From Macrostomum lignano (Eukaryota): a stretch of DNA of 64,000 nt. This document shows positions 1 through 64,000 of the stretch, piece after piece. A program made the translations under genes and the position numbers. The stretch's first letter is position 1, and each line of letters starts with the position of its first letter. A model generated the notes under the pieces. That model worked only from the letters and a program-made list of their open reading frames with translations. It was not told where the DNA came from and made no database searches. The stretch spans positions 124,001-188,000 of the forward strand of contig NIVC01000679.1 in the NCBI GenBank assembly GCA_002269645.1. Reading direction: 5' to 3'.

Positions 1-672
1 ACTACCAGTTTAGCCACATAATCGATTTAAAACACTCATAGCTCACTTTAGTCGTAGGAGCCGGGAGCGACACACCGGAGACTTAAATGTCTCATTGCCT
101 TTTTTCGGAAACGTTGATAAGCGTTCAAGTTTCATATTTTAAACCTGGTAGATTTCTTAGAAAGTTCAGATTTTCGCGGATAGGCAAATCTCATTAATAA
201 TTTATCCTCTTGTCCTCCAGTTTTATGCTCGGAATGTAATTATGACCCTGGATACTTGCTTGGTTTTTACAGAGAGTGTGTGACTCTCCCTCTCTCTGTG
301 TATGTGTGTGTGCGCGACTGAGCTCAGACACACAAGTTCCTCCCCCTCCAATACTTTACTCGACCAGCAGCGGGACAGGCAAATCCCATTGAGCTCCCCC
401 CCCCCTGACTGGCTGACCCTTTTTTCACCAACAGCCCTCTCTGGCGCTGCTCCGCACCAGCAACCCCTCACTGCAACCGCCAGTCCAAAATTTAATCTGC
501 CCCTGGGACAACATTATTCCAGCTCTTGACAGTGGACTTCCTCTACTCGGCTAAGCTCGCGAGCCAAACAGTGCAGCTGCTAATAACTCCATTTCTCCAA
601 TTCTTCTCTCTCTCTGTCTCTCTGCGCTTCGAAGATATGGTATTATTTTTCTCCTGTCGAATAATCAGACTA

Positions 673-3600
673 ATGCCTCGATTGTTGATTAGATGGAGCT
701 GCCTGTTGCTGCTAGTTCAAATCGTGCTCGGCGTCGCCATAGAAACGAAATCCGAGAGGAAGATGAGAAGCGCAGAGACTGTTGTTAGTCGTCGCTCTGT
801 CAATGAGTTGGGCAGCTGGGACACGGAGCACTCGAATTTCCCGCCGGATCTGGAGATTGACGGCCGAGCCAGACAATTTCCCAATGTGAGCATCTTTAAA
901 ATACTTCGACACGGATGCTTCGATCACGATGTGACCCGGTTCTGCAGCAACAGGATGACTCGCTACTCCTGCTTGTACTGGATTGACACCCACGCTGGAG
1001 ACAAGAGCAACAGTTTCAAGGGCGGAGCCAAGGTTGAAGAAAATCTCAAGAAACTTGGACTGGGCGCCGATTTCTTCGAGAATATGGACTGTAAGATTTC
1101 CTGTTGGACTTTTATTGCTGGCTATCTGGTCATGTCATGACAAGTGATATCTAATATAAACAATGGTAGATTGCCATAGGCCGCTATAGACAATGCTACA
1201 TGCTAAACAACCTAAAATTACCATAGAACATGTTGTTCAACGGACAATTTACCATAGACCATAGACAATGCCACATGTTGTGCAACAGACAATTTACCAT
1301 AGACCATAGACAATGCAACATGTTCGATGTTCTACAACAGACAATTACTATATACCATAATGCCACATGTTGTTCAACAGACGATTACCATAGACCATAG
1401 ACAATACCACATGTTGTTCAACAGACAATTTACCATAGATCATAGATAATGCCAAATGTTCGATGTTCTACAACAGACAATTATCATAGACCATAGACAA
1501 TGCAACATGTTCTACAACAGACAATTATCATAGACCATAGACAATGCAACATGTTCTACAACAGACAATTACTATAGACCATAGACAATGCAACATGTTC
1601 TACAACAGACAATTACCATAGGACCATAGACAATACCACGTTGTTTAACAGAAGAGTACCAAAGACCATAGACAATTCCACATGTTGTTCTACAGAAGAT
1701 TATCATGTAGGCCATAGACAATACCGAATTTTGTGCAACAGAAGACTGCCATAGACTATAGATCATATGCCACTGTTGTGCAACAGAACATTGCGATTGA
1801 AAGACGCCAAATATTGCGCAACCGAAGATTACTATACTACTTTAAGTGAATTCTTTGTCGTAAGAATTATAATCCATCTGGAATTCTTAGTCATATACTT
1901 ATGCATTCCATATTTTTGTGCCTTAATGATTCTATAGGCTCATAAATCTTGAAGGAACAGTTCCTGTTCATCAAGCCTACACAGATGGATTGGATTATAG
2001 AGAAAGATATCGTATATCTATATAGTTTACAAGATATCTGCCAAGAGACCCGGGTTGTGCACACTATAAATTCCGAGTTTACACAGCCCAAGCCCAGTGA
2101 AATATACCATTACTTATGATATATTTATTCAAGATAATGATAGGGAATTACTGCTATTTCAGGTGCCCCTTTTTTCCCATCTTAAGCATCATTTCAAGAC
2201 GCTTGAAATATTATAGTGCATCGAAAAAACTGCGTCAACGTCTTCAACTTGATTTTTATCTTCAACAGTCTCCGAAGGCTACGGAGCGATCGACGTTCAG
2301 AAAGGATCCGGTGATCTGCAGCGGAAATTCTTCAACTCGTTGCTAGGCAACGGAACTGTCAACATGCCGCAGACGGTCCGGCCAGAACTGACGCCGACGC
2401 ACGACGCGGACACCCAGTCGGAGGCGCATCCGGCTGGCGAAGAGCGTCAGCTGCTGCCAGAGTGCACCGTCTACCGAGGCCGACCAGACCTGCCGGACAA
2501 GTGGCGTCAGGTCATCGCTTTCTTGCTGCCGGCTTTTCTTCTTCTAGGAGGAGCGGGCAATTTGTTGGCCGCGGCCACGCTCACCAGGATGGGTCGCAAT
2601 TTCCTACCGCTGTGCTACTTCTCTAGCGCTGTGGCCGGCCTGGACTCGGTGCTAATCCTGATCAGCGCAGGCGATCTCTGGCTCCGCTCGGTTGCCCGGG
2701 TGGACGTCAACTTCATGCTGCTGTTCGCTTGCGAGACCTGCTGTCAAGTCTACCCGATGGTGTACAGCCTGGCTGCGCACATGAGGCAGCTGTGCTTCCT
2801 GGCGATCGCCATCGACACTCTGCTGCTGTACCAGCGGCTGGACAAGTTCTATCCCAAGTACAACCGGGAGCGAGTTTTCAACTGCTTCGTCCTGTTCTGC
2901 GCCATACTGATGAGCTTGAACTGCCAGTTCCTATGGACTTTCTCCCTGACCCGGCTGGACAATCCGGGCGAAACCAACCGAGGCTACCACTGCGGCTTCT
3001 CCGACAAGTGGGTCGAGATTCGGTACAAAGCGGTGATCTGGCCACTGATTGATCTGATGATTGGCGACTTTCTGCCAATGGTTGTGCCGGTTCTGTGCGG
3101 CCTGAGGCTGCTGCAGCTGTGCCGAACTGGGCAGCTCCAGTGGCTGCAGCCAGAGAGCATCGGCCAAGTCGTGTTCATCGATGTCGACGCCTTCGTCGAG
3201 ATTCGCCGAGCCAGTCTGATCACCGTCGGTCTCGAGCTGCTGTTCAACGCACCGACGTCGATTTTTACTTTTACAAAGTTTGTGAGCAGCGCCAGCCACA
3301 TGATGCAGGAGCACATCTTCGTGCCGCAGAGCCTGCGATCCCTGCTGGGCACGCAGTCGCATGCCAGCTTTCTGGATAGGAAGAACAGACAGGTTTGTGG
3401 TGGGGGGGGGGAGGGTGGCACGAAAGATGCACCCTATATTCGATTCTGCGTAGTATAAAAAAAATAGCTGTGGGGAACTCTGGCGCAACGACTTCATCGA
3501 CATCGTTTTCACAACCAGCGCTGAGCCAATTCTGCCCATTCCGCAGACTCCTGAGAACACACAAGCGCTCCCATACTGTACCTTTTTTTCGAATTTCTTA

Positions 3601-4266
3601 TAGTTATGCATGTACACTACTTGTGCCTTGGGGTTTGGTCTTCATGGGTTTTGAATCGCACAAAAACGATTCAAACCGGCAAATTCTCGTGTACAAAAGT
3701 CCAAACGAATGTGACCGCGGCAGTTGAACCAGGGATCCACTCCCATTCGCATATTCGCATTCAATATCGAGAACGCGTCAACATTTTCTATTGGACTACA
3801 CTTACTTCCGATCTCCCTGTTCTCTCCAGTTGCCTACATGTTCTCCCCTGTCGTCTCTCCTGTCTCTCGCAGTATCTTTCCTATCGCCTCTTCATACCGG
3901 CTCCCCCAGTTGTCGAACCAGCAGATCCTACAGTAATTTTTGGATTCTAAACAATCAACAACCAACCAATTTCAGGATCTGTTCTTCACCGTAGATTCTG
4001 TAGTATATCTGCTGCTGCTGACCTGGCTGTCAGCTCGGCCCATTGTTCAATTCATCAGTCAGGCCACTTTTCGTAGACACCTAAAAGCAATTCTGGCCAG
4101 TATGAAGCAGAGCCTGGTAACCAGCAGCAGGCTGATGAAGCAAAGAAAGCAGCTGCCGGTTGCTCAGACGCGGCTGTCCGTAGTGGAGCTGTCACCCGAG
4201 CAAGATCGGCGATGCCACGGGCTGACGTCTGCTGCCAGGGAGCCGTTTCTGATGAGGCGAGTTTGA
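673..4266 (+). CDS. Orphan rhodopsin-like (class A, peptide-receptor-like) GPCR, 610 aa, with signal peptide and ~220-aa N-terminal ectodomain; exons 673-1090, 2269-3392, 3976-4266
   Basis: Seven hydrophobic segments: TM1 'LLGGAGNLLAA', TM3 'CQVYP...AIAIDTL' (DTL in place of DRY), an ECL2 Cys, and TM7 'SARPIVQFISQATFRRHL'. Junctions T|gtaag...caacag|TC and CAG|gtttg...ttcag|GAT keep the frame (1833 nt). N-terminus MPRLLIRWSCLLLLVQIVLGVA looks like a signal peptide. Confidence 0.8.
1170..1790. repeat. ~44-bp minisatellite in GPCR intron 1
   Basis: Degenerate tandem copies of catagaccatagacaatgcaacatgttctacaacagacaattat. Confidence 0.9.
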
Positions 4267-4344
4267 TTCGAGCTTCTGTCTCTTGTTAAACTCCGGGCGA
4301 CACGAGATGAATTGCCGATGGAAAAAAGTAGACTGGCTCAAATT

Positions 4345-4990
4345 ACCGATTACTGACTGTAGACATGCTCAGGGTGTTCTATGACTGATTGGTGACTGTA
4401 GACATGCTCAAGGTGTTCTATGACTGATTGGTGACTGTAGACATGCTCAAGGTGTTCTATGACTGATTGCTGACTGTAGACATGCTCAGGGTGTTCTATG
4501 ATTGATTGCTGACTGTAGACATGCTCAAGGTGTTCTATGACTGATTGCTGACTGTAGACATGCTCAAGGTGTTCTATGACTGATTGGTGACTGTAGACAT
4601 GCTCAAGGAGCTCTATGACTGATTGGTGACTGTAGACATGCTCAAGGTGCTCTATGACTGATTGGTGACTGTAGACATGCTCAAGGTGTTCTATGATATG
4701 ATTGCTGGCTGTAGACATGCTCAAGGTGCTCTATGACTGATTGGTGACTGTAGACATGCTCAAGGTGCTCTATGACTGATTGGTGACTGTAGACATGCTC
4801 AAGGAGCTCTATGACTGATTGGTGACTGTAGACATGCTCAAGGTGCTCTATGACTGATTGGTGACTGTAGACATGCTCAAGGTGTTCTATGATATGATTG
4901 CTGGCTGTAGACATGCTCAAGGTGTTCTATGATTTATTGCTGGCTGTAGACATGCTCAAGATGTTCTATGATTCGTTGGTGACTATAGAC
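4345..4990. repeat. 39-bp minisatellite
   Basis: Tandem atgactgattggtgactgtagacatgctcaaggtgttct, about 16 copies. Confidence 0.95.
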
Positions 4991-5550
4991 AGGGTTGGAA
5001 TAGCCGTGCATGACTTAATTATTTACTGTAACTGATTACAGACTTTGCTATGTCGCTTAAATGGACAATAATAGCAGATCTACTTATATTATTTATTACT
5101 ACTAAAATTATACAGATTCATAACCAATTTCGATTCATTGTTTTTTCTACGTTCCCATTTTTCTAAATATTATATCATACGTTCGTAACATGACATGACT
5201 CGTTATCAGCTGCCTCCGTAACATTTGGCTTAGCAGTAAATCCATGAACGACATATATTTTCGGTTATTACATGCATAATAAAGAAGGTATATAATCATT
5301 AAACAATCGTTTCTGAATATTCTGTGCTTGTTCTTAGGGTCGTTACATTGTTTAGTAATTTATACGACGAATCAGTACATACGGTTGCAGTTTAGAGGAT
5401 AAATTTTGCTCACCGATGCAGCACGTTGCGAACAATATTAACCAATATATATTACTAGTCTGTAAGTAGTAGCTGGCCGAAGTAGCATCATGTCCACAAT
5501 TTTAAAAAATGAGGACCCAGTCCCAATAGGTACAAAAATAGTTGATCACA

Positions 5551-8500
5551 TTAACGATGCGCTCCGCCTCGAACTGCCGCAGCTCGGTACTGTCTGGGCA
5601 GACGCGGAACTGCCCGACGCCAGTAGTCTCTGTCGTCACTGCTCAGCTCAGCAACATCGCGAAGGAAGGAATTTGTATTTTTCCACTTTTTCACCTGTTT
5701 TTCCAATTTCTAAAGTAAATGAGGAAAGGTGTTGCGATCCATTATCTGCCGGCCATGATCGATTCCTTCCGAGGTAATTCGTTAGGCTTTTACACTTTCA
5801 CTGCTGCATTGTTTCATTGCTGAGGATGTCAAAAGCTTATGGGGGATTGCTCGGATGCCAAGGCTTGTATGGGGGTAAATTATTGAAATGCTGAGGCCGT
5901 CTTTCAGGGCCGATAGTGACTACTAGCAATCAGCGCCCCCCCCCTTAAGAAGGAAACAGAGAATAGAAAATATTTTTTGAATAAACTACATGTAGCTTCT
6001 GACCTCTCAGCCCTGGCGTCTCAGCAATTCTCCCCGTAAGCCTTGACATGACCGTAAATGTACTTACATACTAGTATTTACATATTTTATTTCATTTGCG
6101 TTCTAAATGAACAGAATTTCAATACCAACTATAGAAGTCTTACCTTGTCATTCAATCGGCGAAAACAGACGCATTCCGGGTCCAACAAAGGGAAAAATTG
6201 GCCTTTGTAGCGAGCAATTTTAGCCACAGGTCCGTAGCTGCAGTAGCCGCACAGCAAATCCACACCAATCATATCCATTCCGGGAACCTTTTTGATCTCG
6301 CCTCCATGTTGACCAACAATGCGTTGACCTCCAGTGAACATGTCGGCATCCAGAACGACGCGATGGATTCCGCAAATCAATCGAAGCCGAGTCGAATCCG
6401 ACAGTTTTTCTTCACACTTGCGGCACAGAATTTCGTGGTCGCTATCAATGATGACGTCACTTCCGATAGGTGTGCTATTATTAGCACGTTTTTCCTCTTC
6501 GTCTTTCAGCGCCTTTTCCTGGTAATCCAGCATCTGCAATTGAAAGCTTTTAGCAGTAGCGTATAAAGCTTATAGAAGGCTAAAAGAATTTTAACAAATT
6601 TAATTGTTATGACTTCTTCTCTAGCGGAAGACAGTGAGCCAAGACCTCTTAAGTATTTGCTCTCTTAACCGAGCGTCTTATTTCATGTTATCGTAACCTT
6701 CTTTTATATATCTTTTATATACTTTTTTGCGATTGAATTCGTCCAAACTGCAAAACCTTTCGTCCACTAACGCTTTCTTAATGGGAGCTAAATTAAGATT
6801 ATACCATAGACAACTGTGTTCACGCAAAACGGTTCATCCAGTTTGTAAAACATTTCGTCTAAACCCTTCGTCCAAACAGCTAACAGCTAAACGGAGCGAC
6901 TTTATTTGATATCACGAGATATTGAACAAAGCCTGTCAGACAGCCTAAGTTTTGGCTGTCTTTCTCTTGATCCCAAGGATATCGGCCAGTTGTTTCCAAT
7001 CGCGGCCTTCTTCAACAGCCAAGGCTAATCGCCTGCGGTCTTCGTTTGACACTGGAGGGTAGGGGCCTCGGTTCATCTTCGACTGTTTTGCCGGGTTCAG
7101 AATGGAAGATATGCGTTGCTGTAGCTGTAGTGGTAGCAAAAGCGAACAGTCAATTGGGTGTTAACTATGGTAGGAACAGTACACTCCGTCTCTAGTCTAG
7201 GGGACGAAATGTTTTACAAACTGGATGAACCTTTTTGCGTGAACACAGTTGTCTATGGTATGATCTAAATTTAGCTCCCATTAAGAAAGCATTTGTGGAC
7301 GAAAGGTTTTGCAGTTTGGACGAATTCAATCGCAAAAAAGTATATTTTCCCAGCTTGAAGCATTGCTTCTTTAGCTCATGGCTGCATGGGTGTGTGTGCA
7401 ACTGAATCGTCTATGGCCACACCCAACATTAATAATGCACAAGAACCGAACCTCAAGTAAAGAAGAGAATCAGAGAAGAGAATTCATAACTTTAATTGTC
7501 TATAATTGATTACACCTGCCCTAATGAGCAGATGTACAACCGACAGCTCAGCCGCAGCTATTGCGCGGCGCATCTGAAGGCTGCGTACGGCTGTTCAGTC
7601 AAAGGACTGGGAGATCGCCACACACCCTCAATTACCCCAGCTAATGCTGACACCTATCTTACAGCTGGGTAAACTGAAAAAAAATTAGAGTGAAGTATCT
7701 TTTCCAAGAATTGTTCCGAGTGGGTAGAGAATCGAAAACCCGACCTTCTAGTCATGAGTCCGACACTCTAAACACTAAGCTAAAACCCTCTCACTAGGCT
7801 ATAAAACCAGGGACTACTCAAAGATCCTCTTAAACCTCGCAAACCAGCCTCGTAAAAACTTTGCCATGATTTGCCTAGTTTCCCGTCTCGATGTTATAGT
7901 AGTCCCTGGCTATAACCCTCGAAGAGGCACAGCACAGAGAAAAACAAAGTTGTCCTTAAGTCAACACAGCGATTGAAACTGTCGACAAAAAACTGAAAGA
8001 TTCTCACCTTGACTACCAACTCTTCAGTCGTTAAATCAGTAACGCACGCCACTGATTGCTGCATCATTGCATCGCGCAGCTCATTTTCGCGTTCCTTGTG
8101 ACGCAGCGCCTCCTGTGTCTCAGCTACAATCACGTAATAGGCGCTGTTTTTGGCCCGGCACCGGCCTTTGGTCTGCACCATGGCGATTTCGTTTGTCACG
8201 TGACAGTAGCGCACCACCAGGTTGCAGTCCGGTATGTCTAGGCCTTCTTCCGCCATACTGGTGCAAGCAATCACTTTGTAGTCGCCTTGCCGGAAGCCCT
8301 CAATGCGAGCCTGCTGCTCAGAAGCATTAGTGCCTCCGGAAGCGTCGCTTGAAGTTGCGCCAGTCACATAGGCAGCCGGTAGATGCGGTAGTTGCTCGTT
8401 TAAGAACTCAGTAATCACCTGAGCGTAGATTTTCCGTTGTACGAAAACAATCGCTCGCGAGTCGGCTTGCGAGTTGAACTGGTTGCGAAGGATTTCCACG

Positions 8501-11500
8501 AATTTGTCCAGCGGAGGACTCGACTGCAAGCGATAAACCAGTCATCAAAATAATGGAACGTTGCATTTGGCTAAATGCACTCAATAACAAACTTACCGAA
8601 GCCTCTTTGGTGTCGCAGAATCTTTCTAGCGGCCCGATCAGGCTATGCAGTCGCTGCCGCAGTTGACTCTCCGCCTCGCAGACTGGGGGCTTAGCCAGTT
8701 CGTCCACAGCTCGAAGTTCTTTCTTGATGTAGCGCCACGCACCTCGGGGATTGTAGAACTGCGCAATCATATACGCTTGATTGAATGTGTCCAGATAACG
8801 ACTGCAGGCGAACAGATCTTTGCCCATCTCTTCGTCTGCCACTTGGTGAATTTTGTACTTAACATCGGAGCAGTAGTTTGTGTAAGTTGGAGTGCCTCTT
8901 GGCGGCGCTGATGCAATCTGGAGGGCTTCCGGCTCTGAGTTTAGCAGCGAGCTCCGATTGCTATATAGCAGCTTCTCCCCAAGGTCCATCAGCTCGTTTA
9001 AAAATTTAATGAATACGTCTTCCGAGCTCTGTTTAGCAGGTACCGAGAGGATTTGACAGTCTTGATCTGAGTTAAATTTAAATAGTGACTGAAGATAGCG
9101 CTGCACAGTGACAGGGTAGGGGCAGTCAAGATTGGCGCACAGTTGAACAAGATGCTCCTTGGCATCCTCTGGTCCCTTGGCTTTGCCGGTGCCTTGAGGT
9201 GCAGGTTTTTTGGACGTTTGGATGTTTTGGGTGTTTAATTGGCGTTTTTGTCCACTGGCAGTAGCGTCCTTACAGATCAGACACAATGGACAGTAGTGTC
9301 CTTACAGATCAGAAACAATGGACAGTAGTGTCCTTACAGATCAGACACAATGGACAGTAGTGTCCTTACAGATCAGACACAATGGACAGTAGTGTCCTTA
9401 CAGATCAGAAACAATGGACAGTAGTGTCCTTACAGATCAGAAACAATGGACAGTAGTGTCCTTACAGATCAGAAACAATGGACAGTAGTGTCCTTACAGA
9501 TCAGACACAATGGACAGTAGTGTCCCTACAGATCAGACACAATGGACAGTTGTGTTCTTACAGATCAGACACAATGGACATTGAGTGTCCTTACAGATCA
9601 GACACAATGGACAGTTGTGTTCTTACAGATCAGACACAATGGACATTGAGTGTCCTTACAGATCAGACACAATGGACATTGAGTGTCCTTACAGAGCAGA
9701 CACAATGGACATTGAGTGTCCTTACAGATCAGACACAATGAACAGATCAGGCATCGTTAGACGTGAAATAGCTTAAAAACAAGAATTTAATAATTCATGC
9801 CTCTCTAGCATTTTACCTGGACTGGCCGTTAGCCCAAGAATCCGTGGCAGGCGGGTTCCTCGACAGCTTTCCGATTGATTCTCTTGTTTCAGATCTCTCT
9901 TCAGTCGCAGGTAGTGCATCATCACTTTCATACTGGCGTGGCTCTTTGCACAATTGTGGCATTCGTCGAATATGATGAGGCGGAAATCGGAAATGTTCGC
10001 AACTGTTTTTCTATCAAGCTCGTTTAATAGAATTTGGGTGCTAATGACCAGGATGGAGTTTTTCTTCATAGACAGGGCGAATGGCTTTCGATTCTTGTTG
10101 TCTTTGCCTCCCAGGATTAGGTCAACTCTGTCCCGCCAAGGTGAGGGCAGGGCGGACCTGAACTTGTCGTATTGCTGCTGAACCAGCTGATTAGTGGATG
10201 CCAGAAGTGCCACCTAAGATATTATGGCGTTTGAAAATGGAACAAATGTTCAAACATTAAAAATGAAACATGGTTGTGTTGAATGATAAACTAATTGCTT
10301 TCAGCTCTGACCTTTGCTTGGGGCTCGGCCTTGAGCAGCCGCAGAGCGACGTACACGGCTACCAGAGTCTTCCCAGAGCCAGTGGGCGCGATCACTATCG
10401 AGTTGCGACCTAACAGGGCCGGCTCTGCCAACTCCAGCTGGTAGTCGCGGAGCTGCTGGCCGACGAGCTCGTTGTTGCCAGGCAGCTGAGACCCAGGCGG
10501 CGATGGCGGCTCCTGATTGGCTATTCGCTCAAGCTTGTAAATGTCTGAGTCGAACTTCAGTCCGTTGAGATCGAACCACCGGTTCGATTGGTCGACGACC
10601 GACTTTTTGGCCTCCTCAAACTCCGGACTCGACACTGGATTGTCGAGCTTGGGGCGAATCGCCGAGAGCTCTGAGATGAAGGGGTGGCAATGCATTGAGA
10701 CTGAAATTGATCATCCTAGAGTTCCCATTTTGGGCAAAGGCGTGTCTTCCAGCTGCTTTTATTCAGTGATTTGACCAGCTATTTCAGATGCAATGATCTG
10801 GTCTCTCACCTGACTCAAAGTTTTGGCCGAACGGTGCAATGGTGTCGAGCAGATCGACTGAGCTCTCGAGGTCAGCGATCGCAGCGAGGATGAGGTGCTC
10901 AAACCAGTCGTGAGGTGCACAATCAATGAGCTGGCGAAGCACGCAATGGACGTCTGCGGGTTGAGGCGACAAGGGGATATCTGATAAGGGATCTGGAGAT
11001 GGGATCATGTCACCATGACCATGTGACGGGATCAGGTGACAGGAATCAGAAAGACAAACAAAGGATAGCACCTCAGTAACACAGAAGCTCAACAATTCAG
11101 CAAATCTGCATCTGAGCATTCCAATACCTCAGCGAGTCTGCGAGTCTTCTGACAACTGAGCAGCCCAATAACTCAGCAACTGAGCAGCCCCAATAACTCA
11201 GCAACTGAGCAGCCCCAATAACTCAGCAACTGAGCAGCCCCAATAACTCAGCAACTGAGCAGCCCCAATAACTCAGCAACTGAGCAGCCCAATAACTCAG
11301 CAACTGAGCAGACCAATAACTCAGCAACTGAGCAGACCAATAACTCAGCAACTGAGCAGCCCCAATAACTCAGCAACTGAGCAGCCCCAATAACTCAGCA
11401 ACTGAGCAGCCCAATAACTCAGCAACTGAGCAGACCAATAACTCAGCAACTGAGCAGACCAATAACTCAGCAACTGAGCAGCCCCAATAACTCAGCAACT

Positions 11501-12268
11501 GAGCAGCCCCAATAACTCAGCAACTGAGCAGCCCCAATAACTCAGCAACTGAGCAGCCCCAATAACTCAGAATCTGAGCAGCCCACTCAGCAGCACAGCA
11601 TCTCAGCTCAGCTCACGTGCTGCACTCCCGTCGCCGTCAAGATCTTCAGAAGACTTGCTGAAGTCCTGCAGTGACTGGGCGAAGACGTCTCTCTGCAGTG
11701 CTGCGGGAAGGCTGGCCGGCACTGACAACTGCAGCCGATGAAGACGCGGCAGATCCCGCCGATTGTCCAGGTGCAGAATGTGCAGCAAGTTCTCCTGTGC
11801 TGCTGTTGCGTGGGTTCACAGGGAGATGAGTTGACATTTATTATGCTTTCTCGCATGTACAGCTCAGCATGACAGCACTTACAGCTTGTGATGCAGCGCA
11901 GAAGCTGGCTGAATGCGTCTTCGATTGGCAATTGGCCGACAACCTGCAGCAATTCGGACCAACTGCTGGGCCGATTCATGGTAATGCCTTGAGTGGGATG
12001 AGCTGCATTGGGTGGAAATTCGATCAGGAGCAGACATTGCTGAGTAACGATAATTATTGTCAATTTCAAGAAATTTATCGATTAGATGAATTACACTTTT
12101 TACAGGTTTTCAAAGTTTAGTATTGAGGCACTCACCATTTTTAATATGATTTTCGTACACAGCCACAATATTGCCAATGTCAATTAATCCTTCAATGTCG
12201 TCTTTAAATATATGGAAAAGAAGGCTAATAAGTCCTTCGAGTTCAACGCTTTCTTCGCCACCGTCCAT
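5551..12268 (-). CDS. RIG-I-like receptor A (putative 2xCARD-like N-terminus + DECH helicase + Zn-binding CTD), 999 aa; exons 12268-12136, 12002-11883, 11802-11617, 10953-10810, 10670-10312, 10213-9817, 9192-8597, 8523-8008, 6533-6144, 5709-5551
   Basis: Motifs [27 protein letters not shown]...[30 protein letters not shown]; CTD with CRKC...CGYC and a terminal KKWK motif. All ten exons have GT-AG boundaries with matching phases and total 3000 nt. Confidence 0.92.
6722..7340 (-). mobile_element. Internally deleted Tc1/mariner-superfamily (IS630-like) element with ~140-bp TIRs, in RLR-A intron 8
   Basis: 6722-~6860 is the reverse complement of ~7200-7340, and both ends are flanked by TA. Internal minus-strand [46 protein letters not shown] (7076-6945) resembles a transposase N-terminal HTH. 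Confidence 0.75.
7480..7790 (-). mobile_element. tRNA-derived SINE remnant
   Basis: Minus strand has a degenerate A box (tagcttagtgtttag) and B box (ggttttcgattct), followed by a SINE-core-like 'tcagtttacccagctgtaaga' segment. Confidence 0.5.
9262..9745. repeat. 32-bp minisatellite in RLR-A intron 6
   Basis: Tandem cttacagatcagacacaatggacagtagtgtc. Confidence 0.95.
11150..11595. repeat. 24/25-bp minisatellite in RLR-A intron 3
   Basis: Tandem gagcagccccaataactcagcaact; counterpart at 18560-18985. Confidence 0.95.
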
Positions 12269-12450
12269 GGTTGATTGATATTATTTGTTGATAGGCTCAG
12301 CCGCTTTTAGCTTATTTTTAATTAAAAACTAATTGATTAGTCCACTTGTCCGTTGTCCACTTGTCTTGCATTAACTAACTACCATAGTAATGCAAAGCAA
12401 TGCGGTTGCAGTGACAGAGCTGCCTCTATTTTATCACGACAGGACAGAGC

Positions 12451-12492
12451 GAAACCGAAAAGTGGAAAAGGGAAAGATTTCTTGGAAATTCC
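12451..12492 (+). promoter_or_regulatory. IRF/ISRE-like plus kappaB-like composite element upstream of RLR-A
   Basis: GAAACCGAAAAGTGGAAAAGGGAAAGATTTCTTGGAAATTCC, ~185-225 bp upstream of the ATG; contains a GAAANNGAAA core and GGAAATTCC. Confidence 0.5.
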
Positions 12493-12568
12493 GAGCGCCC
12501 GCGCGGAGGGTATGGCCACCAGTTCTAAAAATAGATTCTACATACCAATGTACACTGAGCGTCTACGT

Positions 12569-13557
12569 CAGGGGTCAGCAAACTTTTTACCTCGGGGGTC
12601 AGGTAAAGAATCTAGCTCATGGCTGTGGCCTGTGGGCCAGATGAGAGTGGAGAGGAGAGGGATTGGCGAGAGAGAAGTAAGAGGAGATGAGAGATGACAG
12701 GAGAGAGGAGAGGTAAGAAGCGAGATGAGAGATGCTATGAGAGAAGAGATTAGATGAGAGGGGAGAGGAGAGGAGATGAGAGGAGAGGAGAGGAGAGAAG
12801 AGGAGAGTAGAGGAGAGAGTAGAGGAGAGAAGAGGAGAGTAGAGGAGAGAGTAGAGGAGAGAAGAGGAGAGTAGAGGAGAGAGTAGAGGAGAGAAGAGGA
12901 GAGTAGAGGAGAGAGTAGAGGAGAGAAGAGGAGAGTAGAGGAGAGAGTAGAGGAGAGAAGAGGAGAGAGTAGAGGAGAGAAGACGAGAGTAGAGGAGAGA
13001 GTAGAGGAGAGAAGAGGAGAGAAGAGGAGAGAGTAGAGGAGAGAAGAGGAGAGTAGAGGAGAGAGTAGAGGAGAGAAGAGGAGAGAGTAGAGGAGAGAGT
13101 AGAGGAGAGAGTAGAGGAGAGAGTAGAGGAGAGAAGAGGAGAGTAGAGGAGAGAGTAGAGGAGAGAAGAGGAGAGAGTAGAGGAGAGAGTAGAGGAGAGA
13201 AGAGGAGAGAGTAGAGGAGAGAGTAGAGGAGAGAAGAGGAGAGTAGAGGAGAGAGTAGAGGAGAGAAGAGGAGAGAGTAGAGGAGAGAGTAGAGGAGAGA
13301 AGAGGAGAGAGTAGAGGAGAGAGTAGAGGAGAGAAGAGGAGAGAGTAGAGGAGAGAGTAGAGGAGAGAAGAGGAGAGGAGAGAGAAAAGAAGAGAAACTG
13401 AGAGGAAAGAAAAGGGAAGAGAAGAGAAGAGACAACTGAGAAGACACAAACCTTGAGCGGGCCGGATTGCCATTTTAAAGTGTCCATGGACCCTCGGGCC
13501 GGATAGGGAGGCATTGCGTGCGCATGTGACCCTCGGGCCGGAGTTTGCTGACCCCCG
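12569..13557 (+). mobile_element. Non-autonomous hAT element with internal GA-rich simple repeat
   Basis: 16-bp TIRs caggggtcagcaaact / agtttgctgacccccg (1 mismatch); perfect 8-bp TSD gtctacgt at 12561-12568 and 13558-13565. Confidence 0.9.
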
Positions 13558-14394
13558 GTCTACGTTCACTAGGAGTGGTTAGGTTTCGGGGTTGGGATTT
13601 GGGATCGGGATCGGAGTTCGGGAAAGGATTTTCGGGTTGTTTAGGGTTTTGCAAATTTTCTGAATCCCCCAAAAAGTGTCCAGCCAAACTTGTACAAGAT
13701 TTACATGTATCTGCCGTGTTGGAAATCACAGCTTTTAAATGCATTGGAAAAAGAAATCTCTGGTGACCAGACCAGCCAACTGTTCACCATGTTGGCCAAG
13801 CTGCCAACATTTCCTGGGCTCGGTGTTAAATTGTAATTGCATTACTAAGTGTAAAATGCTGAAATATTATTGAATTTTAATCCCTGGGTGTTTGTGAAGT
13901 ATAAGTGAAACAGAATCTTGCGTTTTCTTATCTCTACTGTAAGTAGACTACTATGGTTTCATACGTTATGCTAAACATCGGTGTTGTTTGGCACTCATTT
14001 TGGCGCTGAAGCCGCTATATTTTGGCGCCCTGAAGCAAAATTATCAGTTTCCATAGCAAGTCACAAGGTGAAATGGCGTATGGGGGGGGACAAGGTATTT
14101 GACATGCCCCCCTTAGCTTCTACTGGGGGATTATGTCCCCTCTGTCTCGCCTGTGGCGACGCCCATGTGATACATATCGGCCAATTTTTCTCTCCAAATC
14201 GTACATTTCACCAGTTCTTACTAAGTTGTTGTACTTCTCTATTAAAATGCATGTCGGTGATAGATAAAATTTGTCTACTTTCTTAAAAAATACCCAAGTT
14301 TCCTTGGAAAAGTTCCCATTTTTCAACACTTACAGCAATACTTGCTATTTCATTAAAATTGATCAGGTTCTTATACAATTAGTTTACACAATTA

Positions 14395-14865
14395 GGAGAG
14401 ATGTCGGGAGAGATGTAGGGAGAGATGTCGGGAAGTAGAGATAGAGAGAGGTAGGGAGAGCTAGGGAGAGAGGTAGAGATGTAGGGAGAGATGTAGGGAG
14501 AAATATAGAGAGAGGTAGAGAGGTAGGGAGAGATGTAGGGAGAAAGATAGAGAGAGGTAGAGAGAGGTAGGGAGAGGTAGGAAGGGAAAGATGTAGGGAG
14601 AGAGGTCGGGAGAGAGATAGAGAGGTAGGGAGAGATGTAGGGAGAGAGATAGGAAGAGAGGTAGGGGGTCAGGAGAGAGGTAAGGGAGAGATGTAGGGAG
14701 AGAGGTAGGAAGAGAGATAGAGAGAGGTAGGGAGAGATTTAGGAAGAGAGGTAGGGAGAGATGTAGGGAGAGAGGTAGGGAGAGAGATAGAGGTAGGTAG
14801 GGAGAGAGGTATGGAGTGAGGTAGGGAGGTAGGGAGTCAAGGGAGAGGTAGGGTAGGGAGAGAGG
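14395..14865. repeat. AG-rich degenerate simple repeat
   Basis: Variants of gagagatgtagggagagaggtagg. Confidence 0.85.
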
Positions 14866-15024
14866 AGGACCGGCACCTACATCAACCAGTTTCTACACCC
14901 TAAAGTAGCTGACTGTTCCACGACTAGATACTCATAGTCATAAGTCATGTAACTTGATTACAATCGGTGAATTCGTTACTAACAAATAAATTCTAGAGTT
15001 TAAGTGCCATTGCGCTTATTGATC

Positions 15025-15730
15025 TCTACCTATAAAAATCAAAACTCTGTCTGTCTGTCTGTCTGTCTGTCTGTGGACAAATTACTTCGCTATGGACTCC
15101 CAAACCGCTCAACCAAATTACACCAAACTTTACACCCACCCTAAACTTACTACGGAGAATGTCTTAGGCTACCTTTAAATTTCCTAGACTCAAGTCTTCC
15201 TACCTAAAAGTACAAAAAACTGCTCAAAATGCGCGATTTTTTCACTTAATCCTCCATAGCGCCGCTCTACTTCTACCGATTCTCTTCAAATTTGACACAG
15301 ATAATCTTGAACTATTTTGGCACGATCATGTAAAATTTCGAGTCTCAAAGTTAATCCTGAGCGGTGCTGTGCACTTTTAAAGTTAGGCTGTTTTTTTTCA
15401 GCGTAGCAACCACCCCAACCTCCGCCCGCCTGCCTCTCTTTCCCGATCCTGATCTGGGCCCAGATGTGCAAAATGGGTTTCAAAATTGACTAACTTTCAG
15501 CTGCCATAAGTTTGCTCCACGTAAAGCGATTGACTTCAAACCTGACACAATTCTTCATTAACCCATTCTCTATCTAAATGTAAAGTTTCAACTCTGTAAC
15601 TCAACCGAAAAAGAAACTGTAAGCATGTGAAGTTTGTCTGCTTTTTCTGTTGTTTGTGCCGCTCACTCACTCATTCCCCCAGCTCAGACGAAGGGTCAGG
15701 CGATAGGGCTCAATGTACATTGCGAATGTA
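15025..15730 (+). mobile_element. Probable non-autonomous element(s), Helitron/HINE-like 5' end with (CTGT)n
   Basis: tctacctataaaaatcaaactctgtctgtctg... start resembles Helitron-derived interspersed elements; boundaries are unclear. Confidence 0.3.
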
Positions 15731-16117
15731 CAGTGTTTTGGAATAACTTTTTAATAGCCTTCTCTGTACCCCCGCGAGTGGAGAGGCGTGGAGAGGAGAG
15801 AGTTTAGCGAGAGATTCAATTTTAAACCACTTTCCTTTCCTCTGAATAGACAAGTCCGCAGCAGTTAAACAAGGATGGCAAATCAAGGCGATGTGGGATG
15901 GTTAAAACTTTAAGGTATAAGGTACTTTAAAATTTAAATGGCCTCCTAAGAAATGCGTATTTCCATGGTTGTTTGACTGCTGCAGACTGTGGTGGTGGAG
16001 CTGGAGATATACAAATTTCTCTCAGCGCTGCTAATTGACCAGAAAGATGACGTGATTAAAGCATGGGAAATGATAACAACCATGATAGTACTACGTCCCA
16101 CAAACTGGCTTTCGAAG

Positions 16118-16506
16118 CAGGGATCGGTAGATTTTTAACTCAAAGGCCAGATAAATAATCCAGCTCATGGCTGCGGGCCAGATGAGAGTGAAAAAGAAAA
16201 GGAATAGACTATTAGAAAGAGAGGAAGGGCGAGAGGGGGGGTAAGAGAAAAGATATAAGATAACAGGAGAGACGAGTGGGGTGAGGACGAGGAGAGAGCA
16301 GAGAATATGGGAGGAGGAAGCGAGAGGAGGGGAGACAGGAGGGAGAGGAAAGAGTAGAGGAGAGAAGAGGAAGAGAGAAGAGGGGAGAGATGAGACAGAG
16401 GATCGATGAGAGAGGAGAGTAGAGAAGAGTGAGAAGAGAAGAGAGAACAGAGAGGAGATAGGAGGGGAGAGAGAGGTAGAGAGGAGTGAGAAGAGAGGAG
16501 ATAAGA

Positions 16507-16559
<53 letters not shown>

Positions 16560-17122
16560 AGGAGAAAGGAGAGATGATAGAGTAAAGGGAAGAAGAGGAG
16601 AGAGGAGGGGAGGGGAGAGAACCGAGAGGACAGGGGAAAGAGGAGAAAGGACGAGAGAGGAGAGGAAACAGGGGAGAGATTAGAGGAGAAAGAGAGATGG
16701 TACAGGAGAGAGCAGAGAGATGAGAGGAGAGAGAGGGAGAGAGAGAGTGAAAGAGAGAGGAGAGAACATGCAGAAAGAATGAGAAGAGAGAAGAGAGAAA
16801 AGATAAAAGAAGAGATAGATAAGAGAGCAAAGACGAGAGAGAAGAGAGGTGAGGGAAGAGACGATAGAAGAGAGTAGAGAGGAGAGAGGAAAGAAGAGAA
16901 GAGATGAGAGGAGAGAGAGGAGAGAGTAGAGAGGAGGGAGGAGAGGAGGGATAAAAGAATAGAAGGGAGAGGGAATAGACGAGAGAATAGGGGATAGAGG
17001 AGAGAGAGAAGAGACAGAGACGAGAGAGAGGAGAGGAAACAGAAGAGAAGATCGAAGTTTCTAAGGATCCAAGGGACATAAGGAGAGGCAGAGGCCAGAG
17101 TTTGCCTGTTCGCAGCACCCCA
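16118..17122 (+). mobile_element. Degenerate second copy of the GA-filled hAT element family
   Basis: Shares 'ccagctcatggctg...gggccagatgagagtg' with 12600-12650 and 'ggccagagtttgcc' at the right end; GA-rich interior. Confidence 0.65.
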
Positions 17123-17662
17123 GCCAACAATATAAATGTTTGCCTCAAATCCTAATTTTTCACGAATGTACTCTATTTTATGTTTAATTCAAACCTAACT
17201 ATTAACAAGTTTTTGTTTGAGTTTGACCTCAGATTTTAGAATACGAGTACATGCAAAATAGTTCCAGGGATTGAAATTCCCCGGGTTCAAAATCCGCGGG
17301 TTTCAACAGCTTGTTGTTATCTAAAACAAACACAAAAATCATGCATGAAACTACTGAACATAATTTACTCGGAGTCAGGAAGGACAATAGACAGAGTAGA
17401 GTAACACAGCACTTTGATAGGAAAGCACAAGCAGAAATGGAAATGAAATTATTGCAAGGCTGCTTTAATGTGTGTATAGAAAGAACCAGAGCAAAAAAAT
17501 AAGATTTGAAATGAAAAAGGGCAGAGACCTCAAATTCACTCTTGTACGCAATGAAATGTACATTTAGCTTGCGGGATGAACGTAGACTCTCAGTGTACAT
17601 TGGTTATATCCTAATAAAATCTATTTTTAGAACGGGCGGCTAAACCCTTCGCGCGGGCGCTT

Positions 17663-17704
17663 GGAATTTCCAAGAAATCTTTCCCTTTTCCAGTTTTCGG
17701 TTTC
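17663..17704 (-). promoter_or_regulatory. IRF/ISRE-like plus kappaB-like composite element upstream of RLR-B
   Basis: ggaatttccaagaaatctttcccttttccagttttcggtttc; reverse complement GAAACCGAAAACTGGAAAAGGGAAAGATTTCTTGGAAATTCC. Confidence 0.5.
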
Positions 17705-17883
17705 GCTCTGTCCTGTCGTGATAAAATAGAGGCAGCTCTGTCACTGCAACTGCATTGCTTTGCATTACTAAGTTAGTTAATGCAAGACAAGTGGACAACG
17801 GACAAGTGGACTAATCAATTAGTTTTTAATTAAAAATAAGCTAAAAAGCGGCTAAGCCTATCAACAAATAATATCAATCAACC

Positions 17884-20800
17884 ATGGACGGTGGCGAAGA
17901 AAGCGTTGAACTCGAAGGACTTATTAGCCTTCTTTTCCATATATTTAAAGACGACATTGAAGGATTAATTGACATTGGAAATATTGTGGCTGCGTACGAA
18001 AATCATATTAAAAATGGTGAGTGCCTCAATACTAAACTTTGAAAACCTGTAAAAAGTGTAATTTGTAATTCATCTAATCGATAAATTTCTTGAAATTTGA
18101 CAATAATTTTCGTTACTCAGCAATGTCTGCTCCTGATCGAATTTCCACCCAATGCAGCTCATCCCACTCAAGGCATTACCATGAATCGGCCCAGCAGTTG
18201 GTCCGAATTGCTGCAGGTTGTCGGCCAATTGCCAATCGAAGACGCATTCAGCCAGCTTCTGCGCTGCATCACAAGCTGTAAGTGCTGTCATGCTGAGCTG
18301 TACATGCGAGAAAGCATAATGAATGCCAACTCATCTCTCTGTGAACCCACGCAACAGCAGCACAGGAGAACTTGCTGCACATTCTGCACCTGGACAATCG
18401 GCGGGATCTGCCGCGTCTTCATCGGCTGCAATTGTCAGTGCCGGCCAGCCTTCCCGCAGCACTGCAGAGAGACGTCTTCGCCCAGTCACTGCAGGACTTC
18501 AGCAAGTCTTCTGAAGATCTTGACGGCGACGGGAGTGCAGCACGTGAGACTGAGCTGAGATGCTGTGCTGCTGAGTGGGCTGCTCAGATTCTGAGTTATT
18601 GGGCTGCTCAGTTGCTGAGTTATTGGGCTGCTCAGTTGCTGAGTTATTGGGGCTGCTCAGTTGCTGAGTTATTGGGCTGCTCAGATGCTGAGATATTGGG
18701 CTCCTCAGTTGCTGAGTTATTGGGCTCCTCAGTTGCTGAGTTATTGGGCTCCTCAGTTGCTGAGTTATTGGGCTGCTCAGTTGCTGGGTTATTGAGCTGC
18801 TCAGTTGCTGAGTTATTGGGCTGCTCAGTTGCTGGGTTATTGAGCTGCTCAGTTGCTGAGTCATTGGGGCTGCTCAGTTGCTGAGTTGTTGGGGCTGCTC
18901 AGTTGCTGAGTTGTTGGGGCTGCTCAGTTGCTGATTTATTGGGGCTGCTCAGTTGCTGAGGTATTGGGGTGCTCAGTTGCTGTGGTATTAGAATGCTCAG
19001 ATGCAGAGTTGCTGATTTGCTGAGCTTCTGTGTTACTGAGGTGCTTTCATTTATCTTTCTGATTCCTGTCACATGACCATGATCACATGACCCCATCTCC
19101 AGATCCCTTATCAGATATCCCCTCATGTCGACTCAACCCGCAGACGTCCATCGCGTGCTTCGCCAGCTCATCGATTGCGCACCTCACGACTGGTTTGAGC
19201 ACCTCATCCTCGCTGCGATCGCTGACCTCGAGAGCTCAGTCGATCTGCTTAACATCATTGCACCGTTCGGCCAAAACTTCGAGTCAGGTGAGAGACCAGA
19301 TTATTGTATCAGAAATAGCTGGTTGAATCACAGAGCAAAAGCAGCTGGAAGACTCCACCTTTGCTGAGATTGGGAACTCAAGGATGATCAATCTCAGTCT
19401 CAATGCATCGCCACCCATTCATTTCAGAGCTCCCGGCGCTTCAGCCCAAGCTCTACAACACGGTGTTGAGTCCAGAGTTCGAGGAGGCCAAAAAGTCGGT
19501 CGTCGACCAATCGAACCGGTGGTTCGATCTCAACGGACTGAAGTTCGACTCTGACACTTACAAGCTTGAGCGAATAGCCAATCAGCAGCCTCCATCGCCG
19601 CCTGGGTCTCAGCCGTCTGGCAACAACGAGCTCGTCGGCCGGCAGCTCCGCGACTACCAGCTGGAGTTGACAGAGCCGGCCCTCGATAATGCCGGCCCTC
19701 GCAACTCGATAGTGATCGCGCCCACTGGCTCTGGGAAGACTCTGGTAGCCGTGTACGTCGCTCTGCGGCTGCTCAAGGCCGAGCCCCAAGCAAAGGTGGG
19801 TGAAAAAAGCAAAACTTTGTTCTGTTATGTTTGGGTATAAGTCGGACCGCGGTTTCCATCTTTTTTGTACATTTTTTGGTTCAGGTAGCATTCCTGGCCT
19901 CTACAACGAACCTGGTGCAGCAGCAGTACGAAGAGTTCCGCTCGGTCCTGCCGCCGCCTTGGCGCAACAGCGTCTGCCCGCCGGTGCACGGTGGAGCGGA
20001 TTCGAGAAATCGAATGCCTTTCGCCCAGGCTCTGAAGGGGCACTCTATCATTGTTATGAGCACTCAGATTCTGCTGAACGCTTTGAACCGCGAACCCGAC
20101 AGCTTCAACGGCCTGGGCGTGTCGGCATTTCGGTTAATTATCTTCGACGAGTGTCACAATTGCTTAAAGGACCACCCAAGCAAAGGGGTGATGGTGCACT
20201 ATATGCGGCGAAAGAAGATTCTTGAATCGTCGGTTGAAGAGCAACAGAAAGGAAGCAAGCTGCCGCAGATTCTGGGACTGACGGCCAGTCCAGGTGAAAG
20301 CTGCTAGGAGCAACTATAGCCAGAAGATAACACTAGGGGGGGAGCCGGGAGTTTAAGTAAGGATACCAGAAACCCTCAAAGACTTAGACAGTGCAGTTTG
20401 TAACAAGGGACGCTTGAGAGATACTAGATTACCCAAACAATGCAAGGGACATTAAGAGAACACTATCGATAAAAAAACGGTACCTAGGCCAAGAAGCATC
20501 TCAGAGTCGGGGTCCACGAGAACTGCCCGCAGACGATTTTCCCGTCGAGATTTGCCCGCCGAGATTTTCCCGCGAGTGAATTGCCCTCGAGCGAATTGCC
20601 CGCCGAGTTTTTTTCCCACCGAGGTTTGTCCGCAATGCTTTTTTCCTTCAAAATCTGCCGAGTGGCTAAATACGCTCAGGAAAAAAGCATTCAACATATC
20701 ACTTTATGAACTAGAATCGACTTGCACAGTTTACTAGCATACGTGTAATAACTCGATCTATTTAGTCTACTTGAGTTAGTAGCAAAAATGGCTAACGCAA

Positions 20801-23800
20801 CGGCTTTTGGACGACTCTTACGATTCGCACGCGATGCGCTCGTGACTCAACAGTTGCATTACAGTCGCTTGAGTCTTCAAATAACATCAGAATCGCTATA
20901 ACCACTAGTGAGTTGTTCCTACGAACCTTAATATAGATGCTAGAGAACTCCAAACAGACACTACATGTATAGAATATTGGAGAACTACAACGGAGAGCAC
21001 TAGAAAACCGTAGCTATTCAAGATAATTCAAAGCCTAATTAGAGGCCATTAAATACACCCAGTAAAAGTACAACCGCACAGACTAATGCGCTAACATCTT
21101 AAAACATTCGTACAAACAAGGCACCGGCAAAGCATCGCGACTCGAGGCCGCCGTGGAGCATCTAATCAAGCTATGCGCCAATCTCGACTGCCCATATCCA
21201 GTCAGTGTGCAGCGCTGCATCAAGTCGCTCAATGAAGTGACATCAAATCCCGATTGCCAGATACACTATGCACCTGGCGATCCAACAAAAGTCGACGTGT
21301 TTATCAACATGCTAAACAGATTAATGAACGTTGGCGAGGGCCTTCTGCGCGACTATTGCGATTCACTTGAACAGTGGCAGAGTGAAGGCCTGCCAGTGTC
21401 GTCTGTGCCTCCCCGAGGCACTCCCGCGTACTTGAACTACTGCACCAATGTGAAGTACAACGTGCACAACATCACTGATCAAACCGTTTGCAAGAATATA
21501 TTAGCCTGCAGCAGGTATCTTGGCTGCTGCAACGAGGCTCAAATGATTGCGCAGTGCTTTCGCGCAGTGGACGCGTTGCGCTATTTGGAGACGGAGCTGC
21601 GAACCGAGGATGAGATGGCAAAGCCACCGGCAAGCGAGGCTGAGGAAAGACTGAGACGGCATCTGGATGACGTAATGCAACAATTGATCAGGTTCTGCGG
21701 CACAAAGGAGGCTTCGGTGAGGAACATGGTTACTGGGTCTAGGGATTTTTTAGTTCTGATAGTACGAGTATATTGAAAATGGACGCAGGATGAGTAGAGG
21801 TTTCTTTGACAGTGCAGTCATTTGGAAGTAATGGGGGTAGACAGCATAGAGGCTGATTTTTTATGCCCTTTACTCGCAAGACTCCAGACCTTCGTATTAA
21901 CCTGTAAAATGAACTCCTTCGTATGTTCCAGTCCAGCCCACCGCTGGACAAGCTAGTCGAAATTCTTCGCGAGCAATTCACCGGCCAGCCAAACAGTCGC
22001 GCTATCGTTTTTGTAAAACAGAAATTTTACGCTCGCGTTCTGGCCGATTTTGTAGACGAGTGTGCGGAACTGCGTCTTAAGGCTACCTACGTGACAGGTG
22101 CAACATCTGGCGAGTCGACGGGAGGCACCAACGCGGCTGAGCAGCGGGCCAGACTTGAAGACTTCCGACGCGGTCTCTACAAAGTGATCGCTTGTACGAG
22201 TGTCACTGAGGAGGGCCTGGACATCCCCGACTGCAACCTGGTGGTGCGCTACTGTCACGTGACTAACGAGGTCTCCATGGTGCAGACCAAGGGCCGCGGC
22301 CGGGCCAGAAATAGCGCCTATCACGTGATTGTAGCGGAAACGCAGGAATGGCTGAAAGATAAAGAACGCATCAATCAGGAGCGAGATGCCATGATGTCCC
22401 AGGCGGTGAGGACGGTTGCTGCCATGTCAGCAAGGGAACTGGAGATTCAGGTGAGAGATTAACATATACATGTAAATAATCCCGAATTGGGTCGATTTGG
22501 TATGACTCCCAGCTTTGATGCCTCCTGCTTGCAGATGCTCGAATATCAAGTAAGAATGATGAACACAGATGAGGATAACCAAGCGGCTGGAGGCGGAGAC
22601 GTCAATCAGGCCAACAACAACCGAGGTCAAGTTCTTGACAGCGATCACGACATTCTGTGCAGCAAGTGCTTCACTCAGCTGTCACATTCGACTCGACTTC
22701 GTTTAATCGGCGACATCCACCGGGTTGTTGTCGATGTCGAGATGTTCGCCAGCGGCGGCCGACTTCGCGGCCAAGCTGGCGGCGAAGCCAAAAGGGTGCC
22801 CGGCGTGGAAGTAATTGGCGTTGATCTAGTGTGCGACAGCTGCGGCTTCAAGGTTGCTAAGGTTGTAAGCTACGGCAGACTGTTCTTCCCGCTGCTGACC
22901 GTCGAGGCCGTGCTGTTTCGTCGGTCTATTACAATGGTATGGAACTGCCTGTAGAAATTAGAAGTTTGAGTTGCTACTGTTGCTGTGGATATGATTGGAG
23001 GAGGGTGCGACAGGACAGAAGATTGGGATGGATGGGGAAAGAAGGAGTTAGAGAAGAAAGCAGATGGAGAGTAAATTGATGAGAGTGGACAAGCTTCTTG
23101 TTGATCTCAGCTAAGGGATAAATGAATTGCCCGATGAAAACGGTATCTAAGCTAAGAAGCGTACCAGAGTCACTTGCGTCGCCTTACAGTCGTTGCAGGT
23201 AACACAAAATAGGAAAGAAATGACTCTAGACGACTCTAAAACGATGAGATGAAATGGTTAAAGTCACCAAAAATTCGTCACCAAAGAAGTCACGAAGTGT
23301 TTTGTTGTCTGTGACTCTGAAATCGACTCTGGTGCCGTAAAGAGTCGTATTTGAGGCGTGCTAAAGTCGCTGTAGTCACTGAGTTGTGTTTAAAGCGCAT
23401 TTGCGTCGCTTGATGAATTGAGTCGTATCTGTAGCAAAAGTTATAACGCCAACTCAACGATTCTTGGACAATTTTTTCATGATTTACGCTTTTGCGACGC
23501 AAGTCGCCTCCGTCGCATTTGACGCGTTTGAGTCGTTAAAAAGTCACAAGAGTCGCCCAGAGTCACAAGTAAAGTTGTTTGCAACGACTTTTTAGCGATT
23601 CTTGTCACGGTACCGTTTTCAACGGGTTGAGACTTGAGAGCGCACGCTGTCATTTTATTAGAGCAAATGCAGGTACGGAATACTCGTGAAATTCTCACTA
23701 GATAGTCAGCTTTATCAGTAGCCTGGCAACCCTCATTACCACATGCAGGAAACGGAAAGGCCGGCAAGAAAGTGGAAAGCAACAGAGAGTTTTCTTCGGC

Positions 23801-23889
23801 CAGTAGCTCGCCTGTCGCAGGAGGACAAAAACCTGTGGCGCAGACACGTGCCTCGCCTACCGGAGCATTATAGACCGTACTGGAACTAA
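17884..23889 (+). CDS. RIG-I-like receptor B, 1005 aa; exons 17884-18016, 18158-18277, 18358-18543, 19144-19287, 19428-19795, 19885-20293, 21121-21716, 21932-22450, 22535-22936, 23749-23889
   Basis: Motifs [27 protein letters not shown]...[26 protein letters not shown]; CTD with CSKC...CDSC and a terminal RKWK motif. Ten exons with the same intron positions and phases as RLR-A, total 3018 nt. Confidence 0.92.
18560..18985. repeat. 24/25-bp minisatellite in RLR-B intron 3
   Basis: Tandem ctcagttgctgagttattggggctg, more degenerate than the RLR-A copy. Confidence 0.95.
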
Positions 23890-24733
23890 TTATCTGATAT
23901 GATATAGTTCGCGTCAGTCAATATATTAACTTGAAATTTACTCAGACCAGCGACAAAGATAACATCTGTGCGAGTAGTTAACACAGAATGACTCAAGTAT
24001 AAACATGTAGTGTTGAAACGAGATCCACTTGGTTTCTTAGAAAATCTTTTGAAGGCTGTTCTGTGAAATTTTATGTTTCTAAAAAACGACAGGCGTATCA
24101 CTGATTTGTGGTAAAAAATTTTCCAAGTGTTAAATTAGGTCATTCATGACTGCAAAAAATTAAAAAATCAAGTAGCTTGTATTAGTGAGCTAAGATTAAA
24201 TCTGTTTACATTATCTGTAGAAAATTAACATTCTTTTTAACCCTTTTAAATCGCATATTCAGTAAATTGCTTTGCTAAGCAACTCTCTTGAAATTGTTAC
24301 GAACGGTGTTGTGTTATTTTAGATTTTAAATAAATAAATGAGCAACAACTCCGTTAATAACTACATTTGCAGTACACATAAGAAGAGCACTATATATCAG
24401 TACTGAACATGTGTTTTTATTAAAGTATATTTTGCTATTTACCAAAGTATTGTAAAATGCATAGTACTGCCGTTATCTGAACATAACCTAATAATAACAG
24501 CAAGAACTGGTTGGATCAAGATTACCGGTAGGCATTAAATTTCAACGAAACATGCCAATAATTATTAGCAGTAAGTTATAGGTAGAATCTGCCTCTCGGC
24601 TTCATCTAATTTGGGTAGAATCAGTCTCCCAAGCTATTAAAAATAGAACTTTCAAATTGAAAAATCATAATCTGTACAATAGTCAATGAGGCTTGGTCAA
24701 AACCGTTGTTATGACGACACAAAACCACTGAAA

Positions 24734-25745
24734 TTATTTTCTACTACTTGTAGTAGACCTTCGATATCTGGCAGCGTCACTTCTGGACGGTGGGCTACGG
24801 CTACGGCTACGATTTCTTCGACGATTTGGATTAGGAACTTGTCGATCCTTGCTGCCCGGATGTCCGTCGCGGCTACGGCTACGGCTTCGGCTACGGCTAT
24901 GACTATAATTCTTTCTACGATTCGTGCTAGCGACTTGTCGATCCTTGCTACCCGGATGTCCATCGCGGCTACGGCTACGGCTATGACTATAATTCTTTCT
25001 ACGATTCGTGCTAGCGACTTGTCGATCCTTGCTACCCGGATGTCCGTCGCGGCTACCCGGATGTCCGTCGCGGCTACCCGGATGTCCGTCGCGGCTACCC
25101 GATGTCCGTCGCGGCTACCCGGATGTCCGTCGCGGCTACCCGAATGTCCGTCGCGGCTACCCGGATGTCCGTTACGGCTACGGCTACGATCAGACGGTTG
25201 GTAATCCGGATAATTTGGATCGATTTTTTCGCGCTTCACTCGCACAGGAGCGGCTGAGCCTCCAGGAGCGGCGGGCGGCGAGCGCCGACGGCGAGGCGGA
25301 CTCAAATCGCCGTCATGTCCAACTCAGGCGCGCAGCCGCGCTCCTTAAGCCGCTGCTTCACCGGATCATCGTCCGGTTTAATCAGCTCCTTCACCTTGTA
25401 GCTTTCCACGTGATTAACCCGCAGAGTGCGACCCACAACTCGGGCTCCGTTGAGGTTGTCGCATGCCAGCACGGTTGATCGCTGATCTTCGTAGCACAGG
25501 AAAGCGAAGCCTTTGCTCTTGCCAGTGGACTGGTCCCGCACCAGGTTGACGTTGACCACTTCGCCGTATTGGGAGAACACGCAGATTACGTCGCCTTCGG
25601 TGAGTTCATAGTCCAAGCCGCCAATGTAGATCCAAGCGGAGTCTTTGAACATCGAGTGCCAGGAGCTTTGGGTGTTCGCCGTGCCCAGTTGGAGCTCCTT
25701 CTCAGTCATCAGGCGCTGATTGCGGACTTGGGTTAATGGGTTCAT
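24734..25745 (-). CDS. RBMX2: RBMX2/Snu17/Ist3 (RES complex RRM protein with RS-rich tail), intronless, with two apparent 1-nt deletions (~25316, ~25100)
   Basis: MNPLTQV...SWHSMFKDSAWIYIGGLDYELTEGDVICVFSQYGE...KSKGFAFLCYEDQRSTVLACDNLNG is diagnostic. Restoring 2 nt gives a 338-codon ORF with an SRSRSR / GHPGSRD tail ending at TAA 24734-24736. Confidence 0.9.
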
Positions 25746-27108
25746 GATGCCTGGTCTGAGCGCTGCAGTGAGATGGCGAGATATGCTCACATTTATTTGG
25801 CTTTTATCACTGTAGAAATATTAATTAAGTAAGGAGAATAGCGGCCACTGAAGGGTCTGAGGGGAGGGGCAGCAGTAGCTCGTAGTAATAGAAAATTACG
25901 TCCATACCCCATTTTTCAATTGCAAAACACGTAATAAGGTACCCGTCAGAAATTTTATTACGCACATACCTTATTTTTGTATTAAAAATCAAATAATAAG
26001 GTACCGAACCAAATGGTTGGGTATTCTACAGGAATTCCAACTAAACTGCAGTGCAGCCACAAAGAACGAGAAAGAAAAGACCCCGACACCGATCAACCAA
26101 GTTGCTGAAAAACGACATAGCTATTTCTGCATTACAAGAATAGAGGAAACACGCACCCACAAAGAACAAAAGAAAAGAGCTTAATAAATTGCAGAAGTCA
26201 AATTGTGCCACAATCCCCCTGCAAGCAAAACCCAGCTCAGAATAGGCTACAGGCAGTAAATAAGCCGCCTGCTGCGCCTTATACTTTCTCCCCATACTGC
26301 CTTTCCTACCAGGAGTCATTCAAGACCCCAATTTTTTAATTTTCAAGAAAAGACCATTGAGAATTACGAACGATACAAACTCCTATTTTTTATTTTTAAA
26401 CGTATTTGAAATTTACCAGCCAAATATATACATACTTCAAAGATGGGACAAAAAGTTGCTAGTTTAAGACAGTAGTAGGCCCCAAATATCTTAAGTTATT
26501 CGGCTCGGGTATACATTCATATTTTGCATTTCTAACATTCGTAAGCCACTAAACTGTCTTGATTGAATGCTTCAATATCATTTTTTCGTTGTCCAACCTG
26601 TTCATTTCTGCAGTTCTTCGCCACCGTTCCTGTTCGTTGTACTATCACTTGCTCAAAAAACTAAGTATACTTGAATTTAACGGACTAAAGTATAACACGC
26701 CAAAAGACATAATCAGTTTTCAATTCTCAGTCACTGATCGACAAACCAATCACATCCGAAAAAACCGGGTAATTGTAAGTGTTGCTGTGACGAGATCCTT
26801 CTGAGCTCGGTACTGACGGCCATGCACAATAATAAATTGAACCTTCGTAGTGAGAAACAGTCTTGGGGTCGAATCGACTTGACTTGTATTATTCTATATA
26901 TTTGAACAGATCGGATACAGTTTTAGTATCATGACGTTAAATTCTTTATGGTAAACTAAGGCAAACGAACGCAAAATTGCGATATGACAGTCTTTTAAAT
27001 AACTTTAAAATTCCCTAATGAATAGTGGATTATTACAATACTAAGTAGACATTAATATTACCAAATTATATACGAACAACTACATATCAGTATCGTTCCA
27101 TTGCGCAG

Positions 27109-27426
27109 TCAGGCGTCCGCAGTCAAGTCCCAATAGTCCATAGTCGTCAGTTTTCCAGACTTCATCTCCCGGAAGAAAAAGCGGTACCACCCAGTACCTA
27201 GGGCTTGCACTGCCAAGGCATATTCGCCCTCGCAAACCGTGACATTCTCGGGGTACATATAACCCGGAGGCGGCCGCGCAAAGACCTCGTTCTTGAACGC
27301 TGCAAAGAGAGAAGACGCAGCCCATTAGTACCCGATCAGCTTCTTAATAAACAAAAAGCCCAATAATTGCTTACCGTCTCTCACATATCGCTCAGCTAGC
27401 TCTTTCTTTCGGGCGGATTTGTCCAT
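27109..27426 (-). CDS. Intact two-exon 80-aa ORF of unknown function inside the Maverick; exons 27426-27375, 27299-27109
   Basis: MDKSARKKELAERYVRD-A-FKNEVFARPPPGYMYPENVTVCEGEYALAVQALGTGWYRFFFREMKSGKLTTMDYWDLTADA*. The 75-nt intron has G|gtaag, a ctaat branch point and ttctctctttgcag, and the phases match. Confidence 0.6.
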
Positions 27427-27759
27427 ATTCGTAGTGAATGCAATGCTAGTGTAAAGACAAGACTAGAAAATTCTCGGCGAATACTGCAAAATGGGCCAAG
27501 TAGCGGTCCTGTTCGAGAGGTTAGTGTTGAGGAAGCACCAAAAATCGGCATCTGAAGGCATTCAAAAGGAGATACGACGCTCTTGTAAAAACTCTTTTCG
27601 AAGAGGGTAGTTCTGCGGAGGCTCTTCCATCGTCTTTAACGCCGGAAGAGGTGGAAAAGTTGTTCGAGTATGTTGTCCGAGACAGACCGCTAAAAAGACA
27701 TGGTAGGTGGCTTTGAATCTTTTCTCGCTTTTTTGCGTAGACGTAACGTGCATGGTGCT

Positions 27760-27914
27760 CAGCTCTATAAGGAAGGAAATGTAAAGTTGGAGTTGCGCTT
27801 CGCTCAAGCAACAAGCGCGTTGTCTACAATGTAATATTCAATGGTCTATTTGACAAGCAGCTGCAGATCACGGAGCTTCGCGACGTCGTGCCGGGCACAG
27901 CATGGAGGAAGTGA
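27760..27914 (+). pseudogene. C-terminal fragment of Polinton-type major capsid protein (frameshifted)
   Basis: LYKEGNVKLELRFAQAT / YNVIFNGLFDKQLQITELRDVV resembles the Polinton MCP C-terminal pattern (GxxxLExxFA...NVIxxxxFxxxxEIxxxRxV); it overlaps the protease ATG. Confidence 0.6.
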
Positions 27915-28451
27915 ATCTGAACATGTTGCAGAGTGCCAGTGACAGATTCTTGCGGTCAATTATTACAATTCTATGTATGAGATTGTTTGGTTTTGTCTTT
28001 TTGGGTGTGTATCCTCAGGACTCGATTAGAACTCTTGGACAATTACCTTTAGATGGTAAAGACTATTTCTTTGTGGCGAATACAGACACTTCGAATCTTC
28101 CTGGTAGGCATTAGGTTGCAGTTTGGGTGAGTAGCAGGCGGGTTAGGGGGGGGCCGTGGACGAAGGGTCGGGGAATATTTTGATTCGCTTGGTTTAAATC
28201 CGCCGGAAAATATTAGACGGTGGTTGGGGCGAGAATGTGGGGATTTTCAAAATTGGTCCTACAGCCGATTTGCTATTCAGGATCCTCGGACTGGACATTG
28301 TGGTATTTGGGTGTTGTTTTGTTTGTATTTCAAACTGACTCGTGGTGGTAGCCTTCGCTTCTTTTTAACGCGTATTCTTGGTTGTGAGCCTCGTCGAAAA
28401 AATGAATTTCGGCGCGTGTATTTTTGCCTACGACGCTTTACAGCACATTAG
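27902..28451 (+). pseudogene. Adenain-like (Maverick) cysteine protease, disrupted
   Basis: FLGVYPQD...FVANTDTSNLPGRH*VAVW...EYFDSLGLNPP...IQDPRTGHCGIW gives the His/Asp/Gln-Cys catalytic motifs. TAG replaces Trp at 28112-28114, and there is a frameshift near the G-run at ~28130. Confidence 0.85.
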
Positions 28452-28732
28452 TTGCCTCTGTTCTTGTAATGCAGAAATATACGGAAAGTGCGTTTTGGAC
28501 AAGTTGGTTGGTTGATCGAAATTTAGATCTTTTCTTCTTTTGAATTATTTGTGGGTGCGGTGCAGTGTAGTTAGGATTCCTGTTGTATACCCTACCATTT
28601 GGTTCGGTATCTTACTACTTGATTTTTAATAGGAAAATAAAGGTATGTGCGGAATAAAATTTCTGACGGGTTACCTTATTACGTGTTTTGCAATTGAAAA
28701 AATGGGTATGGACGTAATTTTATATTACTACT

Positions 28733-30180
28733 GGCAGCAGGCACAGAAGGATCTGTGGGGAGTGACACCAGACACTGAAGGATCTGAGGGGAGGGGCAGC
28801 AGCATGAAGGCACTGAAAGATCTGAGGGGAGGGGCAGCAGCCACTGAAGGATCTGAGGGGAGGGGCAGCAGGCACTGAAGAATCTGAGGGGAGGGGCAGC
28901 AGCCACTGAAGGATCTGAGGGGAGGGGCAGCAGGCACTGAAGAATCTGAGGGGAGGGGCAGCAGGCACAGAAGGATCTGTGGGGAGTGACACCAGGCACT
29001 GAAGGATCTGAGGGGAGGGGCAGCAGCATGAAGGCACTGAAAGATCTGAGGGGAGGGGCAGCAGCCACTGAAGGATCTGAGGGGAGGGGCAGCAGCCACT
29101 GAAGGATCTGAGGGGAGGGGCAGCAGGCACTGAAGAATCTGAGGGGAGGGGCAGCAGGCACAGAAGGATCTGTGGGGAGTGACACCAGGCACTGAAGGAT
29201 CTGAGGGGAGGGGCAGCAGGCACTGAAGGATCTGAGGGGAGGGGCAGCAGCCACTGAAGGATCTGAGGGGAGGGGCAGCAGGCACAGAAGGATCTGTGGG
29301 GAGTGACACCAGGCACTGAAGGATCTGAGGGGAGGGGCAGCAGGCACTGAAGAATCTGAGGGGAGGGGCAGCAGGCACAGAAGGATCTGTGGGGAGTGAC
29401 ACCAGGCACTGAAGGATCTGAGGGGAGGGGCAGCAGGCACTGAAGGATCTGAGGGGAGGGGCAGCAGCCACTGAAGGATCTGAGGGGAGGGGCAGCAGCC
29501 ACTGAAGGATCTGAGGGGAGGGGCAGCAGGCACTGAAGAATCTGAGGGGAGGGGCAGCATGCACTGAAGGATCTGAGGGGAGGGGCAGCAGCCACTGAAG
29601 GATCTGAGGGGAGGGGCAGCATGCACTGAAGGATCTGAGGGGAGGGGCAGCAGCCACTGAAAGATTTGAGGGGAGGGGCAGCAGCCACTGAAGGATCTGA
29701 GGGGAGGGGCAGCAGGCACTGAAGGATCTGAGGGGAGGGGCAGCAGCATGAAGGCACTGAAAGATCTGAGGGGAGGGGCAGCAGGCACTGAAGGATCTGA
29801 GGGGAGGGGCAGCAGGCACTGAAGGATCTGAGGGGAGGGGCAGCAGCCACTGAAGGATCTGAGGGGAGGGGCAGCATGCACTGAAGGATCTGAGGGGAGG
29901 GGCAGCAGGCACTGAAGGATCTGAGGGGAGGGGCAGCAGGCACTGAAGGATCTGAGGGGAGTGGCAGCATGCACTGAAAGATCTGAGGGGAGGGGCAGCA
30001 GCCACTGAAGGATCTGAGGGGAGGGGCAGCAGGCACTGAAAGATTTGAGAGGAGGGGCAGCAGCCACTGAAGGATCTGAGGGGAGGGGCAGCAGGCACTG
30101 AATGATCTGAGGGGAGGGGCAGCAGGCACTGAATGATCTGAGGGGAGGGGCAGCAGGCACTGAATGATCTGAGGGGTTAG
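28733..30180. repeat. 31-bp G-rich minisatellite (one orphan unit also at 25843-25873)
   Basis: Tandem gaaggatctgaggggaggggcagcagccact with variant units. Confidence 0.95.
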
Positions 30181-30438
30181 GAAAGACCTCCCCTAGCTTA
30201 AGCAATGCTAAACGAAAAAAGTGAAATAAAATAAGTAACAAGACTGACTCATCACAGTCAATAACAGGCCGCAAAGGAACAAATGCATAGTTCAGACTAA
30301 ATTAGCAACGGTTATACTTCAAAAATACAAGCAAATCATTATTAAGTTGTTAAAGTTACAATTTTACAACTTGTTTTGGCACAGGAACAAATCCCACCAA
30401 AATTTAAACTTTGCCTACTTTTAGTAGTACGGCATTCC

Positions 30439-32472
30439 CTATATTCGAACAACAGCTCCGCTTTTCTTTTTCTTCTTTGGTTTTGCCGGCAACAGCAGGT
30501 CGATAAGGCGGTCCTGCTGCTCCGTCAAGTCGGTCATGCCGTCATCTACTTGAGCTTCCTCGGCGGCTGGTCGCTTCCTACCCGACGATCTCTTAGAATC
30601 CGAATCTGCCAGCTGCACGCTGCTCACGCCCGGCAGCTTAGCAATCTGAGCAATAGCCAGGGCGCCGTGAGCAGTCTTACGTCTGACTAGCGCGTGCTCA
30701 ACTGCTGACTCACAATTGGCTGACAGGCAGGCTCTGGTCTTGTCTGGCGGCACGCCTAGCGACGCGGCCAGGGCGCAGACACCGAACGGGTCGCGCAGAT
30801 CCCACTGGTTGAGAGCGCCCGAGCTGAGCACCAGCCCGTCTGGGGACAGCCTGGCCGAGGTCAGCAGCTCGAACAGCAAGGTGGCCGCCAGGATGCGGCT
30901 CTGCTGCGAGTGCAGCATGGGCTGCAGGGACACCTGCGGGGGATGGGCGGGTGGCACAGGCTCTGATTGGTGGCCTTGGCTGTCTGTCTGTCTGTCTGTC
31001 TGTCTTAGTGTCTGTCTGTCTGTCTGTCTGTCTGTCTTGTGTCTGTCTGTCTGTCTGTCTGTATGTCTGTCTGTCTGTCTGCCTGCCTGTCTGTATGTCT
31101 CTGTCTGTCTGCCACCTGTCCATGTCTTCATGTCTGTCTTAGTGTTTGTTTGTATACCTGTCTGTCTATTTGTCTGTCTGTCTGAGTTAGTGTCTGTGTC
31201 TCTAGATACCTAAATATCTATCTGTCAGTAGCTTAAGTCGGTCTGTCAGCCTGCCTATAGCAACTCCACACTCTCAAGTGTCCGGATGATCCGGCGTCGC
31301 AACTAACCTCAATCTTAATACCTCGCCTAACTGCTGTTCGAATGTCGCGAAAATCTGACCAGAATGTCTCCAACTTAGGCGAGCCCAGATCGCAAGCGAT
31401 GAGATCCACAGGCAGAGTCTCTGCGCAGGCGTGCAGAGCCGATTGGCTCTTAGGCAGCACGGCTAAGAGATCGTAGGCCTCCAGTTCTTTGGCGTGCTGA
31501 CGGAAATAGGACTTCAGCTCGGTTTCTTGAACTTCCGGCCCGAAGGCTAGGGTGAGACGGCATACGCGACTTCCCGTGCGGGACCACACAGAGCCTGGAG
31601 TCGGAGTGGTTGATGGAGAAAATATGCTTTGAAGTTTAAATATCTGTCACTGCGCATTCTTGCAAATTTGAGTCACTGAACTTCACACCTCAGAAACTTT
31701 GAGTCACTGAACTTCACACCTCAGGAAATTTGAGTCACTAAACTTTACACCTCAGGAACTTTGAGTCCCTGAACTCCACACCTGAGGAACTTTGAGTCCC
31801 TGAACTCCACACCTGAGGAACTTTGAGTCCCTGAACTTCACACCTGAGGAAATTTGAGTCCCTGAACTCCACACCTGAGGAACTTTGAGTCCCTGAACTC
31901 CACACCTGAGGAACTTTGAGTCACTGAACTTCACATCTCAGGAACTTTGAGTCACCTAACTTCACACCTCAGGAAGTTTGAGTCACCTAACTTCACACCT
32001 CAGGAAGTTTGAGTCACCTAACTTCACACCTCAGGAAGTTTGAGTCACCTAACTTTACACCTCAGGAAGTTTGAGTCACCTAACTTTACACCTCAGGAAG
32101 TTTGAGTCACCTAACTTCACACCTCAGGAAGTTTGAGTCACCTAACTTCACACCTCAGGAACTTTGAGTCACTGAACTTAACTTCAATTTTATCTTCATT
32201 ATAAAAAATATCCGTACCCTTTAAAACAAAGTTCAACAGCACTAAAGCTTCACCACTAGGACCTTCGATATGCTCTCTGATATACTCATTCGCCATAGCC
32301 TACCGGAACCAGAAGATCCAGCCGCTGTTGGCAGAGGTGAGGGCGGCGGCGGTGGAACTTTGATGTTGGTGTGCACCGAAGCGAATGCCAGGTGCGAATA
32401 GCCGAGATTTTGGCTACGGGCCACCATGGCCTCCTGCCTGTCCAGCAGGTTCAGGTCGTAATAACGATTTGA
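30439..32472 (-). CDS. RPP30: RNase P/MRP protein subunit p30; exons 32472-32304, 31594-31308, 30933-30439; start Met not found in these exons
   Basis: YYDLNL...LGYSHLA, RLTL, YDLLAVLPKSQSALHACAETLPVDLI, AVRRGIKIE, LSSGA...LRDPFGVCAL...SANCESAVEHALVRRKTAHG match RPP30; exon phases 1 and 0 are consistent. Confidence 0.88.
30975..31200. repeat. (CTGT)n microsatellite in RPP30 intron
   Basis: Direct observation. Confidence 0.95.
31670..32180. repeat. 31-bp minisatellite in RPP30 intron
   Basis: Tandem agtcacctaacttcacacctcaggaagtttg and variants. Confidence 0.95.
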
Positions 32473-32529
32473 CTGCGGCAGAAATAAGTGACAAGTAGTA
32501 TATAGAGTTTTTATGTGACAATGCCGATG

Positions 32530-33030
32530 ACGATGTACATTGGAATGGGTGGTGCAGACAGGGGCAGGAGTGTGTACATTGGGGTGGGTGGTGCAGACAG
32601 GGGCAGGGAGTGTGTACATTGGGGTGGGTGGTGCAGACAGGGGCAGGGAGTGTGTACACAAGGGGTAGGGAGTGTGTACATTAGGGTGGGTGGCGCAGAC
32701 AGGGGAAGGGAGTGTGTATATTGGGGTGGGTGGTGCAGACAGGGGTAGGGAGTGTGTACATTGGGGTGGGTGGTGCAGACAGGAGTAGGGAGTGTGTACA
32801 TTGGGGTGGGTGGTGCAGACAGGAGTAGGGAGTGTGTACATTGGGGTGGGTGGTGCAGACAGAGGTAGGGAGTGTGTATATTGGGGTGGGTGGTGCAGAC
32901 AGGAGTAGGGAGTGTGTACATTGGGGTGGGTGGTGCAGACAGAGGTAGGGAGTGTGTATATTGGGGTGGGTGGTGCAGACAGGAGTAGGGAGTGTGTACA
33001 TTGGGGGTGGGTGGTGCAGACAGAGATAGG
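32530..33030. repeat. 40-bp minisatellite
   Basis: Tandem ttggggtgggtggtgcagacaggagtagggagtgtgtaca. Confidence 0.95.
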
Positions 33031-33939
33031 AAGAGTACAGTTAATTAAAAAAGAAAACGAACACGCTAATAATTTTTACTTGTAGTCTGAGAATTAAAAG
33101 TTACAAACAAATTTTACAAAAGCCCGATGCATGCTATTACCGTGCATGTACTGAATGTATTTGGTAATTAGGCTTGTAATTATTACTATCTGTTTTAATG
33201 CTTGCAATTATTAAATAATGGACAGACAGACGGGAGATTACTGCGACTGCTTAGAAGTTGCACCGTTTTTAGCTTTTTTCTATCAAAAGTGCTACTACTG
33301 CGACCAGTGTAGATATAATATTGGTTGTGACAAAACTAAAGAGACAAATTATAATTTTCTCACAGAAAAGTTGACAAAAATAAAACCCAACCAACACCAT
33401 GTTTGAACAGATAATAGAAAGTAATGAAGTCAATTTTAATCATCTTAAATTTCGTGGCCAAACACTGGAGAAAGATCACAAAAAATATAACTACGAGAGC
33501 ACGACATAAAAGTACATCCATATTTGGCCAAAAATTTTTATGCTTTCCTATTTCAGAATTACATCTCCAAGAATCCCCGTCCCCAGTCTCAGAATCCCAA
33601 TCTCAGAAACTTTATTTGAACATTACAATAAATTGAATACTGCAAAATTAAAATAAGACATTATTAGCTTGTAAATATAGGCAAAGGACACAGAAGTGCT
33701 ATTTCGAGTAAACAGTTTATTTATAACTTAAATAATAAAGGGAACACAACTATAAGGACAGGCAAGGTTTACAGCGAAAAAAATAATGTCGCAATATTTA
33801 AATAATAATATGGGGTCACGCATCCAGCGACTTTAAAATAATAAAACCGAAAACTTGAAAACGGTCGGTTGCCTTGGAAAAATATTAAGTAATTTTTTAC
33901 AAAACATTGCGGACTAATTTACAACACAATGCACAGCAA

Positions 33940-35160
33940 CGGCTGTTCACCCTAGATACCAAGTGGTTGCATAGCAACGGATGTTTACCCAATTACCCTG
34001 GATACCAAGTGGTTGCATAGCAACGGATGTTTACGAAATTACCCTGGATACCAAGTGGTTGCAAAGCAACGGATGTTTACCCTGGATACCAAGTAGTTGC
34101 ATGGCAACGGATGTTTATCCTGGATACCAAGTAGTTGCATAGCAACAGATGTTTACCCTGGATACCAAGTGGTTGCATACCAACGGGTGTTTACCCTGGA
34201 TACCAAGTAGTTGCATGGCAACGGATGTTTACCATGGATACCAAGTGGTTGCATACCAACGGGTGTTTACCCTGGATACCAAGTAGTTGCATGGCAACGG
34301 ATGTTTACCATGGATACCAAGTAGTTGCATGGCAACGGGTGTTTACCCTGGATACCAAGTAGTTGCATGGCAACGGATGTTTACCCTGGATACCAAGTGG
34401 TTGCATAGCAACGGATGTTTACCCTGGATACCAAGTGGTTGCATACCAACGGATGTTTACTCTGGATACCAAGTGGTTGCATACCAACGGGTGTTTACCC
34501 TGGATACCAAGTAGTTGCATGGCAACGGATGTTTACCCTAGATATCAAGTGGTTGCATAGCAACGGATGTTTACCCTAGATATCAAGTGGTTGCATAGCA
34601 ACGGATGTTTACCCTGGATACCAAGTGGTTGCATAGCAACGGAAGTTTACCCTGGATACCAAGTGGTTGCATACCAACGGATGTTTACTCTGGATACCAA
34701 GTGGTTGCATAGCAACGGATGTTTACCATGGATACCAAGTAGTTGCATGGCAACGGATGTTTACCCTAGATATCAAGTGGTTGCATGGCAACGGATGTTT
34801 ACCCTGGATACCAAGTGGTTGCATAGCAACGGATGTTTACCCTGGATACCAAGTGGTTGCATACCAACGGATGTTTACTCTGGATACCAAGTGGTTGCAT
34901 AGCAACGGATGTTTACCATGGATACCAAGTAGTTGCATGGCAACGGATGTTTACCCTAGATATCAAGTGGTTGCATAGCAACGGATGTTTACCCTGGATA
35001 CTAAGTAGTTGCATAGCAACAGATGTTTACCCTGGATACCAAGTGGTTTCATAGCAACGGATGTTTACCCTGGATACCAAGTAGTTGCATAGCAACAGAT
35101 GTTTACCCTGGATACCAAGTGGTTTCATAGCAACGGATGTTTACTCTGGATACAAAGCTG
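33940..35160. repeat. 38-bp minisatellite with X-box-like palindromes in each unit
   Basis: Tandem ttaccctggataccaagtggttgcatagcaacggatgt, about 32 units. Confidence 0.95.
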
Positions 35161-35430
35161 TTCCATAGCAACAGAATTTTTTCTTAGATACCGGACACTT
35201 ACGGTTGCTACTAACAGTAGTACAGCATAGTTGAGCGATGCTTTATGCCGCTCAATAGTTGACTTAAAATGATTTGTGGCATGGGTTATAAAAGCAACAA
35301 CAACAAAATAATAATATACTGTTTAATTTTAATTTTACAGGACGCAAAATATGAAGATTACTCTGAATAAGAAATTTCGAAAAGAGTTTTTATAATGGGA
35401 AATAAACCAAAAAAACAAACAAAGAATTGT

Positions 35431-38346
35431 TCAAGACTTAAAAGTTCGCACAACCCTTACAACGTACTGCCGGCACACGGGACAGTCCGAGCACTGTTTG
35501 CCGCACTGCACACAGGTGACCATGTGGCCGCACTCCAGCAGCACACAGTCTATGGCCGCGTCCATGCAGATCTTGCACAGGTCAGAGTCGGCCAATTCGT
35601 CATGCAGGACAGCCTGTTTAGACACGGCATGCTCTCTGTACAGCCTGCGCAGTCGCTCCAGCAGTTCAGCCCGTTCTAAACAGCCGCGATAGTCAACAAA
35701 GTTGCGCACTAGCAGTTGTTTAATCTCGCGAACGCTTAGCTTATCCAAATCCGATTCGTTGGCAACTTGATCCAGACTGGTCACCTCCGAGTGAGACGAC
35801 GCTGCGGGGGCGGCAGGGGCGGCGGCTGCTGCTGAGGAGGAGGCCGCTTCCGCTTCTTCAATAGCGGCAGCCACTTCAGCGGCCTCCATAGCGGCCAGCA
35901 GATCCGCTGCAGCCGCTTCCGCAGCCGCGTCCTGAGCCATCTCGATGTCCTCATCGTCAGTATTTGCCGCATTGTTATCCTCGTCTGCAGCAGCGGCGGC
36001 GGCTTCTGGCGGTAAACCAGGATACGGTGGCGGCGGTACATTCGGGATGGACGACTGCGACAGGGTGTCTGTCGACCGTTCCATCGCTTCCGGTAGTTGA
36101 GCAGCTTCCGGTAGTTGAGCAGCTTCCGGTAGTTGAGCAGCTTCCGGTAGTTGAGCAGCTTCCGGTGGTTGAGCAGCTTCCGGTGGTTGAGCAGCTTCCG
36201 GTAGTTGAGCAGCTTCCGGTGGTTGAGTAGCTTCCGGTGGTTGAGCAGCTTCCGGTAGTTGAGCAGCTTCCGGTGGTTGAGCATGGGAATCTTCTGGTTG
36301 ATGTTGATTTTCACGCTGACTTGTACTCGTAGAAGCAGTTTGTTGTCGTTGCTGTCCAAAAATATATTGTTTAAACAGATCAGATTAAAGCATGCGTGAT
36401 TGAAACACCATATACATACTGTTTCATAACCGTATTAGGGAACTGCTGAACCATCTCTGCTGCAATCTAACCAATCACCATATTAGGGAACTGCTGAACC
36501 ATCTCTGCTGCAATCTAACCAATCACCATATTAGGGAACTGCTGAACCATCTCTGCTGCAATCTAACCAATGACCATATTAGGGAACTGCTGAACCATCT
36601 CTGCTGCAAGCTAACCAATGACCATATTAGGGAACTGCTGAACCATCTCTGCTGCAATCTAACCAATGACCATATTAGGGAACTGCTGAACCATCTCTGC
36701 TGCAATCTAACCAATGACCATATTAGGGAACTGCTGAACCATCTCTGCTGCAATCTAACCAATGACCATATTAGGGAACTGCTGAACCATCTCTGCTGCA
36801 ATCTAACCAATGACCATATTAGGGAACTGCTGAACCATCTCTGCTGCAATCTAACCAATGACCATATTAGGGAACTGCTGAACCATCTCTGCTGCAATCT
36901 AACCAATCACCATATTAGGGAACTGCTGAACCATCTCTGCTGCAAGCTAACCAATGACCATATTAGGGAACTGCTGAACCATCTCTGCTGCAATCTAACC
37001 AATCACCATATTAGGGAACTGCTGAACCATCTCTGCTGCAATCTAACCAATCACCATATTAGGGAACTGCTGAACCATCTCTGCTGCAATCTAACCAATG
37101 ACCATATTAGGGAGCTGCTGAACCATCTCTGCTGCAATCTAACCAATGACCATATTAGGGAACTGCTGAACCATCTCTGCTGCAATCTAACCAATGACCA
37201 TATTAGGGAGCTGCTGAACCATCTCTGCTGCAGTCTAACCAATGACCATATTAGGGAACTGCTGAACCATCTCTGCTGCAATCTAACCAATCACCATATT
37301 AGGGAACTGCTGAACCATCTCTGCTGCAATCTAACCAATCACCATATTAGGGAACTACTGAACCATCTCTGCTGCAATCTAACCAATGACCATATTAGGG
37401 AACTACTGAACCATCTCTGCTGCAATCTAACCAATGACCATATTAGGGAGCTGCTGAACCATCTCTGCTGCAATCTAACCAATGACCATATTAGGGAACT
37501 GCTGAACCATCTCTGCTGCAATCTAACCAATCACCATATTAGGGAGCTGCTGAACCATCTCTGCTGCAATCTAACCAATGACCATATTAGGGAACTACTG
37601 AACCATCTCTGCTGCAATCTAACCAATGACCATATTAGGGAACTACTGAACCATCTCTGCTGCAATCTAACCAATGACCATATTAGGGAACTACTGAACC
37701 ATCTCTGCTGCAATCTAACCAATGACCATATTAGGGAACTGCTGAACCATCTCTGCTGCAATCTAACCTGTCTCTGGGCGCCACCGGCCAGTTGCTCCAT
37801 ATTCGACGCCATCTGAGCCAGCCTCTCGTGCTGGTGCCGCCTCTCATCCGCCCGGGCCCGCCGGTACTCGACATTGCCGAACCTGTCCATCACCAAATCG
37901 GCCAGCTGATTTTTCTCTTTCAAGCCTCGCAGCTCGTCATTCTGCGTGCCAGTCCGCTGCAGAAACCAGAACAGATCCCTAACTCGTAGCCGCATCAATT
38001 GTTCGTAAGTGAAATTCGGATTAGAGAACACCTGACAACGAGAGCAGGCTGGCACAACCGTATTACTAACAGCGTCTCGAAGTGGCAGAGCGGAGCCCAG
38101 CTGCACTCTACCACTCACCGGTACATTGGCCACGCAGGTACGACAGAAATAATAACGACAGATTGCGCAACGCTGACGCTTTGGAAACAGAGTGGCGAAT
38201 TGGCCGCGACAGTCGTTGCAGCGACTGTTGACGCCAGTTGAACTGGCGCTGCTGCTACCACCGGCGCCTGAGCCTGTGGTCTGCTGCTTTACAACATTGC
38301 TCATCGCCTCAAACTTGTCGGCGATGTTGACAAAGAAATTCGACAT
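35431..38346 (-). CDS. RNF34: RNF34/RFFL (CARP)-type FYVE-like + RING E3 ubiquitin ligase, 499 aa; exons 38346-37768, 36351-35431
   Basis: N-terminal CxxC FYVE-like finger; LRVRDLFWFL/KEKNQL SAP-like segment; C-terminal CKICMDAAIDCVLLECGHMVTCVQCGKQCSDCPVCRQYVVRVVRTFKS. Phase-0 junction CAG|gttag...gacag|CAA. Orthology between RNF34 and RFFL cannot be resolved here. Confidence 0.88.
36085..36285 (-). repeat. 18-bp coding repeat (A-Q-L/P-P-E-A)n in the RNF34-like linker
   Basis: Tandem gagcagcttccggtagtt, in frame with the RING exon. Confidence 0.85.
36430..37767. repeat. 48-bp minisatellite filling the RNF34-like intron
   Basis: About 28 near-identical units; the first unit starts at the splice donor. 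Confidence 0.95.
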
Positions 38347-38504
38347 GGCTGCTGTCTATTTTAGCATCAATCGATCAATATGAGTTGCTGTCAGTGATTG
38401 TATAGAAATTATATTAGAAATACAAGTTCAGGTTTGATTTTTAGTATATGGATTTGTGGCGTATGAGGGCCATTGCAAAAATGCTCTGGCTCTTAGGGTA
38501 ATTG

Positions 38505-39475
38505 CTTGAGATGTCAAGGCTCACAGGGGAATTGCTGAGATGTCAAGGCTCACAGGGAATTGCTGAGATGTCAAGGCTCACAGGGGAATTGCTGAGATGT
38601 CAAGGCTCACAGGGGGGGGGGGATTGCTGAGATGTCAAGGCTCACAGGGGAATTGCTGAGATGTCAAGGCTCACAGGGGAATTGCTGAGATGTCAAGGCT
38701 CACAGGGGAATTGCTGAGATGTCAAGGCTCACAGGGAAATTGCTGAGATGTCAAGGCTCACAGGGAATTGCTGAGATGTCAAGGCTCACAGGGGGGGATG
38801 GCTGAGATGTCAAGGCACACAGGGGGGGGGGATGGCTGAGATGTCAAGGCTCACAGGGGAATTGCTGAGATGTCAAGGCTCACAGGGGGGGATGGCTGAG
38901 ATGTCAAGGCTCACAGGGGGGGGGATTGCTGAGATGTCAAGGCTCACAGGGGGGGATTGCTGAGATGTCAAGGCTCACAGGGGGGGATTGCTGAGATGTC
39001 AAGGCTCACAGGGGGGGTTGCTGAGATGTCAAGGCTCACAGGGGGGATTGCTGAGATGTCAAGGCTCACAGGGGGGGGGGATTGCTGAGATGTCAAGGCT
39101 CACAGGGGGGGGTTGCTGAGATGTCAAGGCTCACAAGGGGGATTGCTGAGATGTCAAGGCTCACAGGGGGGATTGCTGAGATGTCAAGGCTCACAGGGGG
39201 GGAATTGCTGAGATGTCAAGGCTCACAGGGGGGGATTGCTGAGATGTCAAGGCTCACAGGGGGGGGGATTGCTGAGATGTCAAGGCTCACAGGGGGGGAT
39301 TGCTGAGATGTCAAGGCTCACAGGGGGGGGGATTGCTGAGATGTCAAGGCTCACAGGGGGGGGATTGCTGAGATGTCAAGGCTCACAGGGGGGGATTGCT
39401 GAGATGTCAAGGCTCACAGGGGGGGGATTGCTGAGATGTCAAGGCTCACAGGGGAATTGCTTGGATGTCAAGGGT
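38505..39475. repeat. ~28-31-bp minisatellite with variable G-run
   Basis: Tandem attgctgagatgtcaaggctcacaggggg. Confidence 0.95.
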
Positions 39476-40338
39476 TAATTAACTGGAGGATGTTGGTAGG
39501 CCAAGCATCAAAGGAAGAGTTAGTATTACATCATGGTTTAAAGGGAAGCTTTGATACCAAAACTCACAAGGATACTGATATCTTAGGCTAATAGCTGATT
39601 GGTTTTCAAAGCTGGTGCTTTTTTTAAACATCATTTTACTTGAGACACTGGCAATAGACTATATGAGGTTGAAACCTCATGCACAATCATTGCAAATTTT
39701 TATCTGGATATGAAAAAACTTTAAAAGATATAGTCAATATAAAAGCTTGCTTCTTTCAATTCTAAACCAACCTAGGCCCAATATATATATAGGACCAAAC
39801 AACCAAACAGCAAACTGAACCTACTGAAAAAAGTTCAAATAATATTTTGACTTACCTATTTTTTAAAGAGTCAAATAAAAAGAACATATAGTTTACTATT
39901 TAAACTACAAATGTACTAAATATAAATACTAAGATTAGAAAGAAATAAAGATTTTGGAAAATACATCTAAATATACTAAATATATAATACTAAGAGTGTT
40001 GGGAAAAGGGAAAAGGAGCTTCAAAGGACTTTTTAGCCAATGATATAGATTTAGATAGTTTCCAACATAGCACAACTAAACTAAGCATACAAATGACAAG
40101 TGCATCACTAGGTGCAAAAGCCAAGCAAATATTCCCAAATATATAAGGTGACATTTGGTTAGTTTGTCATCCACCAAAAAAATATTGCCTAGGCTGAGGC
40201 CTATTATAGACTTAATTTACAAATGCAAGATGCCCGCGCATTTTGAGAAAGTAAAATTAAGGAGACTGTTTGACTGATCCCAAAATAAAGGAGATTTAAT
40301 TTGGTAATGTAACAATGACAGGCAATATCTGTCTAAGG

Positions 40339-41010
40339 CCTGTATAGGCAAACTCTGGCCTTTTGCCTCTGCATCTCTTTCTTTTGGGTCCTCTGAAACT
40401 TCTATCTTTTTTCTGTCTCTTCTATTCTCTTTCCTCTTCTATCTCTCCTTTTTTCTCTTTTCTATTCTTCTCATTCTCTTGTCCTCTCTATTTTCTTCTC
40501 TTTTCTCTTATCTTGCTTATCTCTATTCTTTTTTCTACTCTTTCTTGTATCCCCTCTGGGATCTCTTATCTTTCCTCTCATTTCTCCCCTCTTCTTTTCT
40601 CTTTCCTTTGCTATCCCCTCTATTTCCTCTCTTCTCTTAACTCTTTTCCCTATTATCTCTTCTCTTTAATCTCTTCTCTCTTATCTTTATCTCATATTTC
40701 TCCTCTCTCTTCTCTCCTCTCTTTTCCTTTATCTTTTCTCTCTCTTATCTTATCTCTCCTCTCTCTTCTTGTCTCTCTTATTTGTCTCTTTTCCCCTCTA
40801 TTGTCCTTGCACTCCTCTTCCCTCCTCCCTTTTCTTTGCCCCCTCTCTCTCTCCTTACCCTCCTGTCTCCTCTTGTATTTTATCTATTTTCTTATCCTTT
40901 CTCTTATTGTCTATTCATTCTTCTTTCCACTCTCATCTGCCCCTGCAGCCATTAGGGCCTAGCTAGATTTTTTATCTGGACTTTGAGGTAAAAATCTGCT
41001 AATCCCTACT
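40339..41010 (-). mobile_element. Third (inverted, degenerate) copy of the GA/TC-filled hAT element family
   Basis: 40927-41015 matches the reverse complement of 16105-16190; 'aggcaaactctggcc' matches the reverse complement of ~17092-17106; TC-rich interior. Confidence 0.65.
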
Positions 41011-43959
41011 TCAAAAGCCAGTCGTACTCATGTACTCTCCCAGTTATACTCTCAAGGGACATACTACTCTCATGGTTGTTTCATTCTGTGGCCTATTTGT
41101 TGACTGCTTTGATCACATCATATTTTTAGCCAATTTGCAGTCCTGAGAAAAACTTGTATATTTCTAGCTCCACAGTTTCACATAGGCCCTATCTGATATT
41201 ATGGCTAACTTAGGGTTGATGCTTTAAAGTTTGTTTAATTATTAACTAATCATATATACAAAACTTTGTTGAGACTTACAAACTATTCTTCTATATAACT
41301 TTGCCTAGGAAAATAGTCTTCTTAAAAATGATTATTTAAAAGGACCCAAAGGCTAAAGTAACAATACATTAAGTACAAGAACAAGTGCTAGGAGCTAAAG
41401 TGGCTAAAATAAAGAAAGTCCCAAAAATCTTCTAAATAAAGGAGATGAAGGAGATAAAGGAGGGGTTTGCCAAATAAAGGAGATAAAGGAAATAAAGGAG
41501 GGCGCAGGCACCCTGCAAATGCTGCTATAGCAGGGGCCTACAATACAAGTGCAAAAGGTAGAAAGTACCTAGGGCCTAAGCTATCTGACTAGGCTATCAT
41601 CTTATCTAGGCCAATGAATATGACTATTTTAGAATTTAGTATTGACTATGTCTTTGATTCAGTCATGAGCAGAATAATAACCTGATTCTGGGTTTTTTTC
41701 ATCCAAAATCCAGTTGCCAAATGGCAACTAAAGCTCAAAATCTAGTTGCTAGGCCCCCTAATTGCCATCCTCAGTTGCCAACTGGCAACTGACCTATTTC
41801 AGTGTCCCAGTGCTTGTGCATAGCAAAAAATATGGTGCTCTATAACATCGCAATATTCACGCACTGATGAAAAAATAATATGCTCGAATCAGCTCAGGCT
41901 TCAGGTTTTCAGCCAAGCCAATCTTAGCAGTAATAAAATGTGACAGACTGTTTTATCATTGGCAACTGCCTTGGTTCAAGTTGCTTGCCAGATTGGCCTC
42001 TGATGCCACAAATCCAGTGGCTTTATTGGGTAGCCGGTGGCTACCGTATGGCCTAAAAAAACCCAGACCTGATTACCATTACCAATTACCATCTGTATTC
42101 TAGATATAAGATAGTGTAATGTTCGCTCATCGAACTTGGATAATATAATAATATTAAATGTGTGTACGAATAAACATAACTGAGCATACCTAGGCTTACT
42201 AGGTAACTAGGCCCAACTCCATAAAATAATTGATAATGTTAATGTTTTATTATAATTATAATACGTAACAAATCCAATTTGTGTGTAAAACTCTGTCTTT
42301 ATTATTTTTATTTTATTGCTGTTTTTAGCAATAAAAAGGTTACCTAGGCCTATCTACGATAATGGCGAGGCATTTAAATATTTAATATTGTTCTACGTGA
42401 AGATCAATTAGCATAGTGCATTTTTGAATGTTATATTTTTACACTATTTTCTAAGACACCGACCACATGCTCCGAGCATGATGCTCGTTGGTTGATTAGA
42501 TTTAGATACCAAACGGCTAAGATTTTACCCTAAATGCGTAGTAAGGGTTTTTAAAGTTTACCTGTTGGGGCTGTTGGTTGTTTCTATCAGTCAGTGCAAG
42601 GGATTACACCGCCGCGAAATTCCAATTTTGCTATAGCGCAGCTAAAATTTTGCATTTTGCTTTTGCAATAATTAGTATTCTTGGATTTTTTAGTCATCCT
42701 TTAATAAAATATATTTTATAAACTGAAATACTATATTAAACTAGATTAATAGTATACAAAAACATCTCATTTTATAGCTATATTTTATTCTTCATTTTCA
42801 AAGTTTTTTAGAGTGCTAATAAGCCTAGCAAAAAGGACATGCAAACAAAATGATTATGCATTGATAGTGATATTTTACCAAGTCCAAAACATTTAAATTT
42901 GTACATCTAGTTTTTTAATTTATTTAGCAAAAGTGATTGATATGCATGTATGTATTTTGTTTTTTTTTAAACATTTTCTATTCTCAATAGGGGCCTAATC
43001 AACTTGGCTAGGCCTAATGTTAGGCCTATTGGCTATTGCCCATCAGTGGCACCTAGGGGGGGAGGGGTTGGGATTGGGCACAGTGGTTACCAAAAACCAT
43101 GAGGCAATTGAGGGCTTGCGGTGCTTAAATGAGCCTGCAGTGCTAAAATGAGTGCCTATGGTGCTAAAACATACATGTGCAACCTCTAAAATTCAATCGG
43201 CCATGCGACTTAGTTTTAACAAAATGCAACAGTTTTTGGCCAAAAATGTAACTTACATGTAAAAAAACCCTAGCGTAAGTAGTGTAAAGCAAAATTAACG
43301 CTACTTTGGGTAAACGGCAAGAGTAACTATGACTGTCTTATTAAGTCAAAATGCCTCATCAACTACTTAGTACTACTAGGCCTACTTGGGTATTTATTAG
43401 GTGGGCATTTTTGTGACTTCCTTGTTTGGCTACCAAATCGGTCAGCCGGATTGGCCAACTCGGCCGACTATTGCACATGTATGTGCTAAAATGAGTGTCT
43501 ATGGCGCTAAAATAAGGGCATTCTTTTGTTTTACAATCCCTTTACATTTTTCCTATAGAATATGGCACTTTTATTATACAATCTTATGCGATCCCCATCT
43601 AATAAATTTCTAACTTGAATGATAATATTACAAAATTGAAAATTTATTTTTAAAATGCAAGTTTTGTTATCTGATCCCTTTGCATACATTTCTTCCATTT
43701 AAATGATCATATAAAAAGTGAATTTAGAGATGTCTCTGCTTTTGCCAAGAATCTTATTGAGGCTTTGTTTGATTGCCTCACTTTGGTTGAACTCCACTTC
43801 AAATAGATATCAATTGAAACTGCCTTAATGCAATGCATTTGACTCATGGATAATGTTTTGTCTGGTTTCTATTCTTTGACTGCATATTTTACATAGGGAT
43901 CATATAACAAAAGTGCCTAGGAAGGAATAGGGATCATAAAACAAAAGAATGCCAATAAG

Positions 43960-44180
43960 TGCTTGTAGCACCAAAATGAGTGCCTGCAGTGCCAAAATGA
44001 GTGCTTGCAATGCCAAAATAAGTGCTTATAACACCAAAATAAGTGCTTGTGACACCAAAAAAAGTGCTTGCGACATCAAAATAAGTGCTTGTGACACCAA
44101 AATAAGTGCTTGCAACACCAAAAAAGTGCTTGTGGTACTAGAATAAGTGCTTGCAGCACCAAAATAAGTGCCTGCGGTGC
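43960..44180. repeat. 21-bp degenerate tandem repeat
   Basis: caccaaaataagtgcttgtga units. Confidence 0.85.
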
Positions 44181-44927
44181 CAAAACCACACTCCAGATCA
44201 TATAGTATACCCCTAAAAATTCTGGGGTGCATTGGCCTTGCATGCCAAAAATAGGCATGCACAGTTGGCGTGAATCCTTCCTAAAAAATAGTGTGTGTAC
44301 ATACCTGGCATGCACTTCATAGAATCATGCTAAAGAGTTATTATGAAGTAGAAAAAAAAGATGAGAAAAGGTTCATTTTAAGCAAAAATTTCAAGCTTTC
44401 TAGGTTTTTTAAAGTTTGTAATAAAGCATTTAAACAAAAATTTGCATGTATCAATTTTCTGCAGTGAATAATATTGTCAAAGAAGCAGACAAATGAACTA
44501 AATTATGTGCCAAAATGGTTCATTATGCTATTCAAAAATGGTTATTTATTGTCACAATGTAAAAAGGTCATTTATTATTGCAATACCATTGTAGTTTTAA
44601 GAATAGGCTACAGTCAATTTTTTGGCATGCATTTGTAATTATTCAATTCTTGTTCAGGCATGCATCCAGCATGATCCAGACTATGGCACCAAAATAAGTG
44701 CCTGCAGCACCAAAAGTGGCAATGGCATAAAGCATGGCCAGCCAGGCCAACCCCCCCCCCCCACAATTGAAATTCCTCGCTATGCTACTATTGCCTATCA
44801 TTAATAATATGGTGTGCAGTGATTTCGTCTGCTGCCTTTTTGTCTGCTGGCAACATTTTATATGCTAAATCTTCTAGCAATTTCTTGATATAGACAGCAA
44901 AAACTTTTTGATATAAATGATATATCA

Positions 44928-45342
44928 TCCTATATACTAAAAATGAAAATCTTGCTTGCTTGCAATTGATTAGAGAAAAAATAGCACTAGCTACTTATTC
45001 TATGGTGGATGCTTACTATTTGGGGATGCTTGCTATCTGGGGGATGCTTGCTATCTGGGAGGGGGGATGCTTGCTATCTGGGGATGCTTGCTATCTGGGA
45101 GGGGGGATGCTTCCTATCTGGGGGATGCTTGCTATCTGGGGGATGCTTGCAATCTGGGGGATGCTTGCTATTTGGGGGATGCTTGCTGTCTTGGGATGAT
45201 TTCTTTTTGCATTACACTTTATTTGAGCAGTTTGTCTGTCGTCTTTGTGAAGGCTTTATTTGGCTGTCTTTTTGTTACTTATAGAAAACAGAGATTCTAT
45301 CCAGATGTCCCCCAACGGGGGGGAGGGGGCGAAGATTGCTAG
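44928..45342 (+). mobile_element. Non-autonomous Helitron-like element, followed head-to-tail by a second 5' end at 45343
   Basis: a|TCctatatactaaaaatg...; ccccc-aac-ggggg hairpin ~17 nt before terminal CTAG; identical 5' ~58 nt repeated at 45343; internal 19-bp repeat. Confidence 0.55.
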
Positions 45343-45582
45343 TCCTATATACTAAAAATGAAAATCTTGCTTGCTTGCAATTGATTAGAGAAAAAATAGC
45401 TTAACCAATTTTCATGAGACTTGCACTGTTTGATCAGAAATTTTCTCGTAATGATACATGTGTTCTCGCTAAGAGATTGGTCAATGCTAAAGGGATTAAA
45501 TCTTAACTATGGGTTTACTTAATGAAACTATTACTTATAAATTAACAAATTATAATTTCAGATTTAAATCTCAATTTGCACA

Positions 45583-48500
45583 ATGGCTAGTAGACCAGAA
45601 TCAAGTCTACCACCAGAATTGGTATGCTTTTGTAGAATAATGCCTTTATGTTCTAATTATTTCATATGGGAATTATAATATTTTTCCTTTGCTACTTTTT
45701 AGTACTATGATGACAAAGAAGCAAAGAAGTACACCCAAAAGTAAGTTTTTAATAAATATTTTATTAGTAATTATAACTTTTAGTAGTTCTGTTATTGTTA
45801 ATTCATCATTCCTAAGGTGATGAAAAAGGTGATAAAAAACTGAGAATGTTTCCCAGTCCACCAGTAGCTTTTCCAGTCCACAAGTAGCTTTCCCAGTCCA
45901 CCAGTAGCCTCCCAAGTCCACCAGTAGCTTCCCGAGTCCACCAGTAGCTTTCCTAGTCCACCATTAGCCTCTCCAGCCCACCAGTAGCCTCTCCAGCCCA
46001 CCAGTAGCCTCTCCAGTCCACCAGTATCTTTTCCAGTCCACCAGTAGCTTTCCCAGTCCACCAGTAGCCTCCCTAGTCCATCAGTAGCTTCCCTGTCCAC
46101 CAGTAGCCTCTCCAGCCCACCAGTAGCCTCTCCAGTCCACCAGTATCTTTTCCAGTCCACCAGTAGCTTTCCCAGTCCACCAGTAGCCTCCCGAGTCCAT
46201 CAGTAGCTTCCCTGTCCATCAGTAGCTTCCCCAGTCCACCAGTAGCCTCTCCAATCCACCAGTAGCTTTCCCAGTCCACAAGTAGCTTTCCCAGTCCACA
46301 AGTAGCCTCCCGAGTCCATCAGTAGCTTCCCTGTCCATCAGTAGCTTCCCCAGTCCACCAGTAGCCTCTCCAGTCCACCAGTAGCTCTTCCAGTCCATGG
46401 TATTTCCCAGTCCATGGTCTCTCCCAGTCCATCAGTAGCTCTCCGATGTCCATCAGTAGCTTCCCGAGTTCACCAGTAGCGCTCCAGCTCTTTTCGTGCT
46501 TACAAAAGCCTGATTAGATACCAAAAAGCACTTACATATCTAGAATTACTCACTGCAGTTTCGCCAGCTGTTTACCCACAACAAAATCGCACTTTCACCT
46601 CGCAGCTCGCGCATCATTCAAATCCAATCGGAAATGTCAGAGCGAGCAATCGAGCTGCTCAGCCTACCGGAGGATCCGACAATTCGGTCCTCTCTACTCG
46701 TGCTAGACGTTGGCTGCGGCTCCGGCATCAGCGGTGCCGCTCTGACCGAAGCCGGTTTAAACTGGTTCGGCGTTGACATCAGCTCTAGTATGCTGGAGAT
46801 CGCGCTGGAGAACGAAGTTGAAGGCGGCTTAGCCAGGTGCGATATTGGCCACGGCCTGCCGTTCCGAGCTGGTTGCTTTGACGCCGTTGTCAGCGTGTCC
46901 GCTCTGCAGTGGCTGGCTTACTCGGATAGGTACGTATTTGGTAATAGCGGCTCTGTAGTAGACAGCTGTGAGTAGATAATAGCGGCTCTGTAGTAGACAG
47001 CTGTGAGTAGATAATAGCGGCTCTGTAGTAGACAGCTGTAGGTAGATAATAGCGGCTCTGTAGTAGACAGTTGTAGGTAGATACTAGCGACTCTGTAGTA
47101 GACAGCTGTAGGTAGATAATAGCGGCTCTGTAGTAGACAGCTGTAGGTAGATAATAGCGGCTCTGTAGTAGACAGCTGTTGGTAGATAAAAGCGGCTGTG
47201 GTAGACAGCTGTAGGTAGATAATAGCGGCTGTGATAGACAGCTGTTGGTAGATAAAAGCGGCTGTGGTAGACAGCTGTAGGTAGATAATAGCGGCTGTGG
47301 TAGACAGCTGTAGGTAGATAATAGCGGCTGTGGTAGACAGCTGTAGGTAAATAATAGCGGCTGTGGTAGTCAGCTGTAGGTAGATAATAGCGGCTGTGGT
47401 AGACAGCTGTAGGTAGATAATAGCGGCTGTGGTAGACAGCTGTAGGTAGATAATAGCGGCTGTGGTAGTCAGCTGTAGGTAGATAATAGCGGCTGTGGTA
47501 GACAGCTGTAGGTAGATAATAGCGGCTGTGGTAGACAGCTGTAGGTAGATAATAGCGGCTGTGGTAGTCAGCTGTAGGTAGATAATAGCGGCTGTGGTAG
47601 ACAGCTGTAGGTAGATAATAGCGGCTGTGGTAGTCAGCTGTAGGTAGATAATAGCGGCTGTGGTAGACAGCTGTAGGTAGATAATAGCGGCTGTGGTAGA
47701 CAGCTGTAGGTAGATAATAGCGGCTGTGGTAGTCAGCTGTAGGTAGATAATAGCGGCTGTGGTAGACAGCTGTAGGTAGATAATAGCGGCTGTGGTAGAC
47801 AGCTGTAGGTAGATAATAGCGGCTGTGGTAGTCAGCTGTAGGTAGATAATAGCGGCTGTGGTAGACAGCTGTAGGTAGATACTAGCGACTCTGTAGTAGA
47901 CAGCTGTAGGTAGATAATAGCGGCTGTGGTAGTCAGCTGTAGGTAGATAATAGCGGCTGTGGTAGACAGCTGTAGGTAGATAATAGCGGCTGTGGTAGTC
48001 AGCTGTAGGTAGATAATAGCGGCTGTGGTAGACAGCTGTAGGTAGATAATAGCGGCTGTGGTAGACAGCTGTAGGTAGATAATAGCGGCTGTGGTAGTCA
48101 GCTGTAGGTAGATAATAGCGGCTGTGGTAGACAGCTGTAGGTAGATAATAGCGGCTGTGGTAGACAGCTGTAGGTAGATAATAGCGGCTGTGGTAGTCAG
48201 CTGTAGGTAGATAATAGCGGCTGTGGTAGACAGCTGTAGGTAGATAATAGCGGCTGTGGTAGACAGCTGTAGGTAGATAATAGCGGCTGTGGTAGACAGC
48301 TGTAGGTAGATAATAGCGGCTGTGGTAGTCAGCTGTAGGTAGATAATAGCGGCTGTGGTAGACAGTCCCCCTAGAAGCAACATTAGACGCTCACAAAAAT
48401 GCGGCATTCCGCAGGTCCACAGCCAACCCCATTCGAAGACAGCGAGCCTTTTTCACCAGCCTGTATGCCTGCATGTCCGTAGGCGCCAGAGCTGTGCTGC

Positions 48501-48832
48501 AGTTCTACCCGGCAGACGAATTGCAGTTACAATTATTACTAAACTCTGCGATGTCCTGCGGATTTACTGGAGGATTAGTAACTGATTATCCCGAATCGGC
48601 CAAGGCTAGGAAGCATTTCTTAGTGCTAGACACTGCCGGTACTCGGCCTATGCCAGCGGCACAAGATGAGGCGGGCGGTAGGCATTCTACAAAACAGCAA
48701 CAGCCTATGCGGAAAGGCTCCAAGGCTTGGATAATGCGCAAGAAAGAACAGTATCGGCGTAAGAACCCCGACTCTAAAGCGTTGCCGTCTGATTCTAAGT
48801 ATACTGGGCGAAAGAGGAAGCCAAGGTTTTGA
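45583..48832 (+). CDS. BUD23: 18S rRNA m7G methyltransferase BUD23/WBSCR22, 272 aa; exons 45583-45621, 45703-45740, 46606-46929, 48415-48832
   Basis: [92 protein letters not shown]; phases are consistent (819 nt). Confidence 0.95.
45850..46485. repeat. ~22-bp minisatellite in BUD23 intron 2
   Basis: Tandem ccagtccaccagtagctttc variants. Confidence 0.95.
46945..48365. repeat. 33-bp minisatellite in BUD23 intron 3
   Basis: Tandem agacagctgtaggtagataatagcggctgtggt, about 43 units. Confidence 0.95.
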
Positions 48833-48884
48833 ACTCCCAGCGTTTTTAACGACAGGTACTTGTTAGTGCTGATGCGCTCTCAGC

Positions 48885-49480
48885 TCCTCTTGGCGCCAAC
48901 CCTCTAAGCTTCTCTTGGCGCCAACCCTCTAAGCTTCTCTTGGCGCCAACCCTCTAAGCTTCTCTTGGCGCCAACCCTTTAAGCTTCTCTTGGCGCCAAC
49001 CCTCTAACTTCTCTTGGCGCCAACCCTTTAAGCTTCTCTTGGCGCCAACCCTTTAAGCTTCTCTTGGCGCCAACCCTCTAAGCTTCTCTTGGCGCCAACC
49101 CTCTAAGCTTCTCTTGGCGCCAACCCTTTAAGCTTCTCTTGGCGCCAACCCTCTAACTTCTCTTGGCGCCAACCCTTTAAGCTTCTCTTGGCGCCAACCC
49201 TTTAAGCTTCTCTTGGCGCCAACCCCCTAAGCTCCTCTTGGCGCCAACCCTCTAAGCTTCTCTTGGCGCCAACCCTCTAAGCTTCTCTTGGCGCCAACCC
49301 TCTAAGCTCCTCTTGGCGCCAACCCTCTAAGCTTCTCTTGGCGCCAACCCTTTAAGCTTCTCTTGGCGCCAACCCCCTAAGCTCCTCTTGGCGCCAACCC
49401 TCTAAGCTTCTCTTGGCGCCAACCCTTTAAGCTCCTCTTGGCGCCAACCCCCTAAGCTCCTCTTGGCGCCAACCCTCACC
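48885..49480. repeat. 25-bp minisatellite
   Basis: Tandem cctctaagcttctcttggcgccaac. Confidence 0.95.
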
Positions 49481-50274
49481 TCAATCCCGCCTTTCTAAAC
49501 ATCTCTCGACGCTCAAAATCTCGATTAAGCTCTCCCTAATGCTGCGTGATACTTTTTAGCTGGTAATCTGCATGCATACTACTACTTTAACTGCTACAAG
49601 AGTAGTTTGTTTTGAATCAGAACGGCTCAGCATTTTATATTTGTCGGACCTGTGCTTAGACTACTACTGTTTTCGGTACTGCGTACTCAGTGAGACGGTC
49701 TATTATTATTTTCAATCCAGTTCTGTATGCGATGGGTTTGCCAAAGTTGTTATTTAAATATATAAAATAAACTATAAACTTGTGCTTGGTGGTACGCTAC
49801 TGACAGTAGATTGTTTGATAATTGTTTTGCTCAGAAACTCGAATTTAGTTGCGAGTTTATTTTACTGTTGCAAAAAGAAACACATTGGTGATTTCTTCAT
49901 TGGTTGATCCCTGTGCGCGTAAGCGGATACTAAACACAGGTACGGATGTCGTACACGCTCACACAAAGAGTTTGAGCAATTGCTCACTTTATTCATACGG
50001 CCTAAGACTCTCTCTCAGGGCAGTTTAGTTTACACTCTCCGATCCTGTGCCTTGGGGGGGGGGTCTTTGTCTTTGGCGAGAATCGCACGGAATGGAACTA
50101 CGGGTACCCGTATTGGAAAATATCACAGATATTTGGATGGATGGGCCACTCAGCGCATTTGCGTCTAGCTACTTTCAGTTCAGTAGTAAGTTAAACAGAA
50201 GCTTTTTATGTACTTTAAAGCCAAGGCTCATTCATTTATTGGCTCTTAACCCCAGGCTTCAAACCCTCTAACCG

Positions 50275-50895
50275 CGCCTTTCCACACTACCCCCCCCCGG
50301 CCCAAGTTTATTGCCTTTCTCGGTATTCCAGCCTAAAGCTGCCATGTTCATTTCAGTGGACTGGCTAATGTACATTATTGCTGAACCAATTAGAAAGTTG
50401 TTTATGCCTACAAGCTTGGGCTTCTAAACTTATCAAAGTCCCCCCTCCGCCCCAATTTTTATTGCCTTTCTCGGTATTCCAGCCTAAAGCTGCTATGTAC
50501 ATTTCAGTGGACTGGCTAATGTACATTATTGCTGAACCAATTAGAAAGTTGTTTATGCCTACAAGCTTGGGCTTCTAAACTTATCAAAGTCCCCCCTCCG
50601 CCCCAATTTTTATTGCCTTTCTCGGTATTCCAGCCTAAAGCTGCTATGTACATTTCAGTGGACTGGCTAATGTACATTATTGCTGAACCAATTAGCAAGT
50701 TGTTTATGCCTGCAAGCTTGGGCTTCTAAACTTATCAAAGTCCCCCCTCCGCCCCAATTTTTATTGCCTTTCTCGGTATTCCTGCCTAAAGCTGCCATGT
50801 TCATTTCAGTGGACTGGCTAATGTAAATTATTGCTGAACCAATTAGAAAGTTGTTTATGCCTGCAAGCTTGGGCTTTTAAACTTATCAAAGTCAT
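50275..50895. repeat. 151-bp tandem repeat, about 4 copies
   Basis: Identical short ORFs recur at 50378, 50529 and 50831 (period 151). Confidence 0.9.
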
Positions 50896-51480
50896 CTCAG
50901 CTGCCTTTATTTTTTATAAAATAGCTTATGTATTCTTATTTGCTACTGAACTGGAAGTAGAAAGCTGTTTTACTAAGTATATATGCCTGAGTGGCCCATC
51001 TAGTTATTCTAGTATCTGTGGAAATATTAAGAAATTTCACCTGTAGCCAAACTAATTACAAGTAATTTCTGTCCAGACTGGCACCGTGGCCCCTTGTTCG
51101 CGCATGCATCATTCCACTCGACTTCCTATTGTTCTCATTTTTTGCAAATTGTCACGTACATGAAAATTCAGACTCGGAATTCTCCATCTCGATGCTATAC
51201 TAAATTATTAATAATCATTCATTTCGGCTTATTTCTTAAAGCCTTCCTTGAATTAGTCCCTGGCATGCAATTCATTACGCTTAGGGTGTTAATAGATGTT
51301 TAGCCTGAAGAACTCTATTAACCTCTAGCTGTTTTTGTAGGCAGTACGGGTAAAATTCATGTGAAACGAAGCTTATACCCAGCAGCTGTTTTATTGGCTT
51401 CCACTGCATTTTTCGTCATTTCTTTAATCCTATGGAGTAATTAAATTATTAAGTATTCAATTACTCCACGCACTTGTGGT

Positions 51481-51548
51481 CAGTGGCGTAGCCAGGAATT
51501 TCAATTGGGGGGGGGGGGGGGCGCGGACCCCCCCTGGCTACGCCACTG
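51481..51548. mobile_element. 68-bp hAT micro-MITE
   Basis: Perfect 16-bp TIRs cagtggcgtagccagg / cctggctacgccactg; 8-bp TSD cttgtggt at 51473-51480 and 51549-51556. Confidence 0.9.
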
Positions 51549-51654
51549 CTTGTGGTTAAATATGCACTTGCTGTACACTACTTTAGTAATACTCACTCGC
51601 CACTTTACCACCCTCCCGGTCCCAAATTCCCAGTTTCTGAGCCGGCCTCCCAGA

Positions 51655-52470
51655 TCCCCAATGGCTGAGCCAGCCTCCCAGATCCTCAGTTGCTGTGCCA
51701 GATCCTCAGCTGCTGGGCCAGCCTCCCAGATCCTCAGTTACTGTGCCAGATCCTCAGCTGCTGGGCCAGCCTCCCAGATCCTCAGTTGCTGTGCCAGATC
51801 CTCAGCTGCTGGGCCAGCCTCCCAGATCCTCAGTTGCTGTGCCAGATCCTCAGCTGCTGGGCCAGCCTCCCAGATCCTCAGTTGCTGTGCTACCAGCCTC
51901 CCAGATCCTCAGTTGCTTGACCAGCCTCCCAGATCCTCAGTTGCTTGACCAGCCTCCCAGATCCTCAGTTGCTGTGCCACCAGCCTCCCAGATCCTCAGT
52001 TGCTGTGCCACCAGCCTCCCAGATCCTCAGTTGCTTGACCAGCCTCCCAGAGCCTCAGTTGCTTGACCAGCCTCCCAGATCCTCAGTTGCTTGACCAGCC
52101 TCCCAGATCCTCAGTTGCTGGGCCACCAGCCTCCCAGATCCTCAGTTGCTGTGCCACCAGCCTCCCAGATCCTCAGTTGCTTGACCAGCCTCCCAGATCC
52201 TCAGTTGCTTGGCCAGCCTCCCAGATCCTCAGTTGCTTGACCAGCCTCACAGATCCTCAGTTGCTGGGCCACCAGCCTCCAAGATCCTCAGTTTCTGGGC
52301 CAGTCTCCCAGATCTCAATTGCTGGACCAGCCTCCCAAATCCTCAGTTGCTGGGCCACCAGCCTCCCAAATCCTCAGTTGCTGGGCCAGCAGCCTCCCAA
52401 ATCCTCAGTTGCTGGGCCAGCAGCCTCCCAGATCCTCAATTGCTGGGCCAGCGTCTCAGATCCCCAGCTG
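51655..52470. repeat. 28/34-bp satellite array 1 (ccagcctcccagatcctcagttgct...)
   Basis: Same family and orientation as 57405-59325. Confidence 0.95.
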
Positions 52471-52959
52471 CTAAGTTTGATTAAAAGTTCTATAAACAAG
52501 CGCTATCTTTAATTAAAAGGAAAGAAATAAGCCTCCTGTTTCAGCACTAATGCATTATTTACACATTGAGGATTTTGCGCGCCTTTTCAGAAGATTTTCA
52601 ATCTTTGATTAGCAATTGATGTCAGACACGCGGTCCTGCTGCGCCTTTAGAGATGACGGGAAGGGAAACCTGTTTGCATCTGGGCAAATTCCATCACAGA
52701 AAAGCGTCTGTGTCACTTGGAATAATTAAATGATTGTTGCGAACGTTGAGCACTTGGGATCCCGTTGCATTTAATATGCAAGAGGATAGCGTGCATGGGA
52801 CTTTGAGAATTGGCTGTAATTATAGACTTCGATTAGATCTCAATCCTTCAGCGCGTGCATACCTGCGAATCAGATGGGAATCCATTTGAGTTTTTTATTC
52901 CCCTGACTACAGAACTTTACTAAATTGGATGTCATACTTGTTAGAATAGTTGTCAGATC

Positions 52960-53570
52960 ACTAAAATAGGGTGTCAAATCACTGAAGTGGGTGTCAGATC
53001 TCTAAAGTGGTTGTCGGATCGCTAAAATGGGTGTCAGATCGCTAAAAAAGGGTGTCAGGTCGCTAAAAAGGGTGTCAGGTCGCTAAACTGTGGCTGTCAG
53101 ATCGCTAAAATGGGTGTAAGATTCCTGGGTGTCAGGTCGCTAAACGGTGGGTGTCAGATCGCTAAACTGTGGGTTTCAGATCGCTAAACTGTGGGTGTCA
53201 GATCGCTAAACTGTGGGCGTCCGATCGCTAAAATGGGTGTCAGATTCCTGGGTATCAGGTCGCTAAACTGTGGGTGTCAGATCGCTAAACTGTGGGTGTT
53301 AGATCGCTAAACTGTGGGTGTCAGATCGCTAAACTGTGGGTGTCAGATCGCTAAACTGTGGGTATCAGGTCGCTAAACTGTCGGTGTCAGATTGCTAAAA
53401 TGGGTGTCAGATTGCTAAAATGGGTGTCAGATCGCTAAAATGGGTGTCAGATCGCTAAAATGGGTGTCAGATCGCTAAAATGGGTGTCAGATTGCTAAAA
53501 TGGGTGTCAGATCGCTAAAATGGGTGTCAGATCGCTAAAATGGGTGTCACATCGCTAAAATGGGTGTCAT
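52960..53570. repeat. 21-23-bp minisatellite
   Basis: Tandem gggtgtcagatcgctaaaat. Confidence 0.95.
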
Positions 53571-54299
53571 GATTCTAAGAAACCCAATTTCGATTGTCGT
53601 TCTTTACGAGTCTCTTCACGGTGAAAATTATTTCTTCAAAGAAATGCGGTACATTTGAACGGTATAAATGTTTTTCTTATGCCCCTTTTACAGAAACCGG
53701 GCCAGTTTTATCCGACCCGATTATTGCAATGCTTGACTATCTTGGAAAAAAGACGATTAGTTTGTTTTTACTGTCCAAAAATTCTCTTTAGCTACAAAGA
53801 AAGGTCCTACGTGGGTTCCATCTGCCCCCCACATCCAATCAAATCAGATTTAGCCCATAATCCTATCCTAAATCTCTGATCGCCCGTTCACCTGCTCAGT
53901 GCAAGCGCTGGAGTCGATAACAGACTGCAGTGTATATTATACCCTCACTGCTCAAGCCTCTGAGCAGTTGCTGTTGTTTTCTGCTCTGTCATCTTCAGCC
54001 CTAGCTGCATCTAATTGCAACGGGAGTCTAAGCCCAGGTAATTTATACCTGCAAGCAATTCTTTTTTATCATTCAAGTTAAGAGAACGAGCCGGTTTTAT
54101 TTATTTTATAAAACGTACAAGTTCAACTTTGATCTAGGATTAGTTTCATACTCACGAGGTTGCTGTTTAACTCGACAATTGCGTGAGCTGTGTAAGTCCA
54201 TTTGAATTTTGAGCTCCTCTGATGAAACTCCCACAAGCGGCTCTGATGTCATTCTTCTGTCGAAAGCTCGCTTTGCAGTTTGGAATGTGATTCGCCACT

Positions 54300-54510
54300 G
54301 TGAGAGCTTTGAGAATCTCAGCTTTGAGAATCTCTGCTTTGAGAATCTCTGCTTTGAGAATCTCAGCTTTGAGAATCCCAGCTTTGAGAATCTCTGCTTT
54401 GAGAATCTATGCTTTGAAAATCTCAGCTTTGATAATCTCAGCTATGAGGATCTCAGCTTTGAGAATCTCGGCTTGAAAATCTCAGCTTTGAGAATCTCTG
54501 CTTTGAAAAT
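54300..54510. repeat. 15-bp tandem repeat
   Basis: Tandem tttgagaatctcagc. Confidence 0.9.
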
Positions 54511-55057
54511 CGTAGTTACGAGCGTAATAATCGAATTTTATTTGCCCAGAATCTCATTTTCTAATCGCCTTTAATATTTTCTCTTTTAAGACTCACACCT
54601 TCTGATGCATATGTAGGGTTCATGAGAAATACTAGGGGAAAATCTTCCCATATGATCTCCATTTCTTCTGAATTTCTTCCCCTAGCTATCGGATCACTCA
54701 TTGAAACAAGCGCCTCAAAAAAATTGAACCTGAAAATTGCAGCCATTAGAGTCGTCTCTTCAGTCTCGCCCCTCTATGCATAAAGACTTCTAGACTATAC
54801 ACGTGAAGGTTTTCAGTAGAGAGTCATCGTGCAGTCGAGCACTGTGCTCAAACGTGCACGTCTCTCGTGTCCCTTCTATTAAACTAGAAGTATTTTTACC
54901 TAGTAGGGAATTTCATAATTATGATCGCTTCCTGCGTGTACCTACTGACAATAGTAGTGTGCAACGATTTTCGCTCGAATTTTTTTAATGTCGCGGAAAA
55001 AATTCTGAAATGATTTGAGACGTTCTGACTATACTATACCTCTCCATTTCACCCCAA

Positions 55058-57310
55058 ATGGCTCCGCGGCAGATCCAAATGGAGAATATGCTGGCCCACC
55101 TGGTCAGGAAGTCGCAAGGCAACATTTCGGCCCGGAACTGCAGTCTGGCAAGTTTTGCTCCGACTCACGATCATCTGCGGATAATTTACAAATATTTGAA
55201 ATGCGTGAACGACACCTACAATATGCGAATGATCGAAGCAAAATACGAGGAACTTAAAAAGGATAACAATGCATCCTATCCACTACTGATGGCCATGTCG
55301 TGTGTTCAAGTAGTGTTGATTGTATTCGGCGGTTTCGGCAACATTCTGCTGTTGGCCGCAGTAAGGAGGTGTCGCCATCTGCAGCGGGACAGGATCTACT
55401 TTGTGGTGAATTTGGCCATATTCGATGTCATCTTATGCCTGTTCACGCAACCGTTTGGTATTGCTCGCCTGATGCAGCGCTACGGAGGCTGGAGTCTGGG
55501 CGCGTGGGCCTGCAAACTGGTCAACTGCATCACGGGGATTAACATGTTCGGTTCGAGCTTCTCAATTGCGGCGATTGCGCTGGATCGGATGAGGGTTAGC
55601 GAATCTGGTTTGGTGTTGTAGCTCATTGTCTTCGCTTTGGGTGTTGGTCCTGGATCGGTCTTGCAACTCAAAGGCCCTTGAAAGTTTTGGTTTCGCAACT
55701 CAAGGTCCTTGGAGGGTTGATCTTGCAACCGAAGGTCTCTGAGAGATTGATCTTGCAACCGAAGGTCTCTGAGAGATTGATCTTGCAACCGAAGGTCTCT
55801 GAGAGATTGATCTTGCAACCGAAGGTCTCTGAGAGATTGATCTTGCAATTGAAGCTCTCTGAGAGATTGATCTTGCAACCGAAGGTCTCTGAGAGATTGA
55901 TCTTGCAACCGAAGCTCTCTGAGAGATTGATCTTGCAATTAAAACTCTTTGAGAGATTGATCTTGCAGTTGAAGCTCTCTGAGAGATTTATCTTGCAATT
56001 AAAACTCTTTGAGAGATTGATCTTGCAATTAAAACTCTTTGAGAGATTTATCTTGCAATTGAAGCTCTTCGGGAAATTGATGTTGCAATTCAAGATTTCT
56101 GGGAAATTGATCTTGCAACTGAAGCTCTCTGGGGAGATTAGGTCTTAAGACCTAATGTTACCTTTAACCTCTGATATTTTATACACGTGTCTTAAGTTAT
56201 TAACCGTTTGATTTTTAATAGGGTTTCTAATCATAGACTTTTCAATAGAGTATGGTCATATGGGCTCAATAGTTTCCAGAGTATGCCACTGTCCAAGCCA
56301 GAAGGAATCTCGACTGGTATAAACATTGCCTCAACTTTCACCTCCAGTGCGTTCTGTTTCCAACTCGACCGCCGCTATCCAGCCGCTGTCTCGCGCTGCT
56401 CCTGCTGGCCATCTGGCTGACCTCGCTGCTGCTATCGTGTCCTCTGCTAGCATTCGCCAACGCCGTCCCAGATCCCATGGCCCTGGAGAGAAACGGTCAA
56501 ACTCTGTACTTTTGTAGCGAAGGCTTCGATACTTATCACTCGGCGAAACTATTCTACAGCTGCGTCACCCTGCTGCTGCAGTTCCTGCTGCCGTTGATTT
56601 GCATTGCCGGCTCCAATGTTGCCATTCACTGCCGGCTGCAGCAGCGGATGCGGAAGCGCCGCCGCCACCTGTCGCAGAATCAGTTCAGGAGCCGGCGTCG
56701 CTTCCGCGTCAGCCTGATGCTCGGCGTTATCGCCGCCGGCTTCGCCCTGGCCTGGCTACCGTTGACCGTTTCAAATGCTGTACACGACTACAGCAACTGG
56801 CGTCAGTGGTTGCTATGGCAACAGAACAGATCTTCCAGTGATAAAGTATCGAAATCGCAGCAGCAGCAGCAGCCGCTGCTCGGTGATCGAAATGCCGAGT
56901 TGCACAGCCTCTGCCTGACCGTCATCCTGGTCTCGCCCTGCATCAATGCCACTGTCTATGGCTTTTTCAATGACAAGCTCAAGGAGCAGTACAGGAATAT
57001 TCTAAGGGAACTTCTTCACAAGTTCATCAACGTCTGGCGTCGATTCAGAAGTGTTTGCAATCCAGTTTGTCATCTGCATCAGGATGCGGCCATCGAGAGC
57101 CCGTTGCGGTCAGCATCCACCGAATCTGTCAAGGATGAAGGAGTAAACGAAGTCGCCGTGCGGTCTTGCAGCTGTGGGAGCTGCAAAATCGAGGAGCTCG
57201 TGCTGTACAATGCCGTAGCCGAGGCGCTGCTACCGATGGCGTCGCCGGAGGCGTCGACTCAGCAGCAATTGTCGACAGGTCGATGTGACTCTCAAGTTGT
57301 AGTCGAGTAA
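55058..57310 (+). CDS. Neuropeptide Y/F-receptor-like GPCR, 499 aa; exons 55058-55594, 56348-57310
   Basis: GGFGNILL, VVNLAIFD, WSLGAWACK, IAAIALDRM, LLQFLLPL, FALAWLP, SPCINATVYGFFN; phase-0 junction AGG|gttag...ctccag|TGC. The start codon is uncertain. Confidence 0.85.
55715..56135. repeat. 30-bp minisatellite in GPCR intron
   Basis: Tandem gagagattgatcttgcaaccgaaggtctct. Confidence 0.95.
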
Positions 57311-57404
57311 AACTGCTTTAATTTGCCACTCTTCAGTTTTCCTGATCCCAGTTCAAACATTCAGATTCTCACGCTCGGTTACTATTCTCCAAGATCCTTG
57401 CACC

Positions 57405-59325
57405 CTCAGTTGCTGGACCAGCCTCCCAGATCATCAGTTGCTTGACCAGCCTCCCAGATCCTTAGTTGCTGAGCCAGCCTCCCAGATCCTCAGTTGCTGT
57501 GCCACAAGCCTCCCAGATCCTCAGTTGCTTGACCAGCCTCCCAGATCCTCAGTTGCTAGGCCAGCCTCCCAGATCCTCAATTGTTTGACCAGCCTCCCAG
57601 ATCCTCAGTTGCTGAGCCAGCCTCCAAGATCCTCAGTTGCTGAGCCAGCCTCCCAGATCCTTAGTTGCTGAGCCAGCCTCCCAGATCCTCAGTTGCTGAG
57701 CCAGCCTCCCAGATCCTTAGTTGCTGAGCCAGCCTCCCAGATCCTCAGTTGCTGTGCCACAAGCCTCCCAGATCCTCAGTTGCTTGACCAGCCTCCCAGA
57801 TCCTTAGTTGCTTGACCAGCCTCCCAGATCCTCAGTTGCTGAGCCAGCCTCCAAGATCCTCAGTTGCTTGACCAGCCTCCCAGATCCTCAGTTGCTGAGC
57901 CAGCCTCCCAGATCCTCAGTTGCTGTGCCACAAGCCTCCCAGATCCTCAGTTGCTTGACCAGCCTCCCAGATCCTTAGTTGCTGAGCCAGCCTCCAAGAT
58001 CCTCAGTTGCTTGACCAGCCTCCCAGATCCTCAGTTACTGAACCAGCCTCCCAGATCCTCAGCTGCTGGGCCAGCCTCCCAGATCCTCAGTTTCTGTGCC
58101 ACCAGCCTCCCAGATCCTTAGTTACTGAACCAGCCTCCCAGATCCTCAGCTGCTGGGCCAGCCTCCCAGATCCTCAGTTTCTGTGCCACCAGCCTCCCAA
58201 ATCCTCAGTTACTGAACCAGCCTCCCAGATCCTCAGCTGCTGGGCCAGCCTCCCAGATCCTCAGCTGCTGGGCCAGCCTCCCAGATCCTCAGTTTCTGTG
58301 CCACCAGCCTCCCAGATCCTTAGTTACTGAACCAGCCTCCCAGATCCTCAGCTGCTGGGCCAGCCTCCCAGATCCTCAGTTTCTGTGCCACCAGCCTCCC
58401 AAATCCTCAGTTACTGAACCAGCCTCCCAGATCCTCAGCTGCTGGGCCAGCCTCCCAGATCCTCAGCTGCTGGGCCAGCCTCCCAGATCCTCAGTTTCTG
58501 TGCCACCAGCCTCCCAGATCCTCAGTTACTGAACCAGCCTCCCAGATCCTCAGTTGCTGTGCCACAAGCCTCCCAGATCCTCAGTTGCTTGACCAGCCTC
58601 CCAGATCCTTAGTTGCTTGACCAGCCTCCCAGATCCTCAGTTGCTGAGCCAGCCTCCAAGATCCTCAGTTGCTTGACCAGCCTCCCAGATCCTCAGTTGC
58701 TGAGCCAGCCTCCCAGATCCTCAGTTGCTGAGCCAGCCTCCAAGATCCTCAGTTGCTTGACCAGCCTCCCAGATCCTCAGTTGCTGAGCCAGCCTCCCAG
58801 ATCCTCAGTTGCTGTGCCACAAGCCTCCCAGATCCTCAGTTGCTTGACCAGCCTCCCAGATCCTTAGTTGCTAGGCCAGCCTCCCAGATCCTCAATTGTT
58901 TGACCAGCCTCCCAGATCCTCAGTTGCTGAGCCAGCCTCCAAGATCCTCAGTTGCTTGACCAGCCTCCCAGATCCCCAGTTGCTGGGCCAGCCTCCAAGA
59001 TCCTCAGTTGCTGTGCCAGCCTCCCAGATCCTCAGTTGCTTGACCAGCCTCCCAGATCCTCAGTTGCTAGGCCAGCCTCCCAGATCCTCAATTGTTTGAC
59101 CAGCCTCCCAGATCCTCAGTTGCTGAGCCAGCCTCCAAGATCCTCAGTTGCTGAGCCAGCCTCCCAGATCCTTAGTTGCTGAGCCAGCCTCCCAGATCCT
59201 CAGTTGCTGAGCCAGCCTCCCAGATCCTCAGTTGCTGAGCCAGCCTCCCAGATCCTCAGTTGCTTGACCAGCCTCCCAGATCCCCAGTTGCTGGGCCAGC
59301 CTCCAAGATCCTCAGTTGCTGGGCC
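57405..59325. repeat. 28/34-bp satellite array 2
   Basis: Tandem ccagcctcccagatcctcagttgcttga/gctga variants. Confidence 0.95.
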
Positions 59326-60563
59326 TCTCAGATATACAAATCACTGAAACAACAAACTGTTCATTAAGAGAGAAGATCATCCAAACAACAGAAAACTTTT
59401 AGTATCTGCACACTGCATGCATTGCCGTTGTGGGGTTTGTTTTGGAATGATATATACTATTTTGTAACTGTGTTACAAAAATATTGGATCTATGCGCTTA
59501 AACTGATCTAAAAATACTCGTACGCTCGTCGTCCGCACATAGTCGAGTCCCTTCTTATTAATACAACATTACACCCATTTGCGGTATTCATTTTATTCAT
59601 TTTCTCCAAACCACTGCAAGTTCTTAGTTAAAAAACTAACTACGCTACTTGTATTTGTGAACGCAGTAGTGTGTTGTGACAATCAGCTACAGTTATACTT
59701 TTTATCTATACAAACGTAAGCTTGTTGTGAGTCATGCGTTCAATGCTACTCTGCACTAAATAACACAACTAAGACAACCCATCAGATCTTTATTATTTTG
59801 CTTTACAATTTGATTTGAATTGAGCAATGGAAAGATTTTTGAAGTGCGTCATCTTCCCATTGCATGCTACGAGCTATCTTGCAGGATGCAGCATGAACCA
59901 GAAACCTGACCATAGAAATTTTCTGTCCAAGTTTTTGGCGAGACTATCGGGTTAATTTCAACTAAATTAGATGCTTAATATCTATCCCTAAATACACTCC
60001 GAAGGTTCACTTGTCAGTTTATGCTGTTTAGCATATCCTGTTGTTGTTATTCGCAAGGAAAACCGTTCGATTTGAATTTCTAATTTTATACCCTGTGTGT
60101 AACTATAATGCGACTGCATAGTTGACCCTCAGATTAGCGGTTCCGTAGCAAATTTTGCTGGCCTTCGAAGATTTCACTAAGAACAGCTTTGGCTCTGGCG
60201 CACAATCAAGCATAATAAATGCATTACTCCACATCGTCCAATATCTTCGAGATCTCATTCATACGCATTGTACATACATCTCGAGTTAAGAAGTCAAAAA
60301 TAGAAAACAAAAGCACTGGATTTAAAGAGAACTCAAATTACGAACTTTTCAGTTCAAGTATTTAAAAAAGGCATTCTATTTATATTTCGTTGACCTGTGC
60401 TTAGCCAATATTGTTTTACAAGTTTAAATATCTCGACTCAAAACGTTATTAAACAGCCATCGCGTTGATGTTAACAATTCAATCAATAGTATTGAGAAAT
60501 TGTCCACAAATTTATGTTCAATTTTTCAAAGTCATCTAAGCTTCATCGAGGAAGGCAAATGGC

Positions 60564-62003
<1,440 letters not shown>

Positions 62004-62121
62004 GTTGGCTAAGAGCTGAGCGAGTCGGGAAGCAAAAGCTTCAAATAGAGCTTAGACGGGCTTTTGAGGTTAGCTGAGGAGCGCCGGAGCGGTTGGCCTC
62101 GGGGCCGCCCTCGGCTGCCGC

Positions 62122-63110
62122 TTTTATGCTTTTCTCGGCCCGTCGGCGGGGGGGCAGCGTCGCGAAGGCGCCGCTCGGCAACGGGGGTTGAGCGCCTGGC
62201 AACGGCTTGGTGGGGTGAGGGTGAGGGTGGGTAGGGTGGCTGACAGGGTGGAGTTTCAATTGATAGCCCCCTGCCGCAGTCTATGCAAAAAAGGCGAGGA
62301 GCGGTGGAGGTTGGGAGCGGCGGCTTCGCTACGCCTTCGTCAAGCCGTTTTTCTCTCTATTGTTGCCATGGTAGTCTCTGGGGTATGGGGTAGGGGTTGG
62401 AAGAGCAGCTTTCAAAGAGGCGCGGGTACGTGGTTTAATGGTTGGCAAGTTAGGCAAGGCTGGAAAGCGAGAGAAAGGGGGGACTGGCGGCGGCCCTAGC
62501 AACGGCGGGGTAGTTGGCAGGTTGGGAGAGAGATGAGGACAGGTAAGAGAGAGAAAGAATGCTTGGGTTGCGCGCGAACCCACACGCTTTAGAGCTGCGA
62601 GCGACTCTGCTTTCTGGCCATGGCAACCCCCCACCCCCTCTTGGGGGCGTCCATGACAACCGCTTATGCCTGCCCCTACCTAGAAGAGTGGGGCTGTTTA
62701 TCTTGAGTACGGAGGGTTGAGTTCGAAGCGGCCGCATAACTTAACTGCGACTGAGTACAGTAGCGTGAGTGGATACTGCATGCATTCCTGTCGTGCAATG
62801 TTGGAGGGGGTGGACAATGCGTACCTCAGGAATGCTCTGCAGTGATGATGACGCACGCTCTATGCAGCTGCATGGGACAATGGGCAGCTTGGAGCCTGCA
62901 GAATATAGAAGAATAGGCCGAGGGGGGAAGGGGTTATAAAACTCAAAGCATTTTCAGCTCTCTCTCTATGCTGCACAAGTATAGAGACGACCGATTGCTG
63001 AATAATAGAACAGGTTTAGCAGCTGGGTGTGGAGACGGGGTTGCTGCTGTGCAGAGCTATTGCAGAAAGGCTTAGTTAATTTTTTTCGCTAAAGCTATAA
63101 GCTGAGACTC

Positions 63111-63146
<36 letters not shown>

Positions 63147-63238
63147 TTTAGATTTTAACCCCCGCTTCTTTCTGGCTATACCTGCTAAAGCTGCGACTCT
63201 CGCCCTAGCAACCAGCGGCGTCCGTTGCCCGTAGCAAC
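62122..63238 (-). promoter_or_regulatory. Beta-tubulin upstream region with TATA-like CATAAAA and a cluster of RFX X-box full and half sites
   Basis: gttgccatggtagt 62362-62375, ccatggcaac 62618-62627, gttgcccgtagcaac 63224-63238, cctagcaac 62495 and 63204, ctggcaac 62196; TATA-like at 62122-62128. Confidence 0.55.
63112..63142. repeat. (GA)n microsatellite
   Basis: Direct observation. Confidence 0.9.
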
Positions 63239-64000
63239 GCGAACTGGCTCTACCGTACCCGCTATTACCCGCCCCCTCTCCACTTCGCGCTCGCTTGCAA
63301 CTCTATACTCTACCTGCAGTTAACCAACACCCCACCCCTCCATTCCCAGCAAGCAGAGATACTGACTGTATGTGTGCACCTGCATGGAATCAATCTTAAG
63401 ATTTTTCTGCTTTTAGGAAGTAAGGGAACTTTAGCTTTTTGATTGAGATTTAAGGTCGAGAGTGTTGGTTGTCAAAGATGACTCATGTTTAAGTGTTAAA
63501 ATGACTAATATCAATGATTACTTTGTGTTGTTGGACTCGAGCAACATGTATACAATGCCACCTTGTTATTTTTTTCACTTTTACTCAACTTTTAACCTTT
63601 ATGCGACTTTTTCTAAGGTGGCAAAAGTTGCTGCAGTTTTTGCAATCAGGGCTAAAAAGACTCCCTTCATACCCGGCTACTTGAGGCTGCCGGAGCATGT
63701 TGGTTACTGTCAGGCACAGAATGCCAACTGTTTTCCGGTTAATTGCCTTACTCGCGAGAGGGTCCGCGAAGCCTCTCTATCCGGCCCTCCGGGTCCTTTG
63801 AAACTTCACAATAGCAATCCCGCTCAAGATTGGTGTCTCTTCAGCTCTCTATAGTCGATCTCCGCCCTCTTTTCCTTCCTCTCTCCTCTCGTTTCGTCCC
63901 GTCTCGTCTCTTCTCCTTTATTCCCCTCGTCTCTCTTCTCTATTTCCTCTCTTCTCAGCCCTCCTTAGGCCTCAAGTCAGATGCTATATAGGTTGTAAAA

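Follow-up and report, generated by a model that had tools for sequence, protein, structure and literature searches.

Head-to-head RIG-I-like receptor genes in Macrostomum lignano whose 5′ arms are probably kept alike by recurrent gene conversion

How can two neighbouring genes be nearly the same in their upstream regions, first five exons and first four introns, and only about half identical in the rest? The question is raised by a 64,000-nucleotide stretch (positions 124,001 to 188,000, hereafter “the window”) of contig NIVC01000679.1 of Macrostomum lignano, bearing two intact 10-exon RIG-I-like receptor (RLR) genes in head-to-head orientation. A likely answer, held with good though not full confidence, is that an RLR gene was duplicated in inverted orientation long ago and that the inner arms of the pair have been recurrently converted, by which two differing sensors would be coupled to one partner and one regulation.

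Two intact genes with inverted 5′ arms

The two genes, according to their spliced models, are arranged as follows.

5551..12268, minus strand: gene A (BOX15_Mlig021912g3), RLR of 998/999 aa
12268-12136, 12002-11883, 11802(11799)-11617, 10953-10810, 10670-10312, minus strand: coding exons 1–5 of gene A
10213-9817, 9192-8597, 8523-8008, 6533-6144, 5709-5551, minus strand: coding exons 6–10 of gene A
17884..23889, plus strand: gene B (BOX15_Mlig016200g3), RLR of 1004 aa
17884-18016, 18158-18277, 18361-18543, 19144-19287, 19428-19795, plus strand: coding exons 1–5 of gene B
19885-20293, 21121-21716, 21932-22450, 22535-22936, 23749-23889, plus strand: coding exons 6–10 of gene B
5551..10213, minus strand: exons 6–10 of gene A, its diverged sensor half (from dS against B, and motifs)
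19885..23889, plus strand: exons 6–10 of gene B, its diverged sensor half (from dS against A, Pfam and motifs)

P0002 served as the guide for the spliced model of gene A. Every intron of both genes is bounded by GT-AG, and exon lengths differ between A and B only by multiples of 3; the intron phases are therefore identical. The model of gene B agrees completely with the annotated protein P0122 (1004 aa), and that of gene A with P0125 (998 aa) save one residue, which depends on the choice at a NAGNAG acceptor of exon 3. In an older, independent annotation, P0128, ORFs antisense to B are fused to gene A, so that the adjacency of the two genes is seen in another gene set too. The original prediction of two intact, divergent RLR genes of ~1000 aa with the same 10-exon structure is borne out in these respects.

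Exons 6–10 encode what remains of Hel1 together with Hel2i, Hel2, the pincer and the CTD, whose two CxxC pairs form a predicted four-cysteine zinc site in each protein. Helicase motifs I, II, III and VI are found in both as GSGKT, DECH, TASPG and QTKGR(G/C)RA, and the Pfam DEAD, ResIII and Helicase_C models score above cut-off in both. Hel2i (RIG-I_C, PF18119) reaches 27.6 bits in B and 22.6 in A, just under the cut-off of 23.2, and this region of both proteins aligns to the LGP2, MDA5 and RIG-I structures; RIG-I_C-RD (PF11648) reaches 27.7 bits in A and 39.1 in B (cut-off 25.6). PDB matches of both proteins (LGP2, MDA5 and RIG-I, E 1e-61 to 1e-72) begin at about residue 264. Judged by these predicted domains, A and B both have the SF2 helicase core, Hel2i and C-terminal RNA-recognition domain of an RLR. 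Both look functional, having intact ORFs, helicase motifs, CxxC pairs and dN/dS of 0.17–0.26 between them in exons 6–9.

The assembly to which the contig belongs has the same head-to-head pair on two further contigs, NIVC01004410 (L001) and NIVC01004216 (L002). The copies are labelled W (window), L1 (L001) and L2 (L002), with suffix _A or _B for the gene. The M. lignano assembly has been reported to contain three subgenomes with 1.9–2.4% SNP divergence, and 36% of its length to lie in subgenome-chimeric scaffolds (PMC10733133). Most likely, the three loci are the homeologous subgenome copies (S/L1/L2), which is taken here as an assumption.

Around the two starts of translation, an inverted repeat and its spacer are recognized.

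10310..12568, minus strand: arm A, ~300 bp 5′ of the ATG, exons 1–5 and introns 1–4 of gene A (blastn)
17580..19797, plus strand: arm B, ~305 bp 5′ of the ATG, exons 1–5 and introns 1–4 of gene B (blastn)
12569..17579, no strand: non-palindromic spacer of 5.0 kb, mostly polypurine (GA-rich) simple repeats
12650-13384, 14395-14828, 16322-17037: these polypurine repeats
11153..11585, minus strand: minisatellite in intron 3 of gene A, 17.6 copies of a 25-nt unit
18576..19010, plus strand: minisatellite in intron 3 of gene B, 17.9 copies of a 24-nt unit
12479..12492, minus strand: upstream motif GGAATTTCCAAGAA, exact match, ~210 bp 5′ of the gene A ATG
17663-17676, plus strand: its twin 5′ of gene B, exact match

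The arms (12568-10310 against 17580-19797) are 91.4% identical by blastn over 2288 columns, with 98 mismatches and 19 gap openings, the latter mostly within the intron-3 minisatellite. Segment by segment, identity ranges from 78 to 100%, and the best sub-arm (11612-12066 against 18094-18548) is 99% identical. The arms had been predicted to end at 12510 and 17645; they are present, but reach slightly further inward, to 12568 and 17580. Their limits are sharp and placed alike in all copies of the locus, the 3′ limit lying 2–3 nt or less from the exon-5 splice donor in every copy. Upstream of the arms, the sequence on the A side bears no relation to that on the B side, and each is conserved between loci. 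The window contains the motif GGAATTTCCAAGAA twice as an exact match, where 0.06 matches are expected, and the motif is unchanged in 6/6 arm copies. Intron 3 measures 600 nt in W_B, 663 in W_A, 838 in L1_A, 1220 in L1_B and 1242 in L2_A (from exon coordinates).

Divergence along the pair and tracts at three loci

Amino-acid identity between A and B is 97.7, 100, 100, 93.8 and 86.2% in exons 1–5, the last value close to the ~85% predicted, and 56.6, 52.3, 66.5, 50.0 and 52.2% in exons 6–10, about half identical as expected; over the ~730 residues from the rest of the helicase through Hel2i and the pincer to the CTD it is ~55%. The corresponding dS values are 0.04, 0, 0.02, 0.14 and 0.09 in exons 1–5 versus 2.1, 2.1, 1.3, 1.4 and saturation in exons 6–10. 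Thus dS, whose uniformity along the genes had been named beforehand as evidence against homogenised arms, runs from 0–0.14 to 1.3 to >2. As in a palindrome under conversion, the arms are 91–99% identical versus 62–70% in exons 6–9 and 52% in exon 10, and introns past the exon-5 donor are unalignable, as had been noted. The maximum chi-square breakpoint falls at CDS nucleotide 950, the exon 5/6 junction being at 948; its chi-square of 356 was reached by 0/2000 permutations (highest permuted value, 23.9). A second breakpoint, within exon 4, was reached by 3/2000. Since dS in exons 6–10 is saturated, and ~50–100 times the divergence between the homeologous locus copies, the duplication is old, in agreement with the original prediction.

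The module is not even in itself. In the window pair, divergence is 0.8% in intron 1, 3.8% in intron 2, 13.7% in intron 4 and 7.0% in exon 5, so that the term “nearly identical” in the original prediction does not suit the module throughout. The proximal block (exons 1–3) differs by 2.2% versus 8.3% in the distal block (exons 4–5; Fisher p = 1.6e-8). The gene A minisatellite sits between these strongly homogenised and more diverged blocks. A GC3 excess such as long-term biased conversion can leave was not found (0.64 vs 0.56–0.63).

Comparison of the loci reveals exchange at different places. Between loci, dS is 0.010–0.031 in exons 6–9, and 0.09–0.19 in exons 4–5 of the A copies. Inside a locus, the comparison of A with B in exons 4–5 yields a dS of 0.103 for the window and 0.017 for L001; the percentage divergence of this block is 8% in the window, against 0.9% and 10–11% at the other two loci. 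Of 117 informative distal sites, 114 are B-type in L1_A. W_A is B-type across exons 1–3 and at the 3′ end of exon 5, and L2_A across the 5′ half of that exon. A-specific sites are kept at the outer edges of all A copies. These differing mosaics require at least four independent tracts, and indicate repeated, independent conversion in lineages that lie within one polyploid genome and are not separate species. All copies are drawn from one PacBio-based assembly, and part of the fine-scale mosaic pattern in these six nearly identical arms could be due to consensus or polishing artefacts. Spacer relationships are discordant, the window matching L001 on the A side and L002 on the B side.

Judged from these comparisons, recurrent gene conversion, as originally predicted, is the best explanation of the arm similarity: introns are as similar as exons, divergence is heterogeneous, and mosaics differ at three loci. 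An ancient inverted (head-to-head) duplication would have given rise to two RLR genes, both kept functional under purifying selection. Judged from sequence, the inner 2.2–2.3 kb of each copy act as palindrome arms around the 5-kb spacer, and repeatedly swap sequence by intrachromosomal non-allelic gene conversion, mostly from B to A, the tracts spanning some 100 bp up to 750 bp or more. Past about −305 bp and past the exon-5 donor the copies are too diverged to pair; conversion would stop there, and this loss of pairing would make the limits sharp and identical in every copy. The boundary of the module could originate from early selection for divergence of the sensors, or from a one-off swap of the 5′ part that was later maintained by conversions. 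As the outcome, both proteins share the N-terminus and the start of the helicase through motif I, and both genes the proximal promoter. We infer that in this way the same downstream partner and regulation serve two RNA sensors whose recognition halves differ.

The shared module and alternative explanations

The N-terminus common to both proteins is an orphan of 264 residues, predicted to be all-helical. It had been predicted to be a pair of signalling CARDs, and this part of the prediction is not supported by the searches. No Pfam match to a CARD was obtained at E<=10, phmmer against 1.84 billion representatives detected no homologue beyond the protein's own cluster, no PDB sequence matched at E<=10, and hhalign against RLR CARDs gave a probability of 0.6%. 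The AlphaFold2 models (pLDDT 39–42 only) are unusable, and a fold search is therefore uninformative. Nor is the module purely signalling, as had been supposed, because it also takes in the first ~50 residues of the helicase including motif I. There are three weak leads: ~12 helices in two groups of six in these low-confidence models, a likeness by eye of “DWFEHLI” to “YWFEHLI” in CARD2 of hagfish RIG-I, and a weak match of the paralogue family P0003/P0004 to CARD_2 (E 0.018, hhalign 26%).

It is a speculative and rather unlikely reading that the N-terminus is an output domain, either a lineage-specific non-CARD one or an unrecognisably diverged death fold, whose sameness on both sensors is selected. 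If so, the reason for selection might be that both sensors dock the same fast-evolving adaptor or co-oligomerise via their N-termini, and gene conversion would allow the sensor halves to diversify and the output interface to change in concert on both proteins.

Or the sharing may be a neutral by-product of close, inverted and still-similar segments that recombine, without adaptive meaning for the N-terminus or promoter and with a boundary that is merely historical. This has a considerable chance of being right, somewhat short of even, and it bears on the meaning and not on the mechanism, being compatible with conversion. Indeed, the N-terminus drifts where conversion lapsed (7 nonsynonymous vs 4 synonymous changes in L2_A exons 1–3), dN/dS is ~0.3–0.7 in the module versus ~0.2 in the sensor half, relaxed constraint is likewise known from the converted region of SIGLEC11/16 (PMC5701461), and the arm limits coincide with the end of alignable sequence. 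However, the N-terminal frame is preserved in the five arms carrying the whole module, where indels are multiples of 3 and dN/dS is <1, and L2_B, represented by three exons, matches without stops or frameshifts; moreover, a 3′ limit so close to the splice donor in every copy would be a coincidence.

As for the mechanism, recurrent conversion is preferred to a single chimeric event, in which the 5′ 2.2 kb was recently pasted once over the other gene and later differences arose without exchange. Both limits are sharp and the same at three loci, which implies that they are older than the split of the loci; but one and the same pair shows neutral divergence inside the module from 0–1% (intron 1) to 14–22% (intron 4), the A copies with exon 4–5 dS of 0.09–0.19 come from loci only 1–3% apart, and the whole distal block is B-type in L1_A and not in W_A or L2_A. 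With mosaics differing among the locus copies, a single event is very improbable. Slightly less credible still is a chimera or collapse in the PacBio assembly as the source of the palindrome or of the arm similarity. Many chimeric scaffolds are reported in this assembly (PMC10733133), and around a truncated B copy on its contig L004 lies a palindromic rearrangement that looks suspiciously perfect. Against this, the arms are 91% and not 100% identical, with indels, the outer gene halves are deeply diverged yet intact and spliceable, the same layout recurs on three contigs and is also seen in P0128, an older and independent annotation, and the annotated proteins match the models exactly, bar the NAGNAG residue of gene A. 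Strong purifying selection on a constrained N-terminal domain without exchange might suit the protein identity of 98–100% in exons 1–3, but it is ruled out by dS and intron identity, as the similarity is just as high at synonymous sites and in introns, 305 bp of non-coding DNA 5′ of the genes are shared too, and the N-terminus of L2_A tolerates change; introns homogenised like exons cannot be accounted for by selection on the protein.

Comparison with known gene pairs

The closest precedent for the flatworm pair appears to be the head-to-head SIGLEC11/SIGLEC16 pair, with the roles of the halves reversed. These genes are ~9 kb apart with homogenised 5′ regions of ~3 kb (PMC5701461), and the predicted likeness to paired immune receptors is apt in this respect. 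In primate SIGLEC11/16, and also in SIGLEC5/14, upstream sequence and N-terminal exons are homogenised by repeated lineage-specific conversion while the remainder differs, and in SIGLEC11/16 the 3′ limit likewise lies near an exon end without a defining motif (PMC5701461). The same genetics is present in A and B: adjacent inverted paralogues, homogenised upstream and 5′ exons, and a diverged rest. In the SIGLEC pair, however, it is the ectodomain, which binds the ligand, that is homogenised, and the tail for signalling (inhibitory vs activating) that has diverged, whereas in the flatworm pair the ligand-sensing helicase and CTD are diverged and the N-terminal, presumed output module, which lies upstream of Hel2i, Hel2 and CTD, is homogenised. 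Furthermore, the flatworm proteins are cytosolic RNA helicases and SIGLECs are Ig-type lectins. As far as sequence can tell, A and B resemble SIGLEC-type paired receptors in genetics and are not members functionally; sharing of an output module, if real, would invert the scheme of classical paired receptors. Gene pairs with homogenised 5′ parts are known among other immune receptors but are not known from earlier work on the RLR family.

Like vertebrate RIG-I and MDA5, A and B are RLR paralogues whose helicase and CTD have diverged, and which have an N-terminal module and, from the helicase onward, the same domain order. RIG-I and MDA5, in contrast, are unlinked genes whose tandem CARDs are diverged and not homogenised, and the flatworm N-terminus has no detectable CARD. 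A and B are roughly equidistant from RIG-I, MDA5 and LGP2, indicating a lineage-specific duplication.

Ampliconic palindromes of the human Y chromosome also have inverted arms around a unique spacer that are homogenised by intrachromosomal conversion. Their arms are long and >99.9% identical, and whole genes are homogenised, whereas the flatworm arms are 2.2 kb long, 78–100% identical and cover only the 5′ third of ancient paralogues. Head-to-head NLR pairs of plants, such as RRS1/RPS4 and RGA4/RGA5, are divergently transcribed and encode cooperating immune receptors, a sensor and a helper, which differ along their full length and are driven from one bidirectional promoter. In contrast, the promoter is present as a separate copy at each of the flatworm genes, and a homogenised coding module is common to both.

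Gene models and the shared 5′ module

The best protein matches of the window are from Macrostomum lignano, and the contig that encodes P0122, NIVC01000679.1, agrees exactly with the window from position 7884 on, which places the window at about 124,001-188,000 of that contig. The two head-to-head genes of the window, here called A and B, carry no annotation in the assembly GCA_002269645.1 (Mlig_3_7) beyond hypothetical protein or RNA helicase:

Gene A, 5551-12268 (-): BOX15_Mlig021912g3, annotated protein P0125
Gene B, 17884-23889 (+): BOX15_Mlig016200g3, annotated protein P0122

Spliced models guided by annotated homologues give 10 exons apiece with GT-AG introns throughout, and exon lengths differ between A and B only by multiples of three, so that the intron phases are equal. 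The gene B model is identical to P0122; the gene A model departs from P0125 in a single residue, at a tandem CAGCAG acceptor. This NAGNAG acceptor of exon 3 (A, 11799-11802; B, 18358-18361) permits proteins one residue apart: the downstream AG is used in the annotation of the window copies, and P0002, an A protein from another contig, has an extra Thr there.

Pfam scores for DEAD/ResIII, Helicase_C and the C-terminal domain of RIG-I (CTD) pass the cut-off in both proteins; Hel2i passes it in B and narrowly misses it in A. Both proteins also have helicase motifs I, II, III, and VI, and their CTDs carry two CxxC pairs each. From residue ~264 on, the proteins align to the structures of LGP2, MDA5, and RIG-I (E 1e-61 to 1e-72) without a clear preference among the three, and are thus a lineage-specific pair. 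The dN/dS of 0.17-0.26 in exons 6-9 indicates purifying selection acting on two old paralogues. By their sequences, A and B thus both look like functional RIG-I-like receptors (RLRs). The CTD alone has no significant match in a phmmer search against PDB, which leaves both CTDs unclassed among the RIG-I, MDA5, and LGP2 types and gives no ground for a ligand preference.

The original prediction described an inverted repeat in which 5′ near-identity gives way abruptly to diverged helicase and CTD exons, and this is confirmed by blastn, the spliced models and per-exon dS. Repeat search and blastn define the following arms:

12568-10310 and 17580-19797: inverted repeat, 91.4% identical over 2288 columns, with sub-arms up to 99%

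Amino acid identity between A and B is 98, 100, 100, 94, and 86% in exons 1-5, and 57, 52, 67, 50, and 52% in exons 6-10; the corresponding dS values (Nei-Gojobori) are 0.04, 0, 0.02, 0.14, and 0.09, and 2.1, 2.1, 1.3, 1.4, and saturated. A maximum chi-square scan places the breakpoint at nt 950 of the CDS alignment, the exon 5/6 junction being at nt 948 (chi-square 356, vs. 23.9 for the largest of 2000 permutations), and a second breakpoint within exon 4. In a multiple alignment, similarity sets in ~305 bp 5′ of the ATG and stops at the exon-5 donor, past which only a vestige is left over the initial ~25 nt of intron 5.

The module itself is not uniform. In the window, intron 1 differs by 0.8%, intron 2 by 3.8% and intron 4 by 13.7%. 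The proximal block, from -305 through exon 3, is 2.2% divergent, and the distal block, from the end of intron 3 through exon 5, is 8.3% divergent (Fisher p 1.6e-8). Exactly between these strongly and weakly homogenised blocks lies a tandem repeat, in which most of the gaps between the arms fall:

11153-11585 (A) and 18576-19010 (B): 24-25-nt minisatellite in intron 3, mid-module

Intron 3 varies from 600 to 1242 nt in length across five copies. The minisatellite may have served as a start or end point of conversion tracts. Biased gene conversion leaves no clear signal in GC3, which is 0.64 in exons 1-5 vs. 0.56 (A) and 0.63 (B) in exons 6-10.

Locus copies and the history of sequence exchange

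M. lignano is a hidden polyploid (PMC5704211), and three homeologous subgenomes, S, L1, and L2, with SNP divergence of 1.9-2.4% have been reported for Mlig_3_7 (PMC10733133). The same head-to-head pair is found on two other contigs, which supply the best evidence of repeated exchange:

L001, NIVC01004410: A = P0126, B = P0001
L002, NIVC01004216: A = P0002; B represented by exons 1-3, cut by the contig end

In exons 6-9, dS between orthologous copies is 0.010-0.031, consistent with the subgenome divergence, and in exons 4-5 among the three A copies it is 0.09-0.19. Within a locus, A and B differ in the distal block by 0.9% on L001, as against 8.3% in the window, and the A copy of L002 differs from B-type sequences by 10-11% in this block and by 22% in intron 4.

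These differences resolve into distinct mosaics. In the A copy of L001, 114 of the 117 informative distal sites are B-type, and the A-specific ones that survive are just two, lying ~30 bp 5′ of the exon-5 donor. The window A copy is B-type across all of exons 1-3, with 0-1 differences in 660 nt from the B copies of L001 and L002, and again at the 3′ end of exon 5. In the A copy of L002, the 5′ half of exon 5 is B-type, and many A-specific or private variants are found elsewhere. At the upstream edge, A-specific sites are retained in all A copies. These patterns require at least four independent tracts, mostly in the direction B to A, within the time of 1-3% divergence. Furthermore, even the least converted A copy, that of L002, resembles B far more closely within the module than across exons 6-10, which implies older rounds of exchange before the locus split. 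That the 5′ similarity arose by sequence exchange, more than once, is well supported by these alignments, and so is the earlier proposal that the duplication is old and its 5′ arms have been homogenised repeatedly, through the dS contrast, the intron identity and the different tracts at each locus.

Three other explanations are rejected. All of the loci come from one long-read assembly, for which many chimeric scaffolds have been reported (PMC10733133); assembly collapse is nevertheless set aside, because the same architecture occurs on three contigs and in an older independent annotation, P0128. A single chimeric event is contradicted by the heterogeneous divergence within the module and by the different tract mosaics per locus. 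Purifying selection alone is ruled out as well, since the introns and the upstream 305 bp match as closely as the exons and protein-level constraint is therefore not the cause.

P0128 (UniRef A0A1I8H5D6) is itself a 1623-aa chimera, mapping to 22840-19553 (-), 12202-5554 (-), and 2543-2346 (-): an older prediction that joins antisense-B ORFs to gene A and a downstream gene. This annotation error is due to the many open frames in a GC-rich, repeat-rich region.

The limits of the module are identical across copies in the multiple alignment, and beyond them the sequences are unalignable, which is sufficient to block heteroduplex formation. The limits could have been set by early escape of the sensor half (exons 6-10) under selection favouring divergence, or by a one-off 5′ replacement kept up later by conversion. 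Divergence is lowest in exons 1-3 and rises toward both edges, and this gradient fits a conversion domain whose edges are less frequently converted.

The N-terminal region and paired-receptor evolution

The module encodes residues 1 to ~316. Of these, the first 264 make up an N-terminal region; the others belong to the start of Hel1, with motif I (GSGKT, at 291 in A and at 294 in B), and the module runs on for ~20 residues past this motif. From the domain order of RIG-I and MDA5, it would be a signalling module, and by its dN/dS of ~0.3-0.7, with frames intact in all copies, it is under moderate constraint. The original prediction took it to be CARDs. This is unsupported: the N-terminal region has no Pfam match at E<=10 and no PDB sequence match, and hhalign against RLR tandem CARDs gives a probability of 0.6%, below significance, as is the 1.8% against the N-termini of the second Macrostomum RLR family (P0003/P0004). 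A phmmer search of 1.84 billion representatives with the N-terminus returns its own cluster only, and a word-indexed protein search with the 264 residues is uninformative, as it was empty at E<=10 although P0001 and P0002 contain this N-terminus at 94-99% identity.

AlphaFold2 predicts ~12 helices, with a pLDDT of 39.2 for the N-terminus alone and 41.6 with a 7-row alignment; the better model has no Foldseek match in PDB at E<=0.001, and no fold is assignable. In the P0003/P0004 family, the N-terminus has a sub-threshold CARD_2 match at the equivalent position (E 0.018) and reaches 26% against CARDs in hhalign, below significance. The DWFEHLI of A and B resembles, by eye, the YWFEHLI of hagfish RIG-I CARD2. 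This motif and the CARD_2 match are weak leads toward a death-fold N-terminus. A pair with shared CARD signalling and different ligands is not established.

Among known systems, SIGLEC11/SIGLEC16 come nearest: these head-to-head genes lie ~9 kb apart, and repeated lineage-specific conversion has homogenised ~3 kb of their upstream sequence and N-terminal exons (PMC5701461). The genetics are alike but the polarity is reversed: the Siglecs share the ligand-binding part and differ in signalling, whereas A and B share the presumed output part and differ in the sensor. The pair is a variant of known paired-receptor evolution. The literature search returned no paper on Mlig016200 or Mlig021912, nor any describing conversion among paralogous RLRs, and M. 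lignano RLRs appear there only as tips of an RLR phylogeny (PMC8476169).

RLRs are central antiviral sensors, and their signalling in invertebrates is largely unknown. The locus is a natural experiment, in which sensors with dS >1 in the RNA-recognition half have one N-terminal module and proximal promoter in common. A functional role of the sharing would make the module a pointer to the output pathway of flatworm RLRs, and would mean that partial concerted evolution can keep an output interface the same while sensors diversify. Were the sharing neutral, the locus would still be a clean, datable case of conversion recurring within fixed boundaries in a neopolyploid genome, and a reason for caution in annotation and read mapping of A and B. 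As RNAi and transgenesis are feasible in M. lignano, the meaning of the shared module is directly testable there.

Spacer and flanking sequences

One element of the shared upstream region is unchanged across all six gene copies:

12479-12492 (-) and 17663-17676 (+): GGAATTTCCAAGAA

It contains a putative kappaB-like half, GGAATTTCC, and a putative GAS/STAT-like element, TTCNNNGAA. Much of the spacer (12569-17579) is occupied by polypurine (GA-rich) simple repeats, all purine-rich on the + strand, which generate very long spurious ORFs of up to 365 codons:

12650-13384: nearest to A, CT-rich in the orientation of A
14395-14828
16322-17037: nearest to B, GA-rich in the orientation of B

In unique spacer sequence upstream of A, the window differs from L001 at 1 of 321 positions and from L002 at 11 of 314, while upstream of B it differs from L002 at 0 of 317 and from L001 at 24 of 317. 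These discordant relationships would reflect either homeolog recombination within the spacer or a chimeric scaffold.

A fourth contig, L004 (NIVC01001153.1; 1-8623 and 9321-22568; window 20639-36283), carries only B-type exons 7-10 (P0121, 484 aa), preceded by an inverted copy of the region normally 3′ of gene B (window 24059-34021), so that it forms a large palindrome with RRM-protein genes flanking on both sides. It may be a real copy, rearranged or truncated, or else an artefactual palindrome from the long-read assembly.

The neighbours 3′ of B, which also follow it on L001 and L004, and other features of the flank are as follows:

24840-25200: 21-nt tandem repeat beside the RRM-domain gene, read as RGYPDV repeats in an older gene model
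25302-25760 (-): RRM-domain gene
About 30439-32448 (-): RNase P p30 gene
60567-61895 (-): long ORF with a beta-tubulin signature, by eye

What the first reader, a model, noticed from the sequence alone, without database searches (positions are those of the whole stretch)
25874..28732. Miniature Maverick/Polinton with complete termini and TSD
Seen: ggcagc|AGTAG...CTACT|ggcagc (6-bp TSD); ~290-bp TIRs, about 85-90% identical over the outer 170 bp and decaying inward; the last ~50 codons of a capsid gene overlapping an adenain-like protease with a Trp>TAG stop. There is no polymerase, integrase or ATPase. Established: Mavericks are 15-20 kb virus-like transposons with AG...CT ends and 5-6-bp TSDs. 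Inference: a 2.9-kb non-autonomous derivative mobilised in trans, marking an adintovirus-like lineage in this genome 2 kb from an RLR.
Basis: partly seen in the sequence, partly recalled or inferred. Interest (0 to 1): 0.78.

Follow-up and report, generated by a model that had tools for sequence, protein, structure and literature searches.

The report
Decayed miniature Maverick in a flatworm
This is a real but broken 2.9-kb leftover of a virus-like Maverick transposon in a flatworm genome: it kept both ends, scraps of two viral genes and one small intron-containing passenger gene, and shrunken Mavericks of this general kind are already known.

Summary
Observation confirmed. 25874-28732 has ~280-bp inverted ends and a true 6-bp target duplication (removing element plus one copy restores the 31-bp period of the host minisatellite). 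The broken adenain-type protease and the last ~44 capsid codons (weak in plain HMMER) match Maverick profiles; capsid precedes protease as in 63 of 63 Maverick loci holding both. No integrase or penton signal. Public contigs show relatives 85-99% alike along the whole length, several other terminus-flank junctions and a diverged high-depth relative. Not shown: an empty site, a full-length partner, or that the big deletion preceded insertion. The arms differ by ~10%, so the insertion is old and dead. The RLR is 2.9 kb away behind another gene and looks incidental. Degraded and non-autonomous Mavericks are known; this scan noted two other mini Mavericks on other DNA.

The parts
25843..25873 (+). 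First unit of the host 31-bp minisatellite, left behind by the insertion; ends in the left TSD copy (25868-25873)
25874..26150 (+). Left TIR (~280 bp; 7-nt surplus at the very end; internal 49-nt direct repeat 25895-25943 / 25957-26005)
26151..27108 (.). AT-rich (36% GC) left interior; no match to the Maverick profiles tried; holds polyA-like signals on the minus strand at 26394 and 26340
27109..27299 (-). Exon 2 of an intact 80-aa orphan gene
27300..27374 (-). 75-nt GT-AG intron with branch-like motif and pyrimidine tract
   Evidence: the spliced product equals the annotated protein P0002
27375..27426 (-). Exon 1 of the 80-aa gene
27531..27716 (+). ORF-X, 61-codon stop-free frame of unknown identity; not part of the capsid match; its frame appears conserved in a diverged relative
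   Evidence: table 7 read by eye
27760..27914 (+). C-terminal ~44-50 codons of a Maverick major capsid gene, one frameshift
   Evidence: 27.2 against shuffle max 18.7 and tile max 20.1; weak (0.8 bits)
27902..28451 (+). Adenain-type (clan CE) maturation protease pseudogene, one stop and one frameshift
28451..28732 (-). Right TIR ending in (ACT)2
28733..28738 (+). Right TSD copy GGCAGC
28733..30176 (+). Host 31-bp minisatellite, ~46 units, the insertion target

Best explanation
A dead, internally deleted member of a multi-copy Maverick (Polinton/adintovirus-type) lineage of Macrostomum lignano. Shown: Maverick ends, a 6-bp duplication, the capsid-tail/protease module at the right end, no core enzymes, related copies elsewhere. 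Inferred: a Maverick retroviral-type integrase made the insertion (staggered 6-bp cut); the element was most likely already short, so the protein-primed polymerase and integrase came in trans from a longer relative that recognises the TIRs; the intron-bearing 80-aa gene is passenger cargo in the accessory region next to the left TIR; after insertion both arms and both viral gene remnants decayed in place.
For: TSD phase test. End motif, TIR length and 6-bp TSD fit intact Mavericks (PMC8097293 passages; PMC10748475 passages). Protease 67.9 against 30 shuffles 14.4 +/- 1.8, with a profile from loci found through the capsid gene. Capsid tail 27.2 against 60 shuffles 13.4 +/- 1.8. Gene order in 63 of 63 loci; 323, 289, 233 and 97 contigs laid, most under 99% alike; summed depth at least twice the flank in 19, 24 and 21 of 24 element bins in X3, X9, X1; 5, 5, 4 and 2 contigs join the TIR end to other flanks; the bin 27650-27765 that holds the presumed capsid deletion is covered 3.6-4.2 times the flank and no multi-contig loose end is listed there. 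GC3 of the 80-aa gene 0.64, host genes here 0.58-0.96, protease pieces 0.33-0.40; intron-bearing, GC-richer cargo beside the left TIR is described for nematode Mavericks (10.1101/2022.07.12.499685 passages).
Against: No contig spans the element; 219 loose ends and 965 pieces were not shown and the tool says summed depth is no copy number. Bin 26374-26489 is only 0.9 times the flank in X3 and X1. Related copies show different skips (43 to 333 nt), so the family is heterogeneous. Near-identical contigs (1-4 differences in 300-530 nt) may be the same insertion in another subgenome (subgenomes differ by 1.4-2.4%, PMC10733133 passages), not new insertions. No autonomous partner was seen. The plain HMMER capsid score (0.8 bits) lay inside the shuffle range (top 5.9). 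One capsid-tail piece has GC3 0.67 (30 codons), so the GC3 contrast is soft.
Confidence: 0.55

Rival explanations
1. A full-length Maverick inserted here autonomously and lost more than 10 kb by deletion in place; the related contigs come from long copies and from independently eroded remnants. Nothing was mobilised in trans.
For: Arms ~10% apart and three reading-frame breaks show long residence; 96% of vertebrate Maverick loci are degraded (PMC8097293); copy-specific skips and near single-locus depth in part of the left interior; a diverged high-depth relative seems to have more sequence before the capsid tail (X9 loose end of 189 letters before 27766).
Against: Close relatives cover the presumed deletion bin several times over with no listed multi-contig break.
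Confidence: 0.36
2. An unrelated TIR DNA transposon that captured a Maverick fragment and a host gene.
For: TIR sequence itself has no database match (0 in viral contigs); 6-bp TSDs are not unique to Mavericks (own knowledge).
Against: AGT-type ends, ~280-bp TIR and 6-bp TSD match Mavericks; the protease frame ends where the right TIR begins; no transposase remnant among the frames scanned.
Confidence: 0.04
3. Assembly chimera or consensus noise at a minisatellite edge.
For: Only 0.57 of sampled words at best are held by any run; at many sites no laid contig shows the window's letter (table 3), so some apparent decay may be allele or consensus error.
Against: TSD in exact minisatellite phase; a contig in X1 runs from the right TIR 30 letters into the same variant minisatellite unit (one letter short of the tool's bar for bridging); long contigs match the interior at about 99%.
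Confidence: 0.05

Closest known systems
Mavericks/Polintons of animals (adintoviruses; PMC8097293, PMC8502044, PMC10748475)
   Same: AGT-type ends, TIRs of a few hundred bp, 6-bp TSD, adenain-type protease directly after the major capsid gene
   Different: 2.9 kb against 12.7-24.6 kb; no pPolB, integrase, ATPase or penton; both viral genes broken; carries an intron-containing gene whereas core genes are intronless
Non-autonomous or polB-less Polintons (Polinton-1N1_DR named in PMC9341505; polB-less mobile polintons of Pieris in 10.1101/2025.02.07.637071)
   Same: TIR-bounded derivatives lacking replication genes
   Different: The Pieris elements are over 12 kb and shown mobile by presence/absence; that N1 means non-autonomous is my recall of Repbase naming; for this element mobility as a short unit is not shown
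Cargo-carrying nematode Mavericks (10.1101/2022.07.12.499685)
   Same: Intron-containing, GC-richer gene in the region next to the left TIR
   Different: Cargo here is an 80-aa orphan with no family, no known activity and no evidence of horizontal transfer
ASFV pS273R protease (PDB 6LJ9)
   Same: Best full-domain solved-structure match, E 6.5e-4 over 107 residues, His/acid/Cys motifs aligned
   Different: Distant clan relative only; here a pseudogene

Membership tests
Maverick/Polinton (autonomous) | Terminal inverted repeats of 46-1500 bp | tested here: met
   ~280 bp, 82%
Maverick/Polinton (autonomous) | 5-8-bp (usually 6-bp) TSD | tested here: met
   GGCAGC, phase test
Maverick/Polinton (autonomous) | (AGT)2//(ACT)2 or (AG)3//(CT)3 end motif | tested here: met
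   Right end exact; left end altered by 7 extra nt; related contigs start at the matching inner position 25882
Maverick/Polinton (autonomous) | Adenain-type protease | tested here: met
   As pseudogene: 23.3 and 16.3 bits against control maxima 6.8 and 10.9; 67.9 against max 18.4. Pfam itself gave no hit
Maverick/Polinton (autonomous) | Double jelly-roll major capsid gene | tested here: met
   Only profile columns 394-436 of 441; upstream extension not above shuffles; weak
Maverick/Polinton (autonomous) | rve integrase | tested here: not met
   47-sequence profile, no domain above 0 bits in six frames
Maverick/Polinton (autonomous) | Protein-primed DNA polymerase B | tested here: not met
   2-sequence profile and tblastn of L059 ORFs gave nothing; longest stop-free frame inside is 106 codons and there is no room for an 800-aa gene
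Maverick/Polinton (autonomous) | Packaging ATPase and penton | tested here: not met
   Penton 56-sequence profile negative; ATPase tested with one sequence only
Maverick/Polinton (autonomous) | Length 12-25 kb | tested here: not met
   2859 bp
Non-autonomous Maverick family | Several copies with related termini at different sites | tested here: met
   5, 5, 4, 2 contigs join the TIR end to dissimilar flanks in four runs
Non-autonomous Maverick family | Same internal deletion shared by independent insertions | tested here: inconclusive
   Depth and absence of listed breaks favour it, no spanning contig
Non-autonomous Maverick family | Autonomous partner with the same TIRs | tested here: inconclusive
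   A diverged high-depth relative holds capsid-tail and protease patches; its ends and enzymes were not seen; no genome held
Non-autonomous Maverick family | Empty site / insertion polymorphism | tested here: inconclusive
   Flank contigs stop at the minisatellite unit in all three DNA-like runs
Adintovirus Alpha/Beta class | OTU-PolB type | not testable with these tools
   No polymerase in the element; class definition from PMC8502044 passages

The most novel reading that the evidence does not exclude
A family of ~3-kb mini-Mavericks in M. lignano, spread in trans by a longer, younger Maverick subfamily, that shed all replication and virion functions but kept and multiplied a spliced, transcribed 80-aa orphan cargo gene under selection: a satellite-like cargo vector in a transgenic-ready flatworm model.
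Probability: 0.2. Interest if true: 0.65.

Novelty: new member of a known kind. Interest (0 to 1): 0.38.

Why it matters
It marks a Maverick lineage in Macrostomum lignano, for which three library searches and term look-ups in three Macrostomum papers found no description; Repbase/Dfam and subscription papers were not searchable. If the short form was itself amplified, it would bound the cis sequences a Maverick needs and show cargo spreading without the viral core. If it was deleted in place, it is one more fossil, useful only as a pointer to the longer family and to an orphan gene that the annotation treats as a host gene.

Tried and rejected
Own-genome search: no genome held. Pfam on 11 element frames and on the read-through protease: no relevant family; PHROGs nothing; Rfam nothing. 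Word-index homologue searches with the protease pieces: none of 29 and 21 candidates scored. Viral-contig scan with the protease N piece: one 12-residue match, L001, dismissed. TIR 23-mer: 0 in viral contigs, only the two arms in the window. Toxin A repeat rows are sums of insignificant stretches (0 passing stretches) and were rejected. My idea that the capsid remnant reaches up to ~27500 failed (12.2 against 11.6 +/- 1.3). Penton, P129 and PX113 profiles on the interior: best 21.7 for PX113 on 16 codons against 8 shuffles (max 17.8), too short and too few controls to accept. A 27-residue match of ORF-X to a 249-aa ORF of six near-identical viral loci (E 0.001) was not followed and did not recur at E<1. 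The 80-aa protein: 10 of 12 HMMER hits are long proteins matched on a short stretch, the three scanned are Ig-repeat proteins; Atlas features at most 0.86, structure TM ~0.6 to small unnamed phage proteins; single-sequence model pLDDT 64, no Foldseek match at E<=0.001, best VIA Z 6.3 to pseudopilins, a common helix-plus-sheet arrangement: no family assigned. No RNA holder was listed on record; X12 is only guessed to be RNA and no splice joint was among the joints shown. Empty-site signal at 25875 in X1 rejected as an internal minisatellite unit. The capsid-motif scan of viral contigs gave only 1 capsid homologue among 27 loci.

Full report
Observation. The stretch 25874-28732 (2859 bp) is flanked by GGCAGC on both sides. 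Its ends are inverted repeats: 82% over 282 columns by blastn and 87% over the outer 170 nt, where 7 of the misses are a 7-nt surplus at the left end; from 25882 inwards there are 21 substitutions and 7 gap columns in 205 columns. The right end is (ACT)2, one of the two common end motifs of intact vertebrate Mavericks, which also have 6-bp TSDs and 46-1447-bp TIRs (PMC8097293, passages). The element sits after the first unit of a 31-bp minisatellite of about 46 units in which GGCAGC occurs 41 times, so the TSD could have been chance. It is not: taking out the element and one copy gives a unit spacing of 31, as 39 of 42 spacings in the array; keeping both gives 37, which never occurs.

Viral remnants. 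Pfam found nothing in 11 element frames or in the protease read through with X at its two breaks. The ESM Atlas placed the C-terminal piece next to Preplasmiviricota and nematode clusters (0.95) and C5/C48 peptidases, and the PDB search gave ASFV pS273R at E 6.5e-4 over 107 residues with the His, acidic and Cys motifs aligned. A motif scan led to L059, a Maverick by Pfam (ATPase, rve-chromo integrase, adenain); its capsid gene gave 120 proteins and 80 loci. A 60-sequence protease profile from those loci scores 23.3 and 16.3 bits on the two pieces, against 6.8 in 200 shuffles and 10.9 in window tiles, and 67.9 against 14.4 +/- 1.8 in a frameshift-aware alignment. It does not extend upstream. 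In 63 of 81 Maverick loci both genes were present, and in all 63 the protease follows the capsid on the same strand, 60 of them abutting or overlapping. Integrase and penton profiles found nothing; polymerase and ATPase were tested with only one or two sequences, but no frame inside exceeds 106 codons.

On the minus strand, 27426-27375 and 27299-27109 form an intact 80-codon gene around a 75-nt GT-AG intron. HMMER over 1.84 billion representatives gave 12 hits; the best is the same 80-aa protein, annotated as Macrostomum lignano BOX15_Mlig002782g2, the second a M. lignano model 65% identical over exon 2, and the other 10 are short matches in long proteins. This names the host species; whether that gene model lies at this locus or at a sister copy I cannot tell. 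That annotation was built from RNA-seq, gave transcripts at least 95% alike one name prefix, and dropped transcripts overlapping annotated repeats (PMC5730564, passages), so the gene or a near-identical copy is probably transcribed. It has no family or reliable fold match. Its GC3 is 0.64, like host genes here (0.58-0.96) and unlike the protease pieces (0.33-0.40), though one 30-codon capsid piece reaches 0.67. Nematode Mavericks carry intron-bearing, GC-richer cargo next to the left TIR (10.1101/2022.07.12.499685, passages). Its intactness is not evidence of selection: three breaks in about 690 nt of viral remnant predict about one in 243 nt, so none has a chance near one in three (my arithmetic). 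A 61-codon frame at 27531-27716 is unidentified.

Other copies. No genome was held. 20 of 24 listed runs, from 8 studies of one organism, hold part of the stretch, at most 0.57 of its words. Four runs were laid at 85% likeness: 323, 289, 233 and 97 contigs, most under 99% alike, in all 30 bins. Summed depth is at least twice the flank in 19, 24 and 21 of 24 element bins in X3, X9 and X1, but 0.9 times at 26374-26489 in two of them (the tool warns that this is no copy number). 5, 5, 4 and 2 contigs join the TIR end to dissimilar flanks. At four listed sites where the two arms differ, most related contigs carry the letter of the opposite arm, two sites on each side, so both arms drifted after insertion. 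The protease stop is carried by 16.8 of 324.6 depth in X3 and by none laid in the other three runs, so it is private or rare. One diverged, high-depth contig family keeps ORF-X, capsid-tail and protease patches in order; its unaligned flanks read by eye as in-frame homologous sequence, and another contig keeps the capsid-stop/protease-start overlap. In X9 it has 189 unaligned letters before the capsid tail without the ORF-X patch, a hint of a longer capsid gene there. The closest contigs differ by 1-4 letters in 300-530 nt, and one in X1 runs 30 letters into the same variant minisatellite unit. The genome has three subgenomes 1.4-2.4% apart (PMC10733133, passages), so these may be homeologues; arm divergence of about 10% would then date the insertion before the subgenomes split (inference). 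At many sites no laid contig shows the window's letter, so part of the decay may be allele or consensus noise. No contig spans the element, no empty site was seen, and 219 loose ends, 307 letter differences and 965 pieces were not shown.

Mechanism. Shown: Maverick ends, 6-bp duplication, right-end capsid-tail/protease module, absence of core enzymes, related copies. Inferred from established Maverick biology (pPolB and retroviral-type integrase, PMC10748475 and PMC8502044, passages): the integrase made the insertion. Whether the short form or a long ancestor was the substrate is open. Coverage of the presumed deletion bin at 3.6-4.2 times the flank with no listed multi-contig break tips me to a short family moved in trans (0.55) over deletion in place (0.36). 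Either way this copy is now inert. The RLR ORF ends 2920 bp away behind an RRM gene and nothing links it.

Known and new. 96% of vertebrate Maverick loci are degraded; polB-less mobile polintons are described in butterflies (10.1101/2025.02.07.637071, passages); Polinton-1N1_DR is named in PMC9341505 (one passage; that N marks non-autonomy is my recall); Tlr1 has been called a non-autonomous polinton (PMC5499653, passages). A search for six phrases on non-autonomous Polintons returned only those last two papers. Searches for Macrostomum with Maverick, Polinton or adintovirus showed no description in their listings (the three co-mention papers were seen as listings only) and three Macrostomum papers contain neither term; supplements, Repbase and Dfam were not examined and may hold this family. 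This scan noted two other mini Mavericks, with ATPase cassettes, in other genomes (unchecked). Verdict: a real, well-bounded Maverick deletion derivative, not an autonomous Maverick; new member of a known kind; interest 0.38, raised by the orphan cargo and the hint of a young longer subfamily.

Noticed in passing
window 6132-12081 (minus) and 18094-22954 (plus): Two RIG-I-like helicase genes in divergent orientation with very similar upstream frames (11611-12081 against 18094-18555), apparently an inverted duplication; only the plus-strand copy was scanned with Pfam.
   Followed up: partly
window 24712-25745 (minus): RRM gene (Pfam RRM_1; RBMX2-like by my recall) with a repeat-expanded RS-rich tail; its first ATG lies 129 bp from the element's left end, so the insertion sits in its promoter region.
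   Followed up: partly
window 27669-28193, contigs of runs X9, X1, X12: One diverged relative at high depth (901.5, 165 and 10; about 18 and 7 times the flank in X9 and X1) keeps ORF-X, capsid-tail and protease patches in order; candidate young, longer Maverick subfamily. The run table lists longest records of 15-18 kb in these three runs, but it is unclear whether those records are ones laid here.
   Followed up: partly
window 27471 / 25882 (joint): In all four runs one contig joins sequence ending at 27471 to a TIR start: another copy with a nested or tandem family member just upstream of the 80-aa gene.
   Followed up: no
P0003: A second M. lignano gene model ends in a 65%-identical version of exon 2 of the 80-aa gene, so the cargo occurs at another, diverged locus.
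   Followed up: partly
L059:152-8324: Near-complete Maverick in IMG/VR (polymerase-like ORF, ATPase, rve-chromo integrase, capsid, adenain) with a 70-codon ORF between capsid and protease.
   Followed up: partly
whole window: 79 tandem-repeat rows, many 20-50-bp minisatellites, typical of this genome; a beta-tubulin-like ORF at 60567-61895 (name by recall).
   Followed up: no

What the first reader, a model, noticed from the sequence alone, without database searches (positions are those of the whole stretch)
27109..27426. Intact spliced 80-aa cargo gene inside the decayed Maverick
Seen: while the capsid and protease are broken, the opposite strand holds an uninterrupted two-exon ORF with textbook splice signals (G|gtaag, ctaat, ttctctctttgcag) and matching phase. 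I do not recognise the protein (basic N-terminal helix, PPPGYMYP, GTGWYRFFF, DYWDL). Established: some Mavericks carry and horizontally transfer cargo genes, including toxin-antidote components in nematodes. Inference: a selected cargo gene (viral accessory factor, immune antagonist or selfish element) could explain why this deletion derivative persists.
Basis: partly seen in the sequence, partly recalled or inferred. Interest (0 to 1): 0.72.

Follow-up and report, generated by a model that had tools for sequence, protein, structure and literature searches.

The report
Spliced accessory gene of flatworm Mavericks
A small two-exon gene inside a broken virus-like transposon of a flatworm is really spliced and recurs, with the same intron, in four families of that transposon but in no host gene we found, so it is likely the element's own accessory gene, of untested function, rather than cargo that keeps this broken copy alive.

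Summary
The 80-aa two-exon gene is there, and its 75-nt intron is skipped in contigs of 4 of 8 runs, from three studies. NCBI lists the protein as a Macrostomum lignano hypothetical. It lies in a 2.86-kb Maverick deletion derivative. It is not recognisable host cargo: homologues with the same intron position occur in four Maverick subfamilies of this genome, including full-length elements and a 185-aa form, and none were found outside this species. Between relatives dN/dS is 0.13-0.28. The idea that it explains the element's persistence is not supported. Only 5 of 20 close copies are intact, 3 of 5 copies of this insertion are frameshifted, the gene varies as fast as its flanks, and the native TATA-like box is deleted here. 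Function is unknown; a non-enzymatic helix-plus-sheet adaptor is my best guess. The scan had no look-alike of this protein but has noted other spliced Polinton genes.

The parts
25874..28732 (.). Non-autonomous Maverick/Polinton deletion derivative, 2,859 bp, inserted about 125 bp upstream of the ATG of an RRM gene (RBMX2/Snu17-like, label recalled)
   Evidence: AGTAG...CTACT ends, flanking GGCAGC duplication, homology to full-length C2529 and C889
25868..25873 (+). Left target-site duplication GGCAGC
28733..28738 (+). Right target-site duplication GGCAGC
25874..26150 (+). Left terminal inverted repeat
   Evidence: 25882-26150 pairs with 28451-28731 at 82%
28451..28732 (+). Right terminal inverted repeat
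27375..27426 (-). Exon 1 CDS: 17 codons plus 1 nt, basic N-terminal helix
   Evidence: exon-end/donor pattern has 69 matches in the genome against 0 for the reversed control
27300..27374 (-). 75-nt phase-1 GT-AG intron; position conserved in four subfamilies
   Evidence: joint in RNA-like contigs; homologous introns of 70-87 nt and 266-365 nt
27109..27299 (-). Exon 2 CDS with stop: K-N-x-V-F-x-x-P-P block, variable loop, three-strand meander ending in Y-W-D-L
26936..27108 (-). Likely 3' UTR; spliced contigs of X1 and X2 (one study) end at 26936, just past a CATAAA word
   Evidence: contigs cannot prove an RNA end
27468..27475 (.). Deletion junction about 45 nt upstream of the ATG; the TATA-like word found further upstream in relatives is absent here
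27468..27751 (+). Remnant of the 238-aa ORF that precedes the integrase in full-length elements
   Evidence: 86-87% to C889 and C2529
27750..28451 (+). Remnants of the capsid-position ORF's C-terminus and of the protease, both interrupted
   Evidence: 93-94% to C2529, C889, C1390; tblastn pieces; protease identity via C1390

Best explanation
This is a spliced two-exon gene whose intron position is shared by four Maverick subfamilies in this genome; it is likely the elements' own accessory gene, predicted to encode a small non-enzymatic binding protein, and this copy is likely a passenger kept because it lies near the element's end. Shown: splicing, the conserved intron, Maverick-linked distribution, purifying selection between relatives, and decay of most derivative copies. 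Inferred: selection acted while the parent elements were multiplying; the gene fills an exchangeable slot between the terminus and the core genes; this copy lost its TATA-like box at the deletion junction and is now transcribed from some upstream start. The most likely job (about 35%) is a protein- or nucleic-acid-binding regulator or adaptor that the element expresses through the host spliceosome.
For: Splice joint in 4 of 8 runs, absent from the DNA-like pair. Homologues at 77-79% and 33-40% in exon 2 and a 185-aa form with about 105 extra residues in the loop, all with the intron after the same codon. The 18.9-kb element C889 carries it intact near its terminus; INT, ATPase, PLA2-like, dUTPase and dNK hits on C889 and a PolB hit on its 95-97% relative C272. 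The long form lies 11.9-16.8 kb upstream of the capsid-position ORF at 20 of 25 loci of the 78-81% class (45 of the 97 rows were used). Of 44 loci, 40 have Maverick DNA within 1.5 kb (partly circular library). Patchy: absent from the fetched left arms of C2529, C297, C4948, C1680 and C3758. dN/dS 0.14-0.19 for this copy against 5 relatives. Intact copies: 5 of 20 close, 2 of 2 C889-type, 0 of 13 third-type, and 26 of 44 rows with a full open exon 2 for the long form. AlphaFold: helix 3-20 plus strands 39-41, 44-52, 55-62, 68-74, pLDDT 69; the long form keeps the helix and three strands around a disordered insert, at low confidence (pLDDT 41). No hydrophobic segment.
Against: The window's own allele is intact and spliced in X1, and the frameshifted allele is listed in only 1 of 8 runs. 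The sibling comparison rests on few, non-independent changes, and some homopolymer breaks may be assembly errors. Among long-form copies pN/pS is only about 0.4-0.8 on few changes. No protein evidence exists, and the functional part has no positive support from any family or fold match. A host origin too old or too diverged to detect is not excluded; small spliced genes in repeats are rarely annotated, so the blank in other species is weak.
Confidence: 0.7

Rival explanations
1. A domesticated or selected copy: the host, or Mavericks in trans, benefit from the protein made at this insertion, and this keeps the derivative in place.
For: Intact ORF, spliced in several studies; the X1 contig carries the window's own base at 27400 with no gap. 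A DNA-like run shows an in-frame exon 2. The neighbouring protease and capsid-position ORFs are broken.
Against: 3 of 5 copies of this insertion are frameshifted and the gene varies like its flanks. All 5 copies of an independent 2.1-kb derivative are frameshifted. This copy has Glu at a Gly conserved in the other subfamilies (polymorphic). The TATA-like box is lost. A 1.9-kb derivative with the same ends (C273:259803-261692) shows no match to the gene.
Confidence: 0.12
2. Host-derived cargo, like the intron-bearing WASP/KRMA cargo of nematode Mavericks, whose cellular source has been lost or has diverged beyond detection.
For: Spliceosomal intron and a position in the variable region next to the left repeat, as reported for nematode cargo (10.1101/2022.07.12.499685, passages); core Maverick genes are reported as intronless (PMC8097293).
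Against: No host-context homologue in the genome searches or in protein databases. Divergence to about 33% identity across Maverick subfamilies indicates long residence in the elements.
Confidence: 0.13
3. A selfish toxin or antidote component, or an immune antagonist acting through a PPxY/PPG-type motif.
For: PPPGY occurs in the short forms and PPGY twice in the C889 form; reading it as a WW- or GYF-binding motif is recalled, not tested. The element lies near RIG-I-like helicase genes.
Against: The abundant long form reads PPPD at that place, so the Tyr is not invariant. No partner gene lies in the 2.86-kb element, there is no hydrophobic segment, most copies are broken, and the other insertion sites have unrelated neighbours.
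Confidence: 0.05

Closest known systems
Accessory-region ORFs of Mavericks/Polintons (Barreat and Katzourakis 2021, PMC8097293; passages and section 7 seen)
   Same: Sits in the variable region between a terminal repeat and the core genes; elements of about 19 kb with AGT...ACT ends and 6-bp target duplications; patchy among subfamilies.
   Different: That paper reports no introns in genes of intact vertebrate elements; here a spliceosomal intron is conserved across four subfamilies and is shown to be spliced in this copy.
Intron-bearing cargo of nematode Mavericks: WASP proteases, KRMA kinases, msft-1 (10.1101/2022.07.12.499685; passages seen)
   Same: Intron-containing gene in the low-conservation region next to the left repeat, exchanged between elements.
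   Different: Those are large enzymes with ubiquitin-like N-termini, and most family members lie outside Mavericks; this is an 80-185 aa orphan with no enzyme match and no non-Maverick homologue found.
Adintovirus accessory genes: Oncoid, cupiennin-like, GasderminX, Bcl2, IAP (Starrett et al., PMC8502044; passages seen)
   Same: Small accessory gene upstream of PolB in C889-type elements.
   Different: No LXCXE or paired CXXC motifs and no hydrophobic segment in the sequence; no family match.

Membership tests
Maverick/Polinton deletion derivative (the host element) | Terminal inverted repeats with AGT/ACT end motifs and a 6-bp target duplication | tested here: met
   motif definition from PMC8097293 section 7; the left end carries a short extra stretch
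Maverick/Polinton deletion derivative (the host element) | Derives from elements with protein-primed PolB, integrase, packaging ATPase and protease | tested here: met
   DNA_pol_B_2 E=2.5e-19 (C272), rve E=2.8e-6, Pox_A32 E=0.002, S273R-like protease E=2.4e-6; window arm 93-94% to these elements
Maverick/Polinton deletion derivative (the host element) | Double jelly-roll major capsid protein in the parent | tested here: inconclusive
   No Pfam or PDB hit for the 440-aa ORF; labelled by position and recall; not folded
Maverick accessory gene | Located between a terminus and the core module of full-length elements and variably present | tested here: met
   C889, C272 and C84-type elements carry it; C2529, C297, C4948, C1680 and C3758 left arms do not
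Maverick accessory gene | Purifying selection during element propagation | tested here: met
   dN/dS 0.13-0.28 in 13 of 15 pairs of short-form copies; weak in long-form pairs
Host-derived Maverick cargo (WASP/KRMA type) | Contains introns | tested here: met
Host-derived Maverick cargo (WASP/KRMA type) | Homologues in ordinary host context or in other species | tested here: inconclusive
   None found, but no other flatworm genome could be searched and 3 of 44 true loci had no blastn flank match
Toxin-antidote element | Linked toxin and antidote with transmission distortion | not testable with these tools
   No second intact gene in the element; crosses needed
PPxY-bearing viral adaptors (motif recalled) | Conserved PPxY motif | tested here: not met
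   The long form has PPPD at the homologous place and one third-type copy PPHGY

The most novel reading that the evidence does not exclude
An old, virus-born spliced gene family of flatworm Mavericks that works as a terminal 'early' regulator, in the manner of adenovirus early units, and is supplied in trans by dozens of defective elements, so that integrated fragments tune the activity of the live virus or the host's response to it.
Probability: 0.1. Interest if true: 0.7.

Novelty: new member of a known kind. Interest (0 to 1): 0.36.

Why it matters
It adds an orphan gene family to animal Mavericks. The intron has been kept through divergence to about 33% protein identity and through exchange between subfamilies, although Maverick genes are usually described as intronless and their intron-bearing genes as recent host cargo. 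That implies these elements have long relied on the host spliceosome. It is testable, since the host is a laboratory flatworm with RNAi (recalled). The value is moderate: the function is unknown, and this particular copy looks like a passenger.

Tried and rejected
Family searches: Pfam and PHROGs gave nothing under E 0.03; PDB sequence gave one E=0.63 hit and no profile hit. A resemblance to CKS1 that I recalled was not borne out by Pfam. Representative-library hits P0002 and P0004-P0018 (16 of 18) are summed partial matches in long proteins; 6 of them were scanned and are repeat-rich or unrelated, so they were rejected. ESM Atlas: features under 0.9; structure neighbours at TM 0.60-0.63 are unnamed 73-83 aa phage clusters, leads only. 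Fold searches: no Foldseek match at E<=0.001 in PDB or BFVD; best VIA Z 6.1 (pyruvate carboxylase, rmsd 3.9, 64 aligned), then pilin-like and gp25-like rows at Z 4-5, a common arrangement. The long-form model was too poor to search (pLDDT 41). Homodimer prediction returned no verdict. No listed run holder is on record as RNA. Viral contigs gave no locus. The 56 metagenome and 4 viral matches of the exon-1 pattern had no exon-2 homology (0 of 60). An intron-retained amphipathic peptide was considered; intron differences between copies change its residues, so it was rejected (read by eye). Splicing of the long form was not tested with reads. Literature searches found no paper on Macrostomum Mavericks or this gene; PMC10748475 and 10.64898/2026.10.13.758929 (passages) added nothing. 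No supplements were read; those of the Maverick surveys could list this ORF.

Full report
Observation. On the minus strand, 27426-27375 and 27299-27109 join across a 75-nt GT-AG intron to give an 80-aa ORF. The product is identical to an NCBI/UniRef hypothetical protein of Macrostomum lignano. A comparable structure appeared in 0 of 300 shuffles of the element. The joint is listed in contigs of 4 of 8 runs laid (X1, X6, X8; X2; three studies). X5 and X18 show matching loose ends. The two DNA-like runs of one sample show no joint. No run is on record as RNA, but 5 of 8 show a common loose end at 25763 on the neighbouring RRM gene, which I recall as the flatworm spliced leader.

The element. It spans 25874-28732 between GGCAGC duplications, with inverted ends 82% alike. 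The left arm holds the gene. After a junction at 27468-27475 come 284 bp of the ORF that precedes the integrase, and after a second junction at 27750 the end of the capsid-position ORF, the protease and the right repeat, 93% identical to the 18.8-kb element C2529. Related full-length elements encode PolB, integrase, ATPase, PLA2-like, dUTPase and dNK proteins and an S273R-like protease. The capsid label is by position and recall only. The assembly holds five copies of this same insertion with shared host flanks.

The gene family. DNA and protein searches of the genome found close copies at 77-79% exon-2 identity and distant ones at 33-40%. A profile then found a 185-aa form, also annotated in NCBI, with about 105 extra, Ser/Thr/Pro-rich residues between the two conserved blocks. 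In all four subfamilies the intron falls after the same codon in phase 1, with lengths of 70-87 nt or 266-365 nt. A pattern for the exon-1 end and donor gave 69 matches against 0 for the control; 1 of the 30 examined was a chance match in a simple repeat. The long form lies 11.9-16.8 kb upstream of the capsid-position ORF at 20 of 25 loci of its class; at least 3 of the other 5 contigs end too early (45 of 97 rows used). Of 44 loci, 40 have Maverick DNA within 1.5 kb, a partly circular test. The gene is absent from five other fetched left arms. C2529 has another ORF there, although the DNA upstream of the gene in C1157 is 93% identical to C2529's left arm. This copy's gene is 33% identical to that of C889 in exon 2 while its right arm is 94% identical to C889 in DNA. 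The gene therefore behaves as an exchangeable module (inference). No homologue outside this species was found; this is a weak blank for a small spliced gene.

Selection. Among six short-form copies, 13 of 15 pairs have dN/dS 0.13-0.28 with Fisher p<0.05; the two closest pairs give 0.33 and 3.2 (pairs are not independent). This fits constraint along the branches between active parents and drift after insertion. Long-form pairs show only weak constraint on few changes. Intact copies number 5 of 20 in the close subfamily (two with a GC donor), 2 of 2 in the C889 type and 0 of 13 in the third type (C889, C273 and C927 were not parsed there and are judged). In the long form, 26 of 44 rows have a full open exon 2. 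Three of the five copies of this insertion are frameshifted, and that allele appears in 1 of 8 runs. Against the four siblings the gene shows 10 substitutions and 4 gaps in 4x318 nt, the flanks 69 and 34 in 4x1,982 nt, so there is no deficit. Relatives carry a TATA-like word about 70-100 nt upstream of the ATG; here that stretch is replaced at the junction, and RNA-like contigs run from exon 1 into the replaced stretch (strand unknown). Against my reading, the window's own allele is intact and spliced in X1, and some homopolymer breaks elsewhere may be assembly errors.

The protein. AlphaFold gives a helix (3-20), a low-confidence proline loop and a three- to four-strand meander (pLDDT 69). 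The long form keeps the helix and strands around a disordered insert at low confidence, which agrees with the insertion site. The conserved residues form two blocks, L-x-E-R-Y-V-K-x-A-x-K-N-G-V-F-x-x-P-P and a C-terminal (E/D)-(Y/F)-(W/F)-D-L. There is no hydrophobic segment and I see no conserved catalytic set. The PPPGY word is not invariant. I infer a small non-enzymatic binding protein, a regulator or adaptor of the element (about 35% for this function; about 70% for 'Maverick accessory gene, passenger here').

Comparison with what is known. Accessory regions with diverse ORFs are described for Mavericks, whose intact genes are reported as intronless (PMC8097293; passages and section 7). 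Intron-bearing cargo next to the left repeat is described in nematodes (10.1101/2022.07.12.499685; passages). Adintovirus accessory genes are listed in PMC8502044 (passages), and none matches. Six searches found no paper on this gene or on Macrostomum Mavericks; supplements were not seen. Earlier notes of this scan mention other spliced Polinton genes in flatworms (unchecked) but no look-alike of this protein.

Verdict. A real, spliced, previously unnamed Maverick accessory gene family with a conserved intron: a new member of a known kind. Interest 0.36.

Noticed in passing
window 27300-27374 and relatives: The intron differs less between copies (5-16%) than synonymous sites do (35-49% in the distant pairs), suggesting constraint on the intron or recombination within the gene.
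   Followed up: partly
window ~25323: The RRM (RBMX2/Snu17-like) CDS has one base fewer than 3 sibling copies and than every run contig that covers the place: likely an assembly error in this contig.
   Followed up: partly
window 25763: Spliced-leader-like loose end on the RRM gene in 5 of 8 runs, with a variant sequence in X2. The Maverick end lies about 110 bp upstream of this site.
   Followed up: no
window 27622-27666: About 43 nt present in the window but skipped in sibling copies and in 5 of 8 runs, RNA- and DNA-like alike; it looks like a local tandem duplication.
   Followed up: partly
window ~8000-12500 and ~17600-22950: Inverted duplicated pair of DEAD/Helicase_C genes that look RIG-I/MDA5-like (label recalled), 71-99% complementary in blocks.
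   Followed up: no
G000 C1383, C2542, C3539, C3924, C4373 and others: The most abundant Maverick family here has its left-arm gene only about 11.9 kb from the capsid-position ORF, against 16.8 kb in C84 and C1136; C3539 keeps only about 630 bp of PolB, so a PolB-less derivative has amplified.
   Followed up: partly
G000:C889:26751-45674 (L145, L076-L078): 18.9-kb element with open PolB, integrase-chromodomain, ATPase, PLA2-like, dUTPase and dNK ORFs and a weak TBP-like hit (E=2.6e-4) upstream of PolB.
   Followed up: partly
G000:C1157:249055-249233 and C1638:156163-156347: Copies with exon 1 and the intron but a truncated exon 2; contigs matching their junction appear in X1 and X2.
   Followed up: no
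G000:C2529:17986-18696 (L127): A 237-aa ORF without a Pfam match, and an inverted protease remnant, occupy the left-arm slot in the element that shares this window's ends.
   Followed up: no
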